64,000 nt of DNA from a virus, in IMG/VR virus record IMGVR_UViG_3300020473_002209, positions 32,001 to 96,000 of that record. One strand, 5' to 3'. Position numbers and translations under genes: made by a program. Of the stretch, positions 1 to 64,000 are shown piece after piece. Position 1 is the stretch's first letter, and each line of letters starts with the position of its first letter. The notes under the pieces are model-generated. The model saw only the letters and a list, made by a program, of their open reading frames with translations, did no database searches and was not told the DNA's origin.

Positions 1-4
1 ATTC

Positions 5-1495
5 ATGTCGACAAATCTTTATAAAGAGGCGATAGCAGAAGCGCAGCAGCTAAAGCTGCTTGCTGAGCAAAATGCCAAAAATAAAATTATAGAGGCACTC
101 ACACCGCGCATTCAAGCGATGGTGGAGTCCCAATTGTTATCAGAGCAGGAAGAAATCCAGCTAGTCGATGTCGAAGGACCGATAGCTGATGTGGTTTCTG
201 ATGAACTAATAGATGATGAAGAGGGAGAAGTTGAATCTTCCATTCATATTGATAATGCCGACGGCGTTGTCAATCTTACTGTATCTGAAACATTTCAAAA
301 GAATTTGGGAGAGTTAAAGGCCCAATATACAAACTCTACGTCTTCCGATCGTAATAAGCTAGCCGAAAGAATTGCAAGGCTTCGTGGGAAGGTTAGGAGA
401 ATGGATGCATTGCTGAACGGTTTAAACGCAAATGCATTATCCGAACAGCAAAAGTCTGTAATTAAAAAGTCATACCAAAAATTGTTGGCAGAAGCCGTAA
501 CTTTACGCTCAGAGGCAATAGTTAACTCTAGCAATAAGAGTCAGGGCAACCGTCTAGCAATATTCGAAACACTTAAGGAGATGAATATAATGACTAACAA
601 ACGCAGCCGCGCCATCTTCAACCAACTTTTTGAAGCTGGACTCGGCGAATTAGATGAAATGGAATTGGTGCTCAGTGATGAGGACCTCGAAGCCCTTGGT
701 GTTGAAGACGCTGAAGAGGCTGATGTTGATGCTCTAGACCTTGAGCTCGTCGCCGATGTCGGTGAGGACGAAGAAGTTGAAGGCGAGGAAGAGGAAGCTG
801 AAGGTGAGGAAGAGGAAGCTGAGGGCGAGGAAGAGGAAGAAGTTGCTCTTGACCTTGGTGAGGTTTTCGAAATCGATCCCCGCATGCTGAAGATGGAGCT
901 TCGTAAGCTTCGTAGAATGCGTGAAGCTACTGAAGGAAGTGTCGAAGCTACCGATATGGCTGACCAGTTTGGCGGCGGAGAAGTTGAGGACGAGTCTTTC
1001 ATCGATGTTGATGAAGATGATCTCTTGAACGCTCTTGCTGATGAGCTTGGTGATCCTGGTGTTCCCACCCCAACTGTAGAGTCTCGTCGCCGCCGCGCTA
1101 GAGCAAGCCGTCGTAGAAGAATGGCCGAAAGACGTTCAGGTCGCCGTGCAACAAACTCAACAACTCGTGAGAACCGCGCTCTTAAGCAGCAGCTCTCCGA
1201 AATGAACCTTTTTAACGCAAAACTGCTTTATGTGAATAAACTGATGCAAAATCGTAATGTAAGTTCTAAGCAACAGCGTGCCATAGTCGAGGCCCTTGAT
1301 AATGCCAAGACAATCCGTGAAGCTAAGCTAGTGTACGAAAGTATTACTCGCTCACTTAACAAGAAGTCCCTTTCAGAGGGCAAGAGAAGAGTTCTTGGAT
1401 CTTCTAGTAAGCCAACTCGCAGAGGCTCTGCCGCTGTAAATGAGTCTGGCCAGACAGATCGATGGGCACGACTCGCTGGTATTAAAAACAAATAG
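5..1495 (+). CDS. Prohead scaffold/core protein (T4 gp22-like role)
   Basis: Directly upstream of the major capsid gene. Acidic and coiled-coil rich, with many L/I/V-x-E putative protease sites and a C-terminal RWARLAGI. Confidence 0.7.
   Translation: MSTNLYKEAIAEAQQLKLLAEQNAKNKIIEALTPRIQAMVESQLLSEQEEIQLVDVEGPIADVVSDELIDDEEGEVESSIHIDNADGVVNLTVSETFQKNLGELKAQYTNSTSSDRNKLAERIARLRGKVRRMDALLNGLNANALSEQQKSVIKKSYQKLLAEAVTLRSEAIVNSSNKSQGNRLAIFETLKEMNIMTNKRSRAIFNQLFEAGLGELDEMELVLSDEDLEALGVEDAEEADVDALDLELVADVGEDEEVEGEEEEAEGEEEEAEGEEEEEVALDLGEVFEIDPRMLKMELRKLRRMREATEGSVEATDMADQFGGGEVEDESFIDVDEDDLLNALADELGDPGVPTPTVESRRRRARASRRRRMAERRSGRRATNSTTRENRALKQQLSEMNLFNAKLLYVNKLMQNRNVSSKQQRAIVEALDNAKTIREAKLVYESITRSLNKKSLSEGKRRVLGSSSKPTRRGSAAVNESGQTDRWARLAGIKNK
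518..524 (+). promoter_or_regulatory. Putative internal late promoter (ATAGTTA)
   Basis: Same heptamer that precedes structural genes; followed by AAGGAG (575-580) and an in-frame ATG at 590. Confidence 0.45.
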
Positions 1496-1523
1496 ACGCT
1501 AATCTTTAAAGGAGAAAAAGAAA

Positions 1524-3431
1524 ATGTCAAAGAAGTTCACACTTGACACACTGACGGAAGGTATCCGTCAACGTCACCAAGGCGAATCTAACAAGCGCCT
1601 TACCGAAAAGTGGGCTCGGACTGGTCTTCTTAGGGGTCTCGAGAGCGTCCATCGTGAAAACATGGCAACGTTGCTCGAGAACCAAGCTGGTCAGATCCTT
1701 CGTGAGCAAAACACCCTTGGTGGTGGTGGTCTCACACCTGCTGCAGCTTCCGGAGATATCCGGGGCTTCACTAACATCGCTTTCCCAATCGTCCGTCGAG
1801 TCTTCGGTGGTTTGGTTGCTAACGAGTTAGTCTCAATCCAACCTATGAGCCTTCCTTCCGGACTGCTCTTCTATCTTGACTACACCTACGGCACAAACGT
1901 CGGTGGTACTGTCGACGGTTCAGCTGGCGCTGATACCAGAAACACGTACGACGCTGGTCAGTCAATTTATAATAACCCCGCGGGAATGGGCGTTCGCTCC
2001 GGTTCTCTTGGTACCGGTGGTCAGTATGACCTTGCTGGTTCTGGTTATTCTCGTGTCCACACTGGTTCAGACAGCGGTAACGCCGGTGCATCTTGGATCC
2101 TGAACGCATTCGTTCTTGGTACAAGCTCTGCTCAAAGTCGTTCATCCACCATTTCTGGTGGTGCTGGTTCAACCGGTGCAGACGGTCGTTTCCTTCAGTT
2201 TGACCCACAGGTTACACAGAAGATTGATGATGATAGCAACCCTTACTTCTTCGCTACCGTCCCGCTTGGTGCTCTTGGCTCCAACCTTGACGTAACAGCT
2301 GTTAAGGAAATTGCACTCTTCCATACTGGTACTGTACAAGGTGACCTCGCTACTTTTGGTGAGACATTCCAGGGCGGTCAGGGAGTTTACAACCTTCGTC
2401 GTCTCAACCAGCTCGTTAAGTCTGGTTCTTCAAACGGTACTATCGAACCTGATCCAATGGCGACAGCTCAGAAGGCTGGTTCTGCTATTCTGATGGTTCT
2501 GTCCGGTACTTCGGTTTCAAGCGATGTTGGTGGTTGGAGAATTACCTATCCTAAGACCAACTCACTGAATGTTGATTCTAGTGATGGTGACACTCTTGTC
2601 GTTCCCGTCTTCGAGTCCAACTTCAGCCAGACAAACGCACAGCCTCAGATTCCTGAGATTGACATCAAGATCGAAGCGATCTCGGTTGTCGCTCAGACTC
2701 GTAAGCTTCGCGCTCGTTGGTCACCAGAACTCGCACAGGACTTGAACGCTTACCACAGCCTTGACGCTGAGGTTGAGCTTACTCAAATCCTCTCTGAGCA
2801 GATTGCTCTTGAGATCGACCGCGAGATCCTCAACGACCTCCTTATGCAGGCCGATACGAACTACTACTGGAGCCGTAAGCCCGGCGACTTCGTCAACAAG
2901 AAGTCTGGTGCTGCTGCTGTCAAGGCATCTTCCCTCGCTGGTGGACCCGCCTTTACCGGTACTGTTCGCGAATGGTACGAGACTCTTGTCGAGACCATTA
3001 TCGATGTTGCTAACGAGATTCACCGTAAGACCCTTCGTGGTTCTGCAAACTTCATCGTTGTTTCCCCTGATGTTGCTACTGTCCTTGAAGCCTCCGTGCT
3101 TTACAAGCCAGTCTACAGCATCGACGGCGACGGTCAAGTTGCTCCCGGTATGAGTCTTGGAGCCGAGAAGGTTGGTACACTGAGCAACCGCTTCACAGTC
3201 TACAAGGACCCCTACTTCCCACGCAACAAGATTCTTGTTGGGTACAAGGGTGGTAGCTACCTCGAGACTGGGTATGTATACGCTCCTTACGTGCCACTGA
3301 TCGTTACTCCTACTATCTTCGCTCCCGAAGACTTCACTCCTCGCAAGGGTGTGATGACTCGGTACGGTAAGAAGATGGTGCGTTCCGACTTCTACGGAAC
3401 AGTAACATGCCTTGGTATGGACGTCATCTAA
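1524..3431 (+). CDS. Major capsid protein, T4 gp23-like
   Basis: Motifs AFPIVRRVF, VSIQPMSLPSGLLFY, TRKLRARWSPELAQDL, EIDREIL, YAPYVPL and PRKGVMTRYG are typical of the gp23 family. Confidence 0.95.
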   Translation: MSKKFTLDTLTEGIRQRHQGESNKRLTEKWARTGLLRGLESVHRENMATLLENQAGQILREQNTLGGGGLTPAAASGDIRGFTNIAFPIVRRVFGGLVANELVSIQPMSLPSGLLFYLDYTYGTNVGGTVDGSAGADTRNTYDAGQSIYNNPAGMGVRSGSLGTGGQYDLAGSGYSRVHTGSDSGNAGASWILNAFVLGTSSAQSRSSTISGGAGSTGADGRFLQFDPQVTQKIDDDSNPYFFATVPLGALGSNLDVTAVKEIALFHTGTVQGDLATFGETFQGGQGVYNLRRLNQLVKSGSSNGTIEPDPMATAQKAGSAILMVLSGTSVSSDVGGWRITYPKTNSLNVDSSDGDTLVVPVFESNFSQTNAQPQIPEIDIKIEAISVVAQTRKLRARWSPELAQDLNAYHSLDAEVELTQILSEQIALEIDREILNDLLMQADTNYYWSRKPGDFVNKKSGAAAVKASSLAGGPAFTGTVREWYETLVETIIDVANEIHRKTLRGSANFIVVSPDVATVLEASVLYKPVYSIDGDGQVAPGMSLGAEKVGTLSNRFTVYKDPYFPRNKILVGYKGGSYLETGYVYAPYVPLIVTPTIFAPEDFTPRKGVMTRYGKKMVRSDFYGTVTCLGMDVI

Positions 3432-3457
3432 TCTGATTAGACGAAGTCAAAATATTC

Positions 3458-3488
3458 AGGGGCGGTCCTTTCGGGGTCCGCCCCTTTT
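3458..3488 (+). terminator. Rho-independent terminator after capsid gene
   Basis: AGGGGCGG...CCGCCCCT stem followed by a T run. Confidence 0.85.
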
Positions 3489-3514
3489 ATTATGTCAAAT
3501 CTGAAGCTCACATC

Positions 3515-3521
3515 ATACTTA
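3515..3521 (+). promoter_or_regulatory. Putative late promoter (ATACTTA)
   Basis: ATAnTTA motif between the terminator and the next structural gene. Confidence 0.5.
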
Positions 3522-3609
3522 AGTGTTAGCACGGTGCATGCATAATGACTGACCCCACCGGTCGCATCGACGTCTGTGGACTAACATTCCAACTTAAAGG
3601 AGAAAAATT

Positions 3610-4056
3610 ATGCCTTCAATTAAAGTAACCCCTACGAAGGGTTTATTTCAGAGAGGTGGGACAACTACTATTCCCAACGGCACCCTCTCTGGACACAAGC
3701 AAGTTTGCTTGGCGAAGTCATCTGCTTATACTTTGACACAAGCTGATTGCGGATCAGTGATTACAGTCACAGGTACTACGACGATTACGCTACCTGCCGC
3801 TAGCACCAGCAAGGGATTCCACTTCCTGCTTTTCTCTGGTGATACAGGCACGCACACATATGAATCCGCAGGGTCAAGTGATATAAGCGCTTATAACGCA
3901 CACTCGACTGCCGACAGTGGCGCGTATGTCACAAGAGCGCATGCAATTGACAGCATAGCGGTTACTGGTGACATCGGTAACAGAGTAGAATTATGGTGCA
4001 ACGGCACCTGGTGGATTGCAACAGTAATTTCCGATGCAGTCGCAACAATGTCATAA
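3610..4056 (+). CDS. Putative capsid decoration/structural protein
   Basis: Strong RBS (AAGGAG). Beta-rich, T/S/G-rich (AYTLTQADCGSVITV...TITLPAA) and next to the capsid gene. Confidence 0.5.
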   Translation: MPSIKVTPTKGLFQRGGTTTIPNGTLSGHKQVCLAKSSAYTLTQADCGSVITVTGTTTITLPAASTSKGFHFLLFSGDTGTHTYESAGSSDISAYNAHSTADSGAYVTRAHAIDSIAVTGDIGNRVELWCNGTWWIATVISDAVATMS

Positions 4057-4093
4057 AACATAAAAGCATAAAAAATAATAAGGAGATATAAAA

Positions 4094-4486
4094 ATGCCAA
4101 AGATTCATTTAGACCCCACTTTAAAGGGGATTGAAATTAAAGAAAAGAACGCTGGAGTGGATGCAAAATTCGTCCAGGGTGATACAAGGGTCAGAAGCTC
4201 GCTGCAAACCTTAAGTGGTAATGGCGAGACAATTACTGTTTTAGATAAGGGTATGGTCATCCGCATTGATGCTGGAGGCGGTGCGCGCACAGGCACGATC
4301 CTGCAACAGGGTTCTGTTGACGGCCAGATCATAATTCTTGTTAATGTCGGGGGTGAAAAAATCACCATGGCTGCCGCAGGAACTTCTAATGTCGCATCCG
4401 GAACAGGGTGTGCTATAGACACTGGTACATCTTACCTTTGTGTTTACGACTCAACAGTCGGTGATTGGTTCCCTGCAGAGACTTGA
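4094..4486 (+). CDS. Putative structural protein (beta-rich)
   Basis: RBS AAGGAG; GQIIILVN...LCVYD..W resembles the fold pattern of the preceding ORF. Confidence 0.45.
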   Translation: MPKIHLDPTLKGIEIKEKNAGVDAKFVQGDTRVRSSLQTLSGNGETITVLDKGMVIRIDAGGGARTGTILQQGSVDGQIIILVNVGGEKITMAAAGTSNVASGTGCAIDTGTSYLCVYDSTVGDWFPAET

Positions 4487-4512
4487 TATTTAAGCCTTTG
4501 TATCCAATATTC

Positions 4513-4543
4513 AAATGCCACCTTTCGGGGTGGCATTTTTTTT
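4513..4543 (+). terminator. Rho-independent terminator
   Basis: AAATGCCACC-T-TTCG-G-GGTGGCATTT stem-loop followed by poly-T. Confidence 0.85.
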
Positions 4544-4598
4544 ACTTTACTGTTTGAATTGTTGTGTTATATTGTAATTCCTTGGAGGATAGAACAAC

Positions 4599-4886
4599 AT
4601 GGCAACCACTAGCAAGGCAGCAACGCCAAAGCGAACTACTAAGACAAAGTCGACAACTACAACTACTGATACGACCGCGCTTCAGGCTCAGGTTACGACT
4701 CTCCAGTCACAGGTAGAAACTTTGACTTCTCAAGTCACAAACCTAACAGCAGCGCTTGAGGGTAGAGATATTGATGGAGACGGAATTCCAGATGTCGCTG
4801 GTCTTAAGGCTCGCGTTGATAATATTGTGAATTTTTTAAAGCGTAAGTGGGGCCAAGGTCCCATGGAACAAAACGGCATTCACTAG
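4599..4886 (+). CDS. Hypothetical protein with coiled coil and DxDGDGxPD Ca-binding-like motif
   Basis: GGAGG RBS; K/T-rich N-terminus; heptad LQAQVTTLQSQVETL; DIDGDGIPD. Confidence 0.6.
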   Translation: MATTSKAATPKRTTKTKSTTTTTDTTALQAQVTTLQSQVETLTSQVTNLTAALEGRDIDGDGIPDVAGLKARVDNIVNFLKRKWGQGPMEQNGIH

Positions 4887-4940
4887 CCAAAACCGCCGTT
4901 TTTTGAAAAAAGTTCGAGAAGACATTTGTCGCCCTACATA

Positions 4941-4947
4941 ATAGTTA
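4941..4947 (+). promoter_or_regulatory. Putative late promoter (ATAGTTA) inside a hairpin
   Basis: Motif flanked by the CCCTAC/GTAGGG inverted repeat, 15 nt before the ATG at 4963. Confidence 0.55.
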
Positions 4948-4962
4948 TCAGTAGGGTGATTA

Positions 4963-6138
4963 ATGTCTTCTTTTGCTTATACTAAAAATCCAACTCCGTT
5001 TAGCTTTTTTGATACCGATACTGAGTTTCAAACAGAAGCAAATGCTATAGTTTCGTTTGTCAAGAGAAAGCTTGGTGACGATATTCTAAGCGTTGAGTTA
5101 ACAAAAAAACAAATGTGGGCCTGCTTTGAAGAGTCATTTTTAGAGTACGGCCGTATAATCAATGAAGCAGACGCAAAGTCGCAGTTGACAAATCTTCTTG
5201 GATATTCAACCGGAAGTAACAAGACGGGATTATTTCCTAAGCAGAACCTGGAATTCCTCTTACGGATGGCTGAGCCGTATTCAATGGAGGCTGGTATTGG
5301 TGGCTCATACAACGAGGTTTCTGGTTCAATCCAGCTAGAATATAAGCGGCAAGACTATAACATCTATGACGAGTTAAAAGACGGGAACGGAACCCTCATT
5401 GTATCGAGTAGCCGAAATTCGCCCCGTACTAAGATGCGCATAAAAGAAGTTTTTCACTTCAGCCCACAGGCTGCGTATAGATTTTTTGACACAACATCAG
5501 CGGTTAATTATCTTAATAATGAATTTAGCTTTGAGTCATTTACACCAGAAACTATTTTTTACGTTTTACCTGTTTTTGAAGATGTCCTGCGAGCAGGCCA
5601 AATGGACATATCAAATCGAGTGAGAAAATCAAATTATTCTTACAGAATTATTGGCGAGAAAATTAGGATTTATCCTATGCCCACCGAGCTAACTGGGTCT
5701 AGTAATCCAATGAAGCTTTGGATTCGCGTCGCATTCGCTCCTGATCCATACGATCCAGACATTCAAGATGATACGATCTATGGTACGTCCAATTTATCAA
5801 ACGTACCTTTTGGGAGGATGAGTTATAAGCATACAAATTCTGTGGGTAGACAATGGGTACGTGAATATACATTGGCGCTATGTAAAGAATTATTAGGGCA
5901 GGTCCGTTCCAAGTTTGCATCGGTACCGATTCCATCTGGGGACCTAAACCTTAATGGTACAGACTTGGTTTCGCAAGGACGCGAAGACCAGACAAGACTA
6001 AGAGACCAGTTGGTAGAATTATTAGACAGTCTTACCTATAGTAAGTTGTTAGAAGGACAAGCTACAGATGCAGAAAACATTATGAGAGCTTTAAAGGCAA
6101 TGCCGATGCCTTTGGGCAAATCCATTATCATCAAGTGA
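4963..6138 (+). CDS. Neck/head-tail adaptor protein (gp13-like)
   Basis: Position after head genes; KRKLG...VEL at the N-terminus and WVREYTLALCKELLGQVRSKF..P.G.LNLNG at the C-terminus, as in gp13-like neck proteins. Confidence 0.75.
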   Translation: MSSFAYTKNPTPFSFFDTDTEFQTEANAIVSFVKRKLGDDILSVELTKKQMWACFEESFLEYGRIINEADAKSQLTNLLGYSTGSNKTGLFPKQNLEFLLRMAEPYSMEAGIGGSYNEVSGSIQLEYKRQDYNIYDELKDGNGTLIVSSSRNSPRTKMRIKEVFHFSPQAAYRFFDTTSAVNYLNNEFSFESFTPETIFYVLPVFEDVLRAGQMDISNRVRKSNYSYRIIGEKIRIYPMPTELTGSSNPMKLWIRVAFAPDPYDPDIQDDTIYGTSNLSNVPFGRMSYKHTNSVGRQWVREYTLALCKELLGQVRSKFASVPIPSGDLNLNGTDLVSQGREDQTRLRDQLVELLDSLTYSKLLEGQATDAENIMRALKAMPMPLGKSIIIK

Positions 6139-6149
6139 GGTTTTAGAAT

Positions 6150-6824
6150 ATGGCGAGACTTTTCATAACCCCACGCGAACAGGACTTAATTTCTGATCTC
6201 ACTAAAGAGATAATGAAAGATGTAGTAGGTCAAAAGATTTACTATTACGCTGTTCGTACTGATGTGACACACATTCATGATGTTTATGAAGAGGCCATCG
6301 ACAAATATTTCGACCCGCCCCTTGAGATTGAAGCCCAAGTTTTGTGGTCACCGCAGACTGTTATCACGAATCGTTTCGGTTCTGAGCAACTTTATACTAT
6401 CGAAGTGTATCTTCACTACAAAGACTTAATAGATAGAGATATAGACGTTCAAGAAGGAGACTATTTTTCTTACGGTGAAACGTTTTTTGAGATTACATCA
6501 TTAACATGGCAGTCTAATATCTATGGAGAAATTGAGTATATGACAGGAGTTAAGCTTCTTGGCAAGCAAGCAAGGAAAGGACTTATCGATAAGCCACCAA
6601 TCGGTCCAACTGATGAAGCATACTATCCTGGCGACCCTGACGCAATTCAACGTACGTTTATTCAGCAACGAGGTTTCGCTGAAAACGCGGAAGGCCCGAC
6701 GGGTGATAAGAGGGCCCTAATAGAGCAAGGAAAATTACAACTGCCACCTGAGCCGGCACCGGCAGAAGTATCACCAGAAGGTTCACCCGGCGAAATAAGC
6801 TCTGCTTTCTACGACGAGAGTTAA
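6150..6824 (+). CDS. Head closure/neck protein (gp14-like)
   Basis: Synteny after the gp13-like gene; GQKIYYY...VYEEAIDKYF pattern. Confidence 0.6.
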   Translation: MARLFITPREQDLISDLTKEIMKDVVGQKIYYYAVRTDVTHIHDVYEEAIDKYFDPPLEIEAQVLWSPQTVITNRFGSEQLYTIEVYLHYKDLIDRDIDVQEGDYFSYGETFFEITSLTWQSNIYGEIEYMTGVKLLGKQARKGLIDKPPIGPTDEAYYPGDPDAIQRTFIQQRGFAENAEGPTGDKRALIEQGKLQLPPEPAPAEVSPEGSPGEISSAFYDES

Positions 6825-6825
6825 T

Positions 6826-8154
6826 ATGGCAACAAGATATTCATTAACAAAAGGTAAGTACCAGACAGTTGATACTGGTTATGACAGCGGAGACGTCGTT
6901 GATGACTTCACTATACCCTCTTGTACGATAGAAGATGTTGATAGAGGAGTATTTGATTTATTCAACAAAGAGCTACCATTATTTTATAAGCGTAAAGATC
7001 AGCAGAAGCGTGTGCCTGTAATATTCGCAACAGGTGAGCGCTTCGCGATCTTGGCTAGAAACAAACCTTTGAGAGACAAGTCTAACGCATTAATTCTACC
7101 CTTAATTTCCGTTATAAGAACCGGCATAGACCAAGAAGGTGCAAAAGGCGCAGGACAATTTCAGGGCGGACCTATTACTATTAAAGCTCGACTAAGCGAA
7201 GATGACTTAAGATATCAAAGACTTCAGAACAATAATGGGTTCAAGAATTCAGACGAAAATGCTATAGCTGCATTTGACAAATTGAATAATGGTGACGGAG
7301 GCGGAACAACAAACGGCCGCCTTGCAACTCGCAGAGGTATGCCAGTGATACCAACGTCAAGCAGACGAGGCACAATTTTAATACCAAGCGTAAAGAAAAA
7401 CTTGATGGAAATGATTCAAATTCCCCCAATTAAGCAGTATACTGCGACCTATGAGATTACTTTTTGGACGCAATACACTCAAGAAATGAATTCGATGCTC
7501 AATGTTTTGATGGGCGGTTATGTAGAAAATAGAAGGCGTACTTTCGTTATTGAGACTGAGAGCGGATACAGGTTTTCTGCATTTGTTGATGCGGCACTAA
7601 CACCGCAGAATAATTTTGATGATTTTACAGATACAGAGAGACTAGTCAAATATAACCTAACAATGAGTGTTGCAGCATATATGGTCGCAGCTCAAGAGCC
7701 CGGGATGCCAGTGCCATTTAGAAAAACTGTTTCTTCACCTGATGTTGCTTTTGGCGTAAGTCAAACCATCGGTGGAGTACCGGCATCCCCACCACCCGCA
7801 GGAATCCCATCTGGTGATCCGATGGCATGGATTTTTGCCGGTACCACCCCAGCAGATGAAGGTGATCCACCCGGCGGGATAGGTTCACCGAGAGGTGCGA
7901 ACGCAATTGGCGGGTTCCCAGGAACCCCAACAGTAGAAGTCGGAGGGCAATCTGCAGCAAATCTTGCAGGTCCAGCGAGATTAACGAGTCCGACGACTAT
8001 AATTACAACTATCAACCCATTTACAGGAAAGAAAGAGCATCTCGAAATCATAATTTCAAGCGCGGATCCCAAGACGGGAGAAGCAGTTTTTAAGTTTAGT
8101 AAGAAGTCCCCCAGTGGCTTTGCACTCGATCTTGGGAAACTACTCAAAGATTGA
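6826..8154 (+). CDS. Tail terminator/sheath stabilizer (gp15-like)
   Basis: VPVIFATGERF, LPLISVIRTGI and YEITFWTQY..EMN motifs; lies immediately before the sheath. Confidence 0.6.
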   Translation: MATRYSLTKGKYQTVDTGYDSGDVVDDFTIPSCTIEDVDRGVFDLFNKELPLFYKRKDQQKRVPVIFATGERFAILARNKPLRDKSNALILPLISVIRTGIDQEGAKGAGQFQGGPITIKARLSEDDLRYQRLQNNNGFKNSDENAIAAFDKLNNGDGGGTTNGRLATRRGMPVIPTSSRRGTILIPSVKKNLMEMIQIPPIKQYTATYEITFWTQYTQEMNSMLNVLMGGYVENRRRTFVIETESGYRFSAFVDAALTPQNNFDDFTDTERLVKYNLTMSVAAYMVAAQEPGMPVPFRKTVSSPDVAFGVSQTIGGVPASPPPAGIPSGDPMAWIFAGTTPADEGDPPGGIGSPRGANAIGGFPGTPTVEVGGQSAANLAGPARLTSPTTIITTINPFTGKKEHLEIIISSADPKTGEAVFKFSKKSPSGFALDLGKLLKD

Positions 8155-8188
8155 TAAAGCTATATGAGACATTTAGGCATCGTACGAA

Positions 8189-8195
8189 ATAGTTA
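8189..8195 (+). promoter_or_regulatory. Putative late promoter (ATAGTTA)
   Basis: Intergenic, upstream of sheath 1. Confidence 0.55.
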
Positions 8196-8228
8196 TTTGT
8201 GATATAGAAGATCCAGGAGACCCGACTC

Positions 8229-11200
8229 ATGGCAGAGCAAACATTTAGATCCCCAGGTTTTTTTGAGCGTGAAATCGACGCGACAGCAAGAGAAACCTCA
8301 ATCGTAGGTACTCCAGCAGGTGTTGTTGGAACCGCACAAAAAGGTCCTGCGTTCGTACCGGTAACGGTCGGAAGCATGACAGACTTTATCAATAAGTTTG
8401 GCGATATTGATACAAACAGATTTGGTCCTTACGCTGTGCAAGCATTCCTGGCAAACAGGACTGCACTAACCTACATGAGAGTGCTAGGCGCCGGCGCAAA
8501 TGAGACCACAACAGATATTGAGAACACCCAAAACAAGGGTATCGTAAAAAACGCAGGGTTCAAAATAGTCCCCGCTACCTCACAGTGGAACATCGATACC
8601 GCTCTCGGCGCAAGCGTTGGAAAGTACGATGATAGCTGCGTCCAGTTTCTTGTTGCGAAGCACTACGTTTCAGGCGCGACAGACTATTCTCACCCAATGT
8701 TCGTTGATAACCCTTCTTTCGATAGTTCGGGCGGAGACAACGTAAACTTGGTCCGAGGTGTTATCTTTACTGCTTCGGGAAGTCGTATGCAGATCCTTGA
8801 TATTGGTGAAACTTGGACGAACATCCTAGACTCCAGAGCGAGTCTGCTTGAATCCAATTTATTCGCTCTGGCTGTGTCTTCATCAAGAGGTGGGGCTTAC
8901 ACTACTCAATATGGTGTAACAGATAAGTACGGCGCGAAAGTTGCTGGACCAGGTGTCAATATTATGACAGCGTCACTTGACCCGTCAAGCAACAATTACA
9001 TTTCTAAGGTACTCAATACTGATCCGCTTAAGTTTTACGAGCATCAGCACCTTTTATACCTCGACTTTGCTGTTGAGGCAGAGATCGCTGGATTGCTGGA
9101 AGGTTCAGCTGGCTGCATTGGACTCCTCTCAGGCTCACAAGACCAGCTAAACAATGCGATTGACGGAAAAGCACTCGGTAGCTTCGGTCGTTTTGATACA
9201 AGATATACGACTGCTCAAACCCCCATGATTTTCTCGCAACCTTATGGTGGCACTGAGTATGAGCTCTTTCACTTCGAGTCACTTTCTGATGGTGAGTATG
9301 CAAATGACAACGTAAAGATCACCATAGCTAATCTGCGGGCTTCTACCGATGGAAACTATCCGTACCCCGAGTTCGAAGTTCAAGTTAGAAAGTTCGATGA
9401 TTCAGATATGGACCCGAAAGTATTGGAGACATACCCTGCTTGTAACCTTGATCCTGGCTCTGAAAACTTTATTGCTAGAAAGATCGGTGATTACAAGGCA
9501 CGATACAACTTTGACGCAGACTCTGATGCAGAAAAGAGAATTATCGTTACCGGACGTTACGCAAACGTATCTAACTTCGTTCGCGTAGTAATGAAAGAGG
9601 CAGTGTATAACCGCCTTATTCCGAAAGATGCATGTCCGTTCGGCTTCGAGGGACTTCCGGTTCTTAAAACAACAGATTCTATGACAGACAACGCCGCGAA
9701 CCTTAAAGAGAATGGTGTTGTTTACGGAAATGTTGTTGATGATACCGACTCGCCAGGTGGGCGTATGTGGGGTGCAGGCGATTCGGATGAAGCTAATGCA
9801 GGCGCAGCGCTTCTTAGATCGATTGTACCGCCCCTTCCCTTCCGCTTTAAGATTACTCGAGGTAATGTAAAGAACAATTATTCAGGTATGGCAGGTGACC
9901 CGAGTTCAAGAGAGATTGTCGATAGACGCCTTAACTGGGGTGTTAAGTGGTCTCGCTGTCCTGAAACAGGTAGCATGGACAACGCGAACCTAAACGTTAA
10001 CGCTTCTAACATTGCGAATCCGCTTATTAAGGCATACGCTAAAATGAACGGAATCTCTCTTCTAGATACAGTCGTTACCGGTTCTGGTAAGAATGCTTTT
10101 AACGCCAACAAATTCACTCTTGCTAGAGTTGCTCTAGTCGGAACTGGTAGCGGTGGATCAGCTAAGACGCTTTACTGGCTAACAGGAAGCGGTGAAGAAG
10201 TCATGAAGGAAGCTTGCTATATCAGAAATGGTGTACCCGACTCCCAGAATTACGTTATTATGGATCCTGATAAGACCAACCAGGGTCGTGTAACGCTGGC
10301 TACGCTTGTGCAGTCAAGCTCTGTTAAGTTCAACCGCTTTACAGCATACACTGCCTTCAACATTCCGATGTACGGTGGTTTTGATGGCGTAAACATTCTT
10401 AATAAAGAAATGTACTATATGACTGATAGGGCTGCTTCGACGGATGCCACAACTGGAGGGTTCACAGGATACGCTTCTGATGAGTTCGACCAGGGAACGA
10501 TTGGTCTTTCACCATCGTATAGCGATGGTTCCTTGGCTAACCAGTCTGGACAAGGAAGACTCAATAACAGCATCGCGGCATATCGAAAAGCTGCTGAGAT
10601 CATGACAGATGCGATGACTACAAGAATTAACATTCTAGCTATCCCTGGTATTCGTGATGCATACGTTACTGATCATGCTGCTCTTAAGACGAAAGAGTAC
10701 TCAATGGCCATGTACGTGATGGACATCCCATCCTGGACCGAAAGCGAAACACGCTTATTCGGCGGTGAAGATAGCTCTAAGATCGCTAGTGCATCCTACT
10801 CATTACCAGATGTCAGAGAAACAGCTGAACAGTTTGAGTCAAGAGTATTTGATAATAACTACACAGCAGCTTACTTCCCAGATGTGTACATCACAGACTC
10901 TACCACGATGAACAAGGTTCAGGTTCCAGCATCCGTCGCAGTAATGTCTGCCTTAGGATATAATGATAAGGTCGCGTATCCCTGGTTCGCACCAGCAGGA
11001 TTCAATCGCGGTGGATTAGGGATTGTAAGTAACACAGCTGTTCGATTAACAGCGGGTGACAGAGACGATCTATACGATGCCCGTATTAACCCAATCGCGA
11101 ACTTCTCAGATGGAAGCTTCGTGATATTCGGTCAGAAGACTTGCCAGCTTGCTAAGTCTGCTCTAGATAGAGTCAACGTTCGTAGAATGTTATTGGAAGT

Positions 11201-11480
11201 CAAGAGACAAGTTGTTGCAGTCGCTGACAAGATTCTGTTCGAGCCCAACAACGACGCTACCCGCGCTCGTTTCATCGGTCAGGTCACACCGCTTCTCGCG
11301 ACGATTCAGTCCCAGCAGGGTATTGAGTCTTTCAAGGTCGTGATGGATGGTAGCAACAATACAACAGAAGATGTTGAGAACAACAGACTAAACGGACGCA
11401 TTGTTGTCGTACCCACTAGAGCAATCGAATTTATTGCTATAGATTTTATCATAACAAACAGTGGCGTAGATTTTGCGTAG
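8229..11480 (+). CDS. Tail sheath protein 1
   Basis: SPGFFEREID N-terminus; PWFAPAGFNRG, RINPI, GQKT, LDRVNVRR, FEPN and PTRAIEFI sheath C-terminal motifs. Confidence 0.92.
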   Translation: MAEQTFRSPGFFEREIDATARETSIVGTPAGVVGTAQKGPAFVPVTVGSMTDFINKFGDIDTNRFGPYAVQAFLANRTALTYMRVLGAGANETTTDIENTQNKGIVKNAGFKIVPATSQWNIDTALGASVGKYDDSCVQFLVAKHYVSGATDYSHPMFVDNPSFDSSGGDNVNLVRGVIFTASGSRMQILDIGETWTNILDSRASLLESNLFALAVSSSRGGAYTTQYGVTDKYGAKVAGPGVNIMTASLDPSSNNYISKVLNTDPLKFYEHQHLLYLDFAVEAEIAGLLEGSAGCIGLLSGSQDQLNNAIDGKALGSFGRFDTRYTTAQTPMIFSQPYGGTEYELFHFESLSDGEYANDNVKITIANLRASTDGNYPYPEFEVQVRKFDDSDMDPKVLETYPACNLDPGSENFIARKIGDYKARYNFDADSDAEKRIIVTGRYANVSNFVRVVMKEAVYNRLIPKDACPFGFEGLPVLKTTDSMTDNAANLKENGVVYGNVVDDTDSPGGRMWGAGDSDEANAGAALLRSIVPPLPFRFKITRGNVKNNYSGMAGDPSSREIVDRRLNWGVKWSRCPETGSMDNANLNVNASNIANPLIKAYAKMNGISLLDTVVTGSGKNAFNANKFTLARVALVGTGSGGSAKTLYWLTGSGEEVMKEACYIRNGVPDSQNYVIMDPDKTNQGRVTLATLVQSSSVKFNRFTAYTAFNIPMYGGFDGVNILNKEMYYMTDRAASTDATTGGFTGYASDEFDQGTIGLSPSYSDGSLANQSGQGRLNNSIAAYRKAAEIMTDAMTTRINILAIPGIRDAYVTDHAALKTKEYSMAMYVMDIPSWTESETRLFGGEDSSKIASASYSLPDVRETAEQFESRVFDNNYTAAYFPDVYITDSTTMNKVQVPASVAVMSALGYNDKVAYPWFAPAGFNRGGLGIVSNTAVRLTAGDRDDLYDARINPIANFSDGSFVIFGQKTCQLAKSALDRVNVRRMLLEVKRQVVAVADKILFEPNNDATRARFIGQVTPLLATIQSQQGIESFKVVMDGSNNTTEDVENNRLNGRIVVVPTRAIEFIAIDFIITNSGVDFA

Positions 11481-11481
11481 T

Positions 11482-11488
11482 ATAGTTA
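11482..11488 (+). promoter_or_regulatory. Putative late promoter (ATAGTTA)
   Basis: Intergenic, upstream of sheath 2. Confidence 0.55.
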
Positions 11489-11515
11489 AAAAGAGATTAC
11501 AGGAGATTATTTCAA

Positions 11516-14500
11516 ATGGCTGAACTTACATTTAAGAGCCCGGGTGTTTCTACCAAAGAAATAGACCTTTCGGGTCCGACAGTAACCGGACCGAGCGGAG
11601 TACCAGCTGGAGTTATCGGAACAGCAGATCAAGGACGAGCATTTGTTCCCATAACAATGGCGACTTTCTCTGATTTTGTGGCTGAATTTGGTAACACCGA
11701 TGGCACGAAATTCGGTCCAATGGCAATGAGGCAGTGGTTGCAATATACCCAGGCGGGAACCTATCTTAGGGTTCTGGGCGCTGGTGACGGCAAGAAGAGA
11801 GCAGCATCAGGTGCTGTAACAAATGCTGGCTTTATTGTCGGTGAGCAACTCCCCAAAGGAAACGGAATCTTGGGTAGGAATACCTACGCTGGTGCAGGCA
11901 CATCGGGCGGCGGTGCTCTTGGTCGTGCTTCGTTTCTGGCAGTTTGTATGTCTGCCCCTGATGGTACTACTCTCCCAAATACATCGAACACTTATCTTAC
12001 AGAAGCCGGCCTCCAGGCAAGCCAGCCAATTCTTAGAGGAGTTATTCTCGCTGCGTCTGGTGTTTTACCAGCGCTGAGTGCTTCTAGAGCTGCAACTGCA
12101 ACTGCTTCCACCGGTAGTCGTGGCGAAGCTGGATACGGCGGTGGTCTTTTCTCTGGGAATAATATTCCTCTCGGGGCCCCAACAGCTCAGAACCTCTGTG
12201 CAGCCACATCGTTTGGTACTGCTGCGACTAAGAACGCTGGTTCTACACTCGGGGCTGTTGATATCGCTGGTGGAAAGCAAGAATTCGTCCTTTTATTAAA
12301 TGGCCACACGCATACAGACTCATTCCCCACAGTTATTACTGCATCATTCGATCCGCAGGCACCGAATTACCTTGCTAATGTTCTTAATACTGACCCTATG
12401 GACCTTCAGAAGGCGGGCCACTATCTTTACACTCACTATCCTGTATACAGCAGCTTTGCGGTTCCAACCGGCTCTGGTTTGATGAACTACAATTATGAGC
12501 CTGCCGTAGACGGACTAGTGGGGTCAACGCAAAAGAAGATGGAAGACATCGCGTTCTTGGTTACTTCTTCGCTTGGAAGAAATGCTGGCAGCGCTACGAT
12601 CCCCAACTTTGAAGGATTCCGTGATCGGTTCCGCACTGCTGCGGCACCAAAAGTTATATCTCAAAATTACGGTGGTTCACCAAAGGACCTATTCCGTATC
12701 TGGTGTTTGGACGATGGCGCTATTGGGAACCACCGTGTTAAGATTTCTATCGACAACATCGTGAAATCGACAAATGTTAACAACAAGTATTGTGTATTCG
12801 ATCTTGCAGTTAGAGACTTTGAAGATACTGATGACCTTCCCGTAGTTATCGAGAAATTCCCCAAGCTTTCTCTCAATCCTCTCGATGAAAGATACATCGC
12901 CAGAGTAATCGGTGACTATCACCTGTATTATGACTTTGACAAGAGGGTAGGCTCTCAGAAGCTTGTTGTTGAGGGAAGCTATCCTAACCGTTCGAACTAT
13001 ATCCGCGTCGAACCGGTAGACGCTCTTGATAAGGGCGAAATCCCCGCTGATGCAGTACCTTGCGGTTTCCGCGGTATTGATCACCTCGTGACTTCTGGTT
13101 CGAGCATCTTTAAGATGCAATCGGCCGACTTCGCGGGAGACATTGGTCTTGGTGCATTTGCAAGTGCAGACATAGTTCAACCACCTGTTCCACTGCGTTC
13201 AACGGTTGCTAGAGGGCTGTCACCACGCAAAGTCCTTGCATCTCAACTCTACTGGGGTATCCAGTTTGAGAAGAAGCAAAACAGGAAAGAGCCGAATAAG
13301 AGCACTGTTTACGACGGTTCTATGGAGCAGTGGGGCACGTATTTCCCAAATTACGCACAGACTACACAGGCTGCCTTAGTGGGAGATAACGCTGGTGTTG
13401 CCGACGCGGGTGGTACGATTCTTGACTGTGACCGCTTTAACAATAACAAGTTCTCGCTTGAGAATATTCAGGTTATCGTAACCTCTGCCGATAAAGCAGA
13501 TTCGAGCCAGTGGGCAGCCGCGACGTATCGTCGGAACGGCGCAGCAGAAAGTATGGAAGACGTTGATGGTACTACAAAGACAACAGCGTCAGGGCTTACG
13601 AGACTTCTTAGCGTAGAAAAAGACTTCGGCCTTTCCTCGGCAAGAAAATTCCTCAAGTTCTCATTCCTTGCGCAAGGTGGCTTTGACGGATTAAACATCT
13701 TTGATAGAAATAAGTTCGAAATGACTTCTACTGCCTGTAAGAGAGAGATGGATGATTCGGAACAGGGCGAGACAAACGGTCCCACTGTTGCTAGTTACCG
13801 AAAGGCGCTAGACATTCTTGAGCAAAGAGCAGACGTAAATATCCAACTCCTCGCGATTCCCGGAATACGTCATGAGTCTGTAACTGACTACGCAATCACG
13901 ACTGTTGAAGATCGCTTCGATGCGCTCTACATCATGGATATTGAGCAAACTGATACTCTTGGAAAAGTAGTGACAGGCTCAGCTTCCATCGTCAGTGTTA
14001 CGAATACAGTGGCAGATTTCCAAAGTCGAAATCTTGACTCTTCATTCGCAGCTGCATACTTCCCTGACGTTATCATGGAAGAAGTGAATACAGGCGGAAA
14101 TGTTGTGGCGCCAGCTAGTGTTGCGGTCCTTGGGGCATTTGGTCTAAATGATAAGATCGCATATCCCTGGTTCGCTCCAGCCGGTTTCACACGTGGCGCT
14201 CTTAAGCATGTTAGAGAAGCTAGCGTGAAGCTGAACAGAGACAACCTCGATGCACTGTACGATGTGGATATCAATCCAATCACTGCATTCCCTCAATCGA
14301 AGGAAGTTGTTGTCTTTGGTCAGAAAACACTTCTTGCAGCTCAGAGCGCTCTCGATCGAGTCAATGTTCGTCGCCTGCTAATCGATATTCGACGCCAGGT
14401 ACGTGCTATCGGAGATACATTCCTCTTCGAGCCAAACAGAGAAGCAACGCTTGCAAGATTCTCTGCCGCGGTTAACCCGATCCTCGCAAGAATACAGCAA

Positions 14501-14665
14501 CAGCAGGGTCTTGAGAGATTCAAGGTTCAGATTGATGCAACAACTACAACACAGGCTGATATTGAGAATAATACAGTAAGAGGAAAGATATTCTTACAGC
14601 CTGTCCGTTCGGTCGAATTTATATCACTAGATTTCGTGGTAACTAATGCCGGCATGGACATTTAA
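11516..14665 (+). CDS. Tail sheath protein 2 (paralogue)
   Basis: SPGVSTKEIDLS; PWFAPAGFTRG, INPI, GQKTL, LDRVNVRRLL, FEPN, PVRSVEFI. Confidence 0.92.
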   Translation: MAELTFKSPGVSTKEIDLSGPTVTGPSGVPAGVIGTADQGRAFVPITMATFSDFVAEFGNTDGTKFGPMAMRQWLQYTQAGTYLRVLGAGDGKKRAASGAVTNAGFIVGEQLPKGNGILGRNTYAGAGTSGGGALGRASFLAVCMSAPDGTTLPNTSNTYLTEAGLQASQPILRGVILAASGVLPALSASRAATATASTGSRGEAGYGGGLFSGNNIPLGAPTAQNLCAATSFGTAATKNAGSTLGAVDIAGGKQEFVLLLNGHTHTDSFPTVITASFDPQAPNYLANVLNTDPMDLQKAGHYLYTHYPVYSSFAVPTGSGLMNYNYEPAVDGLVGSTQKKMEDIAFLVTSSLGRNAGSATIPNFEGFRDRFRTAAAPKVISQNYGGSPKDLFRIWCLDDGAIGNHRVKISIDNIVKSTNVNNKYCVFDLAVRDFEDTDDLPVVIEKFPKLSLNPLDERYIARVIGDYHLYYDFDKRVGSQKLVVEGSYPNRSNYIRVEPVDALDKGEIPADAVPCGFRGIDHLVTSGSSIFKMQSADFAGDIGLGAFASADIVQPPVPLRSTVARGLSPRKVLASQLYWGIQFEKKQNRKEPNKSTVYDGSMEQWGTYFPNYAQTTQAALVGDNAGVADAGGTILDCDRFNNNKFSLENIQVIVTSADKADSSQWAAATYRRNGAAESMEDVDGTTKTTASGLTRLLSVEKDFGLSSARKFLKFSFLAQGGFDGLNIFDRNKFEMTSTACKREMDDSEQGETNGPTVASYRKALDILEQRADVNIQLLAIPGIRHESVTDYAITTVEDRFDALYIMDIEQTDTLGKVVTGSASIVSVTNTVADFQSRNLDSSFAAAYFPDVIMEEVNTGGNVVAPASVAVLGAFGLNDKIAYPWFAPAGFTRGALKHVREASVKLNRDNLDALYDVDINPITAFPQSKEVVVFGQKTLLAAQSALDRVNVRRLLIDIRRQVRAIGDTFLFEPNREATLARFSAAVNPILARIQQQQGLERFKVQIDATTTTQADIENNTVRGKIFLQPVRSVEFISLDFVVTNAGMDI

Positions 14666-14677
14666 TTCAAGAACTAT

Positions 14678-14684
14678 ATAGTTA
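14678..14684 (+). promoter_or_regulatory. Putative late promoter (ATAGTTA)
   Basis: Intergenic, upstream of the tube gene; overlaps the palindrome AACTATATAGTT. Confidence 0.55.
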
Positions 14685-14708
14685 AATAAGAACAAGGAGT
14701 AAATCAAA

Positions 14709-15197
14709 ATGCCAGAAACATTATCAGTTACCGATATGTTGCCGAACAAGTTCGAGCCGAAAAGAAAATTTAGGTGGGTGTTCGCAATTGAAGGTATTGA
14801 CGCATTTTTGATCAAGACGGCTGCTCGCCCTACAATGAACACCGCTGAGGTTGAAATTCCCTTTATTAACTCTACCCGCTTTATTGCTGGTAAGACGAAG
14901 TTCGACGCTTTATCAGTCACACTTCACGATCCGATTGCTCCTTCAGGTGCACAGCAGGTTATGGAATGGGTTCGTACCCACTATGAATCTGTCTCTGGTC
15001 GCGGTGGTTATGCTGACTTCTATAAGCGCGATTGCCAGCTTAAGCTGCTTGACCCCGTAGGTACGGTGGTTGAACTTTGGGATATGAAAGGATGCTTCCT
15101 AACCTCAGCCGCTTTCGGTGACCTGGACTATGGTTCAGAAGATCCGGCAGAAATCTCATTGTCGATTCGTTTTGATAACTGTGTACTTCAATACTGA
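14709..15197 (+). CDS. Tail tube protein (gp19-like)
   Basis: 162 aa after the sheaths; EPKRKFRW, YKRDCQLKLLDPVG.VVE.W...G.F and GDLDY motifs. Confidence 0.88.
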   Translation: MPETLSVTDMLPNKFEPKRKFRWVFAIEGIDAFLIKTAARPTMNTAEVEIPFINSTRFIAGKTKFDALSVTLHDPIAPSGAQQVMEWVRTHYESVSGRGGYADFYKRDCQLKLLDPVGTVVELWDMKGCFLTSAAFGDLDYGSEDPAEISLSIRFDNCVLQY

Positions 15198-15218
15198 TTA
15201 TCGAAAACAATCTATCCT

Positions 15219-15249
15219 AAAGAGAGCGTGTTATCACGCTCTTTTTTTT
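15219..15249 (+). terminator. Rho-independent terminator
   Basis: AAAGAGAGCGTG-TTAT-CACGCTCTTTTT stem-loop with poly-T. Confidence 0.85.
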
Positions 15250-15310
15250 GTTTACAGTGAAGTATCGAAGTTTAAGATAATCATAATGTTGTTAAGCATG
15301 AGGTGTATTT

Positions 15311-16171
15311 ATGTCAACTGAACAAGGCGGCGGCCCCGGCGGCCCAGAGAGAAGCGAAATTTTCGGATCCATGAAGGGACACATGCCCTCCCGAAATGTT
15401 ATGAAGGATGATTTCGGGTTTGAGATTCCTGTTGAAGTTGTTCCTCTCCCATCTGGTGGTAAGTGTTATGATGCCGAGCATCCGCTTTATGGTCAACAGA
15501 CCGTTGAAATAAGAGCCATGACAGCCCGTGAAGAAGATATTCTTACTTCAAAAGCTCTCATTAAGAAGGGTACCGTTATTAGTCATCTTCTAAAGTCATG
15601 TATGATTGATAAGCGTGTTAATCCTGATACAATGTTGGCTGGTGACAGAAACGCAATCATGGTCGCGATGCGCGTGACAGGTTATGGCGCAGCCTATAAT
15701 GTGGAAGTTGATTGCCCTGCATGCGGTGAGCGCTCTAAGCAGTCATTTAATCTTGGTGAATTACCAATTAAGCGATTAGATATTGAGCCTGCTGTTGAAG
15801 GAACGAATCTGTTTGAAGTACAGCTTCCTGTTACTAAGGCGAAATGTCGTTATAAGCTCCTCACTGGTACTGATGAGCAAGACATTATGATCGCTTCCGA
15901 AAGAAGAAAGAAGCAAGGTCAAAGAAGCGAAAACCTTATTACTTCACGCTTACGTTCTTCAATCGTTTCCGTAAACGGCGTTAGCGATCGTACTAAGCTT
16001 GACATGTTTGTATCGAGTCTACCGGCAAGAGACTCGTTGTTCCTAAGAAAGCATATTGATAAAAATGAACCTGGTATTGATATGACGTCCTGGATGGATT
16101 GTCCTTCCTGCTTGGAACACTCGGAGGTTAGACTGCCCCTGGGGGCGGCGTTTTTTTGGCCTGACGAATAG
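15311..16171 (+). CDS. Tail assembly chaperone / baseplate hub assembly protein (gp26-like, Zn ribbon)
   Basis: LPSGG..Y, MTAREEDILTS, CPACG and CPSC, C-terminal FFWP; between tube and tape measure. Confidence 0.75.
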   Translation: MSTEQGGGPGGPERSEIFGSMKGHMPSRNVMKDDFGFEIPVEVVPLPSGGKCYDAEHPLYGQQTVEIRAMTAREEDILTSKALIKKGTVISHLLKSCMIDKRVNPDTMLAGDRNAIMVAMRVTGYGAAYNVEVDCPACGERSKQSFNLGELPIKRLDIEPAVEGTNLFEVQLPVTKAKCRYKLLTGTDEQDIMIASERRKKQGQRSENLITSRLRSSIVSVNGVSDRTKLDMFVSSLPARDSLFLRKHIDKNEPGIDMTSWMDCPSCLEHSEVRLPLGAAFFWPDE

Positions 16172-16202
16172 CACCAAAGAAATATTCCTCGAGCAGATTT
16201 TC

Positions 16203-16415
16203 TTGTTGATGTACTACATGGGGTTTTCCTATGTGGAAGGCTACAATTGCCCAATATGGATGCGCCATTGGTTTATCAAGCGGCTTAACGATGAGATAAA
16301 GAAGTCCAATGGTAAGCAGTCATCTCATGCTGCCCACCAAAACAGTCCTGACGCTAGAGCGATGATGGGAAGATATCGTTCCCAAGTACCAGCAAAATTG
16401 CGTAGATTTACATAG
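16203..16415 (+). CDS. Second chaperone ORF, probably a frameshift extension of 15311-16171
   Basis: No clear RBS; its frame is open back to the T7 run at 16151-16157. Confidence 0.6.
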   Translation: MLMYYMGFSYVEGYNCPIWMRHWFIKRLNDEIKKSNGKQSSHAAHQNSPDARAMMGRYRSQVPAKLRRFT

Positions 16416-16435
16416 TTATTGTAGAGGTGGTAAAA

Positions 16436-16684
16436 ATGGATCCAGTTAAACGACAGTTTCTAAAAGATTGCGCAAGATACATTCGAGGTGAAATAACCGA
16501 AATTAGGCTTAATGGCCCAAAGAAGACCATAAAGTTGTTCGCAGAAGCGTTGAGAGAGTCAAGGAACCTCTATACTGCTCTACACGGTAACAAGAAGATT
16601 TCAGATGTAATGCCGATTTTGGAATCCAAGAAATTTGCAACATCCAAGCTACGAAAAGCTACCGGGTTTGTGTGGCCTTTTTAA
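16436..16684 (+). CDS. Hypothetical protein
   Basis: GAGGTGG RBS before the ATG at 16436; ATAGTTA motif at 16412-16418. Confidence 0.6.
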   Translation: MDPVKRQFLKDCARYIRGEITEIRLNGPKKTIKLFAEALRESRNLYTALHGNKKISDVMPILESKKFATSKLRKATGFVWPF

Positions 16685-16761
16685 TGGTTGTTTTTTATGG
16701 TGCGTAGATTTCTATTTACCATACTTATAGCAAGGTATTAGGCTTACTTAGAGTGGTTTAG

Positions 16762-19700
16762 ATGGCAGATGACACAAAAGAAGCACAAGCGCAATTAGAT
16801 ATACAGAATCAGATCAACCAGGTTCTTGCTGAACGTGCTGGAATTCTTGATGCGCAAGCCAAACAACTGTCAGGACAAGTCCAGCTTGCAGCTGAATTGT
16901 GCAAAGCTTTAGAGTGCAAAGATCTAGAGCAAGTCTCATCAAGACTTGAAGAGATAAATTCAGGCTTGAAAGATGCCGCTAACAACGCGAGTAGTTTTTC
17001 CTCAGCTGGTGGCGCGATTCAGCAGTCAATGGACCAGGGCGGCGTTGCAACACAATCCGCGATGAGTAAAGTAAGCGACTTTGTAAACGAGCTTGACACC
17101 ACCAAAGTCGCTGCCGCTGGAGCAGCTGTAGGAATTAGTAAGGGTATGAAGAGCGCCGGCGCCTCTATTCAGATGGCCGCCGCGAGCGCCATTCAGATGG
17201 CTAAGAATTTAGCTGCTGTCGGTAAGTCTATTATATCAATGCCATTTAAGATGCTTGGCGGTCTAACAGATATGGCTGCAGCTGGTGGCGGAGGTGTGTC
17301 TGCTTTAAGACAAGAGATGGAAAAGGTTCGTGGGGAATTTGGCGACCTCGCAACCGGTGAAGGTAAGGCCGTCATGGATGGCTTTAGTGATCTTACTTCT
17401 GCTAGTGGTGCTCTGGCTCAGAGCGGACTTAACGTTTCCCAAGTGTTCGGTCGCGGATCTGCTGGAATGGCAGCAGCGCTAGCAGCTGTGTCTGAGATTG
17501 CGCAAGAAGCAGGCAGCTCTTTCCACATGCTCAGTGAATCAATAGCTGCTAACGCAGGTCAGATGGTGATGATGCAAAAGGGCCTTGGTATGACCAACGC
17601 TTCTTTGGTAGAAATGACCAGACAGGCTCAGCTTGCTGGAAAAGATGTCGGCGAAATGCTGACAGAGACCGCGTCTATGGCAATCAAGATGGGAGACAAG
17701 TTTGGCATCTCTGCAAAGACGATGGGTAAGAACATGGCGTCTCTTACAGAAAACTTTGAGTCGTTAGGTAAGATGAGCACTAAACAGCTTGGTGCGACAG
17801 CTGCGTACATGGCGAAGTTGGGTCTTGAAGCTAAGGATCTCCAGGGAATTGTTGATGGATTTGATAACTTTGAAGACGCCGCCGCCTCAGCTGGTCAGTT
17901 AAATCAAGCATTCGGTATGCAGATCGACGCCATGGAAATGATGAATGAGCAAGATCCTGCTGCTCGGATGGATATGATGCGCGACGCGTTCCATCAGACA
18001 GGAAAATCTGTTGAAGATATGACTCGTCAAGAAAAGGCTCTGCTTGCAGAACAGATGAACTTGTCTGTCTCTGCTATGGAAAATGCTTTAGCAGCTGAAA
18101 ACCAGGGTGTCTCTTATTCCGAATTGTCTGAGGGCGCTGAAGACGCTGAAGAAGAAGCGTTGACTCAAGAGCAAGCCATGTCAAAGCTTGCTGATTCTAT
18201 CGAAAAGATGACAGAGGGAGGGGGTCAAGGCGTTCAGGGATTCTTTGATGCATTTTCCAAGGGCTTCATGAAAGGCCTCAAAGACTCAAAAGCATTCCAA
18301 GACGTCCTTAAGGCAATACGAAAAGCCCTAAAGATTGTTTTCCAGTTTGGTAAGCAAGTAGGTAAGATGTTTGCCGACCTTATGGGCGAGATGGGGGTCT
18401 GGGAAGGGATCAAAGACCTCTTTGACCCCAAAGACTTAAGGAACCTGCTGGGTATCAACGAAAAAGGCGGATTAACAGGAACAGGCTTATTAGGGATTTT
18501 CAAGAAGTTTAAAGACGCTCTGTCTGGAAAGGGAACATACAGCCCTCAGCAGATGGCTGAAGACATGGGCAAAGAATTCTCTAATTTCTTCAGCGCTAAA
18601 GGTCCAGCATTTTCTAAATTAAAGGAAGCTTTTGCAAAAGGTATTCAGATGATTGGTGCAGTAATCGCTGGACTGATTCCGTTTGTCCTTGGTAAGTTGA
18701 CTGATATGATGAATGGCATGGCTGATGCCCTTAGAAACCCATCCGGTCTTGGAGATGCAGCTTCATCTGGTATTGGCGGTGCGATAATCGGTGCGTTAAT
18801 GCAGATTGGTGACGCTCTCATGGCAGCGCTTCCATCCCTCATCGCCGGAATCCTGAATCTCCTATCTGCTGCCGCAATGAACCCGACTGTCTGGAAGGTT
18901 GCTGGTGCATATTTTGGGTTCATGATTATGAAATCACTTCTGATGGGCGCAATTATGGCTGCAAAAGCTGCGCTGTTTCAAGTGGTTGTCGGAAAGATAT
19001 CATCATTAATGACAGGCGCAACAGACAAGGCTGCTGCAGGTGCAGAGAAGGGTGGTAAGAGCGGACAGAAAATGGGTAAAGCATTCAAGAAGGGAATGTC
19101 TAATATGGCTAAGGGCCTGAAGTCATTTGTTCAAAAGATTGCTGAGATTAAGCCCGGTGACATTATGAAAGCAATGATTAACATGACGTTAATGGCTCTT
19201 TCATTCCTCCCCGCGATGGTGGTTTTTGCACTTGGCCTTGTTGCAGTTGCAGCTGTCCTATCTTTAGTTAAATTTAGCACGCTCGTGAAGGGCTTGGTTG
19301 GTATCGCCATGGGAGCAGTGGCTTTGCAGTTCGTTGCAAATGCGGCGATGCTAATACAGCCATCTTTGATTCTACCTGCTATCGTTGGATTACTTGCTGG
19401 CTCTCTTTTACTTGTCGTCGGTGGTGTTGCGTTTACTCTTGCGATGGGAGTAATCGGAATGGCAGTACAGACTGTAGGCGTAGGTACCATTATGGCGGGT
19501 GCACTCGGCTTAGCATCGCTGGCGATTGGGTCTATTGCTGTTGCCTTGGCTCTTATTCCGTTTTCTATTCTTGGTCTTCTCGCTCCCCTTGCAATTCTAG
19601 CTGCTCACGGTCTCCAGATCGGAGCTTGGATGTTAGCTGTAGGTGGTGTCGCCTTCACAGAAGCCGTCGGTGCAATTGGTAACGCCGTTAAAAGTGTTGG

Positions 19701-22320
19701 AATTGGAACGATGATGATGGCCGCTCTCGGTCTTGGTGTCCTCGCGATAGGAGCGTTTGCAGCGTCTCTTGCTGCGAAGGCTTTTGCTTTCGGTCTATCA
19801 TTCTTCGGACCCGGTATGGGTGGCGCACTTCTTGGTAGCATCTTCTTGCTTATTGGCGGTGTCCCGTTTATGTTCGCCGTGCAGGCCTTTAGCGAAGCTA
19901 TTGCCGGTATAAAATTTAAGCCTGTGGCTAAGGCAATGCTCTCGCTGGTCATTCTGGCGGGAGCTGCGGTTTTGGTCGCGTGGATCTTCTCCGCAGGCAT
20001 TGGCGCATTTGCAGTAGGTATTGCAGGCGCCCTCATCGGCATGATTTTTATGAAAGTGCTAGGTGGTCATTTCATGCCTGCGTTAAAAGCAGCCTCAGAA
20101 GAAATTCCTGATGACATGAAAGGTCTAGCGATGAATTTCTTACAGCTGGCGGTCATGTTGCTACCAGCTATTGCTTCTGCGTGGCTACTCGGTGCAGGCA
20201 TCTCGGCATTCATAATGGGTACAATCGGTGCAATCACTGCGATGGCATTCTTTTGGTCGCTGGCTCTTTTTGCAATGCCTGCGATAAAAAGCGCTGCTGA
20301 AACATTCCCTGAAAATATGCAGCAGTCTACAATAGACATGGGTCTACTTGCGATTATGCTCGGTGCAGCAGCTCTTGCTGCGTTGGCTTTTTCATACGGC
20401 GCAGTATTTTTTGTAATAGGAGCACTTGGCGCAGTTACGTCGGTACTATTCTTCGCAGCTTTATCTAAGACGTTCTTGCCAGCGTTTAATAAGTTTATGA
20501 GTAAAGCTGACACTGGCACTATTCTTGAAGGTGCGAAGGTTATGGTCGCGCTAGCGACGGTGATGGTCGCAGCAGCTCTAATGGCTACGCTATCATTGGT
20601 CATGCTAATTTTCGCTAACCCAATCGTTCTATGGCTAGCAAAGAAGGGTCTAAAAGGAACAGCAAAATTTCTTAATGCGCTTGTAGAGCACTTAGGACCA
20701 GCTATTACAAAATTGTCTGCTATGAAAGTAGGTGACCCGTCGCAGCTGAAGAAGCTTGTAGAAGCTATTGCATTAATCCTTGAAGCACTAGGCAAAAATG
20801 TTGATATTGTTATAAAAGTCGCAATGATCCAGGGGTTCTCAAACATGTCCGGTAGCGAGCAGAATATTTTAGCAGATGCTGAAAGTTTTATGACAGCTAT
20901 GTTCGAGGGAATGAAGGGCCTACTTAACACGCTTAGGGCTATGGTCGCCGGTATGAAGGCTGAAGATATTGAGAAGATGGAAGCCATTGGTGGATTGCTT
21001 GGAGCTATTGGTACCCTAATGGAGGCTCTCCAACCCCCACCCGCGCTGATCGACGCGATGGCTGACATGGGCAAAGGCGGTTTCTTTAAGAAAGCGAACC
21101 CGAAAGGCGCAGCAGACATGATGAAGCAATACGGCGCTACAATGTCTATGATTCTTGAGTCAGTGAAAGCTAATATTCCACCAATGATTAAAGAGATCTT
21201 GGCCATTGATATTGGAGATGACCCCAAGCTAGCTGAGGCAAAAGCCAAGGTTGTTGGTGAAGCGATGGGTGGAGCCGCTAAGCTTGTAGAGGCAATCGGT
21301 GGTATCGCCCAGCTCTTCATGGAGCAGAACCAGAGTGAGCAGAGCGGGTTCTTTAGAAAATCCGGTCCAACGATGGCAGACACCCTTGCTTCTATGAGTC
21401 CAGTATTTGATTATATTTTTAAAGCGATCAAAGGTAACCTACCAGGTATTGTCACAGCAGTTATAGAAGCTGTGCCTGAAGGTATCGATGCAAAAGCCGC
21501 GGAAGCCAAGATCGCAATTGTTGCAGGAGCCATGGAAGCTGTTTCAAACTTTGCTTCTGCCATCGGTACTGTCGCTGAGCTAATGCCTCCCGCCGGTGGG
21601 AGCTTCTTTAAGAAGGGTAAGACGATGGCGGAGCGCTCTCAAGAGATGATGATGATCGTTAAGAGCGTTGTGAACGCAGTCCGTGCGTACTTGCCGCCCT
21701 TGATCAAAGCAGTGCTAGATATCCCGATTGAGGGTGATCCAAAAGCGAATATGGCGAAGCTTGAAGTGATTGGAAAAGCCATGGGTATTGTTGCAGACTT
21801 CGCTAATGTTGTCGGCCAGTTAGCCGGAATGTCAGCGCCTGAAGATATATCCTCAATGATGGGTGGGTGGATCACAGCGATCCAGGATGCGCTTGTTGGT
21901 GGTGATGCAAACATGAATACGTTCTTCACAACACTTGGTACATTCAACTACGATGAAGCTGCGGTAGGAAAGCTTGACGGTGCAATCTGTACCATAAATA
22001 AAATGGCTGAATTTGCGACTGCGCTTGGAAACCTCCAGGTAATCGGCGCGGAAGGCGGCGGACTCGGAGCCGGTGTTGCAGCTATGGTTGCAGAAGTTAA
22101 TGCTGCGCTAGTCGCATTAAGTACTCTTGAGGCCATCGACGCTAACGTGGCATTAGAGAACTTTGCTGGTGCAATTGGTAATGGTGGTGGAGAATTTACG
22201 ATTACGAATGAGCCTGTTCAGATTACAATCAATATGAACGTTACAATGGATGCGAACAAGGTTGGTAAAGTCCTGGTTGATAAGTCAGTTATGACGTCGC
22301 CACTGGCTGCAGCTGAGTAG
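16762..22320 (+). CDS. Tape measure protein
   Basis: 1852 aa, A/G/M-rich and helical with a long hydrophobic central region; follows the chaperone genes; ATACTTA at 16721. Confidence 0.85.
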   Translation: MADDTKEAQAQLDIQNQINQVLAERAGILDAQAKQLSGQVQLAAELCKALECKDLEQVSSRLEEINSGLKDAANNASSFSSAGGAIQQSMDQGGVATQSAMSKVSDFVNELDTTKVAAAGAAVGISKGMKSAGASIQMAAASAIQMAKNLAAVGKSIISMPFKMLGGLTDMAAAGGGGVSALRQEMEKVRGEFGDLATGEGKAVMDGFSDLTSASGALAQSGLNVSQVFGRGSAGMAAALAAVSEIAQEAGSSFHMLSESIAANAGQMVMMQKGLGMTNASLVEMTRQAQLAGKDVGEMLTETASMAIKMGDKFGISAKTMGKNMASLTENFESLGKMSTKQLGATAAYMAKLGLEAKDLQGIVDGFDNFEDAAASAGQLNQAFGMQIDAMEMMNEQDPAARMDMMRDAFHQTGKSVEDMTRQEKALLAEQMNLSVSAMENALAAENQGVSYSELSEGAEDAEEEALTQEQAMSKLADSIEKMTEGGGQGVQGFFDAFSKGFMKGLKDSKAFQDVLKAIRKALKIVFQFGKQVGKMFADLMGEMGVWEGIKDLFDPKDLRNLLGINEKGGLTGTGLLGIFKKFKDALSGKGTYSPQQMAEDMGKEFSNFFSAKGPAFSKLKEAFAKGIQMIGAVIAGLIPFVLGKLTDMMNGMADALRNPSGLGDAASSGIGGAIIGALMQIGDALMAALPSLIAGILNLLSAAAMNPTVWKVAGAYFGFMIMKSLLMGAIMAAKAALFQVVVGKISSLMTGATDKAAAGAEKGGKSGQKMGKAFKKGMSNMAKGLKSFVQKIAEIKPGDIMKAMINMTLMALSFLPAMVVFALGLVAVAAVLSLVKFSTLVKGLVGIAMGAVALQFVANAAMLIQPSLILPAIVGLLAGSLLLVVGGVAFTLAMGVIGMAVQTVGVGTIMAGALGLASLAIGSIAVALALIPFSILGLLAPLAILAAHGLQIGAWMLAVGGVAFTEAVGAIGNAVKSVGIGTMMMAALGLGVLAIGAFAASLAAKAFAFGLSFFGPGMGGALLGSIFLLIGGVPFMFAVQAFSEAIAGIKFKPVAKAMLSLVILAGAAVLVAWIFSAGIGAFAVGIAGALIGMIFMKVLGGHFMPALKAASEEIPDDMKGLAMNFLQLAVMLLPAIASAWLLGAGISAFIMGTIGAITAMAFFWSLALFAMPAIKSAAETFPENMQQSTIDMGLLAIMLGAAALAALAFSYGAVFFVIGALGAVTSVLFFAALSKTFLPAFNKFMSKADTGTILEGAKVMVALATVMVAAALMATLSLVMLIFANPIVLWLAKKGLKGTAKFLNALVEHLGPAITKLSAMKVGDPSQLKKLVEAIALILEALGKNVDIVIKVAMIQGFSNMSGSEQNILADAESFMTAMFEGMKGLLNTLRAMVAGMKAEDIEKMEAIGGLLGAIGTLMEALQPPPALIDAMADMGKGGFFKKANPKGAADMMKQYGATMSMILESVKANIPPMIKEILAIDIGDDPKLAEAKAKVVGEAMGGAAKLVEAIGGIAQLFMEQNQSEQSGFFRKSGPTMADTLASMSPVFDYIFKAIKGNLPGIVTAVIEAVPEGIDAKAAEAKIAIVAGAMEAVSNFASAIGTVAELMPPAGGSFFKKGKTMAERSQEMMMIVKSVVNAVRAYLPPLIKAVLDIPIEGDPKANMAKLEVIGKAMGIVADFANVVGQLAGMSAPEDISSMMGGWITAIQDALVGGDANMNTFFTTLGTFNYDEAAVGKLDGAICTINKMAEFATALGNLQVIGAEGGGLGAGVAAMVAEVNAALVALSTLEAIDANVALENFAGAIGNGGGEFTITNEPVQITINMNVTMDANKVGKVLVDKSVMTSPLAAAE

Positions 22321-22328
22321 GAGTCAAG

Positions 22329-22574
22329 ATGAGTGATGAAAAGAAAATAGAGATTGATCTAGAAACCGAAGAGCCAGAAGAAGATGAAGAAGAAATCAAT
22401 CTAGAAGACTTCAGCGAAGATGAGCTAAAGGCAGCTAATGAGCAAATGCGAGAGTATTGGGAAAACGCTTTTACGCCAGATGTTGCAGATCTTGAAAAAA
22501 AGATTCACGCTCTTGCCTCCGATAATGCGTTTATGAGTAAATTTATCACCAGAATACTTAAAGAAGTGGAGTAG
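22329..22574 (+). CDS. Hypothetical acidic protein
   Basis: AGGAG RBS; tightly packed between neighbouring genes. Confidence 0.6.
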   Translation: MSDEKKIEIDLETEEPEEDEEEINLEDFSEDELKAANEQMREYWENAFTPDVADLEKKIHALASDNAFMSKFITRILKEVE

Positions 22575-22580
22575 CTTTAG

Positions 22581-25500
22581 ATGAGTACCGATGACATAAA
22601 TGGCGAAACCTATACCCCCGAAGGAACGGGGCCAGATGGTCAAGTTGTCATTGGTGATGACCTCAAGGAGGAAGCTCGCGAAACGCTGGCGTCCTATTTG
22701 AGCTCTCTTACAACAGACCCCCAAAATCGAAATGCGTTTCCTGTAGACCCAGCTACTCCCCTCAATGAATTCTCTCTTCGTCAAGCAGATGGTACCCCTT
22801 CAGAATTTACCACAGGGGGAAATGACGGGACAGAAGGGTTCACAGACACGATGCCAGAGGGAGATACTTCATCTGCTGCAGCTGTCGCAGTTTTTGAGAC
22901 CCTTAGTAATTCTGGGAAATTTAATCCGGGTATCGGAGATTGGTTAGATAAAAATACTCAAGAAGACGGTCATAATTTGCTTCGTGATGTTGCATCGACT
23001 TTTGAGAACAATGAGCCCGGAGTAGGCGATTCGTCAGGACAGTCATCATTCCCAAACCCGTCAGGCGCAACCCCGATGCAAGCGAAGATATCTCAAGTCT
23101 TGCAGGACACAAACCGCTTTGATCCCATGCCGACGACACCGTACATAAAGGATAATGAATTCTCTGAGCCTGGTATTCCCGTTGAGCAAGGTGCGTATGG
23201 TATCTATGATAAAGATGCAGATAGAACCAGTATTAAAAACATGCAAAGGATCGCGTACTCTGCGCTTATGAGACAGACCGGTCACAATATGGGCACGGCT
23301 CAATCTCCAATCAGCGCCGCTGCACAAACCGCCGCGTTGCTCCCCAACGGTGTACAGGTTGGTAGAAAGAAGGTTAGTACGTACAAGCTTAGACCAGTAT
23401 CAGCGTATGCTGCACCAGACCGCCCGCATGTGGTTGATGGTCACCTCGAATATAGTGATATTGATGGTTCGCCTCTTTCTTCTCAAAAGAGTTTTGGCGT
23501 ACTTAATAACCCATTTGAGCCTTTTGCATCTGCACGCCCTGGTGCAGCATTGTCTCAAATGACTACTGCTGCCATGGCATTCGCAGAAATATTAGTGGCT
23601 GCAGCCGTATTCGGTGCAATAATGACGGTTATTCAGACAGCAGCAGCCTCTACTTCAATTGAGAAAAAGCCGAGCCAAATGAAAAAAGGGCAATACAGGA
23701 TTGCGTCCGGTACTGCAAAGCTGCTTAAATTAATGGGGGTACCAGAGACGAACCAACCTATGTGGCGCTGCGTGTGTTATGGAATATTGGCATTTTTCAA
23801 GATAGCTCCTTCATCTGTTCCATCTATCCCCTCCGGCGGCGGCGGCGGTCCAGGACCAATTGCTCTGTGGTGGTCTGCTGTTCTTTTAGGTTCTGGTGGA
23901 AACATTTATACTCTTTTCACTTCTGCGATGAAGAGTCATGGTTATTATGCTACGATTCTGAGAAGCGTAAGAAGAGACTTGGAGCAGCTGTTGAGCGATT
24001 TATCGCCGACAGACCCTCCATCGATGTTTAATACCATCATGCATCTCAATGACTATTCTTCATGGAGGTTCATGTGCGCTTTAGCCGTGATGGGTGATCG
24101 GTTCTTAGATGCGAAGACCAAGAGGTTCGCTATCGTTCCCTCGATATCGGGTATGCCAATGAACGGACAAACTCGTCAGGGAAAGAGCAGAGCGTTTGGT
24201 GGTCAAATGAGGTTAGCTTGGCGCCACCGTGGTGTACCTTCATTGGTCTTGCTTCCACAGAAATATGCAAATGCTTATTCGCTATACGGCTTTATGCCGG
24301 GATACGCTAGAAAGAATATGCACGTGATAGGTGATAAGACAAATTCTCCTGGACAATATTTTAATAATCATGGGCCCGAAGAGATGGGACTCCCTCCAGG
24401 AACGCCAAGCCAGCGTAGGCGAAAGGTAATCCAGCGCGACACCCACCGGTTGACGACGGAGGATGTAACACAAATAGAGAATGAATTAGACTCCGAATAC
24501 ATGCCGTTTTATTTTCACGATTTGAGAACGAACGAAGTCATCGCATTCCAGGCATTTATAGAAGATGTAAAAGATTCATATTCTGTTAGTTATGCAGAGT
24601 CCTCTGGTTACGGTCGAATTGATCCGGTTCGTATATATCAAAACACTTCTAGAACTATTTCCGTTTCATGGGTGATGGTAGCAACAGGGCCAAAAGACTT
24701 CGATTCGATGTGGTGGAGTATCAATAAATTGGTCTCAATGTGTTATCCACAGTTTTCGATGGGTAAGCCAGTGAAGGCGGGTTCGAAAAAGTTCGTTATG
24801 CCATTCTCTCAAATTCCAACTGCTTCCCCGCTCATCCGTCTCCGCGTCGGTGATGTAGTACGAAGTAATTACAGCAGATTTAACCTCGCTAGAATTTTTG
24901 GTATGTCTGAAGCGATACCTGCTGCGTCAGCTTACGCGTCTCCGAGCGGCACGACAATCGATGATACCAATAGGGCAGAGTGGGAAGGCGCTCCATTCGA
25001 CTTAACATACATGGAAGAAGCCGAAGCAGCAGTTGAGATGGCAGAAGCCGCCGCCGAAGCAGCAGGTGCATCAGTAGAGTTATCCATAGATTTACACGTA
25101 CTCTTTGAACCAACCGAGCATGCCGACATGGATGCTGGTTACATCCCATGGGATACTAGTGGGTTAGGCCTCGGCGTCGCAATGCTGCAGGCTAATTCTG
25201 AGGGTTATACAACATACGATATGGACGAAAGCTGGACTCACCCTGGTACACCATACCCTGTTGGTGATTGGGCAACATTTTTCCCGCCACCCACTGCTAC
25301 GTCGGGGATCAATATTGAAGATACCCCATTTCTTTCTAGAACGCACGCTGACATGAAAGTACAGATTCTTGCTAGAAGAGTTTCAGATGAGTTCGGTGAT
25401 TTCGTTGATGGTTCTCCATGGGGAGATGGCGATGATCCGATGAATACTGAGACTAGCGTAAATGAAGACCTCGTCGAAGCCGGCCAATACGCAGAGTACC

Positions 25501-26123
25501 TTGTAACTCCGGTAGATATTGACGATCCTGGTGATCCATGGGGCCCTGTAAGCGCAAAGATGCATACTCATGCGTATGTTGTAACGTCTGTAGACATGTA
25601 TCCAATTTATCCAGACCCACCCGAACCAACAGTGCCGCCTGTAAATGTTACTCTCGAAGAACAGGTGTTTGATATATATGACTTCTTCCGGCCTGATAAA
25701 AACGCTGTTGTAAGATCTTTTGAATCAGCAGGGGGTCGAGGTCTCGCAGGAGTTATAACAAGCTTCGATATGGACTGGAAAGATTCAATGTGGGACATGA
25801 GAGATATTAGCAGAAGAGCGCCCACGATGATCAGGTGTAGTATTAATTTTAGTCCAATCCACGATATCGTTCCAGGCCTCGACAACAACGGCGCAATGCG
25901 CGCGTACAACTATCCTGTTGGAAAAATCAACAGCGGTATGGCAGAAGACTTCTACAGTCCCGGCGCGGGTCGGACAGTGCCTGGTGGCCGCATGAGCGTT
26001 CATCGTGGTACGTATGTCGATGATGATGCTAACATTGATACAGTCGAAGGGTTCAAGGATACCGTTACAGACGGTTACGGCGCTGGTGGCGCCGGTAGTG
26101 ATCCGACGGGCGGTACCCCATAA
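22581..26123 (+). CDS. Baseplate/tail-tube initiator-like protein
   Basis: FQAFIEDVKDSYSVSY...YGRIDPVRIYQNTSRTISVSW and PLIRLRVGD...GVITSFDMDW motifs of tube-initiator-like domains. Confidence 0.6.
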   Translation: MSTDDINGETYTPEGTGPDGQVVIGDDLKEEARETLASYLSSLTTDPQNRNAFPVDPATPLNEFSLRQADGTPSEFTTGGNDGTEGFTDTMPEGDTSSAAAVAVFETLSNSGKFNPGIGDWLDKNTQEDGHNLLRDVASTFENNEPGVGDSSGQSSFPNPSGATPMQAKISQVLQDTNRFDPMPTTPYIKDNEFSEPGIPVEQGAYGIYDKDADRTSIKNMQRIAYSALMRQTGHNMGTAQSPISAAAQTAALLPNGVQVGRKKVSTYKLRPVSAYAAPDRPHVVDGHLEYSDIDGSPLSSQKSFGVLNNPFEPFASARPGAALSQMTTAAMAFAEILVAAAVFGAIMTVIQTAAASTSIEKKPSQMKKGQYRIASGTAKLLKLMGVPETNQPMWRCVCYGILAFFKIAPSSVPSIPSGGGGGPGPIALWWSAVLLGSGGNIYTLFTSAMKSHGYYATILRSVRRDLEQLLSDLSPTDPPSMFNTIMHLNDYSSWRFMCALAVMGDRFLDAKTKRFAIVPSISGMPMNGQTRQGKSRAFGGQMRLAWRHRGVPSLVLLPQKYANAYSLYGFMPGYARKNMHVIGDKTNSPGQYFNNHGPEEMGLPPGTPSQRRRKVIQRDTHRLTTEDVTQIENELDSEYMPFYFHDLRTNEVIAFQAFIEDVKDSYSVSYAESSGYGRIDPVRIYQNTSRTISVSWVMVATGPKDFDSMWWSINKLVSMCYPQFSMGKPVKAGSKKFVMPFSQIPTASPLIRLRVGDVVRSNYSRFNLARIFGMSEAIPAASAYASPSGTTIDDTNRAEWEGAPFDLTYMEEAEAAVEMAEAAAEAAGASVELSIDLHVLFEPTEHADMDAGYIPWDTSGLGLGVAMLQANSEGYTTYDMDESWTHPGTPYPVGDWATFFPPPTATSGINIEDTPFLSRTHADMKVQILARRVSDEFGDFVDGSPWGDGDDPMNTETSVNEDLVEAGQYAEYLVTPVDIDDPGDPWGPVSAKMHTHAYVVTSVDMYPIYPDPPEPTVPPVNVTLEEQVFDIYDFFRPDKNAVVRSFESAGGRGLAGVITSFDMDWKDSMWDMRDISRRAPTMIRCSINFSPIHDIVPGLDNNGAMRAYNYPVGKINSGMAEDFYSPGAGRTVPGGRMSVHRGTYVDDDANIDTVEGFKDTVTDGYGAGGAGSDPTGGTP

Positions 26124-26140
26124 TGAGGAGAAATTAGCAT

Positions 26141-26437
26141 ATGCCGATAAATCGATACCAGAGAGCTCCGAAATTAAGGCTCGGAAAATTTTACGGGACG
26201 TGGGATGCTTGCTACATAATATCTGTTGCAGTCGCTTCTGGCAAAATATCCTGGAAGGGCCACGTAACTGTAGAGGCTGAGCGTCTAGACATTATTGCTG
26301 GCGATATGTACGGTGATGGTACACTGTGGTGGGTGATCGCAGGTGCAAGCGGTATTGGGTGGGGATTGCAGGTTCCACCAGGCATCTACCTTAAGATTCC
26401 TACAGACATAGGCCAGATTCAAGCGTTATTAGGATGA
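26141..26437 (+). CDS. LysM-like baseplate wedge protein (gp53/tail X-like)
   Basis: ERLDIIAGDMYGDGTLWWVIA...G.YLKIP. Confidence 0.75.
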   Translation: MPINRYQRAPKLRLGKFYGTWDACYIISVAVASGKISWKGHVTVEAERLDIIAGDMYGDGTLWWVIAGASGIGWGLQVPPGIYLKIPTDIGQIQALLG

Positions 26438-26440
26438 TAA

Positions 26441-29400
26441 ATGGCTGTTTACGATGATAAATTAGCAGACATTGTAGATAAGCTGGGAAGATACTGGTCT
26501 ATCGTTTCAAAAGAAGACTTTATGGCTTTGCTTGCCTTTGGTGGAGACGATGCAGTGGGCTCTTTTGGGACAGTTGATCTTGATCCCACTCCTGAAATGC
26601 ATAAGGTAATCCGCGCGTTCACTAATTCCACAGAGGGTGGGGTCACAATGATGCAAGCAATGCAAGCGCTCATCGATGCAATGAGCGGAGCAACTGCTGG
26701 AGAAGTCTCTGATATGGTAGACCTTGCGAAGCGCCTTTATCGGATAGTCGGTGAACCAGAAGCTTTCGACACGCTATTACTACCAACGGGCGTGGGATCA
26801 CCGACATGGCCGTCTTTTATTGGTTCGACATATTCTGCAAAAAAATGTATGAAGATTGACGAGGATGGAGAGGGAAAAATTAACGGCGCCTTTGCATCCC
26901 CAACGAAATACACTCCCAATGTTACAGCGCTCCAGGTCTTCAATCCAAAATTAACACCTGCAAAAAGAGATACTGGCGCCGCAGCGCTATGGATGAATTG
27001 TATACCCTCACTTGAATTAAGCAGGTGTCAACCATATCTTGATGTAACTGTTATTTCTCCCAAGAGCGGTGTCGCAGAAGACGGTAGAATTCAAACGATG
27101 GGCATGATGCAATTTTTATTGGGAACATCTCATCCTGTTGATAACACTGCAGATTTCTATATGGCAACTGCGCTCGATGGTTCTGCATTACATGACTTTG
27201 AGCAAGCGCAACAGACGATTGATGCTCAAGCAGACGCTCTCCCACCATCCGACCCGAACTCTGTTGATCCTGACTTTGAAGAACCTGAGATTGCAACTGC
27301 TGGTATGGAGATGTTTACCGCACCCCAGACAATGGTGCCGGTAATCGGAGACGGCCCGAATGCTAGAATGGAAAGGTATGAAGACTATGAAGCGTTTTCT
27401 CAAACACCGGGCTCTGCTCCAGAAGATCAGCCTGAAGTAGGTGGTCGCCGCGGCGCTGGAATAATCGATCCATTTCGACCAATGATGACAATCGAAGATT
27501 TCAGCGTGTCTGTTACACCCTCAAAGGGCTTTATGTCTCATGAGACAGCTGAAATATCTATGATCATGCACGATCGATCACGGCTAACAGAGATATCTGA
27601 GTTCGTGAAGCCTGATCTTTACGGTCACACAGAGCTGTTAATAACGTATGGGTGGTCTCACCCCGACCCGTCAGGTCATACCGACGCGTCTGGGAATGTA
27701 CAGGGAAACTTCTTTGGTACGTTTATAGATCTTAATAAGGTCAAGAAGAAATATATGGTTGTAAACAGCTCTTTTTCATTCGACGAAGTTGGACAAGTTA
27801 AGATCAAGTTAAAGCTTTCCATGAAGGGTTCTGGTAATATTGATACTGCAAACCTTAGCCAGGGAGAGGGCGTCGACAACATAATGCAGGCCCTGAAAGA
27901 CCTTCAAGACGCGATTAAAGTTATTAAAGAGCAGATTATGGCAGATGCAGAAGCTACAGGAGATTCTCAGTCTGCGAAAGATATGTTCGGAAACTCTTTT
28001 ATGTCAGCCGCTTCAGACACCAGTAAAGCAATGACTATGGATCAAGAGACCGCCGATGCTATTAAGTCATTTATTTCAGAGAACAGAAATTCTTCTAATC
28101 CTGCTCAAGAAGAGTTAGCAGACACGCTCACTGACATGTTTGGTAGCGACGGCCAGGGTGGTGTCGTTGCAGAAGCCAAAGCAACAATCGCTGATGCAGT
28201 AGCAGCAAAAATTCAGCACCTCGGTAATATGAGGGGAAGCAACAAAGATCCATTCGCTCGGACTGTTCGTGGCGCAGCAGGTAGCACCCAGTACGTTAAC
28301 GCAAGGTACAATGACGGCAAGTTTGTATCCTTCGGCGCGATGCTAATGTACATGATCGGCAAGCCGCTGGCTTCAACACGAAGATTTGATGAGATCCAAT
28401 TTTGCTTTTATCCAGTGAATGATAAGGCAAGCTATCTTTCAAACCTGACGGTCGCCGACATCCCTATCAGACTTGAAGACTTTAAGAAGAAGTTTGAGGA
28501 AGCTACAAAGACGACAGTCAATATGCCTTTGGGACGGTTCTTAAATTTCGTATCTAAAGAGTTCATTCAAAATCAAGCATCTTATGTGTATGGTCTTTGC
28601 GACCTGTTTGAAACAGACGAAGAAGGCAAGACCGAGATGAAGGAAGAATTCAAAGAAGATGCGACGAAATTAAACGATGAGAAAAAGAAGAGACTTGAAG
28701 ATGCGTATGGTGAGGGTGCAGATATAGCATTTAAGATGCCACGAATTAAGTTCGAGATGCAGGCTGTCCCGTGTAAGCCAGGTACTCACCCTAACGGTAA
28801 GAAGGGTACCATATTAAGGATCCACATATACGATACAGTATGTACTCCCTATACTGCGCTGCACAAGATGATGGGTGCCGCAAGAAGCGATTCTATTGGT
28901 TTAATGTCATCTGCAGCCGGCGGCGTCCCGGGTGAAGTAGAAGCTGCAGCGGGCTCATCGGACGGATGGGACTGCACACATCAGGAAGAATTTATCGAGG
29001 GCCTGGTCGCCGCAATCGAAGCAGGCCTATTAGAATGCGTTCCTCAAGCCAACTACGACGATTTTGAGTCTGGCGCCATAGACATAGAAGACTTTGTGGA
29101 ATCGCAATTTCGTGTCAAGGGCGGCTTCCCTGCGCTCAAAGATTTTATGATGAAGAGTATGCCTTCGATAATCTATGGTAGCTCAAATTCAGCTGTGCTT
29201 TCCGCAGATCTTTCTTCTATGAATAACCCAAAGCTGGCTTCTGTTAACATGCTTCGAGGTGGTATGGGCGGTGGCGACGGTCCTCAGGGGTCAAGAGACG
29301 CAGGGTTACCTCTCCAGACTGCTCCTGTATCGCTTTCACTTACAACTTACGGTTGCCCATTAATCGCGTATGGTCAGCAATTTTTCGTGGATTTTGGGAC

Positions 29401-29572
29401 GGGAACCACAATAGACAACACTTTCGTTGTGACAGGTATCGATCATTCGCTATCTCAAGGAAAATTTGAAACGAAGTTAAAAATGACGCAGATCGATGCA
29501 TTCGGTAAATACATCAGCATGATGGATAGCGTAAAGACTGCGTTGACAGCGATGTCAGATTCGTCATCTTGA
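26441..29572 (+). CDS. Baseplate hub-like protein
   Basis: Follows the LysM-like gene; C-terminal SLTTYGCPLIAYGQQFFVDF...FVVTGIDHSLSQGKFETKLK resembles hub (gp27/gpD-like) ends. Confidence 0.6.
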   Translation: MAVYDDKLADIVDKLGRYWSIVSKEDFMALLAFGGDDAVGSFGTVDLDPTPEMHKVIRAFTNSTEGGVTMMQAMQALIDAMSGATAGEVSDMVDLAKRLYRIVGEPEAFDTLLLPTGVGSPTWPSFIGSTYSAKKCMKIDEDGEGKINGAFASPTKYTPNVTALQVFNPKLTPAKRDTGAAALWMNCIPSLELSRCQPYLDVTVISPKSGVAEDGRIQTMGMMQFLLGTSHPVDNTADFYMATALDGSALHDFEQAQQTIDAQADALPPSDPNSVDPDFEEPEIATAGMEMFTAPQTMVPVIGDGPNARMERYEDYEAFSQTPGSAPEDQPEVGGRRGAGIIDPFRPMMTIEDFSVSVTPSKGFMSHETAEISMIMHDRSRLTEISEFVKPDLYGHTELLITYGWSHPDPSGHTDASGNVQGNFFGTFIDLNKVKKKYMVVNSSFSFDEVGQVKIKLKLSMKGSGNIDTANLSQGEGVDNIMQALKDLQDAIKVIKEQIMADAEATGDSQSAKDMFGNSFMSAASDTSKAMTMDQETADAIKSFISENRNSSNPAQEELADTLTDMFGSDGQGGVVAEAKATIADAVAAKIQHLGNMRGSNKDPFARTVRGAAGSTQYVNARYNDGKFVSFGAMLMYMIGKPLASTRRFDEIQFCFYPVNDKASYLSNLTVADIPIRLEDFKKKFEEATKTTVNMPLGRFLNFVSKEFIQNQASYVYGLCDLFETDEEGKTEMKEEFKEDATKLNDEKKKRLEDAYGEGADIAFKMPRIKFEMQAVPCKPGTHPNGKKGTILRIHIYDTVCTPYTALHKMMGAARSDSIGLMSSAAGGVPGEVEAAAGSSDGWDCTHQEEFIEGLVAAIEAGLLECVPQANYDDFESGAIDIEDFVESQFRVKGGFPALKDFMMKSMPSIIYGSSNSAVLSADLSSMNNPKLASVNMLRGGMGGGDGPQGSRDAGLPLQTAPVSLSLTTYGCPLIAYGQQFFVDFGTGTTIDNTFVVTGIDHSLSQGKFETKLKMTQIDAFGKYISMMDSVKTALTAMSDSSS

Positions 29573-29602
29573 ACATCTGTCATATTCCTATTAAATTGAC
29601 AG

Positions 29603-30799
29603 ATGCCCATCTTACTTCATAAGAATTACATTGGTACAGAGAACCACATGATTATAAGTGGCGGCTTAATAAGATGGTCTAGTGAAATATCGGATAAGTC
29701 TTATTTTGTTATAGGCTGCCCTGGTCGCCCTGACTCTCTGGAGCCTTTGTTAAAATTATATGATATAGATATTCCTGATTTTGTACCAGAAAGATTTAGG
29801 AAGAGCTTCTCTGATATACGAACCGCTATTTCGGTTCCGTGGCGCTACGTTCTCCCGCGAAAAGTGTTTAAGGAAAATTTCAAGAAGTATGTAGAAGACC
29901 TTTGTAAGATTGAAGAGTTGCTATCAGAAAGCGATTACCCTAACTTCTTTATCGACTCGAATGAGCTGTTCAGTAATTTACGCCAATCCAAGATCGATAC
30001 AACGCTAACAATCAAGCTATTAAAGCATAATGATTCGCACGTTTTGAGGAAGCTATTATCGGGTTCTTCTGGTTCTTTTTTAGATGTACCGCGCTATGAT
30101 CGAGTGTCCACAAAGACTGGTCGACTTACAATTAAAAAGGGTCCGCAGGTCTTGACTCTAAAGAAGGAATTTCGGTCAGTGTTTACGCCGGAAAAATCTA
30201 ATACATCCCTTTATGAAATTGACTTTGTTTCTCTTGAGCCGAGGGTAGCTCTTAATCTAGCAAATGTGCACGCGTCGAGTGACGTGTACCTTTCATTTAT
30301 AGAGTCAACGAATATTGATATTTCCAGAGACACGGCAAAGCTAGCAGTGTTATGCTCGCTGTATGGAGCAGGAAATTTACGACTTGAACAGTTGCTGAGA
30401 AAAGACAAATCAGAAGTGACCGCGTCATATTTGATGAGAGCAGTTTCTGATTATTTCAAGCTGAATGATCTCAAGCGAGAGCTACGATATCAGGCAAAGA
30501 GTGGGATGATACAAAACTTCTTTGGTCGCCCAATTGAAATAGACGGCGCAAGAGAAAGTATTCTCGTGAATAATTACTTACAATCTACAGCATCAGATGT
30601 GGCTATAGCTGGGTTTAACGAATTCACGAAGTTGTTTTCTAGTAAGTGCAAACCCTTGTTTGTAATTCACGATGCATTGATTATAGATGCTTCTACTGAG
30701 CATTTAGACGCTATAACAAAATATGTAAATACAGGGTTTAACGTTCCAAAGCTTGGAAATTTCCCGCTTAAGATAAAAGAGTTTAACGATCATGAATGA
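29603..30799 (+). CDS. Minimal family A DNA polymerase (polymerase domain only)
   Basis: TKTGRL, motif A DFVSLEPR, motif B RDTAK...LYG, NYLQSTASD, motif C IHDAL. Confidence 0.8.
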   Translation: MPILLHKNYIGTENHMIISGGLIRWSSEISDKSYFVIGCPGRPDSLEPLLKLYDIDIPDFVPERFRKSFSDIRTAISVPWRYVLPRKVFKENFKKYVEDLCKIEELLSESDYPNFFIDSNELFSNLRQSKIDTTLTIKLLKHNDSHVLRKLLSGSSGSFLDVPRYDRVSTKTGRLTIKKGPQVLTLKKEFRSVFTPEKSNTSLYEIDFVSLEPRVALNLANVHASSDVYLSFIESTNIDISRDTAKLAVLCSLYGAGNLRLEQLLRKDKSEVTASYLMRAVSDYFKLNDLKRELRYQAKSGMIQNFFGRPIEIDGARESILVNNYLQSTASDVAIAGFNEFTKLFSSKCKPLFVIHDALIIDASTEHLDAITKYVNTGFNVPKLGNFPLKIKEFNDHE

Positions 30800-31277
30800 A
30801 CAAAAAGTCAGAAACTATATCAGAGAAATCCTCAATGAGGAAGAAAAGAAAAAGAAAAAAGGTAAAGCGATTAAACCAGGCGAAATTGGATTATCAGTTG
30901 GTCGTGGTGGGTTCACAAAAGTTGTTGCCGAAACCGGAGCGCTTGCAAAGAAAAACCCGGGCCAGCTTATGAAAAACTTGGGGATCAAGGGTGGAGGAAA
31001 CGGCTTGGAGGGTGTGCTCGCTGTCTGGAAGCAAGCTGTAAAGCAAGACACAATGGCGCAAGCTTACGGCGGTGTTGGAGTTGTAACGAAAGGAAGTAGG
31101 AAAGGATTGTCCATTGGCCTTGGAGAGCTCGATGCTCGAAATGGCGCTAAATTTCTTCATCACACGCTGATGGGAGCCATGACATCCGGTATTTTGGTTT
31201 CAGATGTACCGCTACAGATCCAGGTTGATGGGGATGATGTAATCGTTCATACCGGCTCTGAAAAGGGAGATTGGTAG
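30792..31277 (+). CDS. Hypothetical protein, possible internal head protein
   Basis: N-terminal VRNYIREILNEE motif shared with other ORFs. Confidence 0.55.
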   Translation: MNEQKVRNYIREILNEEEKKKKKGKAIKPGEIGLSVGRGGFTKVVAETGALAKKNPGQLMKNLGIKGGGNGLEGVLAVWKQAVKQDTMAQAYGGVGVVTKGSRKGLSIGLGELDARNGAKFLHHTLMGAMTSGILVSDVPLQIQVDGDDVIVHTGSEKGDW

Positions 31278-31336
31278 TAATTTCTGTAAACATTGCTTCT
31301 TCGTTATACTATTAATTTGATCGTATTTTTGGAGAA

Positions 31337-32179
31337 GTGATGAAGCATTTAGAGATAGATGGGCAAGTAATCCTCAATAAATTAACTGACTTAAGCCCGC
31401 CTGATAGAGACCCAGCAGATGGTGACGTTGTCGCTGCCGTTATTGATGTAGAGACTACCGGATTGAACCATCTGAAAGATGAGATTATCCAAATTGCTAT
31501 CCGGCCGTTCTTTGTAAATCCAACGACAGGCGAAGTGTCTGGATTAAGAAATACAATCGTCGCCCTCCAACAACCTTCATCACCGTTACCCAGGATTATT
31601 ACGGATATAACCGGTTTTACAGATGAAGATCTAGAAGGCAAGAGCATCCCATGGGATAAGGTGTCGCGTGTTCTTCAAAAGTGTCAATTTATTATTGCGC
31701 ATAACGCTTCGTTCGATAGAAAATGGATCGATGCTGCTCTCCGCAAGAATAACCAGCTAGCACCTGAGAATGCTATCTGGGGATGCTCTATGACGCAAGT
31801 TGATTGGACACCTATCGTTCGATGCTCAAAGGCTCTAGAAGTGCTTTGTGCTTGGCATGGCTACTTTTACGATTCGCATAATGCAGTTGCTGATGTAGAC
31901 GCAACGCTCCATCTTCTGAGAAAGAATAAGTACATGCAAGAACTTCTCCAGAATGCAGCAGAGCCAGACTATCACGTATTTGCCGCAAATTCACTGAGAG
32001 AAGAAAATGCCATCTTGAAACAAGGTCGATATAGATGGAATCCTGAGTTGACTTGCTGGTGGAAAGCAACAAACACCGCAGAAGAAGCAGAACGAGAGTG
32101 CTTGTGGCTAAAAGAGAACCTTTCCAAGGTTGAGCCGCAATATTTTGAGATAGATGCATCACATCGCTTTTCTGAGTAA
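31337..32179 (+). CDS. DEDDh 3'-5' exonuclease (DnaQ/epsilon-like)
   Basis: IDVETTG, IAHNASFDR and HNAVADV exonuclease motifs. Confidence 0.88.
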   Translation: MMKHLEIDGQVILNKLTDLSPPDRDPADGDVVAAVIDVETTGLNHLKDEIIQIAIRPFFVNPTTGEVSGLRNTIVALQQPSSPLPRIITDITGFTDEDLEGKSIPWDKVSRVLQKCQFIIAHNASFDRKWIDAALRKNNQLAPENAIWGCSMTQVDWTPIVRCSKALEVLCAWHGYFYDSHNAVADVDATLHLLRKNKYMQELLQNAAEPDYHVFAANSLREENAILKQGRYRWNPELTCWWKATNTAEEAERECLWLKENLSKVEPQYFEIDASHRFSE

Positions 32180-32190
32180 TAATTAAATGT

Positions 32191-32439
32191 ATGGATTTGA
32201 TCAGAGAATACATTCGACTGTTACTTGAGAAAGAGGTCTTGGGCGAGCCTGATGAAAGTGCAGAAGAAGACCGGGAACCGGAGGATGAGGATCATCATGA
32301 TGAGCAAGCCTCTGGTGGAGTTCCAGGACCTATGGTTCCTCTAGGGATGGGTCCTGCTGGTGAAAGAAAGAAGCGAAGAAAAGATGCAGAAAAAGCAAAC
32401 GCTTCTGGTTTCGGCGGCGCAAAAGAATATAAAAAATAA
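32191..32439 (+). CDS. Small hypothetical protein, possible internal head protein
   Basis: MDLIREYIRLLLE motif; ATAATTA at 32179-32185 just 5 nt upstream, no RBS. Confidence 0.55.
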   Translation: MDLIREYIRLLLEKEVLGEPDESAEEDREPEDEDHHDEQASGGVPGPMVPLGMGPAGERKKRRKDAEKANASGFGGAKEYKK

Positions 32440-32440
32440 T

Positions 32441-32469
32441 TTGAAAAACTAACTACTAACTCTTATACT
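32441..32469 (+). promoter_or_regulatory. Sigma70-like promoter for SSB
   Basis: TTGAAA-17 nt-TATACT. Confidence 0.75.
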
Positions 32470-32495
32470 ATTAATGTCCTTACGGACACAAGACA

Positions 32496-32544
32496 ATTGA
32501 ATATTTGATTATTGAATATTTGAACATTGCATATTAAACATTTG
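32496..32544 (+). repeat. Tandem 7-8 nt AT-rich repeats in the SSB leader
   Basis: ATTGAAT ATTTGATT ATTGAAT ATTTGAAC ATTGCAT ATTAAAC ATTTG, ending at the RBS. Confidence 0.75.
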
Positions 32545-32555
32545 GAGAAAATATA

Positions 32556-33350
32556 ATGGCAATTAATTTTGATGCGCTTCGAAAGAAGCTTGGCCAGCTA
32601 TCTGGCTCCGGCGGCCGCCGCAACTCGATGTGGCGTCCACAAGAAGGCGAAGAGAGTGTTGTTCGTCTCATGTCATTTCCAGCGAATGACGACGGTCTAC
32701 CCTTCGCAGAACGATGGTTTTACTATAACATCGGGAATAACCCAGGGCTTCTTGCTCCCTACCAATTTGGCGATCCTGATCCAATCCAGGAGCTGATTAC
32801 AAAGCTTCGTGATGAGGGCACGAAGGAGTCTTATGAGCTCTGCAAGAAGCTTTATCCCAAGGCACGGTACTACGCTCCTGTTATCGTACGCGGTGAAGAA
32901 GATAAAGGCGTTCGTATCTGGGCTTTTGGTAAGACTGTGTACCAGTCTCTTCTCAATATTATGCTTGATGAAGATTACGGTGATATTACCGACCCGTCTG
33001 ATGGCCGTGATGTAAAGGTGATTTGCACAAAGGCTCCTGGACGTATGTGGGCAACAACTGAAGTTCGTCCCCGCGGTAAGCAGTCAGCTCTCTGCAGTGA
33101 CAATAAGCAGGCTGCAACGTGGGTTGAGAACATTCCTGATATTAACGATATGTATGAAGCAAAGTCTTACGATGCTTTGACAAAGATTGTAAATGATTGG
33201 CTCGAAGGCGATGACGCCGAGAGCGATGAGGGCGAAACGACACGCGGTTTCAATGGTACTACTACCACTAGCTCCGCACCAAAGAATATCGAGTCTAAGT
33301 TCAAGAGCCTTGATGACGCGTTCGCAGACCTTGAAGATGATAGTTTCTAA
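32556..33350 (+). CDS. Single-stranded DNA-binding protein (gp32-like)
   Basis: RYYAPVIVRGEE..VRIWAFGKTVY, YGDITDP..GRD, acidic C-terminal tail; next to RecA. Confidence 0.82.
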   Translation: MAINFDALRKKLGQLSGSGGRRNSMWRPQEGEESVVRLMSFPANDDGLPFAERWFYYNIGNNPGLLAPYQFGDPDPIQELITKLRDEGTKESYELCKKLYPKARYYAPVIVRGEEDKGVRIWAFGKTVYQSLLNIMLDEDYGDITDPSDGRDVKVICTKAPGRMWATTEVRPRGKQSALCSDNKQAATWVENIPDINDMYEAKSYDALTKIVNDWLEGDDAESDEGETTRGFNGTTTTSSAPKNIESKFKSLDDAFADLEDDSF

Positions 33351-33376
33351 TTAATCTTTATTGGTCTTTGAGCCCC

Positions 33377-33407
33377 AAGGGAGGAAGCATTCGCTTCCTC
33401 CCTTTTT
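33377..33407 (+). terminator. Rho-independent terminator
   Basis: AAGGGAGGAAGC-ATTC-GCTTCCTCCCTT followed by TTT. Confidence 0.88.
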
Positions 33408-33409
33408 AC

Positions 33410-33438
33410 TTGAACACTTCTTGATATGAGTGTATAAT
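33410..33438 (+). promoter_or_regulatory. Sigma70-like promoter for the recA operon
   Basis: TTGAAC-17 nt-TATAAT. Confidence 0.75.
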
Positions 33439-33456
33439 CTTTTACGAGGTAATAAT

Positions 33457-34653
33457 ATGGCAAAGAAAAAAGGTGGCAACGGCAGTGATGATTTCACTTC
33501 TGACTTGATTAAGTCTCTTAACAAAGAGCACGGTTCTAGGGTGGCGTATAATCTTTCAACAGACGAATCTCCAACTCACGTTAATCGATGGATTAGTACC
33601 GGATCCGAGCAGCTAGATTATATCATCGCGAATCGTAGTAATGGGGGATTACCTGAGGGTAGGATTATAGAGATATTTGGGCCTCCGTCTATTGGGAAGT
33701 CTCATATTGCGATTCAGATTGCAAGATCATGTCAGCTTCTCGGTGGAATCGTAGTTTATATAGATACAGAGAATGCAACTTCTGTTGAAAACCTGGGTTT
33801 GCTGGGTGTTGACATCAACAAGCGGTTTGTATATGTTGATACGCACTGTACAGAAGAGGTTCTTTCTATTGCTGAATCAACCATAATGAAAGCTAAGGCG
33901 ATGGACAAAGACGTCCCAGTAACGATTATCTGGGACTCTGTTGCTGCTTCATCTCCTAAGGCCGAGCTCGACGGAACGTACGAACAAAATTCTATTGGTT
34001 TACAAGCTCGCGCAATCTCTAAAGGTATGCGCAAAATTACAGGTGTCATTGCAAATCAGAATGTCCTGTTTATCTGCTTAAACCAAATTCGCACTAAGAT
34101 TGGAGTTATGTATGGCGATCCTACTACTACACCCGGCGGTAAGGCAATCCCTTTTCACTCATCTGTACGAATCAAACTGGGAGCGGGACAACAGATCACA
34201 AACAAGAACAAGGAAGTCATCGGTATCCATGTTCGTGCTAAGACTATTAAGAATAAGGTAGCTCCTCCGTTTCGAGAATGTAATTTTGAGATCCATTTTG
34301 GTAAGGGCATTGTGGAACATGAACAGGTTTTTGATGAGCTAAGAAAGCATGGTGCTGAGATTATCGATGGGAAAGAGATTTGTGTAAAAGGAACCAGCGC
34401 ATGGAAAAACCTTACTGTGACAGATACAAAGACGGGTGAGATAGAGCTTGAAAAGAAATTTTATAAGGCTGATTTCGGAGACGTGTGGAAAGACCCGGAG
34501 TATAAACCATACGTCGACTCTCTTCTTGGTGCGTGTATGATTAGAAAGATGTCTGATGATGAACATGCAACTCTTGATACAGAGTCTTATGAAGAAGTTA
34601 GAGCCGCAGCAATGGAGATTAATTTAGAAGATCTTCCGGACCTGAATGACTGA
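33457..34653 (+). CDS. recA: RecA/UvsX recombinase
   Basis: GGLPEGRIIEIFGPPSIGKS, IIWDSVA, NQIRTKIGVMYGDP.TTPGG, KNKVAPPF. Start moved to the ATG at 33457 (GAGG RBS). Confidence 0.93.
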   Translation: MAKKKGGNGSDDFTSDLIKSLNKEHGSRVAYNLSTDESPTHVNRWISTGSEQLDYIIANRSNGGLPEGRIIEIFGPPSIGKSHIAIQIARSCQLLGGIVVYIDTENATSVENLGLLGVDINKRFVYVDTHCTEEVLSIAESTIMKAKAMDKDVPVTIIWDSVAASSPKAELDGTYEQNSIGLQARAISKGMRKITGVIANQNVLFICLNQIRTKIGVMYGDPTTTPGGKAIPFHSSVRIKLGAGQQITNKNKEVIGIHVRAKTIKNKVAPPFRECNFEIHFGKGIVEHEQVFDELRKHGAEIIDGKEICVKGTSAWKNLTVTDTKTGEIELEKKFYKADFGDVWKDPEYKPYVDSLLGACMIRKMSDDEHATLDTESYEEVRAAAMEINLEDLPDLND

Positions 34654-35603
34654 TGAAAGATCGACCAGTTTTATTGATTGATGGATTGAATTGTTTTTAT
34701 AGGCATTTTGTAGCGAATCCATCCATGGGGGAAAATGGCAATCCTGTCGGTGGCATTGTGGGTTTTCTAAAAGGAATTCAGCTTTTAACAGAGCGCTATT
34801 CTCCAGATTCTGTTGTGGTTGTGTGGGAGGGCGGCGGATCTCCTCGAAGAAGGTCTATCGACCCGACCTACAAGGGCGGCCGAAGACCTGAAAAGCTAAA
34901 TCGATTCTATTCAGGTGATTTACCTGATACGGTCTCGAACAGAAATGAGCAAATTTCAAAGCTGGTAAGCCTCATAAGAAAGACAGCAATTCCACAGATC
35001 TATATTTCAGACTGTGAAGCGGATGACGTTATTGCTCGCCTCTGTAATGTCGTGCTTAAGGAACGAAGGTGCATTATCGTTTCTACTGATAAAGATTTTT
35101 ATCAATTAATTGATGAGAGGATCAGCGCTTGGTCTCCAGGTAGCAAGAGAGAGTGGACGGTTGACAAAGTGCTACAAGAATTTAGGATACATCCTGTAAA
35201 TTTTTGTTTAGCAAGATGCTTTGTTGGTGACGGGTCTGACGGGCTAAAAGGTGTCCCTGGAGCTGGGTTTAGGAGCCTTGCAAAGAGGTTCCCTCGTTTA
35301 GGAAGTGAAGAATCTCTGACTGTTTCCGACATACTTACAGAATGTGAAGATCTTCGGAAACAAAAGCGTCTGAAGCTCTATGATAGCATCATAGATCACG
35401 AAGATACTGTCAACAAAAATTGGAAGCTTATGTATTTGGGGCATGGAAACGTATCGGGAGCTCAGGCTAAGAAAATAGACGAAGCACTTGAAATTTCCAG
35501 CTCAAAGAGAGATAAGCTTGGGTTTATTCGTTCCCTTAGAACACTGGGAATAAAAAATTTCGACTATGACAAATTGTTCATGACCTTACGAACATTGGGG
35601 TAA
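34653..35603 (+). CDS. 5'-3' exonuclease / flap endonuclease (T4 RNase H-like)
   Basis: LLIDG, YKGGR, EADDVIA, STDKDFYQL, GDGSDGLKGVPGAG. Confidence 0.9.
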   Translation: MKDRPVLLIDGLNCFYRHFVANPSMGENGNPVGGIVGFLKGIQLLTERYSPDSVVVVWEGGGSPRRRSIDPTYKGGRRPEKLNRFYSGDLPDTVSNRNEQISKLVSLIRKTAIPQIYISDCEADDVIARLCNVVLKERRCIIVSTDKDFYQLIDERISAWSPGSKREWTVDKVLQEFRIHPVNFCLARCFVGDGSDGLKGVPGAGFRSLAKRFPRLGSEESLTVSDILTECEDLRKQKRLKLYDSIIDHEDTVNKNWKLMYLGHGNVSGAQAKKIDEALEISSSKRDKLGFIRSLRTLGIKNFDYDKLFMTLRTLG

Positions 35604-35609
35604 AAAATA

Positions 35610-37016
35610 ATGAGCGCACTCGCTAGCAACAACATTTTGAGTGAAATTCCAGGCGGCCAGTTTCGTCAATATAACAAGTCTTTTCAAGAAAAGATTCTCC
35701 AGGGTCTGTTAACAGACCACCAATGGGCCGCTCAAATGGTTGAAGTTATGAGGCCAGACTTTTTTGAACTTAGGTACCTTGAGTATCTTTGCGAGAAATA
35801 CTTCAGTTATTTTACTGAATATAGATGTTTTCCAACGCAAGCTCTACTAATCAGTATCATTAAAGATGGTCTAAGCGAAGATGGTGATGTCTTGCTTCGT
35901 GACCAGATAGTAAGCTACTTGATAAGAGCGAAAGAGAATCCTCATCCAGGTGATATCGCTTATGTAAAAGAAAAGTCGCTTGATTTCTGTAAGAGGCAAG
36001 CTTTTAAGGAGGCGCTAGAAAAGTCTGTTGAGTTGATTTCAACTGATAATTTTGAATCTGTTATTTCTCTTATGAAGAACGCTGTTTCGATTGGACTAGC
36101 GAACACTGTTGGGCATGATTTCTTTGAAGACATGGAAGCTCGTTTTGTAGTTGCGAATCGTTGTGTTTGTCCCACGGGAATTCCGGAATTGGATGCGAAA
36201 GATATTTTGGCAGGCGGATTAGGTAGAGGGGAGATTGGTGTCGTTACCGCAAATACGGGCGTTGGAAAATCACACTATCTAGTTCAGATGGGTGCAAACG
36301 CTATGCGAAGGGGTAAGAACGTGTTGCATTATACCTTCGAGTTGACAGAACAAGCTGTTGGAATTCGGTATGATTCAAACCTTTGCGGTATCTCATCATC
36401 AGATGTTGTGGAAAATAAGGAGCAGGTAAAGAAGTTTTACGAAGGTAACGAAGACCTCGGAAGGCTCATTATCAAAGAGTACCCAACTGGCTATCCCTCG
36501 GTTACAACGATCAGAAACCACATAGAGAAGCTTGCACTTAGAGGGTTTAAGCCAAGTGTACTAGTGATTGACTATGCTGATATCATGCGATCCACTCGTT
36601 CGTACGATTCTCTCCGTCACGAGCTGAAACTAATTTATGAAGAGCTCAGAAACCTCGCGATGGAATTGCGGATACCTATTTGGACTGCTTCACAAGCCAA
36701 TCGCGATTCAGCGAATTCTGATATTGTGGGACTTGAAAATATGTCTGAAGCTTATGGGAAGGCTATGGTCGCAGATCTCGTGGTATCTTTATCTCGTAAG
36801 CCCACTGAGAAGGCAACTGGCGCCGGCCGGCTTTTCATTGCCAAGAACCGTGCTGGAAAGGATGGGATTCTTTTTCCTATTCACATTGACACAGCACGCT
36901 CTACTATTAAGGTACTTGATGAAGAGGTATCTACTTTGACAGAAGCGATAAGGGATGACAAACAAGAAACAAAGGCTCTAATCAAAAAGAAGTGGGCTGA
37001 ATTAAAGCGCGTCTAG
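35610..37016 (+). CDS. Replicative DnaB/gp41-like helicase
   Basis: Walker A ANTGVGKS, LVIDYADIM, IWTASQANR, KNRAG. Confidence 0.9.
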   Translation: MSALASNNILSEIPGGQFRQYNKSFQEKILQGLLTDHQWAAQMVEVMRPDFFELRYLEYLCEKYFSYFTEYRCFPTQALLISIIKDGLSEDGDVLLRDQIVSYLIRAKENPHPGDIAYVKEKSLDFCKRQAFKEALEKSVELISTDNFESVISLMKNAVSIGLANTVGHDFFEDMEARFVVANRCVCPTGIPELDAKDILAGGLGRGEIGVVTANTGVGKSHYLVQMGANAMRRGKNVLHYTFELTEQAVGIRYDSNLCGISSSDVVENKEQVKKFYEGNEDLGRLIIKEYPTGYPSVTTIRNHIEKLALRGFKPSVLVIDYADIMRSTRSYDSLRHELKLIYEELRNLAMELRIPIWTASQANRDSANSDIVGLENMSEAYGKAMVADLVVSLSRKPTEKATGAGRLFIAKNRAGKDGILFPIHIDTARSTIKVLDEEVSTLTEAIRDDKQETKALIKKKWAELKRV

Positions 37017-37039
37017 CAGCATTAGAGATAGAGGGAAAA

Positions 37040-39553
37040 ATGACTTTTGATTATCAGGAAGCGTTTGCGAATTCGTTAGAGTATTTTTCTGGCGATGAAT
37101 TGGCGGCCAATGTAGTCACTACAAAATATCTTTTAGCTGGAAATGATGGTACTTACCTTGAGTCTTCACCTGACGATATGCATAAGAGGATAGCAAAAGA
37201 GCTTCACAGGGCAGAGTCTCGTTATCCCAATGCAATGTCATACGAAGAGATATATGGGTTGCTGAAAGATTTTAAGTACGTCATACCTCAGGGCTCACCA
37301 ATGTCTGGAATCGGTAATGAGCAGAGAATCCAGAGCTTATCTAACTGCTTCGTTATACCAGCTCCAGAAGACAGCTACGGTGGTATATTAAAAACTGATC
37401 AAGAGCTTGTTCAGATAGCAAAACGCCGCGGCGGAGTGGGGTTTGATTTAAGCACTATCCGTCCAAAAGGATTACCTACCGCGAATGCTGCCCGCACTAC
37501 GGACGGTATTGAAGTTTTCATGGACAGGTTTTCCAATTCATGTAGAGAGGTAGCGCAAGGTGGGCGTCGAGGCGCATTGATGTTGACGATATCCGTCCAC
37601 CACCCGCAGATCCGAGACTTTATAAAGATCAAGAGAGATTTGGCAAGAGTAACTGGTGCGAATATATCTGTTCGGGTTTCTGATGAGTTTATGAGCGCAG
37701 TAAAAGAGGGTACAAATGTAGAGTTACGGTGGCCGATAGACTCTGATAATCCTAAGATTAGCGAGCAAGCAGACGCGAGATCGATATGGCATGAAATAAT
37801 TGGGGGTGCTCATGCGGCTGCTGAGCCAGGTGTGTTGTTTTGGGATACTGCGAAATCTTACACACCTGCGGACATTTATTCTGATGAAGGGTTTGGGTCT
37901 GTTTCTACGAACCCTTGTGGGGAGATCATTCTCTCCCCTTTCGACAGTTGTCGGTTGATGCTTCTTAACTTGACGAGCTTTGTTCGCAGTGAGTGGACAC
38001 AAGACGCTACTTTTGATTTTAAGAAATTTGCTGAGGTCGCATATCAGTCACAAAGACTTATGGACGATATGATTGATCTTGAGATAGAACAGATCGATAA
38101 GATTATTTCAAAAATTAGTGAAGACCCTGAGTCTCGAGAAGTAAAGCAGATTGAGCTGGACCTTTGGGAGAATATAAAGACGCAAGCGATCAGAGGCCGC
38201 AGGACTGGCTTAGGAATAACCGGGCTTGGTGACGCTTTAGCCATGTTAGGCGTCCGGTACGGGTCAGATGAGAGTGTTGAATGGACCGGAAAGATCTACA
38301 AGTCGCTCGCGGTAAATGCTTATCGCTCGTCAATCATGATGGCAAAAGAGCGCGGCCCCTTTGAAGTTTTTAATGCAGAGAAAGAAGAGGGTCATCCATT
38401 TCTACAGAGGATTTGGGACGCCGATGCTGAATTGCTGGATATGAACCGCAAGTATGGTAGAAGAAACATCGCATTAACCACAACTGCACCTGCGGGCTCT
38501 GTCTCCGTTTTAACACAGACAACGTCGGGTATAGAGCCGGCTTTTATGCTCCACTATACTCGTAGAAAGAAGCTGACAGGTCAGGATGAAGAAGCTCGTG
38601 TAGACTTTGTTGATGATAGCGGTGATAAGTGGCAAGAATATACTGTATATCATCATGGGTTTAAGCAGTGGCTAGACGCTGTAACGATTTCAGGTGTTGA
38701 GTGGAGTACCGATGACTTACCGACTGCAGTTTCGCATAGTCCATACGCTGCAGCAACTGCTAATGAGATTGACTGGGTTGCAAAAGTTAAAATGCAAGCC
38801 GCAGCTCAAGAGTGGGTCTGTCACGCAATATCAAATACGACAAATTTACCAGCCGACACAGACATAGAGACAGTAAAGCAAGTTTATATGACCGGTTGGG
38901 AGCTTGGCTGCAAGGGTGTAACCGTTTATAGGGATGGAAGTCGAGCTGGTGTGCTGGTTTCCTCTGATAATAAGAGTCAAGATCCTCGCGAGGCAGGTGA
39001 GATTATAACAAGGTCCGCGCCAAAGCGTCCTGAGGAAATGACTTGTGATATTCATCAAGCCAACATTAAGGGGGAGGCGTGGACCATCCTTGTTGGCCTC
39101 ATGAAAGGGAAACCTTATGAAGTTATAGGTGGGCTATCTGAGTACGTTGAGATCCCAAGAAAGCATACTTCTGGAAAGATTCGACGACGCTCCCGGAAGT
39201 CTGTTAATTCAAAGTACGATTTAATTGTAGGGACCAATGGCGATGAATTTGTGATAAAGGACATTGTCAAAGTGTTTGATAATCCTAATCATTCAGCGTT
39301 CACCAGAACAATATCGCTGGCACTGCGCCATGGCGTTCCTGTGCAGTATATGGTGGAGCAATTGCAAAAAGATAAAGATGCAGACCTATTTAGCTTTGCG
39401 AAGGTGACAGCACGATGTCTTAAGAAATACATCGCTGATGGCACAAAAGCGAGTAATGGAGTGTTTGATACAGCTTGCTGCGATAACCCTAACATAGTTT
39501 ACCAAGAAGGATGCGCGACTTGCTTAAATTGCGGCGCAGCAAAATGCGGATAG
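37040..39553 (+). CDS. nrdJ: Class II (B12-dependent) ribonucleotide reductase
   Basis: SNCFV, RRGALM, TNPCGEI, APAGSVS, KGVTVYRDGSR and a C-terminal Cys-rich domain; no small subunit gene nearby. Confidence 0.85.
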   Translation: MTFDYQEAFANSLEYFSGDELAANVVTTKYLLAGNDGTYLESSPDDMHKRIAKELHRAESRYPNAMSYEEIYGLLKDFKYVIPQGSPMSGIGNEQRIQSLSNCFVIPAPEDSYGGILKTDQELVQIAKRRGGVGFDLSTIRPKGLPTANAARTTDGIEVFMDRFSNSCREVAQGGRRGALMLTISVHHPQIRDFIKIKRDLARVTGANISVRVSDEFMSAVKEGTNVELRWPIDSDNPKISEQADARSIWHEIIGGAHAAAEPGVLFWDTAKSYTPADIYSDEGFGSVSTNPCGEIILSPFDSCRLMLLNLTSFVRSEWTQDATFDFKKFAEVAYQSQRLMDDMIDLEIEQIDKIISKISEDPESREVKQIELDLWENIKTQAIRGRRTGLGITGLGDALAMLGVRYGSDESVEWTGKIYKSLAVNAYRSSIMMAKERGPFEVFNAEKEEGHPFLQRIWDADAELLDMNRKYGRRNIALTTTAPAGSVSVLTQTTSGIEPAFMLHYTRRKKLTGQDEEARVDFVDDSGDKWQEYTVYHHGFKQWLDAVTISGVEWSTDDLPTAVSHSPYAAATANEIDWVAKVKMQAAAQEWVCHAISNTTNLPADTDIETVKQVYMTGWELGCKGVTVYRDGSRAGVLVSSDNKSQDPREAGEIITRSAPKRPEEMTCDIHQANIKGEAWTILVGLMKGKPYEVIGGLSEYVEIPRKHTSGKIRRRSRKSVNSKYDLIVGTNGDEFVIKDIVKVFDNPNHSAFTRTISLALRHGVPVQYMVEQLQKDKDADLFSFAKVTARCLKKYIADGTKASNGVFDTACCDNPNIVYQEGCATCLNCGAAKCG

Positions 39554-39568
39554 TTTACAGGAGGCAAA

Positions 39569-40171
39569 ATGCATTGGACATCTGAGATAGACCCGAAAAT
39601 AAAAGAAATAGAATTGAGAAAACAACCGATGATGATTCGAGTCAATAAGTTCGATGAAGAATCGGCGAAGAAATTTGCATTAGAAATGGGCCAAGCTCAC
39701 AATACTGGGCAGAAGATAATTCCAGTGATAATCGATTCTTACGGCGGTCAAGTATACAGCCTAATGAGCATGATCAGCGCGATTAAACATGCAGAGATTC
39801 CCGTGGCGACTATCGTAGAGGGCAAGGCAATGTCATGCGGTGCAGTCCTATTTTCATTTGGCGATGAAGGGTATCGGTTTATGGATCCCAACGCGACAGT
39901 AATGATTCATGACGTTAGCTCTATGGAGTGGGGTAAAGTTGAAGAGATGAAGGCCGGCGCCGCAGAAGCTGATAGGTTAAACACAATAATCTACACCATG
40001 ATGGCTCAAAACTGTGGTAAGAAAGATGATTACTTCATGAAGATCGTAGATAAAAAGAAGCATGCTGACTGGTTTCTAGACGCAAAAGAAACAAAGAAAC
40101 ACAATATGGCTAACCACCTTCGTGTCCCAAAGTTGTCTATAAAGGTAACTGTTGACATCGATTTCGAATAG
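39569..40171 (+). CDS. clpP: ClpP-like serine protease
   Basis: IDSYGG, AMSCG (Ser), VMIHD (His), DWFLDAKE. Confidence 0.82.
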   Translation: MHWTSEIDPKIKEIELRKQPMMIRVNKFDEESAKKFALEMGQAHNTGQKIIPVIIDSYGGQVYSLMSMISAIKHAEIPVATIVEGKAMSCGAVLFSFGDEGYRFMDPNATVMIHDVSSMEWGKVEEMKAGAAEADRLNTIIYTMMAQNCGKKDDYFMKIVDKKKHADWFLDAKETKKHNMANHLRVPKLSIKVTVDIDFE

Positions 40172-40179
40172 GTACGCCG

Positions 40180-41094
40180 ATGGCAATCGATAAAGTATTC
40201 TACAACAAAAGCTCTGCTGATTCTCTTGGGTGGACGCCTGAATGGTTCGGTGTAAAATATCATGATGAAAAACTTGTCAGTGCGATTCGTAAATGGCAAA
40301 GGGCACACGGCATAACTGCTGATGGTCTTTGTGGTCCCGCGACGTATCGACGCGTATGGACAGAGAGAGAAGCAGACATAAGCGATTACATCAACAAGTG
40401 CCCTAAAGATCGTGATGACAGCTTTATTATTTGTAATAGCCAGCCTGTTGAGATTAATTGGCCTCGTGTTGTTTTGTGGGATGATAAAGACGGGTTTAAG
40501 TCTGACCCGGGTACCTATTACGACTACTCTGGTAAAGAAGATCGCGATGTGAAAATGTTCGTCAATCACTGGGACGTATGTCTCAGCTCTGAGTCTTGTG
40601 CGAAAGTCCTGAATCGTCGTGGGATCTCGGTACATTTTTTGATTGATAATGATGGTACAATATACCAAATGTTAGATACTCAACATGGTGCATGGCACGC
40701 TGGGTCTGTAAACGCCTGCTCTGTTGGTGTTGAAATTGCCAATGCGTACTATACAAAATATCAGTCTTGGTATACTAAGAATGGTTTTGGGGAGCGTCCT
40801 GTGGTTGAGAATGCTGAATGTCATGGCAAGAAAATAGATCCGTTTCTTGGATTTTATCCAGTACAACTTGAAGCTTTGAAGGCGTTATGGCTAGCTGTCC
40901 ATGAGCGCTATGGCGTGCCGCTGGAGGCACCGGAATCTGGTGATGACGATTTCATGACGAGCAGAAAATATGAATCAGATGTTGATCGAAAAAGATTTAG
41001 CGGATTTGTTAGCCATTACCACCAAAGCAAGCGAAAAATCGATTGTGCGAATTTAGATATCGCAAGAATGCTCGAAGAGCTTAAGGAGAATTAA
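40180..41094 (+). CDS. Endolysin: peptidoglycan-binding domain + N-acetylmuramoyl-L-alanine amidase
   Basis: AIRKWQRAHGITADGLCGPAT (PG-binding); HW, SVHFLIDNDGTIYQ, AWHAG..N..SVGVE, H...KIDC. Confidence 0.85.
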   Translation: MAIDKVFYNKSSADSLGWTPEWFGVKYHDEKLVSAIRKWQRAHGITADGLCGPATYRRVWTEREADISDYINKCPKDRDDSFIICNSQPVEINWPRVVLWDDKDGFKSDPGTYYDYSGKEDRDVKMFVNHWDVCLSSESCAKVLNRRGISVHFLIDNDGTIYQMLDTQHGAWHAGSVNACSVGVEIANAYYTKYQSWYTKNGFGERPVVENAECHGKKIDPFLGFYPVQLEALKALWLAVHERYGVPLEAPESGDDDFMTSRKYESDVDRKRFSGFVSHYHQSKRKIDCANLDIARMLEELKEN

Positions 41095-42105
41095 ATGCTG
41101 GTTCATCTAGACTACATTTGGGTTGACGGCTTTGAAAACCCGTCAATCAGATCAAAAACTAAAACGGCAGTACTGCAGGTCGATGAAAACGGTGAAGTGC
41201 AGCTAGACGTTCCAGAATGGAATTTTGATGGTTCATCAACTGGTCAGGCTGACACAGGCGACTCTGAAAGAATTCTTAAGCCACAATCGATGTATCAGAT
41301 TGCAGATAATCATTATGTCGCGCTATGTGAAGTGTGTATGCCGGATGAAGACAGGACCCCCCACCCCTCAAACTATAGAGCAAAATTAAGGGAAGCAGTG
41401 AGAGAAACAGAGGGCGCAAAAGAAATGTGGGTTGGTTTCGAGCAAGAGTATTTTATCACCGCAGCTGGTAAGAATGTATTTTGGCCAGACTCTGGTGAGC
41501 CAGTTAAGGATTCTAGATACTATTGCTCTTCAGGTGGTAGCGTTAAGTTCAGAAAAATGGTCAGAGAACACGCTTCATTCTGTAATCAAGTGGGCATTAG
41601 GGTTGTGGGTTACAATGCAGAGGTTTCCCCAGGACAGTGGGAGTATCAGTGCTTTGCTGAAAATCCGCTCACCGCCGCAGACTCATTGTGGGTTAGCCGA
41701 TATATCTTGGAGCTAATGACTGAAGACCTTGAGCTTGGTATAGACTGGCACCCCAAGCCTCACCCCGGGTGGAACGGGTCGGGCTGTCACACTAATTTTT
41801 CTACAAAAAAGATGCGGGAAGAAGGTGGTAAAGAAGAATTCCAGCGTATTATTTCTAACATGGAAGCTCGCCATAACGAATCAATATCAGAGTACGGTGA
41901 AGATAATTCCTTACGCTTGACGGGTGGGTTTGAGACAGCTTCATTAAACCAATTTTCATACGGTGTTGCTTCACGTGACACTTCTGTAAGAATACCAAAC
42001 CGTGTTGTAGAGCAAGAATGGAAGGGCTATCTTGAGGATCGTCGTCCTTCGTCAGGGTGTGACCCTTACAGGGTCGCTTTACAACTTTGCAAGTTTGTAC
42101 AATAA
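41095..42105 (+). CDS. glnII: Glutamine synthetase type II
   Basis: PEWNFDGSSTGQA, GFEQEY, NAEVSPGQWEYQ, WNGSGCHTNFS, GYLEDRRPSS..DPY; 336 aa. Confidence 0.9.
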   Translation: MLVHLDYIWVDGFENPSIRSKTKTAVLQVDENGEVQLDVPEWNFDGSSTGQADTGDSERILKPQSMYQIADNHYVALCEVCMPDEDRTPHPSNYRAKLREAVRETEGAKEMWVGFEQEYFITAAGKNVFWPDSGEPVKDSRYYCSSGGSVKFRKMVREHASFCNQVGIRVVGYNAEVSPGQWEYQCFAENPLTAADSLWVSRYILELMTEDLELGIDWHPKPHPGWNGSGCHTNFSTKKMREEGGKEEFQRIISNMEARHNESISEYGEDNSLRLTGGFETASLNQFSYGVASRDTSVRIPNRVVEQEWKGYLEDRRPSSGCDPYRVALQLCKFVQ

Positions 42106-42111
42106 ATACAA

Positions 42112-42543
42112 ATGATGCAGCTTATTTCGACACATATATGTAAGGGACAGAACATTGGTGTCCACGGTAACCTCTTCGGTGGGGTTATGCTTTCTTGGCT
42201 AGATGAAGCAGCGGGAGCTTTTACAGCTCAAGTGTGCGGATCTCCGAGGCTTGTAACAAAGAGCATTTCACAGGTAGTGTTTCAAAGACCAGTTCGTCCA
42301 GGTCAGATAATAAAGATTTATGGTGACGTGCTAAGAATCGGGACGTGCTCTATCACTGTAAAATTAGAAGCTCGCCGGCATAGTGTCGTGAATGGCTCAC
42401 AAAAGCTTGTATGTGATGTTGAGATGACATTTGTGAGAATTGATGGTGATGGTGAACCGGTACCAATTCTTAACATAAAGAAAGAGTACCAAGGCAAAAG
42501 AGAGAAGAGCGAAGAAGAAATCAGAAAAGACATGGAGTACTGA
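42112..42543 (+). CDS. Hotdog-fold acyl-CoA thioesterase
   Basis: HGNLFGGVMLSWLDEAAG, VFQRPV, TFVRID..GEP. Confidence 0.85.
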   Translation: MMQLISTHICKGQNIGVHGNLFGGVMLSWLDEAAGAFTAQVCGSPRLVTKSISQVVFQRPVRPGQIIKIYGDVLRIGTCSITVKLEARRHSVVNGSQKLVCDVEMTFVRIDGDGEPVPILNIKKEYQGKREKSEEEIRKDMEY

Positions 42544-43251
42544 GTGAAAAGAATTGAGCTTTATAACGACGCCATCGGCGCCGTTGAGTATGTTGAACAC
42601 ATGGGGTCAGATTTGACAGTGATAAACAGCGCGAGGGTTTCATTCGGAAAAGTAAAGGAATCGCTAGATGAAAAAGATAAAAAGCTTATTCGCTACCTTA
42701 TCAAGCACAGGCATACGTCGACTCTTGAGCACAATGTTATTACTTTCCGGTTTACTGTACCTCTTTTTGTGCGCAGCCAGCATCACCGCCACAGAACTTG
42801 GTCTTATAATGAGATATCTAGAAGGTACACCGACGTAGACATTAGGTTTTATGAGCCGAAGAGTTTCAGGACCCAGCATAAGTCAAATCGACAAGCTTCG
42901 AACACCAACGAAATGATAGACCCTGTACTGATTCCAGATCTATCAGATCCTGATGTTGGGTTAACAGCAGCGCATTGTATAGAACAACACCATAAGCTGT
43001 CTTTGCGCCTCTATAACGACCTCATGAAGAACGGCGTTTGTCGAGAGCAGGCTCGTGGGGTATTACCTCAAAACCTCTATTCAGAGTACTATGGAACAGT
43101 CAACTTAAACAATCTACTTAAGTTTGTTGAGCTACGTGTCCATGAGGGCGCTCAGTGGGAAATACAGCAGGTGGCGAGAGCGTGCCTGGAAATTGCGAAA
43201 GAAATTTGGCCCGAAACTATTTCTGCATATCGAGAACTTCGCGATATTTGA
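42544..43251 (+). CDS. thyX: Flavin-dependent thymidylate synthase
   Basis: SARVS, HTSTLEH, RHRTWSYNEISRRY, EQARGVLP, AQWEI. Confidence 0.93.
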   Translation: MKRIELYNDAIGAVEYVEHMGSDLTVINSARVSFGKVKESLDEKDKKLIRYLIKHRHTSTLEHNVITFRFTVPLFVRSQHHRHRTWSYNEISRRYTDVDIRFYEPKSFRTQHKSNRQASNTNEMIDPVLIPDLSDPDVGLTAAHCIEQHHKLSLRLYNDLMKNGVCREQARGVLPQNLYSEYYGTVNLNNLLKFVELRVHEGAQWEIQQVARACLEIAKEIWPETISAYRELRDI

Positions 43252-43300
43252 ATATACTTAAGCTTTGTGGTTTAGTGTTTAATTACGTTTTGAGGTCCGT

Positions 43301-43549
43301 ATGGCAGATTGTGATACCAAAGAGTCTATCACGAAATTACGAAAGCTAAGAGAAGCTCTTTGCGAGAAGCAAACTGAGTGGAAAAGAGCGTTCGCTGTTA
43401 AAGACACGATCGTGAGTGAGCTTAAATCTTTAAAGGAATCTGCTCTCGATCCAGATGTTGGCAGAGATGATATTTTGCAAAAGATTGACTCTCTTCTCAT
43501 TTTGATAGATCCAGACCGCCAAAAAGAGCTGGAGGATCAAAGTGGCTGA
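43301..43549 (+). CDS. Hypothetical protein
   Basis: GAGG RBS; ATACTTA at 43254-43260. Confidence 0.55.
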   Translation: MADCDTKESITKLRKLREALCEKQTEWKRAFAVKDTIVSELKSLKESALDPDVGRDDILQKIDSLLILIDPDRQKELEDQSG

Positions 43550-43862
43550 TGAAAACGGGTGGAGTGAGTACTCAAGGCTTGTACTCAAAGAATTAGAGAC
43601 ACTTGCTTCTAGCATTCAATCTTTGAATGCAGAGATTCAAGATCTTAAGCAAGAAATCGCTAGAATGAGAGAGCGTGAAGACCGCGTTGACGAGCTTCGA
43701 GCGTGGAAAGAAAAAGTTGACGAAGTCGCTTCCCCATCTCAGATGCAGGCGATGGTAAAAGATGTCGAAGACCTTAAGATGTTTAAGACAAAGGCAATCA
43801 CAATATTTGCTGTTGTCCAGTTCGGCATGGCGTTCTTTGCTTGGGCAATGAAGTTCATGTAA
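43542..43862 (+). CDS. Coiled-coil protein with C-terminal transmembrane helix
   Basis: GGAGG RBS, heptad repeats, hydrophobic C-terminus AITIFAVVQFGMAFFAWAM. Confidence 0.6.
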   Translation: MADENGWSEYSRLVLKELETLASSIQSLNAEIQDLKQEIARMREREDRVDELRAWKEKVDEVASPSQMQAMVKDVEDLKMFKTKAITIFAVVQFGMAFFAWAMKFM

Positions 43863-43890
43863 AAAGCACTGGAGACTGTTATCATATAAC

Positions 43891-44319
43891 ATGATGACAT
43901 GGATCCCACCCGAGTCCCCATACGACCTGCTGCAAGAGCGCTTCTGGCCAGATGAGTGGAAGCTTCTAATGGTTTGCCTTATGTTAAATCAGACATCAAG
44001 AAAGCAGGTTGAGCCAATGATATCCGATTTCTTTGCTACATTTCCAACGCCTGAGTCTGTTGTTGATGCGGATGAAGAAATTCTTCGATCGTTCCTACAG
44101 CCTCTTGGACTAGTAAACCGTCGTATAAAAACTGTAAAGAAGTTTAGCGAAGAATTTGTCACAAAAGACTGGCAAACTGCAAAAGAGTTATACGGTTGTG
44201 GAAAATACGCTGATGATGCTTACCGTATTTTTATGCGCGGTGAGTGGGAGTCTGTTGAACCAACCGACCATGCGTTAAATGATTATCATAATTTTCTTGT
44301 ACAGATTCATAATCGATGA
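43891..44319 (+). CDS. MBD4-like HhH-GPD DNA glycosylase (T/U/hmU:G mismatch)
   Basis: WIPPESPYDLLQE, WKLL...LNQT, LQPLGL, ELYGCGKYADDAYRIF and PTDHALNDYH parallel the MBD4 catalytic domain (recalled). Confidence 0.85.
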   Translation: MMTWIPPESPYDLLQERFWPDEWKLLMVCLMLNQTSRKQVEPMISDFFATFPTPESVVDADEEILRSFLQPLGLVNRRIKTVKKFSEEFVTKDWQTAKELYGCGKYADDAYRIFMRGEWESVEPTDHALNDYHNFLVQIHNR

Positions 44320-44326
44320 ATATAAT
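44297..44326 (+). promoter_or_regulatory. Sigma70-like promoter
   Basis: TTGTAC-18 nt-TATAAT. Confidence 0.55.
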
Positions 44327-44352
44327 ATGCTTTAGTTAAAGGGAGATAACAC

Positions 44353-44652
44353 ATGAGCTCTAACCAACCAACATACACAATGGATGACACAACAATCGGA
44401 CATGTCGCCCAATTACTTCAGCTTGCAATTTTGACTGGTACTGATATTATCGATCATTTTCGGACTGCAAGGTTCACTACAAGTGATGAAGGCACGCTTA
44501 CACTCCATCCAGACTATGCAGAAAATTTTGACGATAACGTACAGAAGATGCTAAGAGATGCTGCTGCTGAGGCGAAGCCCGAACCAGACACTAGAGAGTG
44601 GGGAACCACAGAAGTTTCTTTTTCTCTTAATCAGGATGGCCTCAAAGAATAA
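44353..44652 (+). CDS. Hypothetical protein
   Basis: GGGAG RBS; translationally coupled to the next gene. Confidence 0.6.
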   Translation: MSSNQPTYTMDDTTIGHVAQLLQLAILTGTDIIDHFRTARFTTSDEGTLTLHPDYAENFDDNVQKMLRDAAAEAKPEPDTREWGTTEVSFSLNQDGLKE

Positions 44653-45026
44653 TGGACGACAAGCTTCAAAGAATATTCGCTTTACGTGAAGAATTTATGC
44701 AGAAGATAAACTCTACAGTCCCCGATGCATATCCATCGTGGCCTGTAGATTTGAGCAAGAAAAAGAACCAGAAAGCAATTCGTGAATTTGCGTTTCGTGG
44801 AATGGAAGAGTTGTTCGAAGCGCTTCTGCACTTGAAGAATTGGAAAGACCACAGAGAAGAAACATACGGCGTTCCAGAGTTTGATCGGGAAGAATTTTTA
44901 GAAGAAATGATTGATGCGTTCAATTATTTTCTTGCGATAATTGTGCTTTCTGGTGTAGACTATAAAGAGTTTTTCAACGCTTATGTAAGGAAACACGATA
45001 TTATAACGGAGCGCTTAGATGCATAG
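44652..45026 (+). CDS. All-alpha NTP pyrophosphatase (dimeric dUTPase/dCTPase, MazG-like)
   Basis: EELFEA...KNWK...EEMIDAFNY...YVRKH metal-binding E/D pattern. Confidence 0.78.
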   Translation: MDDKLQRIFALREEFMQKINSTVPDAYPSWPVDLSKKKNQKAIREFAFRGMEELFEALLHLKNWKDHREETYGVPEFDREEFLEEMIDAFNYFLAIIVLSGVDYKEFFNAYVRKHDIITERLDA

Positions 45027-45037
45027 TTATATGTACT

Positions 45038-45739
45038 ATGCAACATCCTTCAAGAATCACAAGAAAAAAGATAAGGCTTCTTCAGTCTGAGCTTCAGATG
45101 GTACAACAGTACCATTCTCAGATAGCAGACTTGCTTGAAGATTATAGGGAAGAATACTCTCGTGATTTAGAGTACTTTGTTAAAAAGGCGAAAGATGTTA
45201 TTGGTGAATTAGAGACACCACTGAACGAAAATCCAGACGAAAAACAATTTAAGATTACAAAAGACGATGCAGAGTTTAGAGAACAGAATGAAGAATGGTT
45301 TAATAAAGAGCCAGACTCTGCGAAGAAATCAGAAGCTCCTGAATGGGCCCGAAAGCTATTCAAGAAGATTGCTCTTATGACACATCCTGATAGAGTGAAT
45401 GATGACCACCTGCGCAGCGTGCTACAAAAAAGCTTTATGCAGGCTTCAAAGGCACTAGAGACTGGTAAGTTCGATGATCTCGTTGGAGTTGCCATCGATC
45501 TAAAAATTGATGTAGGTCTTGACGATGCATCCCTGATCCCTCTATTAGAATCGAAGATTGAATCCTGTCGTGAAAGTATAAAACAAATCGAAACATCTCA
45601 AGAATGGATATGGGGTGAGTCTTTCGGTTTACCAGATGCTCGCCAAGCACTGCTACGTGGCATTCTTTCATCCCATGGATACACTCTTACACCAGAGCAG
45701 CTTATAGCGCTGATGTCTGATTATGGTGACGAAATATGA
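45038..45739 (+). CDS. Protein with J-domain-like HPD motif
   Basis: ARKLFKKIALMTHPDRV...FMQASKA matches J-domain helix II-HPD-helix III. Confidence 0.65.
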   Translation: MQHPSRITRKKIRLLQSELQMVQQYHSQIADLLEDYREEYSRDLEYFVKKAKDVIGELETPLNENPDEKQFKITKDDAEFREQNEEWFNKEPDSAKKSEAPEWARKLFKKIALMTHPDRVNDDHLRSVLQKSFMQASKALETGKFDDLVGVAIDLKIDVGLDDASLIPLLESKIESCRESIKQIETSQEWIWGESFGLPDARQALLRGILSSHGYTLTPEQLIALMSDYGDEI

Positions 45740-45924
45740 AGCCTGGCGATATCGCTGTCTTGATGGACGAACACGTGGGAGTTGATGATGAGTTTTATAG
45801 CTACGTCCTGCATCCGGGAGACTCTGGTCTGGTTGTAGAGATAGAAGACGAAACAACAAGTCTTCTAATTTCAAATCAACTCGTATATGTTATGACTCGA
45901 TCACTAGAGAAGTTAGAGGCTTAA
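45736..45924 (+). CDS. Small hypothetical protein (SH3/KOW-like)
   Basis: MKPGDIAV...GLVVEI...LEKL pattern; overlaps both neighbours. Confidence 0.5.
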   Translation: MKPGDIAVLMDEHVGVDDEFYSYVLHPGDSGLVVEIEDETTSLLISNQLVYVMTRSLEKLEA

Positions 45925-46151
45925 TGTCGCCAGAGGTTCAAAAGATCATATTGCAAGCCGCTAGAATGGCAGGTGACGAATTGAAGGGAAAGTTACCACC
46001 ACACCCAAGGCATCCAAAAGGTCGAAATTCTTATGCTCATATTTTTGAGAGGATCAAAAGCAAGATGGGCCGCAGCTATAAAGACTGTGAAGATTGGGAA
46101 GCTCCAAGAATTCTTGACCTTATAGAATATTATTCAAAAAACCCTTGCTAA
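45924..46151 (+). CDS. Hypothetical protein
   Basis: GAGG RBS; LPPHPRHPKGRNSYAH. Confidence 0.6.
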   Translation: MSPEVQKIILQAARMAGDELKGKLPPHPRHPKGRNSYAHIFERIKSKMGRSYKDCEDWEAPRILDLIEYYSKNPC

Positions 46152-46155
46152 ATCG

Positions 46156-46184
46156 TTGAAAACAGCGGCTTTTTGTGGTATAAT
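46156..46184 (+). promoter_or_regulatory. Sigma70-like promoter with extended -10 for dnaE and the modification operon
   Basis: TTGAAA-17 nt-TATAAT, with TGn immediately before the -10. Confidence 0.78.
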
Positions 46185-46208
46185 AGTATAATCAAACAGG
46201 AGCTCTTT

Positions 46209-49200
46209 ATGAGAAATTCGTCCCTTACTCCCCCTAGTAAGTTTATTTCCCTTCATTCACATGACGGGTTTAGTACGTTCGACGGCTTAGGTTATCCACA
46301 AGAACACATTGACTTTGTTATTGAAAATGGTATGGATGGCTGGTGCCTTACGAACCATGGTCACATGAATTCTTTTGGGCATGCATTTCTACATGCAGAA
46401 AAAGTCCAAAAGCGTGGCGGGGTTTTTAAGTTTGTACCTGGCTGCGAAATGTACGTTCACCCTGATCTCGAGGCGTGGAAGCTTGATATGGAAATTCGCC
46501 AAGCTGCAAAGAAGGGGGATAAAGATGCGCTTCATGTCTTGCGTGCTCAACGAGAAGCAATTGCCACACCCCTCACAGCAGTGGTCGATGGTGATGATGA
46601 GGTTGTTGATATTGGTAAGGAGGAAGCTGGTCTCACAATCGAGAATGAAGAAGAGACGAAGTCTTCTAAATTTTATGACCCAATTAAGCGTAGACATCAT
46701 CTGGTGGTGCTGCCTAAAACAAGCGTAGGCCTCCAACGCCTTTTTCATCTTGTGAGTAGAGGGTACAGGGAGGGATTCTATAGGTTCCCTCGTGTCGATT
46801 ATAAGATGTTAAGAGAGGCTGCTGAGGGTGGTCACCTTATGGTCTCCACAGCATGTATCGGTGGTCCGATTGCGTATGAAGTATTTCGCCATGCTCAAAA
46901 TGTGGAATTCGATGACTTGAGCTACAAGCTTATGGACGATCGATCATTTTATGAGAATGTCATGACAGGTGTTGGTAATGCGTACCAGGGTCTTGTCGAT
47001 GCAGTGGGAATTAATGATGTCTGCTTGGAGCTGCAATTCAATAAGCTTCCTGCACAGCACCTTGTTAATCGAGCGATTATCGAATTTGCGAATGCAAACG
47101 GTCTACAGGATAAGCTGGTTGTAACTACCGATTCTCACTATGCTCGTCCTGAACACTGGCGTGAGCGTGAGCTTTATAAAAAGCTGGGGTGGCTCAACTA
47201 TCGTGAGTTTGATCCCTCGAAGCTTCCTCAGTCGAAAGAAGACCTGAAGTGTGAGCTATACCCTAAAAATGCTCAACAGGTTTGGGATACATATCTTGAA
47301 AGTACAGAAGGCATGCCGTTTTACGATGACCAGATTGTAAAAGATGCCATTGAGCGACCACACCAAGTTGTTCATGAAGAGATGGAGACTATCACTCCGG
47401 ATCGTACTATGAAGCTTCCATCTTACGTCGTTCCCGAAGGAATGTCTGATGATAAGGCGCTACTTGAAGCATGTAAGAAGGGTCTTGTAGAGCGAGGTCT
47501 TGCAGGGGACCCTAAGTACATCGAGCGAATAAAGCACGAACTACAGATTATTAAGGATAAGAATTTCTCTCGATACTTCTTAACAATGGAAGCGATCATT
47601 GGGATTGCTAAGCAGGCGATGCTTGTCGGTCCGGGTCGTGGTTCTGCAGCTGGCAGTCTTGTTGCTTATGTTCTTAAATTGACAGATGTTGATCCATTCG
47701 AATATGATCTTATGTTCGGTCGTTTTTTGAATCCATCTCGTGAAGGTGCCCCAGATATCGATACCGACGTAGGAGATCGAGACCTGCTTATCAACATGAT
47801 GAAGGAGAAGTGGGGCGATGAGAACATCGTACCGATTTCTAACTACAACACATTCAAGTTGAAGTCTTTGGTAAAAGACATTTCTAGATTTTATGGCATT
47901 CCATTCAACGAAGTAAATAAAGCGCTAGCACCCGTTGAGGAAGACGTGAAGCGTGCGGTGTTTAAGCAAGGTACAGATAAGAACCTTTTCGTCTTGCTTT
48001 ACGAAGATGCGCTTGCTCATTCAAAGACGTTTAGAGCATTTATCGAAAAGTACCCAGAAGTCGCCGCACCAATTCAGGTCTTGTTTAAGCAGAACAAAGC
48101 TCTTGGTCGCCATGCTGGGGGTTGTATTGTCGCAGAGGATATAGCTGAAAGAATGCCACTCATCAAGGCTCGTGGTGAGCTCCAGACCCCCTGGGCTGAA
48201 GGCATGAACTATAAGCATCTTGAGACATTCGGCTGGATTAAGTTCGATCTTCTTGGCCTTGAAACGCTTCGAATTATCCAGCGGACCATCGAGCTCATCC
48301 TACAGCGAAAGGAGGGTATCGAAGACCCAACGTTTGCTCAGGTGTATGAATGGTTTAACGCCAACATGGATCCGAAAGTTCTTGACATGGACGACCAGCA
48401 TGTATACGATCACGTTTATGGAAAGGGCCGCTGGGCTGGCATCTTTCAGCTGGCAGGCCGCGGCGCTCAGAACTTGTTCAAAAAGGCGAAGCCTAAGAGC
48501 ATCATTGATATTGCTACCCTAACTTCTATCTACCGACCTGGCCCTCTCACTGCGAAGGTCGATAGGTTGTATATCAAGGCGAAGAACAATCCTGATGATA
48601 TTGATTATGGCCACCCGCTAATCAAGGAGGTTCTTGAAGAAACGTACGGCCTGATTGTCTTCCAGGAGCAGATCATGAAGTTGTGTTCCGTGGTTGCTGG
48701 CTTCCCCGAGGAGGAAACAGACACTGTGCGCCGAAGCATTATGAAGCGCAAAGCTTCTGAGGCTGCTGAGTCCCTTGCTAAGGCTCGATCTATTAAGGAA
48801 CAGTTTGTCGCAGGCTCAGTTAAGAACGGTGTCGACCGCCAGCTGGCTGATGATCTTTACGAAAAGATTCTTTTCTTTGCTGGATACGGCTTCAATAAGT
48901 CTCACGCTGTTTGTTACGCCATTGACTCGTATTACTGCGCATGGCTATTAACATATTTTGAGGAAGAGTGGTTGTGCGCTTATCTTGAAGCAATGTCAGG
49001 TAATGACAAGAAGCGTGCCAAAGCGTTCGCAGAAGTCAAGGCGCTGGGCTATCGCGTTGCCCCGCTAGACATCAACTACGCAACTAAGAAGTGGACAATT
49101 CTTGAGGGTAAGAAATTCATGCCCTCACTGCTGTCATGTAAGGGTATTGGTGAGTCTGCGATTGATGAGCTTGTTGCTAATCGGCCGTACCAAACTGTGG

Positions 49201-49829
49201 ATGATCTCTTGTGGACTGACGAGGGCAAGTGGAAGCACTCTAAGTTTAACAAGCGGGCCCTCGAGGCTTTAATCAATATTCGCGGTTTTGAGTCAATGGA
49301 CATCGTTGGTCCTGGTAAGACGTTTGAGAGTTATAAGCACATGCATGAAGTAGTGATAGGTCGCCAGAATGATATCAAGAAGTGGACTAAGCGTGATCCA
49401 GAACGCGGGAGGAATAATTTCAAAGAAGCCCTGCTTGAGACGCAAGGGACTGGCCACTGGTCACGCCGTGAGATGGTAGAGAATAGCGTAAAGCACTTTG
49501 GGTCGTTCAACGCCTCGACTCTTATCAGCGAAGAAGTACAAGAGCGGCTTGCTGCAAAAGATATCGCATGTATTGATGAGATTGATACCAGAGGTCATGA
49601 CGTGTATTGGTTCCTCGTATCTGATGTGAAGCCTAAGTTGACAAAGAACAAGAGGCCATATCTTCTGGTCACCGCAACAGGTCTAGAGGGTAAAAACTTC
49701 CGGATGTTTTGTTGGGGCTGGGATGGCGAGACAGAGCTTCCGCTGTACAGTCTTTGCTGCGCAGAGGTCAAGAAAAATGATTTCGGATATCAAACTTCTA
49801 TGAGTAAAGTCAAGCTTCTTCGTATATGA
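46209..49829 (+). CDS. dnaE: DNA polymerase III alpha subunit (family C)
   Basis: PHP domain (HSH, TNHG, GCE, TDSHY), GPGRGSAAGSLVAY, PDIDTD, KFDLLGL, YGFNKSHA. Start at the ATG at 46209 after AGGAG. Confidence 0.95.
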   Translation: MRNSSLTPPSKFISLHSHDGFSTFDGLGYPQEHIDFVIENGMDGWCLTNHGHMNSFGHAFLHAEKVQKRGGVFKFVPGCEMYVHPDLEAWKLDMEIRQAAKKGDKDALHVLRAQREAIATPLTAVVDGDDEVVDIGKEEAGLTIENEEETKSSKFYDPIKRRHHLVVLPKTSVGLQRLFHLVSRGYREGFYRFPRVDYKMLREAAEGGHLMVSTACIGGPIAYEVFRHAQNVEFDDLSYKLMDDRSFYENVMTGVGNAYQGLVDAVGINDVCLELQFNKLPAQHLVNRAIIEFANANGLQDKLVVTTDSHYARPEHWRERELYKKLGWLNYREFDPSKLPQSKEDLKCELYPKNAQQVWDTYLESTEGMPFYDDQIVKDAIERPHQVVHEEMETITPDRTMKLPSYVVPEGMSDDKALLEACKKGLVERGLAGDPKYIERIKHELQIIKDKNFSRYFLTMEAIIGIAKQAMLVGPGRGSAAGSLVAYVLKLTDVDPFEYDLMFGRFLNPSREGAPDIDTDVGDRDLLINMMKEKWGDENIVPISNYNTFKLKSLVKDISRFYGIPFNEVNKALAPVEEDVKRAVFKQGTDKNLFVLLYEDALAHSKTFRAFIEKYPEVAAPIQVLFKQNKALGRHAGGCIVAEDIAERMPLIKARGELQTPWAEGMNYKHLETFGWIKFDLLGLETLRIIQRTIELILQRKEGIEDPTFAQVYEWFNANMDPKVLDMDDQHVYDHVYGKGRWAGIFQLAGRGAQNLFKKAKPKSIIDIATLTSIYRPGPLTAKVDRLYIKAKNNPDDIDYGHPLIKEVLEETYGLIVFQEQIMKLCSVVAGFPEEETDTVRRSIMKRKASEAAESLAKARSIKEQFVAGSVKNGVDRQLADDLYEKILFFAGYGFNKSHAVCYAIDSYYCAWLLTYFEEEWLCAYLEAMSGNDKKRAKAFAEVKALGYRVAPLDINYATKKWTILEGKKFMPSLLSCKGIGESAIDELVANRPYQTVDDLLWTDEGKWKHSKFNKRALEALINIRGFESMDIVGPGKTFESYKHMHEVVIGRQNDIKKWTKRDPERGRNNFKEALLETQGTGHWSRREMVENSVKHFGSFNASTLISEEVQERLAAKDIACIDEIDTRGHDVYWFLVSDVKPKLTKNKRPYLLVTATGLEGKNFRMFCWGWDGETELPLYSLCCAEVKKNDFGYQTSMSKVKLLRI

Positions 49830-49873
49830 TTAGCTTGGCACAAATCTACAGCTATTAACTAGTGGAGTAAAAA

Positions 49874-50905
49874 TTGCATATTGGTACGTACCAGTCGTTT
49901 ACACATTGCTACATATCGTTGGTAAGAAATGTTTATGAAAATCCAGCGTTTGAAGCAGCACCTCGTGGCCAAAAGGTCAAAGAAATACTCGGGGCATCAT
50001 TTACAATCACCAACCCAAGAGACAGAATTCCCTATGTTGCCGGTCGTAAGTTCAGCATTTCGTACATGGTTGCAGAGCTTGTGTGGTATCTTTCTGGTAA
50101 TAACGAAACAGCGTGGATTTCAAAGTATTCAAATTTCTGGCGTAATATCTCCGATGATGGTGTGACAGCGAATTCTGCTTATGGTGCAAGACTCTTTAAG
50201 CACCACCCCAAGATTGCTCAAGGAAGATTTAATCAGTGGGAATACATCATCGATGAGCTTACACGTGATCCAGACTCCCGTCGTGCAGTGATGCACTTGA
50301 GGGTTCCTGATGACAGCATCGACGCTAAGCTGGATGTACCCTGTACACTTGCTCTTCAATTTTTTATTAGAGATGGTAAGTTACACCAGGTTGTAAATAT
50401 GAGAAGCTCCGACGTGATATTCGGTATTGCATATGATATTCCAGCGTTCACAATGTTCCAAGAATTGCTTGCCAATGAGCTGGGCGTTGGGCTTGGTACA
50501 TACACACACACCAGTAATTCACTGCACATATATGAGCGCCACTTCGAGATGGCAGAGAGTATTTTACAAACTTCTAACGTCAATAAGTCACAGTTTGCGC
50601 TTTGGAAAAAGTACGGCCCGATGCCACCACTTAATTGTGTTTCAAGAGATGAGCTCTCTTATTGGACAGACAAGATGATGGAGCTTGAGAAAGACTTGAC
50701 CAACTCGACATCAGTGGATTCTGTCCACCAAGCATTCCGCCGTGTATTTGCGTATCCGACTGCTGATGCACTGACATGGCATGATTTCGCAGTGGTATTA
50801 GCCGCTGATAGAATAAGAAAGATATCTACCAGGGATGAGGCAAGAAAAATGTTAGAAAATTTGAAATTTGAAGGTTATCGGTTTAACACAAGGAGTGTAA
50901 AGTGA
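49874..50905 (+). CDS. Thymidylate-synthase-family enzyme, predicted dCMP hydroxymethylase
   Basis: DSRRA, catalytic PC (VPCT), RSSDVIFGIAYD with Asp at the dUMP/dCMP specificity position, HIYERH. Confidence 0.8.
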   Translation: MHIGTYQSFTHCYISLVRNVYENPAFEAAPRGQKVKEILGASFTITNPRDRIPYVAGRKFSISYMVAELVWYLSGNNETAWISKYSNFWRNISDDGVTANSAYGARLFKHHPKIAQGRFNQWEYIIDELTRDPDSRRAVMHLRVPDDSIDAKLDVPCTLALQFFIRDGKLHQVVNMRSSDVIFGIAYDIPAFTMFQELLANELGVGLGTYTHTSNSLHIYERHFEMAESILQTSNVNKSQFALWKKYGPMPPLNCVSRDELSYWTDKMMELEKDLTNSTSVDSVHQAFRRVFAYPTADALTWHDFAVVLAADRIRKISTRDEARKMLENLKFEGYRFNTRSVK

Positions 50906-52032
50906 GTAAGTACGATTATCTGATTGTGGGTTCAGGAATATTTGGGTCTACATTTGCTAGAGAAATGACAGATGCCGGGTATAGGTGTCTTGTCATAGAT
51001 AAGCGAGACCATATCGCTGGTAACGTCTATTCAGAAAAGCGGAATGGTGTGGATGTCCATGTGTACGGAGCGCACATCTTTCATACCAGCAGCGATCGCA
51101 TTTGGGATTATGTAAACCGATTCGCGACCTTTAACAACTACATCAATAAGCCGAAGATTCGTTTCAATGATCGTATTTTTTCGTTCCCCATTAATTTAAT
51201 GACGCTCCACCAGTTGTGGGGTGTTATGACCCCTGCCGAAGCAGAAGCCAAGCTGGAAGAAGTCCGGATTCCGTGTGAGAACCCTGATAATCTTGAAGAC
51301 TGGATTCTTTCTCAAGTCGGTCGTGAAGTTTATGAGACTTTCATCAGGGGCTACACGATGAAGCAGTGGCAGCGAGATCCAAAAGAGTTACCCGCTTCCA
51401 TCATCAAGCGTCTTCCTATCCGAATGGTTTTTGAAGAAAACTATTTCTTTGACAAGTATCAGGGGATCCCTAAGGAAGGGTATACTCAGATGGTTGCGAA
51501 TATGCTGGAAGGTATTGAGGTCAGGACAGGCGTCGATTATTTTGCGAATAGAGATGAGCTGAACAGTCTTGCTGAAAAAGTTGTGTTCACTGGAAAGATC
51601 GATGAGTATTTTGGTTATCAGTTTGGAGAGCTAGAATATAGAACGCTTCGCTTCGAACATGAAGAGCTTGAGGGAGACTTTCAGGGAAATGCAGTTGTAA
51701 ACTATACACATCCTGATGTTCCATACACTCGGATTGTTGAGCATAAGCATTTCTTACCAGAGACGGCTAGTAAGATTCCAAACACTATTATTACTCGTGA
51801 ATATTCAGATGAGTATAAGCGTGGAAAGACGCCTTACTACCCCATTAACAATGAGAAGAATACTTCAATGTATAAGAAGTATGCTGCTATGGCTCATGAA
51901 GAATCAGGAGTCATTTTCGGCGGAAGGTTGGCAGAATACAAGTACTACGACATGCACCAAGTTATCGGTTCTGCACTTGTAAAAGCTAAGCGTGAGCTTG
52001 AAAAACGTAAGAAATCAACATATAATGGTTAA
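50902..52032 (+). CDS. glf: UDP-galactopyranose mutase
   Basis: GSGIFG FAD motif, HIAGN, YGAHIFHT, YQGIP, YTRIVEHKHF, PYYP, GRLAEYKYYDM. Confidence 0.93.
   Translation: MSKYDYLIVGSGIFGSTFAREMTDAGYRCLVIDKRDHIAGNVYSEKRNGVDVHVYGAHIFHTSSDRIWDYVNRFATFNNYINKPKIRFNDRIFSFPINLMTLHQLWGVMTPAEAEAKLEEVRIPCENPDNLEDWILSQVGREVYETFIRGYTMKQWQRDPKELPASIIKRLPIRMVFEENYFFDKYQGIPKEGYTQMVANMLEGIEVRTGVDYFANRDELNSLAEKVVFTGKIDEYFGYQFGELEYRTLRFEHEELEGDFQGNAVVNYTHPDVPYTRIVEHKHFLPETASKIPNTIITREYSDEYKRGKTPYYPINNEKNTSMYKKYAAMAHEESGVIFGGRLAEYKYYDMHQVIGSALVKAKRELEKRKKSTYNG
51998..52026 (+). promoter_or_regulatory. Sigma70-like promoter for the glycosyltransferase
   Basis: TTGAAA-17 nt-TATAAT, embedded in the end of glf. Confidence 0.72.
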
Positions 52033-52047
52033 TATTAAGGAGAAAAA

Positions 52048-53103
52048 ATGAGGGTCTTGTATAGTTTTTGGGGGTTTATCACTCCGCTGGAAAAGAATAG
52101 CATTGTTGATACACCTGATGGTGAGCGCGGCAACCGCGTTGATTGGGTGAATGAGCTACTTAAGCGCGGTCACACACCGATTCAGCTCCAGAAAATGAGG
52201 GATGATGAGCAGTATCCCGGCGTGGAGTATGACGATTCCGGCTTTCCAGACGGAGATATTCTCTACGTAGAGTGGCGATGGCCGACTTGGAAAAATAGCG
52301 GCGAAAATCCTGCTGAGCCAGACTATAATAGGCAATGCCAGGTGCTTGACTACTATCATGAGCAAGGGATTCCAATTGTTATTGTCGATGGTGATCTTAA
52401 GATGACGCCTGAAGAAGAGCTGCGCTGGCCAAATGCCATACTTGCAGATGCATGCGTTTCACCACAGCATCAGACTCGTAAGCGTATCACAATCCCTTGG
52501 TGCAACTATATGAAGAGGTACTTTGAGCCAGTTGAGTATTCGTACAATTACACATACGTCGGAAACAACTACGAGCGTGAAGAGCCTTTTGCGAAGTATT
52601 ACACTGGACCGAGTACCGCACTTCGTGCAGGCGGCGTTCAGACAATGATTTATGGAAACTGGCTTAATAAGTCACCTGAGAGAATTGATCCAGCAAAGCT
52701 ACTTGCCCAGACTCCAAACGTTGCTTTCGGTCCGCGGTTGGCGTATAAAGACATCTTTGGTGTTCTTAATTCTTCTATCACTGTGACCCACATCACTAAG
52801 CCAGCATACACTCCGTTCGGGAATATCACTGGACGCTTTTTCGAAGCGATTAAGAGTAACGTCCCCGCGCTAATCCCTATCGAGTTTCAGCATGCTGTCC
52901 CTGTCGCTCTTTCAGATAAGTCTTTGCTGGTTGAATCGTCACGAGATGTGTTTGAGAAAGTGAAGTGGCTATCCACGCTTAATGGCGAACAGAGGAAGGC
53001 TCTTGTTGATGCACAAGAGGAGGCTCTGAGGACCGTGATCGACCCGCGGCCTGAATATAGGACTGATTTGCTCGAGCACATTCTGGGGGACTATCGGGCA
53101 TGA
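52048..53103 (+). CDS. DNA glycosyltransferase, T4 beta-glucosyltransferase-like (GT-B)
   Basis: 351 aa. YVGNNYERE, IYGNW, NITGRFFEAIKSNVPALIPIEF and RKALVDAQEEAL align by eye with T4 BGT as recalled (YGGSFRSGQRE, FFGNA, FITLRVWETMASDAVMLIDEEF, RKEMLSIQHDIL). Confidence 0.72.
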   Translation: MRVLYSFWGFITPLEKNSIVDTPDGERGNRVDWVNELLKRGHTPIQLQKMRDDEQYPGVEYDDSGFPDGDILYVEWRWPTWKNSGENPAEPDYNRQCQVLDYYHEQGIPIVIVDGDLKMTPEEELRWPNAILADACVSPQHQTRKRITIPWCNYMKRYFEPVEYSYNYTYVGNNYEREEPFAKYYTGPSTALRAGGVQTMIYGNWLNKSPERIDPAKLLAQTPNVAFGPRLAYKDIFGVLNSSITVTHITKPAYTPFGNITGRFFEAIKSNVPALIPIEFQHAVPVALSDKSLLVESSRDVFEKVKWLSTLNGEQRKALVDAQEEALRTVIDPRPEYRTDLLEHILGDYRA

Positions 53104-53624
53104 AAATTGCGTTCATCGGGCCAGACATGACAGGGAAATCTAATATTGCCGCAGAGCTGTCTCTACAGACTGGAATTCCAGTATTTAAGAATTCTGGAGA
53201 GTGGAAAACTGAACTCGGTAGTCCTGATTACTTTCTTAACCTTTTGCGCTACGGCGGTCCATTCCTCATGGACTTTATGAAGCAGACTGATGTGAAAGTA
53301 ATCCTTGACCGCTTTTATCCTTGTGAGCTCGTATACGCAGAAGCATTCGAGCGAGAGACCGATATGTCTGCGATATCTTGGATGGATGTGAATTTTGCCG
53401 AAGCATCTGGCAAATTTATTATTTGTTTGCGCAAAGATTATTCTGGCTTGATTGATGATCAATACCCTGATGATTTACCAAAAGAAATGCTTGAAAAGCT
53501 TGATAAGCTGTACAGGGCGTTTGCCGACACAACAGATTGCGATTGTCTTATTTTAGAAACCGACGATAGAGACTTGAACAATCAGATCAAAAAGATTAAA
53601 ATGTTCTTAGGAATTAAAACTTAG
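53100..53624 (+). CDS. dNMP kinase (thymidylate kinase-like)
   Basis: P-loop GPDMTGKS; ILDRFYPCELVY. Confidence 0.8.
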   Translation: MKIAFIGPDMTGKSNIAAELSLQTGIPVFKNSGEWKTELGSPDYFLNLLRYGGPFLMDFMKQTDVKVILDRFYPCELVYAEAFERETDMSAISWMDVNFAEASGKFIICLRKDYSGLIDDQYPDDLPKEMLEKLDKLYRAFADTTDCDCLILETDDRDLNNQIKKIKMFLGIKT

Positions 53625-53640
53625 AGAATTGGAGGATTTT

Positions 53641-54645
53641 GTGCGTTTACGTAAAGCACTAGTAACGGGCTGCTGTGGATTTATAGGCAGTCATGTAACA
53701 CAGCAGCTAGTTGAGGCTGGCTGGTATGTTGAGGGGGTTGATGATTTGTCAAATGGCGACTTGTCCACTCTTGAGGGCATGCGATACCGCACAGTAACAG
53801 AGGGAATGCTTCATCTGTATGATGAGCAGGCTGGGGTGCCACTTGCTGGTGAGTTGCTGGTTATAACAGCAGATTTTGCAGCAGGACAAGTTTTGTCTCG
53901 TGTCGCTGCCGGAGATTATGATGTGATTTTTCACCTGGCTGCAAACCCGCGAGTTGAATATTCTGTCAAATATCCAGCATTGACAACGCACACAAACGTT
54001 CAGAAGACGATCGAGCTGATGTCAGCTGCAATTAACAAAATAGACCGATTTGTATTTGCGTCTTCATCAGCTTGCTATGGAGAGGTTGCTCACCTTCCAA
54101 CGACAGAGGAAGAAGCAGAAGACCCAACTTCTCCTTACGGGCTACAGAAGCTTGTGGTTGAACAATTCGCTGAAATGTATACCAAACTTTATGGGATGGA
54201 TTTCGTCGCGCTAAGGTTCTTCAATGTATACGGTCCAGGACAACTCGGGGATTCACCATATTCAACAGCAGTCGCAGCGTGGTGTACACGCCTGAAGAAT
54301 GGCGATCCACTCAGGAGCGATGGCGACGGTGAGCAGACAAGAGATATGATATATGTTAAAGACGTTGCGCAAGCAATGATTGCAGCTGCAGACCACCCTG
54401 AGTATCTTGGGTTTCAGATGTACAATGTCGCCACAGGTGAGTCGGTTTCAAATAACCAGATTTTAGGTGTACTGAAAGAGTACTTTCCTGACCTAACCAT
54501 CACTCATGCACCAGAGAGGGCAGGTGATGTTAAGCATACATTGGGGTGTATAAATAAGATTAGCGAAGATCTTAGCTGGCATCCTCGGAAGCAATTCTGG
54601 GATGGCTTAAGAAAAACGCTTCAATGGTGGGAGCTAATCGATTAA
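53641..54645 (+). CDS. NAD-dependent NDP-sugar epimerase (GalE/WbpP-like SDR)
   Basis: TGCCGFIG, HLAA, ASSS, YGLQK, RFFNVYGP, RDMIYV. GTG start after GGAGG. Confidence 0.88.
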   Translation: MRLRKALVTGCCGFIGSHVTQQLVEAGWYVEGVDDLSNGDLSTLEGMRYRTVTEGMLHLYDEQAGVPLAGELLVITADFAAGQVLSRVAAGDYDVIFHLAANPRVEYSVKYPALTTHTNVQKTIELMSAAINKIDRFVFASSSACYGEVAHLPTTEEEAEDPTSPYGLQKLVVEQFAEMYTKLYGMDFVALRFFNVYGPGQLGDSPYSTAVAAWCTRLKNGDPLRSDGDGEQTRDMIYVKDVAQAMIAAADHPEYLGFQMYNVATGESVSNNQILGVLKEYFPDLTITHAPERAGDVKHTLGCINKISEDLSWHPRKQFWDGLRKTLQWWELID

Positions 54646-55085
54646 TGAATAGATGCATTTGGCCAGGAAGATCAATAGCAACTGAGAAGCCGTGGGGCTA
54701 TGAAGTCCAGTGGTGCGGCATCTTTTATGGCAAAGAAATTCACCTAAGGGCAGGCCATCGAACTAGCTTGAAGTTTCACCCCAAGAAAGAAGAAGCGTTG
54801 TATGTTCAGAAGGGCTTGATTGAGGCAGAAATCGCAGACGAAAGACACTTTTCAGACCACATACTTCATCCAGCTCGAATCGTGACATTAGGACCTGGCG
54901 AAATAATAAATGTTCAAGCCGGGTGTGCGTACAGATTGACAGCAGTGGATGATAGCGTTGTTTTTGAAATTTCCTCAGGCTCTGACTCTTCCTCTCCTGT
55001 TCGTTTGGAAGACGATTATGGTCGTGAAGTTGACCAAAGTGGCAAATATATTTTTGTGCACCCGACAAAAGAAAATGATAATTAA
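54645..55085 (+). CDS. Cupin, sugar(-phosphate) isomerase-like
   Basis: EKPWGYE, TSLKFHPKKEE.LYV..G, VFEISS, VRLEDDYGR; TAATG overlap with the upstream gene. Confidence 0.75.
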   Translation: MNRCIWPGRSIATEKPWGYEVQWCGIFYGKEIHLRAGHRTSLKFHPKKEEALYVQKGLIEAEIADERHFSDHILHPARIVTLGPGEIINVQAGCAYRLTAVDDSVVFEISSGSDSSSPVRLEDDYGREVDQSGKYIFVHPTKENDN

Positions 55086-55105
55086 AAATCTATCCCGGGA
55101 ATATT

Positions 55106-55960
55106 ATGAGTTCAATGGACCCAAATTCGGTTAACGTAGTGATTTATCATGCAGACTGTACAGACGGTTTCGGCGCAGCTTACTCTGCTTGGAAGCAACT
55201 TGGAAACCGAGCAGAATATTACGCATGCAAGCATGGTACAACACCTCCAGATGTGAAAGGAAAAAACGTTGTAATTCTTGATTTTTCTTGGGATAAGGCG
55301 ACGATCAAGAAGATGATAAAGAAAGCCAAAAATCTACTGATCATCGATCACCACAAGTCAGCTATGGTCGAGCTTCATGATATCTCAAATACTTATTTTG
55401 ATATGACGAAGAGCGGAGCAATGCTGGCGTGGGAATGGTTTCACCCAGGAAAAGAGCCGCCAAAATTCATAAAGTATATTCAAGATCGTGACCTATGGGA
55501 GTGGAAGCTTGAATATTCTAAAGAATTCAGCGCGGCATTTGATATGGTGCCGTTTGAATTTGAAGAGTTCGAGAAGTTTGAAGATGACTCTGTTTTTGAT
55601 GACGCATGTAAGCGTGGGTCCTACATCCTCGCGTATAGCAAGACGGTTGTCAAAAAAGTTTGTGAAAAAGCTCAACCCCGTACGATGGGTGGTAAGTCTG
55701 TCTTGGTGGTAAATGCCTCCCACTGGATGTCTGAGATTGGTGCTCGCTTAGCCCCTGATTGTGATTTTGCAATGATCTGGTATTGGGATCATGAAGATGA
55801 AATAACAAAGGTTAGCTTAAGAGCTTTTCACGATAGCGTTGATGTTTCCGAGATCGCAAAGCAGTTTGGCGGAGGCGGTCACAAGAAAGCAGCGGGATTT
55901 ACTTTACCTAAGGAGAAACACATTGAAGAACTTTTTGACACAGCCGAGCCCGAGGTATGA
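55106..55960 (+). CDS. DHH/DHHA1 phosphoesterase
   Basis: YHADCTDG, ILDFS, IDHH, SLR, GGGGHKKAAGF. Confidence 0.88.
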   Translation: MSSMDPNSVNVVIYHADCTDGFGAAYSAWKQLGNRAEYYACKHGTTPPDVKGKNVVILDFSWDKATIKKMIKKAKNLLIIDHHKSAMVELHDISNTYFDMTKSGAMLAWEWFHPGKEPPKFIKYIQDRDLWEWKLEYSKEFSAAFDMVPFEFEEFEKFEDDSVFDDACKRGSYILAYSKTVVKKVCEKAQPRTMGGKSVLVVNASHWMSEIGARLAPDCDFAMIWYWDHEDEITKVSLRAFHDSVDVSEIAKQFGGGGHKKAAGFTLPKEKHIEELFDTAEPEV

Positions 55961-56516
55961 TATTGTCTACCTGGATCCACCATGGGATTACAAAGGCCAG
56001 CTCCAACATAGTAAGCCTGGAATGGGTGATACAGGTGGCGCTCGCAAGCATTATGGTACACTCAAGCTAAAGCAGCTTAAGCAGTTTCCAATGCAGAAAC
56101 TCATGAATGATGATGCACTGGTATTTATGTGGGTGACGAACCCACATCTTGACCAAGGTATTGAGCTTCTAAAAAGCTGGGGATTGAAATATGCAACCGT
56201 TGGGTTTGTGTGGAACAAGATGCGAGTTAATCCTGGCTTTTACACAATGTCCCAATGTGAGCTTTGTCTTGTCGGAAAGAATGGGAAAATTCCGCGCCCT
56301 CGTGGAGCAAGGAATGTACGCCAATATCTTGAGCACATGCGCGAACAGCACAGCAAAAAGCCAGACGAAGTGCGCGTACGAATTGAGCAAATGTTTCCAG
56401 ATCAGACGAAGGTCGAGCTTTTCGCAAGGCACCAAAACCCAGGGTGGTCAGCTTGGGGCGATGAAGTTGAGAGCTGTGAAAGCCTTAAGAGGTATTTGAA
56501 TGAGCTCGGATGGTAG
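55923..56516 (+). CDS. MT-A70 family N6-adenine methyltransferase
   Basis: DIVYLDPPW, LVFMWVT, WNK, HSKKP, ELFAR, GW.AWGDE. Likely TTG start after AGGAG. Confidence 0.88.
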   Translation: MKNFLTQPSPRYDIVYLDPPWDYKGQLQHSKPGMGDTGGARKHYGTLKLKQLKQFPMQKLMNDDALVFMWVTNPHLDQGIELLKSWGLKYATVGFVWNKMRVNPGFYTMSQCELCLVGKNGKIPRPRGARNVRQYLEHMREQHSKKPDEVRVRIEQMFPDQTKVELFARHQNPGWSAWGDEVESCESLKRYLNELGW

Positions 56517-56919
56517 GCCAGAATGGGATGAGATATGGATGGGCTTTGCTCATTCCATATCTCGTAGATCATACGATCCCAGACACCAAGTTGGTGCCGT
56601 TATCGTGACCAAAGAGAATACACAGGTTCTTGCTGTAGGATATAACGGCAATTACTCTGGTGGGCCCAATGAAGTAGAGTCCACAGAGCCAGGAAGCTCA
56701 GGAATGATCCACGCTGAGATTAACGCATTGTTAAAATGTGACTATAATATTCGCGGAAGAAAAATCATGTATGTGACTCTTAGTCCATGCAAGATGTGCG
56801 CGAAAGCAATAATCAATGGTGGCGTTTCTGAAGTGGTTTATGACGAAGAATATAGGGATATGTCCGGAGTCGACCTACTTAAGTCCGCAGGAGTCACGGT
56901 TAGACGCTATAGAACGTAG
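56500..56919 (+). CDS. dCMP deaminase
   Basis: VGAVIV, GYNG, HAEINAL, PCKMC Zn motifs. Confidence 0.9.
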   Translation: MSSDGRPEWDEIWMGFAHSISRRSYDPRHQVGAVIVTKENTQVLAVGYNGNYSGGPNEVESTEPGSSGMIHAEINALLKCDYNIRGRKIMYVTLSPCKMCAKAIINGGVSEVVYDEEYRDMSGVDLLKSAGVTVRRYRT

Positions 56920-56927
56920 CACCAGTG

Positions 56928-56945
56928 ATATTTACTCCATATTTA
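56928..56945 (+). promoter_or_regulatory. Tandem putative late promoters (ATATTTA x2)
   Basis: Two ATAnTTA copies at the junction into the head-protein cluster. Confidence 0.5.
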
Positions 56946-56982
56946 CTTGTAAGCGCTATATTATTAATTGGAGTTCCAAGAC

Positions 56983-59001
56983 ATGAGTGGGATTGTATAT
57001 AAGCTTTCGAAGCAATGCTCGAAGGCATTTATTAAGACACAGGTCGACTTATTTGCTGAGCATTTTTTGGCGGCTGGTGAGTTAGAGACGCTTCTTACAG
57101 AAGCACTTGATGATAAGGACAAGCAAGAGTTTAGTGCTGCCCTAGATCAAGCAATATCGATTATGAATCAAATCAGCGATGCGACGCCAGACACTCCGGA
57201 GTGGAAAGCATTGGTTGATGCACTAAACGCCTCAGCTCCTGATATCGGTGGGGCAGAAATTATATATGATGCAGATGGAGACCCGAAGAAAAGAGCAGAG
57301 GTAGCAGCTGAATATACAAAGAGCACACAAGACATGATGGGAGAAGCCGCTGCGCTAATCCAGTGTATTGAAACAGTGAAAGGCGAGATTGGTAAATCTA
57401 AAGTCGAAGATGGTACAAAGACTGTTGGCGATCTTGCGAATGCCGCTGCAGAAGGTGGCGATGACGCACCAGACTTTCCAACACCTGATGATCTTAAGAA
57501 AGCTGTAGAAAAAACGTATGTTGTACCTGATTGGTATAACAAGGCATGGGAGTCTGGCTCTAAAGAAGCTGAAGCAGAGAGCGGCGGTTTCTTTAAGAAG
57601 GTTATGGGTTTCATAGGTAAGCTTTTTGGTGGTGACGATTCAGGAAATATTGTTGCAGATGATATGGTTCTTGCAGCAATTATGTCATCTCCTTTTGAAG
57701 AGTTTGCAGCTATAAACCTTCAGAAGCTTCAGCAAGAGCTCGTCGGTGTAACAGAGGATATCGGTGCCGAAACAGCAGAAGCCTCAGCAGCAGCCGCGCA
57801 AGCCCAGGGCGGAGCCGATGCCGCGGCATCTGCCACAGCTGACATGAAAGCTGCTGCTCAAGGTGCTGAGGTACTTAAAAAGAATCCTGATGTTGCAAAA
57901 AATACTTTTACCGCTGCCAAGGAAGTTTTAGAACCATCCGACGCAGCAGCTGTTGAGGCTGGTATGGCTGGCAAGCTTGATGCTTTGACACCTCGCCAAC
58001 AGCAGATTGTAGCTCTGATTTTACAGCTATTTGGGTCTGGTCCTGATGCTGCATCACCTGAACAAGTTGCGGATGTTGCCGACAAGGCTGATGACGCAGC
58101 AGATGAAGAGGTTGCAAAAGACTTTAAGAATTTAGCAGCTCTAGCAGATCTCGGTACCAAGCACTTAGGCGATGGCGGGGATGAGCTTGTAAAGAATATG
58201 CTTAGTGATGAAGAAGCAAGCAAGGTTTTTGCTGCTCACTATTCTCGTCCTGGAGCTGCGATCCATGAAAGTACGTTGTTGAACCTATTGTTTGAGGAAG
58301 AGGAAGGTATTCCTTTTGAAGACGTTGTCACCGCCTTTTCCACTGCTGGTAAAGCTACAGGCCTCGAACCCGGTGAAGAAGAAATAACAGCCTGGGCGAC
58401 GGATGTGAATGACCAAGGATTACTTGACAAGGCAATTGCAATTGCTGGTGAGGAAGGCGGAGAAGAGGGAGAAGAAGGCGCACCCGCTTCCGAAGAGGAA
58501 GCAGCAGAAGAACAAGAGACCGCACAGGCAGAACTCGAATCAGCTGCTCAAGAAGCAGCTGCTGAAGAAGCACCGCCCGCAGTTGCAGTCGCCGCCGCTT
58601 TAGACAATTGGATGGGCGGATTATCAAAATCATCCCAACAATCTCTAGCTGCAAAGGATCGTATTGGTGGTCTAAAAGATTTGGTAAATACAGCTCTTGA
58701 AGATGCAGCTAAAGCTATTGAGGGTGAAGTTGAAGCAGCTATTGATATATGGCGCGGAGAACACGAAGAAACTTTGATGAAGAGTAAGCGTTTCGCAAAG
58801 AAGAATTTTGATTCTCTTTCGCAGCTGATCCCGCAAATTGCTGCTCAAATGTTAAAAGTTACAGCAGAAAACAATGTTCGACTTACTCGTGGTATGGTAC
58901 GAAAAACAGTGTATCGTCATCTCGATAGAAAGTTTGGTCGTCATGGAATGTTAATCGAGTCAACGCGCTGGGAAGCGTTAGCAGGAATTCGGAGTAAATG
59001 A
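56983..59001 (+). CDS. Large acidic Ala-rich protein, probable internal head/ejection protein
   Basis: LLTE, IHES and LLFEE sites; C-terminal IESTRWEALAGI shared with the scaffold. Confidence 0.55.
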   Translation: MSGIVYKLSKQCSKAFIKTQVDLFAEHFLAAGELETLLTEALDDKDKQEFSAALDQAISIMNQISDATPDTPEWKALVDALNASAPDIGGAEIIYDADGDPKKRAEVAAEYTKSTQDMMGEAAALIQCIETVKGEIGKSKVEDGTKTVGDLANAAAEGGDDAPDFPTPDDLKKAVEKTYVVPDWYNKAWESGSKEAEAESGGFFKKVMGFIGKLFGGDDSGNIVADDMVLAAIMSSPFEEFAAINLQKLQQELVGVTEDIGAETAEASAAAAQAQGGADAAASATADMKAAAQGAEVLKKNPDVAKNTFTAAKEVLEPSDAAAVEAGMAGKLDALTPRQQQIVALILQLFGSGPDAASPEQVADVADKADDAADEEVAKDFKNLAALADLGTKHLGDGGDELVKNMLSDEEASKVFAAHYSRPGAAIHESTLLNLLFEEEEGIPFEDVVTAFSTAGKATGLEPGEEEITAWATDVNDQGLLDKAIAIAGEEGGEEGEEGAPASEEEAAEEQETAQAELESAAQEAAAEEAPPAVAVAAALDNWMGGLSKSSQQSLAAKDRIGGLKDLVNTALEDAAKAIEGEVEAAIDIWRGEHEETLMKSKRFAKKNFDSLSQLIPQIAAQMLKVTAENNVRLTRGMVRKTVYRHLDRKFGRHGMLIESTRWEALAGIRSK

Positions 59002-59462
59002 TGGCAGATGCAGCTTTTTTATTAGAAGTGCTAAAGTTCGAATATGACAGTCGGCTTAATGAAGTTATGGGTGAGTCTGATGTTTTTGATGACAGAGGGA
59101 ACCTAATCCTTTCACCTGACTTAAAGGTACGCCACAAGAAGTCTGGATATGAATATACGATTGCGCATGTGAAGGGTGATAAGCCCGGAGATATACAGAT
59201 TGTTTTGCGTGAACCTGAAGAACCGCGCTTCGACCCCCCAGGCGGCGGTGAAGAAGTATTAGGCGGTCCAGATGATGCAGGCGCTCTTAACGAAGAAGAT
59301 GCCGACCCAAGGATACCTGATTTACTAGACCCAGAAGCAGGCCCCGTTGATGTTGACGCTCAAGTACAAGCAATCGCGCAGGTCGCAGATGAAGAACCGC
59401 AAGATGAAGTTGTCTTTGTGATCGATCAAGAAGAGTTTGAAAAAGAATATGAGGTGGATTAA
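58998..59462 (+). CDS. Hypothetical acidic protein
   Basis: Coupled start; RLNE/ALNE motifs. Confidence 0.6.
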   Translation: MMADAAFLLEVLKFEYDSRLNEVMGESDVFDDRGNLILSPDLKVRHKKSGYEYTIAHVKGDKPGDIQIVLREPEEPRFDPPGGGEEVLGGPDDAGALNEEDADPRIPDLLDPEAGPVDVDAQVQAIAQVADEEPQDEVVFVIDQEEFEKEYEVD

Positions 59463-59464
59463 AC

Positions 59465-60184
59465 ATGCCAATAGATGAGAAAGAAATATTGAAAGCGATA
59501 AATGAGACCCTCTATAAGGACTCAGAGAAGCCGCAGCAGCCTCTTTCGGAAGCTTATGTGGTTCAAGCGAAGAATTATGAAATTAACACTGACATGCTCA
59601 GTGAGAAGGCTATTAAGGCAAATGTAGAGAATCTACATGAGTATGTCGACGCGCTAAATGAAGTCTCCGCAAAGCTGGACTCTGTTGACAGATCCGAGGC
59701 GAACCCTAAGGATTCTTCATTTAGAGGTATTAAGCAGGAAGAAGCCTATAATATAAATGGCTCATTTCTTTCAGCTTACTATTTCGATAACATAGCGGAT
59801 CCAACCTCAAAGATCTCAATGGACAGCTTGGCATACATGAGACTTACACGTGATTTCGGTACGTTCGAAGACTGGCAAAAAGACTTTATTGCATGTGGAA
59901 TGGCTTCTCGTGATGGATGGGTATGTACCGTATACAACGGTTTTCTAAATCGCTACATGAATATATTCATTGACGGTAATGAGGTAGGGGTCCCAATGTG
60001 CTCTGTACCGATTATCGTATTGTCAGTGCAAGAGCGAGCATATTTCAGAGATTACCTCAATGATCGCAAGAAGTACATCTTCGCGATGATGAAAGAGCTT
60101 AACTGGGAGCTTGTCAACGCACGAGTTAAAAGAGCTGATAAACTTGCGAAGTTATTTTCAGCCGGCTTAGGGAGCGAAAAATGA
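59465..60184 (+). CDS. Fe/Mn superoxide dismutase homologue lacking metal ligands
   Basis: RDFGTFEDWQKDF, GW, PIIVL, AYFRDY.N.RKKY, NWELVNAR give the SOD fold; DxWEH is replaced by SVQER. Confidence 0.7.
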   Translation: MPIDEKEILKAINETLYKDSEKPQQPLSEAYVVQAKNYEINTDMLSEKAIKANVENLHEYVDALNEVSAKLDSVDRSEANPKDSSFRGIKQEEAYNINGSFLSAYYFDNIADPTSKISMDSLAYMRLTRDFGTFEDWQKDFIACGMASRDGWVCTVYNGFLNRYMNIFIDGNEVGVPMCSVPIIVLSVQERAYFRDYLNDRKKYIFAMMKELNWELVNARVKRADKLAKLFSAGLGSEK

Positions 60185-60837
60185 AAAGAGACCAATTAAA
60201 AGAATACTTTCAAAGAGCTTATAAGGGCACGCTTCTTGAGCAGGATGACCCATTTGCAGCCGATGATGAAGGCGGCGAAGAAGGCGGCGACGAAGGTGGG
60301 GAAGAAGAAGGTGGCGATGATCCCTTTGGCGGCGAAGAAGAAGGCGGAGATGAAGGTGGAGAAGAAGAGGGTGGTGATGAAGGTGGTGAAGAAGAAGCTG
60401 AAGATGAGGGTCCCAAAGCCGAGGAAGAAGATGAGGTTCGCTTTGGCAAGTCTTTAGATGACCAGCTTCAAGCTATTTTTATCGACATAGAGTCCGACTC
60501 TATCAAGAGCGCTCAAGTACAAGAAGAAGGGTATTCTCTGAAGAGAACGCTGCTAAGAGAAGCAGATGAAGTTACTATCGATGTCGATCGTTTTGCTGCT
60601 GAGACAGCAAGGCTGATCTTAAACTTTGATGCATTTTTCGATATTGAAGAGCTGATAATGTCTAAAGCTAGAAGCTTTTTATTGGACAAATACGGCGAAG
60701 AAATCGCGGATGAAGTAGGTGAGCTTCTTGCAACACGTCACGACATCAGAAAGAAAGAAGACCACACCGCCAAGCAAGAGGAATACGATGAACAGGTTCC
60801 AATCGCAGTCGGTGCCACAGCTGCAGGCGGTCCATGA
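60181..60837 (+). CDS. Acidic low-complexity protein (GGEEEGGDE repeats)
   Basis: TLLEQ and LLRE motifs; Gly/Glu repeat tract at about 60265-60410. Confidence 0.6.
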   Translation: MKRDQLKEYFQRAYKGTLLEQDDPFAADDEGGEEGGDEGGEEEGGDDPFGGEEEGGDEGGEEEGGDEGGEEEAEDEGPKAEEEDEVRFGKSLDDQLQAIFIDIESDSIKSAQVQEEGYSLKRTLLREADEVTIDVDRFAAETARLILNFDAFFDIEELIMSKARSFLLDKYGEEIADEVGELLATRHDIRKKEDHTAKQEEYDEQVPIAVGATAAGGP

Positions 60838-61121
60838 GTAACTGGGTCAAAAAGAAGTCAGTCCATTTTAACCTTCTTACTGAGACCCATGCTGAATTTC
60901 GTGTACTTGCTTTTAGGAAAAAGCTGTCAATGCAAGAGATTGTTGATGGTTTAATTTCTCGGCTCGTTAACGGAGATCCCGCTTTAGTTAAAATAGTTGA
61001 TAAGATAGCAGATGACAAGTCAAATAAAGAGCTAAGAAAAGTTATTGGTACTGACGCAGAGAGCGTATTCGACGTGATTGAAAGGTACGATACGCTAAAG
61101 AATTCTTCCGAGGAGAAATAA
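60834..61121 (+). CDS. Ribbon-helix-helix-like DNA-binding protein
   Basis: KSVHFNL (strand), TETHAEFRVLAFRKK (helix), LSMQEIVDGLISRL (helix). Confidence 0.55.
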   Translation: MSNWVKKKSVHFNLLTETHAEFRVLAFRKKLSMQEIVDGLISRLVNGDPALVKIVDKIADDKSNKELRKVIGTDAESVFDVIERYDTLKNSSEEK

Positions 61122-61122
61122 T

Positions 61123-61389
61123 ATGTCGTGGTGGCCGTGGAGAAGTAAAAAAGCTAAAGAGCTAGAGGAAGCGAAAGAAAGAATACTCCAGCTCGAGCGA
61201 GACTACCGTTCTTTAGCGTTAACGCTACAAAACCTCCAGAGCGCCATCGTGGCTATCTCGAGAAACAATGACTTGGTCGCCAACGACGTCCGGAACATTC
61301 AGGATATGGTTTCACATTTTCTACAAGACGTTGACCCAACGTCGATGATACTTGGGCTTTCTTCATCCCCAAGTAGAGACGATAATTAA
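61123..61389 (+). CDS. Hypothetical coiled-coil protein
   Basis: GAGGAG RBS; heptad pattern. Confidence 0.6.
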   Translation: MSWWPWRSKKAKELEEAKERILQLERDYRSLALTLQNLQSAIVAISRNNDLVANDVRNIQDMVSHFLQDVDPTSMILGLSSSPSRDDN

Positions 61390-61423
61390 CTTCATCCATA
61401 TTTAGTGTTATAATTTGGAGGTT

Positions 61424-61666
61424 ATGATGGGCGATAATGAAATAGACATACTTGAAGCTAAGGCTCTTGTTGAAGGAGAAAAGCTTGGTATTGTAGATAG
61501 GATCGTTGGCAGAATCATCTCGAGGAAGTTTTTTGTATTCTTGACAGCGACTGGACTTTTGGCTTGGGCTGGTCTTGATAGTGAGACTTGGGGAATGATT
61601 GCCATGATCTATATCGGTGGCCAGTCCGTAATCGACGCCGCCATCGCATGGAGACACGGTAAATAA
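61424..61666 (+). CDS. Holin-like small membrane protein
   Basis: ISRKFFVF followed by two TM segments ending YIGGQSVIDA; ATATTTA at 61398. Confidence 0.55.
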   Translation: MMGDNEIDILEAKALVEGEKLGIVDRIVGRIISRKFFVFLTATGLLAWAGLDSETWGMIAMIYIGGQSVIDAAIAWRHGK

Positions 61667-62067
61667 TGATAACGTGGTTAGCTTTTAAGGTTTGGGCTGC
61701 ATCAGCTTGGAAGTCTTTCATTGAGTTCTGCAGAGAACGATGGGAGCTGCTGGTTGGTGTTCTTGTGGGCGTGCTGGGTATGCTTACATTGACTCGCGGA
61801 TCGAGAGATGCCGCAAAAGCTTTAGAAGAAAAGAATAAGCTTATTGACACTCTGGTTGCCAGTGAACAGGACGCAACCGAAAAAGAGCGAGAAGCATTAA
61901 AGAAAAATTTAGAAAATTTCTTGTCTGCAAATGAAGAAGCAGAAGAGAAGTTTAGAGAAAAAATGGAATCTCTTGATGAAGAGAAGAAGAACAGCGTAAA
62001 AGAAATATTGAAGTCCGAGTCGCCGGAGGAAGAGATTGCTAGACGACTTAGGGAATATTTGGATTAG
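61666..62067 (+). CDS. Membrane-anchored coiled-coil protein (i-spanin-like)
   Basis: TM segment LLVGVLVGVLGMLTL followed by a charged coiled coil; coupled to the holin-like gene. Confidence 0.45.
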   Translation: MITWLAFKVWAASAWKSFIEFCRERWELLVGVLVGVLGMLTLTRGSRDAAKALEEKNKLIDTLVASEQDATEKEREALKKNLENFLSANEEAEEKFREKMESLDEEKKNSVKEILKSESPEEEIARRLREYLD

Positions 62068-62111
62068 ACCGAATATTTAATGAAGTAATATCGACCGCTT
62101 AGGGGATACAA

Positions 62112-63101
62112 ATGAAAACAAGCAAAACTCTAAAAGAAGTTTTTGGAATCCAGCCCACAAGAACAAAGGCCGTGAAGCTTGGTGGAAGCCAGTTACGGAA
62201 CATAATCTTAAATGAAATTCGAGAAGTCTTAAAGGAAGATGCCGACCCTAAGGCGGTGGATCCTGAGCGCTTTCCGCTCCCGCTCTCTGCAGTTGCTGGC
62301 GACAAAGACAAGGCGATGCAGCTAACGCAGTCTGGAAAGGATGATGTCGACGGCGGAAAGGCAGATGACGTTATCGGCGTCGGCGGCGCTTCATTCTCTG
62401 TTTCAGAGTTGAAGCCTTCACAGTCTAGTATGAACATTGAAAAGGCACTAAGCATGGCTCTTGGTATGATTAGAGATGATCAAGCAGGTGGAGACCTTGG
62501 TGCTTTTATTTCTAGTGACAAGCATATTATGGATGGCCACCACAGGTGGGTTGCTACTGCCATGGTCGATCCATCAGCAGAGATTGGCGGATATGGTGTC
62601 GAGTTTCCAGCTGATAAGTTGATCCCGGTTCTTAACGCGCTTACTGTCGGTCGCTTTGGTGTAACTGCTGGTAAGCCTGCGACTGGTGGGTTTGACCAAT
62701 TTGAAGAGGGCCCGATTAGAGACCAGCTCAATGTATATCTCCAGAACGGTGCATACCAAATGGAGCCTGAAGTCGTGCAGCAGACAATCGAAAAGTTCAC
62801 TGGAGAGGTTGGAGAAGCAGCAGTAGATGCAGCTGTTGACAAGTTCGTTGAGAACCTTGGCGCTGTTAGCTTCGACCTTCCTGGTGGCGCGCCTTCTCGC
62901 GAAGACATGCCAGTGATTGATGAGCCTGATGTACCAGACGCAGTTGCTGCTCTTTCAGCTGGTGAAGTTGATGTCAATGAGCCCTATGGCTGGGAAGAGG
63001 GTGAAGAAAAAGAAGAGAGTACTACCACCGAGTCTCAGTTTTCTAGGGATGATGTAATCCTTGAGCGCTGGCGTAAAATGGCTGGTTTACTAACAGACTG
63101 A
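62112..63101 (+). CDS. ParB/Srx-like domain protein with head-protein motifs
   Basis: LKPSQ...ISSDKHIMDGHHRW; N-terminal LRNIILNEIREVLKE; C-terminal LERWRKMAGL; ATATTTA at 62073. Confidence 0.65.
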   Translation: MKTSKTLKEVFGIQPTRTKAVKLGGSQLRNIILNEIREVLKEDADPKAVDPERFPLPLSAVAGDKDKAMQLTQSGKDDVDGGKADDVIGVGGASFSVSELKPSQSSMNIEKALSMALGMIRDDQAGGDLGAFISSDKHIMDGHHRWVATAMVDPSAEIGGYGVEFPADKLIPVLNALTVGRFGVTAGKPATGGFDQFEEGPIRDQLNVYLQNGAYQMEPEVVQQTIEKFTGEVGEAAVDAAVDKFVENLGAVSFDLPGGAPSREDMPVIDEPDVPDAVAALSAGEVDVNEPYGWEEGEEKEESTTTESQFSRDDVILERWRKMAGLLTD

Positions 63102-63118
63102 TCAACATACAATTCTGT

Positions 63119-63568
63119 ATGAAGTTTTTTAATACAGTGGTTGTTGCGTGGATTTGCGCATTTTTAGTGGTGTATCCAGCTGTTTCTCATGCTGGTGAGC
63201 CTGTGCCTATCAATGAAGGTGACCCGGCACCCTTCACTGGCGTCATACTTACAACAGAAGATGCAGCAAATCTTCTAGCTGATCTTGAACAGCAGAATGC
63301 ACGTTGTCAAGCAAATATTGATTTAGCAGTCGCAACTGCTGTAGCAGCAAAGCAGCTAGAGCTAGATACATGTAATTCTAACTTTCAAATTCGTACCGAT
63401 TTTTATAATACCCAGCTGTCTGCATACCGGGATTACAATGGATATTTAGAAGAGAGACTAACAAAGCCTAAGCTTTCTCCGGAATGGGCTTTAGTTATAG
63501 GGATTGTCGCTGGGGTTGGTATTACCATCGGCGCGGGTGTTGCAATGAATCAAGCGGCATCTCGATAG
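63119..63568 (+). CDS. Exported coiled-coil protein with C-terminal TM (spanin-like?)
   Basis: Signal peptide (VSHA/G), coiled coil, C-terminal WALVIGIVAGVGITIGAG. Confidence 0.45.
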   Translation: MKFFNTVVVAWICAFLVVYPAVSHAGEPVPINEGDPAPFTGVILTTEDAANLLADLEQQNARCQANIDLAVATAVAAKQLELDTCNSNFQIRTDFYNTQLSAYRDYNGYLEERLTKPKLSPEWALVIGIVAGVGITIGAGVAMNQAASR

Positions 63569-63613
63569 AAAAACTACTAAACTTCTTCATATTTAGTAGG
63601 TGAGGTGGCAATA

Positions 63614-64000
63614 ATGACTAACAAGAATTTTGGTAATTTAAGAGCTCAAGCAAGAGCGCTACTTTTTGAACAGGCTTTCGGGTACCCCGAATACAGCGAG
63701 TCTAGCTGGGCCGATGGTGAAAGAGCAGGCACCCAGTTTGTGGATGATGGCCCAGAGGAAGAAGATCCGATGGATATGCCGATCAGCCCCGCGCCCCAGA
63801 TGGCAACACAGCTTAGCGAAGATGAGCCGCCAGTTGACGATCCAGAGTACGCTCCAGTTAATACTCAAGATTTGGCCCGGGCACTTTACACGCTTGCGCA
63901 GAAATTACCTGATGACCCAAAAATCGCAGGAAAAACTTACGAAAAATTCAAAAAGTTTGTTGATGACCATGAGGTCGTTAGCGTGCAAGTTGAAGACCAG
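63614..64000 (+). CDS. Partial acidic protein (runs off the window)
   Basis: GAGG RBS, ATG at 63614, open to the window end; ALLFEQ motif; ATATTTA at 63589. Confidence 0.6.
   Translation, partial: MTNKNFGNLRAQARALLFEQAFGYPEYSESSWADGERAGTQFVDDGPEEEDPMDMPISPAPQMATQLSEDEPPVDDPEYAPVNTQDLARALYTLAQKLPDDPKIAGKTYEKFKKFVDDHEVVSVQVEDQ

Follow-up and report, generated by a model that had tools for sequence, protein, structure and literature searches.

MBD4 (MED1) is generally regarded as an enzyme of eukaryotes with a link to CpG methylation, and a table in a 2023 review of base excision repair (BER) gives it no E. coli counterpart (PMC10573277). In its glycosylase domain (human residues ~426-580; PDB 4DK9, 4E9G, 4EW4, 4EVV, 1NGN and 3IHO), Gln449 and Tyr540 hydrogen-bond O2/N3 of T, U or 5-hydroxymethyluracil (hmU), and substitution at these sites leaves Q449A inactive and mouse Y514F nearly inactive (PMC3479182, PMC3458566). 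Mouse D534N is also inactive, and Y514 occupies the position of Lys249 in hOGG1 (PMC3458566). The 5-hydroxymethyl group of hmU is free of protein contact (PMC3479182), so that substituents at C5 should be tolerated. Pockets of this type exclude cytosine derivatives, and the enzyme is fastest on G:U, with a k_obs of 1.7 per min vs 0.45 per min for G:T (PMC3458566).

The plant protein MBD4L (Arabidopsis At3g07930) lacks a methyl-binding domain, has a catalytic domain of the MBD4 type, and excises U, T and hmU opposite G (PMC10573277). Among phages, the proteins of the Xp12 group labelled ‘ENDO3c/endonuclease III’ (Xp12 QNN97216, AXL1 gp65, Donnerlittchen USN14433) proved in our comparison to be stand-alone and of the MBD4 type. 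The AXL1 report, in its passage on gp65, calls the active site unclear and draws no relation to MBD4 (PMC9206674). In Xp12 DNA, 5-methylcytosine (5mC) replaces all C, and a ThyA homolog makes 5mdCMP (bioRxiv 10.1101/2024.12.05.627091). Our literature search, which covered main texts outside subscription journals, turned up no description of an MBD4-type glycosylase from a phage. The HhH-GPD fold is also common to E. coli EndoIII and MutY and to the thermophile MIG (Mth TDG, PDB 1KEA), which likewise removes T or U opposite G.

The window examined here is a 64,000-nt stretch of the IMG/VR virus record IMGVR_UViG_3300020473_002209 (positions 32,001 to 96,000), which represents a large, uncultured phage from the sea. 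It contains a 142-aa ORF, bounded by flanking stops, which its sequence identifies as an MBD4-type HhH-GPD glycosylase that stands alone, lacks an Fe-S cluster and is not an EndoIII or MutY. In a phmmer search of 177,635 distinct PDB sequences, the protein matched 15 MBD4 glycosylase-domain entries with E 8e-39 to 3e-37, gapless over its residues 2-141 (140 residues), and alignment to these solved chains predicts the MBD4 fold. Identity to eukaryotic MBD4 representatives is 41-53%, and to lancelet (Branchiostoma) MBD4 48%. The next PDB families are only marginally similar, MutY with E 5e-4 over residues 20-80 and MIG with E 0.26. The first-pass annotation had listed MBD4 motifs in this ORF, likened it closely to the eukaryotic catalytic domain and described it as lacking the Fe-S cluster of MutY and EndoIII, and on these points the analysis agrees with it. 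All motifs are found in the translation (W4-I-P-P-E-S-P10, L13-L-Q-E16, L32-N-Q-T35, P71-L-G-L74, G102-C-G-K-Y-A-D-D-A-Y-R-I-F114 and P124-T-D-H-A-L129). Cysteines occur only at C29 and C103, and because the protein ends 16 residues past the catalytic D126, there is no room for the four-Cys cluster present in MIG, EndoIII and MutY (4Fe-4S).

HhH-GPD (44.7 bits; cut-off 26.2) is the only Pfam domain in the ORF. It has the same length as in MBD4 and makes up the entire protein. The linker of MBD4 is missing, and the Pfam search of the 142-aa ORF detected no N-terminal methyl-CpG-binding domain (PF01429); the architecture combining MBD with HhH-GPD is present in a eukaryote-type member of the family (P0280). 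Plant MBD4L, compared with the window protein by its published description, is similar in the missing methyl-binding domain and differs in being nuclear and in having a long N-terminal extension (PMC10573277). The public gene call (P0006) begins at M27 and yields 116 aa, by which the essential Gln15 is lost. The 142-aa start is supported by similarity to MBD4 and to viral homologs that begins at residue 2-4. No PHROGs family was assigned to the protein at E <= 1e-5, and 10 kb of the window, compared by megablast with 50,697 phage records, matched none of them. A promoter and terminator scan around the gene performed no better than shuffled sequences (10 found vs 7.7 expected).

Residues that read and cut the base in MBD4 are retained. 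They were compared in 157 viral sequences (120 stand-alone metagenomic, 34 from IMG/VR and 3 homologs from isolated phages), of which 154 form the marine viral subset. The catalytic D126 (human D560, mouse D534) is invariant in 157/157 viral and in 142/142 long eukaryote-type sequences. Base-reading Q15 (human Gln449) is Gln in 155 of the viral sequences, the remaining two having gaps, and Y106 (human Y540, mouse Y514) is Tyr in all 157. Contacts of the wedge and the orphan G are present as N33, L72 and the wedge L74, corresponding to human Asn467, Leu506 (carbonyl) and Leu508; the first two positions are invariant in the viral set, and the third has L or M with 2 exceptions among 154. As in MBD4, the HhH lysine is absent, and Tyr in its place indicates that the enzyme should be monofunctional. 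The conservation of Asp, Gln and Tyr throughout the viral set argues for retained glycosylase chemistry, and the phage enzyme would then excise T, U and hmU opposite G.

Some changes relative to MBD4 have become fixed throughout the marine viral clade. In place of the Arg finger (human R468), which occupies the space vacated by the flipped base, the window protein has Q34, and Arg is found three residues further on, at R37 (human G471). Position 468 holds no basic residue in the 154 marine homologs (Q in 92, L in 62) and position 471 is Arg in 150 of them; among eukaryote-type sequences, by contrast, 123/142 show K/R at 468 and 107/142 show Gly at 471. The equivalent of human K562 is Ala in the window protein and is changed throughout the viral clade. 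With both the finger and K562 altered, handling of DNA may differ from that in MBD4.

Features of the window relevant to the gene context are collected in Table 1.

Table 1. Predicted genes of the window considered in this analysis.
Feature	Coordinates	Strand	Basis of assignment
Family A DNA polymerase domain protein	29603..30799	+	Pfam DNA_pol_A E 6e-11
5'-3' exonuclease / flap endonuclease	34653..35603	+	Pfam 5_3_exonuc_N E 4e-29
Flavin-dependent thymidylate synthase ThyX, genuine (dTMP supply)	42544..43251	+	Pfam Thy1 E 5e-49; TIGR02170 168.8 bits, cut-off 87.9
MBD4-type HhH-GPD DNA glycosylase, stand-alone	43891..44319	+	142 aa, ATG start; homology and motifs
MazG-like nucleotide pyrophosphohydrolase	44652..45026	+	Pfam PRA-PH E 1.3e-4; phrog_12184 E 3.4e-15
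ThyA-fold pyrimidine C5-modifying enzyme, cytosine type	49874..50905	+	MilA match; Asp at N177 position
UDP-galactopyranose mutase (Glf)	50902..52032	+	TIGR00031 369 bits, cut-off 304; Pfam GLF E 9e-80
Glycosyltransferase-like protein (weak)	52048..53103	+	Pfam Glyco_trans_1_2 E 7e-4, below cut-off
NAD-dependent sugar-nucleotide epimerase/dehydratase, GalE-like	53629..54645	+	Pfam Epimerase E 9e-50; TIGR01179 galE 155.6 bits, below cut-off 262
dCMP deaminase family enzyme	56500..56919	+	Pfam dCMP_cyt_deam_1 E 2e-22

The ThyA-fold enzyme is probably a dCMP hydroxymethylase, judged by its matches and residues. Its best PDB match is the CMP 5-hydroxymethylase MilA (E 2e-49), followed by ThyA (1e-22) and T4 gp42 (4e-19), and it scores under every NCBIfam cut-off for ThyA. 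Alignment with E. coli ThyA and T4 gp42 shows the catalytic Cys146 kept (‘VP[C]TL’) and Asp (‘AY[D]IP’) in place of ThyA N177, the same Asp as in gp42. The hydroxymethylcytosine (hmC) pathway of T4 (gp42, gp56, cd, td and glucosyltransferases) is matched in this Asp; the window also encodes a dCMP deaminase, a thymidylate synthase distinct from the ThyA-fold enzyme, and proteins for sugar handling. In contrast to T4, the ThyA-fold enzyme resembles MilA more closely than gp42, and the sugar genes are Glf and GalE-like instead of alpha/beta-glucosyltransferases. The MazG-like protein is a candidate dCTPase clearing unmodified dCTP, by analogy with T4 gp56. The glycosyltransferase-like protein, for which PDB, PHROG and NCBIfam gave no match, is a candidate DNA sugar transferase. 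From this gene set, the phage DNA is very probably built with a C5-modified cytosine replacing C, and the modified base would be hmC rather than another C5 derivative. The likely setting of this phage-encoded protein is thus genome-wide modified cytosine, in contrast to the CpG methylation associated with MBD4.

The Xp12 group presents a comparable arrangement in another family, the 60-kb siphoviruses. Its MBD4-type proteins share 32-35% identity and the catalytic residues with the window protein, and are set apart by a long tree branch. Xp12 and Donnerlittchen have the gene order MBD4-like, NTP pyrophosphatase, cytosine-type ThyA-fold enzyme, dCMP deaminase, DHFR, so that in Xp12, the classic 5mC phage, the MBD4-like gene heads the modification operon; AXL1 gp61-65 represent the same gene set (PMC9206674). 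That the pyrophosphatases adjoining the MBD4-like gene in Xp12 and in the window are orthologs was considered and rejected (BLASTP E 0.27).

ThyA-fold genes found in phage DNA bearing the MBD4-like gene are of the Asp type in 24/24 cases, comprising the window, 11 IMG/VR records, S-TIM54, Donnerlittchen, Xp12 and 9 Xp12-type IMG/VR loci. A ThyA-fold gene was not seen in 23 of the 34 IMG/VR records with the MBD4-like gene. All of these are fragments with an estimated completeness of <=51%, mostly small, and several of 106-135 kb span the syntenic region. In one related lineage (L011, L032 and L033), the MBD4-like gene is present and the ThyA-fold gene absent in contigs of up to 135 kb. No C5 DNA methylase, as a post-replicative modifier of cytosine, was detected in the 34 records.

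The reverse situation was also observed. Among 32 loci anchored on the adjoining pol III alpha gene, 14 carry the cytosine-type cluster together with the MBD4-like gene, and a further 11 carry the cluster without it, 9 of them with the full upstream flank. An in-frame deletion remnant of the gene is present in one locus (L064), while in the closest relative (L063) it is cleanly absent. In 15 records of relatives without a syntenic copy, the gene was not found elsewhere, in agreement with tblastn of the loci. Close relatives with the same modification cluster thus manage without the gene, which makes it accessory and dispensable. On a broader scale, the 14 phage records with an MBD4-like gene include none from Escherichia (T-even) or Pseudomonas phages, suggesting that many phages with modified cytosine do without it. 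The association of the MBD4-like gene with cytosine modification is genuine and not strict, and the gene is neither diagnostic of the modification nor required by it. Its proposed value as support for a cytosine-modification model can accordingly be retained in part. The cytosine-type enzyme with sugar-nucleotide genes in the window and the consistent Asp type among co-occurring synthase homologs speak for it, and the relatives lacking the gene, together with the records and the lineage lacking the ThyA-fold gene, limit it.

A further regularity concerns a Nei/Fpg-type gene, which 21 of the 34 related loci carry no more than 3.4 kb from the MBD4-like gene; in 13 of these 21 the two genes abut. 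In L033, the two sequences form one ORF. Pairing and fusion with Nei indicate a role in BER. The window has no Nei-type glycosylase/lyase, and the 126.6-kb record (~40% complete) yielded no Nei, AP endonuclease or ligase.

Taking family, residues and gene context together, we consider it probable that the phage MBD4-type glycosylase repairs T-like bases opposite G that arise by deamination of C5-modified cytosines. In the window phage, hydroxymethyl-dCMP would be produced by the cytosine-type ThyA-fold enzyme, dCTP would be removed by the MazG-like enzyme, and a sugar may be added through Glf, the GalE-like enzyme and the transferase, with ThyX and the dCMP deaminase maintaining the thymine supply. 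Deaminated modified cytosines would then be T-like bases opposite G that Ung does not remove. The monofunctional glycosylase would flip out T, U, hmU or perhaps sugar-bearing hmU mispaired with G, its O2/N3/O4 edge being read by Gln15, Tyr106 and the backbone of residue 14, and Asp126 would cut the glycosidic bond. Leaving an abasic site, the enzyme would start repair back to the modified cytosine. In many relatives, the adjacent Nei-type glycosylase/lyase is the obvious candidate for processing this site. In the window, with the Nei partner absent, a host AP endonuclease may act together with the phage flap endonuclease, a candidate for the downstream BER step, and the family A polymerase protein, a candidate for repair synthesis. 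The earlier expectation that host Ung would not repair hmU:G stands for Ung alone and does not extend to Mug, since E. coli Mug removes hmU from duplex DNA efficiently (PMC3479182). The ability of host Mug-type enzymes to excise hmU:G is a counterpoint to the repair role proposed here.

An unlikely alternative, although the strongest of those considered, is a general BER gene of large marine phages, acting with a Nei-type partner on U (and T) opposite G that ordinary cytosine leaves on deamination over extended periods outside the cell, with no special tie to modification. The location of the gene in a replication and nucleotide-metabolism module with conserved synteny is consistent with this, as are the preference of MBD4 for G:U noted above and the MBD4-like/Nei pairing, which includes the lineage without a ThyA-fold gene. 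However, G:U is already handled by host Ung, the co-found ThyA-fold genes are without exception of the cytosine type, and siphoviruses of an unrelated family have the gene at the head of a 5mC synthesis operon. Moreover, all records that show no ThyA-fold gene are incomplete.

There is a small chance that the gene protects against enzymatic deamination, repairing T:G or hmU:G produced in replicating phage DNA either by the phage's own enzyme of the dCMP deaminase family, working on single-stranded DNA, or by cytosine deaminases of host defence. A dCMP deaminase gene shares the operon in Xp12-type phages and lies close to the modification cluster of the window, and a phage relative of dCMP deaminase deaminates 5mC and 5hmC both as nucleotides and within single-stranded DNA (bioRxiv 10.1101/2024.12.05.627091). 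Nothing supports an activity of the window deaminase on DNA, however, and relatives retain the deaminase while losing the glycosylase. Because the chemistry is the same, this possibility is compatible with the repair role proposed above.

Functions outside repair of the phage genome, such as a DNA-binding or regulatory protein, an enzyme attacking host DNA, or base removal in hypermodification, are very improbable. The altered equivalents of the Arg finger and Lys562 and the dispensability of the gene would fit them, but the catalytic Asp, Gln and Tyr are retained in all viral sequences compared, the pairing and fusion with Nei point to BER, and cytosine derivatives are excluded by MBD4-type pockets (PMC3458566). 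Finally, an EndoIII/MutY/MIG-type glycosylase wrongly labelled MBD4-like, suggested by the common superfamily and by weak partial matches to MutY and to the NCBIfam nth and mutY models, is refuted to near certainty by the 35 orders of magnitude between MBD4 and MutY matches, by model scores far below their cut-offs (nth 25.4 bits vs 211.7, mutY 24.4 vs 286.5), by the missing Fe-S cysteines and HhH lysine, and by tree branches of 8-9 changes per site leading to E. coli Nth and MutY.

We have also addressed the origin of the family, on which the protein had been said to bear. A scan for a bacterial reservoir, run on 185,579 species genomes with two peptide patterns characteristic of the marine clade, which divergent bacterial homologs would escape, disclosed one locus. 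Its 306-kb MAG contig also holds a T4-type capsid gene; it is therefore a phage contig, and the locus was rejected as a bacterial gene. Combining the pattern scan with the phage records, phages are the only non-eukaryotic holders of the MBD4 family that we found, and in this respect the protein does bear on the origin of MBD4. A single split between viruses and eukaryotes was not rejected (p-AU 0.63; AU test on a 42-row subsample of a 95-row alignment, LG+G4), and neither the tree nor this test settles the direction of transfer between phages and eukaryotes. The root obtained with E. coli Nth and MutY as outgroup, which falls among eukaryotes, was discarded because of the long outgroup branches. 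In a speculative and rather doubtful scenario, the eukaryotic MBD4 catalytic domain could have the phage MBD4-type glycosylases as its sister group and perhaps as its origin. The phage enzymes would have arisen as dedicated repair proteins for genomes with a C5 group on every cytosine, forming a modular set together with a Nei-type lyase and the cytosine-modifying ThyA-fold enzyme, and eukaryotes would later have joined the domain to a methyl-CpG reader on adopting 5mC.

A catalytic domain ~48% identical to that of MBD4 is thus encoded on its own, as a protein of 142 aa, by marine jumbo phages of a widespread group, and a second MBD4-like subfamily occurs in Xp12-type phages with fully 5mC-containing DNA. 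The presence/absence polymorphism among near-identical phages provides natural controls for the fitness value of the gene. If the proposed role is true, these proteins would show how phages that replace all their cytosine deal with deamination that is faster and invisible to Ung, and would represent small, probably robust T:G and hmU:G glycosylases for biotechnology. They would also offer a concrete non-eukaryotic relative for the question of MBD4 origin.

The gene at the centre of this analysis is a 142-aa ORF with an ATG start. Its translation contains all six motifs named in the first-pass annotation (W4IPPESP10, L13LQE16, L32NQT35, P71LGL74, G102CGKYADDAYRIF114 and P124TDHAL129), and its similarity to MBD4 is far beyond chance. 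Among all distinct PDB sequences, the top 15 are all glycosylase domains of MBD4 (E 8e-39 to 3e-37), aligned without gaps across residues 2-141; the second-ranked family is MutY (E 5e-4, residues 20-80), and MIG (1KEA) is at E 0.26. The protein passes the Pfam cut-off for HhH-GPD, while the NCBIfam models nth and mutY score it at 25 bits vs a cut-off of 212 and 24 bits vs a cut-off of 287. The BLASTP alignment with Branchiostoma MBD4 (P0276) is ungapped, with 66 of 137 residues identical (48%). The absence of an iron-sulfur cluster, also claimed in that annotation, was confirmed: the protein has only two cysteines and ends 16 residues past the catalytic Asp, which excludes a cluster of the EndoIII/MutY type. 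Judged by these comparisons, it is almost certainly an MBD4-type glycosylase. The public gene call (P0006, 116 aa) starts at Met27 and omits the essential Gln15, so that automatic annotation cuts the active site; the 142-aa start is favoured because homology to MBD4 and to viral homologs begins at residue 2-4.

In human MBD4, Asp560 is catalytic and Gln449 essential (Q449A is inactive), the base is read by Tyr540 and the Val448 backbone, and Arg468 occupies the gap left by the flipped base, with the orphan G read by the carbonyls of Arg468 and Leu506 (PMC3479182). In the mouse enzyme, D534N abolishes activity and Y514F nearly does so, the wedge residue is Leu482, and Tyr514 occupies the lysine position of bifunctional enzymes (PMC3458566). 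Human numbering is obtained by adding 434 to the query residue (ungapped alignment). We aligned 308 sequences: the window protein, 120 stand-alone metagenomic, 34 IMG/VR and 3 isolated-phage homologs, and 150 representatives of 50%-identity clusters. Equivalents of Asp560, Tyr540, Asn467 and Leu506 are invariant in viral sequences, as is Gln449 bar two gapped rows, and only two have anything but L or M at position 508 (Leu508). The window protein carries the monofunctional signature. In the marine viral clade, K and R are absent from position 468, which is occupied by Q (92) or L (62); 150 of 154 sequences have Arg at position 471, where 107 of 142 eukaryote-type ones have Gly, and all 154 have Ala at position 562. 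The loop reads LNQTSR in the window protein vs LNRTSG in eukaryotes. The residues that carry the chemistry are thus intact, and the DNA-penetrating loop is rebuilt.

A word-indexed search disclosed 279 homologous proteins (78-249 aa, E <= 1e-5), mostly of 137-158 aa and from marine metagenomes. Exhaustive search of 50%-identity representatives gave 2471 matches at E <= 1e-3, 138 of them at E <= 1e-30. The best 150 of the 2471 share 40-53% identity (69% in one short fragment) and are mostly long proteins that carry the domain C-terminally; MBD and HhH-GPD domains occur together in one cluster member. Named members sampled are all eukaryotic (Branchiostoma MBD4, an Elysia MBD protein, Pigoraptor, Ceratiomyxa), and ESM Atlas neighbours of the window protein are clusters labelled 83-100% viruses. 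Homologs are present in 14 of 50,697 phage records, representing nine distinct phages: seven of the Xp12 group (Xanthomonas or Stenotrophomonas hosts), Janthinobacterium phage Donnerlittchen and cyanophage S-TIM54. The 14 include no phage of Escherichia or Pseudomonas, so hmC phages of the T-even type are without the gene. The Xp12-type subfamily is broad in its own right, with 246 matches, chiefly on contigs up to ~66 kb. A pattern scan of prokaryotes (one genome per species, 185,579 species), with patterns typical of the marine clade that divergent bacterial homologs would escape, gave a single locus; its 306-kb MAG contig also carries a T4-type capsid gene and is therefore of phage origin. 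Separately, ~61 kb contigs labelled Brucella abortus by NCBI (L101, P0397, P0414) carry an Xp12-type MBD4-like gene adjacent to an Asp-type ThyA-fold gene, and look like an Xp12-like phage genome inside those assemblies.

Phylogeny was inferred from 97 rows and 142 columns (IQ-TREE quick search, LG+C20), after viral rows had been thinned at 70% identity, eukaryote-type rows at 62%, and rows below 110 aa dropped. Marine viral proteins, S-TIM54 and a few metagenomic proteins of 150-290 aa form one 41-row cluster (SH-aLRT 92, or 95 without outgroups). Xp12 and Donnerlittchen fall on a long branch (2.1 changes per site) within a eukaryotic subgroup, a placement that may reflect long-branch attraction. 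With E. coli Nth and MutY the root falls among eukaryotes, a position not trusted because the outgroup branches measure 8-9 changes per site. In a 42-row subsample, a single clade of all viral rows was not rejected (p-AU 0.63), and the constrained tree surpassed the quick free search by 5.3 log-likelihood units. A single split between phage and eukaryotic domains is thus allowed, with no firm indication of direction; the proposed bearing on the origin of MBD4 is real.

The IMG/VR virus record comprises 126,620 bases, of which the window covers 32001-96000, and is estimated to be 40% complete; no close relative at the DNA level was found among the 50,697 phage records. Structural genes in the window encode a T4-type major capsid protein, sheath, tube and baseplate, and the record also encodes terminase, portal and prohead protease. 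The replication block includes gp32, RecA, a 5'-3' exonuclease, DnaB, ribonucleotide reductase and pol III alpha. Two adjacent giant proteins suggest duplicated, greatly enlarged sheath genes. Features of the window and of compared loci are collected in the table.

Features of the window, its record (G000) and compared loci
Feature	Position	Strand	Remark
MBD4-like gene	43891-44319	+	
ThyX, genuine	near MBD4-like gene		TIGR02170, 168.8 bits vs cut-off 87.9
MazG-like nucleotide pyrophosphohydrolase	two genes downstream of MBD4-like gene		phrog_12184, E 3e-15
ThyA-fold protein, 343 aa	49874-50905	+	directly after pol III alpha; fails every thymidylate-synthase cut-off
ThyA-fold gene, UDP-galactopyranose mutase, glycosyltransferase-like ORF, GalE-like epimerase	49874-54645		in a row; mutase above equivalog cut-off; glycosyltransferase likeness weak, ORF without known relatives
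DHH/DHHA1 phosphoesterase	55106-55960		further on in the same run; overlaps next ORF by ~120 nt as listed
MT-A70 adenine methylase	55839-56516		same run; start uncertain
dCMP deaminase			same run
GlnII-type glutamine synthetase homolog	41095-42105		NF041605, 280 bits, below cut-off 500; flanked by amidase and thioesterase
Giant proteins, 1083 and 1049 aa	8229-11480, 11516-14665		both end in a tail-sheath C-terminal domain
GroEL, sigma-70 factor, peptide deformylase, zeta-toxin-like kinase, sulfotransferase, FkbM methyltransferase	G000 C1:95400-126620 (L061, L062)		
MBD4-like/Nei-type pair	L004:10001-11228		example
MBD4-like/Nei-type fusion	L033:10001-11236		single 411-aa ORF
Remnant of MBD4-like gene	L064:8040-8130		first ~41 and last ~45 nt, fused in frame
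MBD4-like gene, then five genes	L011:11285-15062		including Nei-type glycosylase, dimeric-dUTPase-like protein, unusually long (329-aa) weak ThyX homolog, nucleoside 2-deoxyribosyltransferase/DNPH1-like protein

The ThyA-fold protein matches MilA CMP 5-hydroxymethylase best (E 2e-49, compared with 1e-22 for ThyA and 4e-19 for T4 gp42). It keeps the catalytic Cys and has Asp at the position of E. coli ThyA Asn177, as in T4 gp42; its sequence would fit either a hydroxymethylase or a methylase. A putative pre-replicative route, in which C gives way to a hydroxymethyl-derived cytosine that bears sugar while thymine is retained, would call for just this gene set. The row of genes that begins with the ThyA-fold gene suggests galactofuranose-bearing hydroxymethylcytosine; to our knowledge, DNA modified in this way has not been described.

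A ThyA-family gene is present in 11 of the 34 IMG/VR records with the glycosylase, including the single record at least 90% complete, each time as a 318-340-aa ORF situated 7-18 kb from the glycosylase gene. Whole-record searches gave one such gene each in Xp12, Donnerlittchen and S-TIM54, and Asp occupies the Asn177 position in all 15 (11 IMG/VR, three phages and the window). In the Xp12-type subfamily, a ThyA-fold gene follows ~1.2 kb downstream in nine of 14 IMG/VR loci, always of the Asp type, and the remaining five loci are fragments of 2-7% completeness. Gene order in Xp12 and Donnerlittchen is MBD4-like, NTP pyrophosphatase, ThyA-fold enzyme, dCMP deaminase and DHFR; the same genes are listed as gp61-65 of AXL1, with gp65 described as an 'ENDO3c' protein whose active site is unclear (PMC9206674). 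In Xp12 DNA 5mC replaces all C, and the Xp12 ThyA homolog makes 5mdCMP (bioRxiv 10.1101/2024.12.05.627091). An MBD4-type gene and a cytosine-type ThyA-fold enzyme thus go together in two unrelated phage groups.

The predicted co-occurrence with dCMP-modifying TS homologues holds in that every ThyA-family gene found beside an MBD4-like gene is of the Asp type, but it is incomplete in both directions. No ThyA-family gene was found in 23 of the 34 records, mostly short fragments, and no C5 DNA methylase in any of the 34. Records G010, G025, G026 and G034, without the ThyA-family gene, span 106-135 kb, and L026, a locus of G025, shares synteny with the window as far as the glycosylase gene. Relatives were also collected regardless of the glycosylase, with the neighbouring pol III alpha gene as anchor; this gave 32 loci, whose counts are not independent as several represent the same phage from different samples. 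The cytosine-type cluster is accompanied by the MBD4-like gene in 14 loci and stands without it in 11 (nine with a full 10-kb upstream flank), while seven have neither (five distant, two truncated). The gene was not found elsewhere in any of 15 glycosylase-less records. L064, a close relative, retains a deletion remnant, and in the closest relative, L063 (pol III 96% identical), the upstream ORF directly adjoins the downstream one, the gene being cleanly absent although the ORFs that flank it are the same. Where it can be judged, the glycosylase accompanies cytosine-type modification, but it is accessory, neither required by the pathway nor proof of it.

In 21 of the 34 loci the MBD4-like gene has a gene for a Nei/Fpg-type glycosylase/lyase as its neighbour, which overlaps or abuts it in 13. 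In the L033 fusion, the MBD4-like domain runs into the Nei-type 'MPEGPE' start with no stop codon between; Nei enzymes act through an N-terminal proline, so the Nei half would need an internal start or processing. The pair occurs in lineages with the ThyA-fold gene (L004-L007) and without it (L011, L032, L033). Of the comparative evidence, this pairing argues most strongly for a role of the MBD4-like protein in base excision repair. The window and the remainder of its record contain no Nei homolog, and neither AP endonuclease nor ligase was found in the 126.6-kb record. The genes that follow the MBD4-like gene in L011 may be another pyrimidine-sanitising or modifying set.

The Nei pairing also supports a reading of the module as general repair, and general base excision repair not tied to modification is an alternative that we consider rather unlikely. 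We favour, as the probable role, repair of deaminated (modified) cytosine in phage DNA. MBD4 is specific for T, U and 5hmU opposite G and excludes cytosine derivatives, with the 5-hydroxymethyl group free of protein contact (PMC3479182, PMC3458566). The phage enzyme would keep this specificity and act in a genome that would carry glycosylated hmC, the steps downstream of base excision being presumed. The phage's own deaminase is a possible further source of mismatches, as a phage dCMP-deaminase relative is active on 5mC and 5hmC in single-stranded DNA (bioRxiv 10.1101/2024.12.05.627091). The supposition that the host could not repair hmU:G stands for Ung but needs narrowing: in E. coli, Mug is efficient at removing 5hmU from duplex DNA, and Nth and Nei have weak activity of this kind (PMC3479182).

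Full-text search, with term look-up in the Xp12 genome, MetaGPA and TIM5 papers and a scope of main texts outside subscription journals, gave no published description of a phage MBD4-type glycosylase; the AXL1 paper, in its treatment of gp65, spotted the gene but not its relationship to MBD4 (PMC9206674). The fold and chemistry are those of MBD4. As far as this search extends, the stand-alone phage form, its rebuilt DNA-penetrating loop, its pairing with Nei and its tie to genome-wide modified cytosine appear to be new in print.
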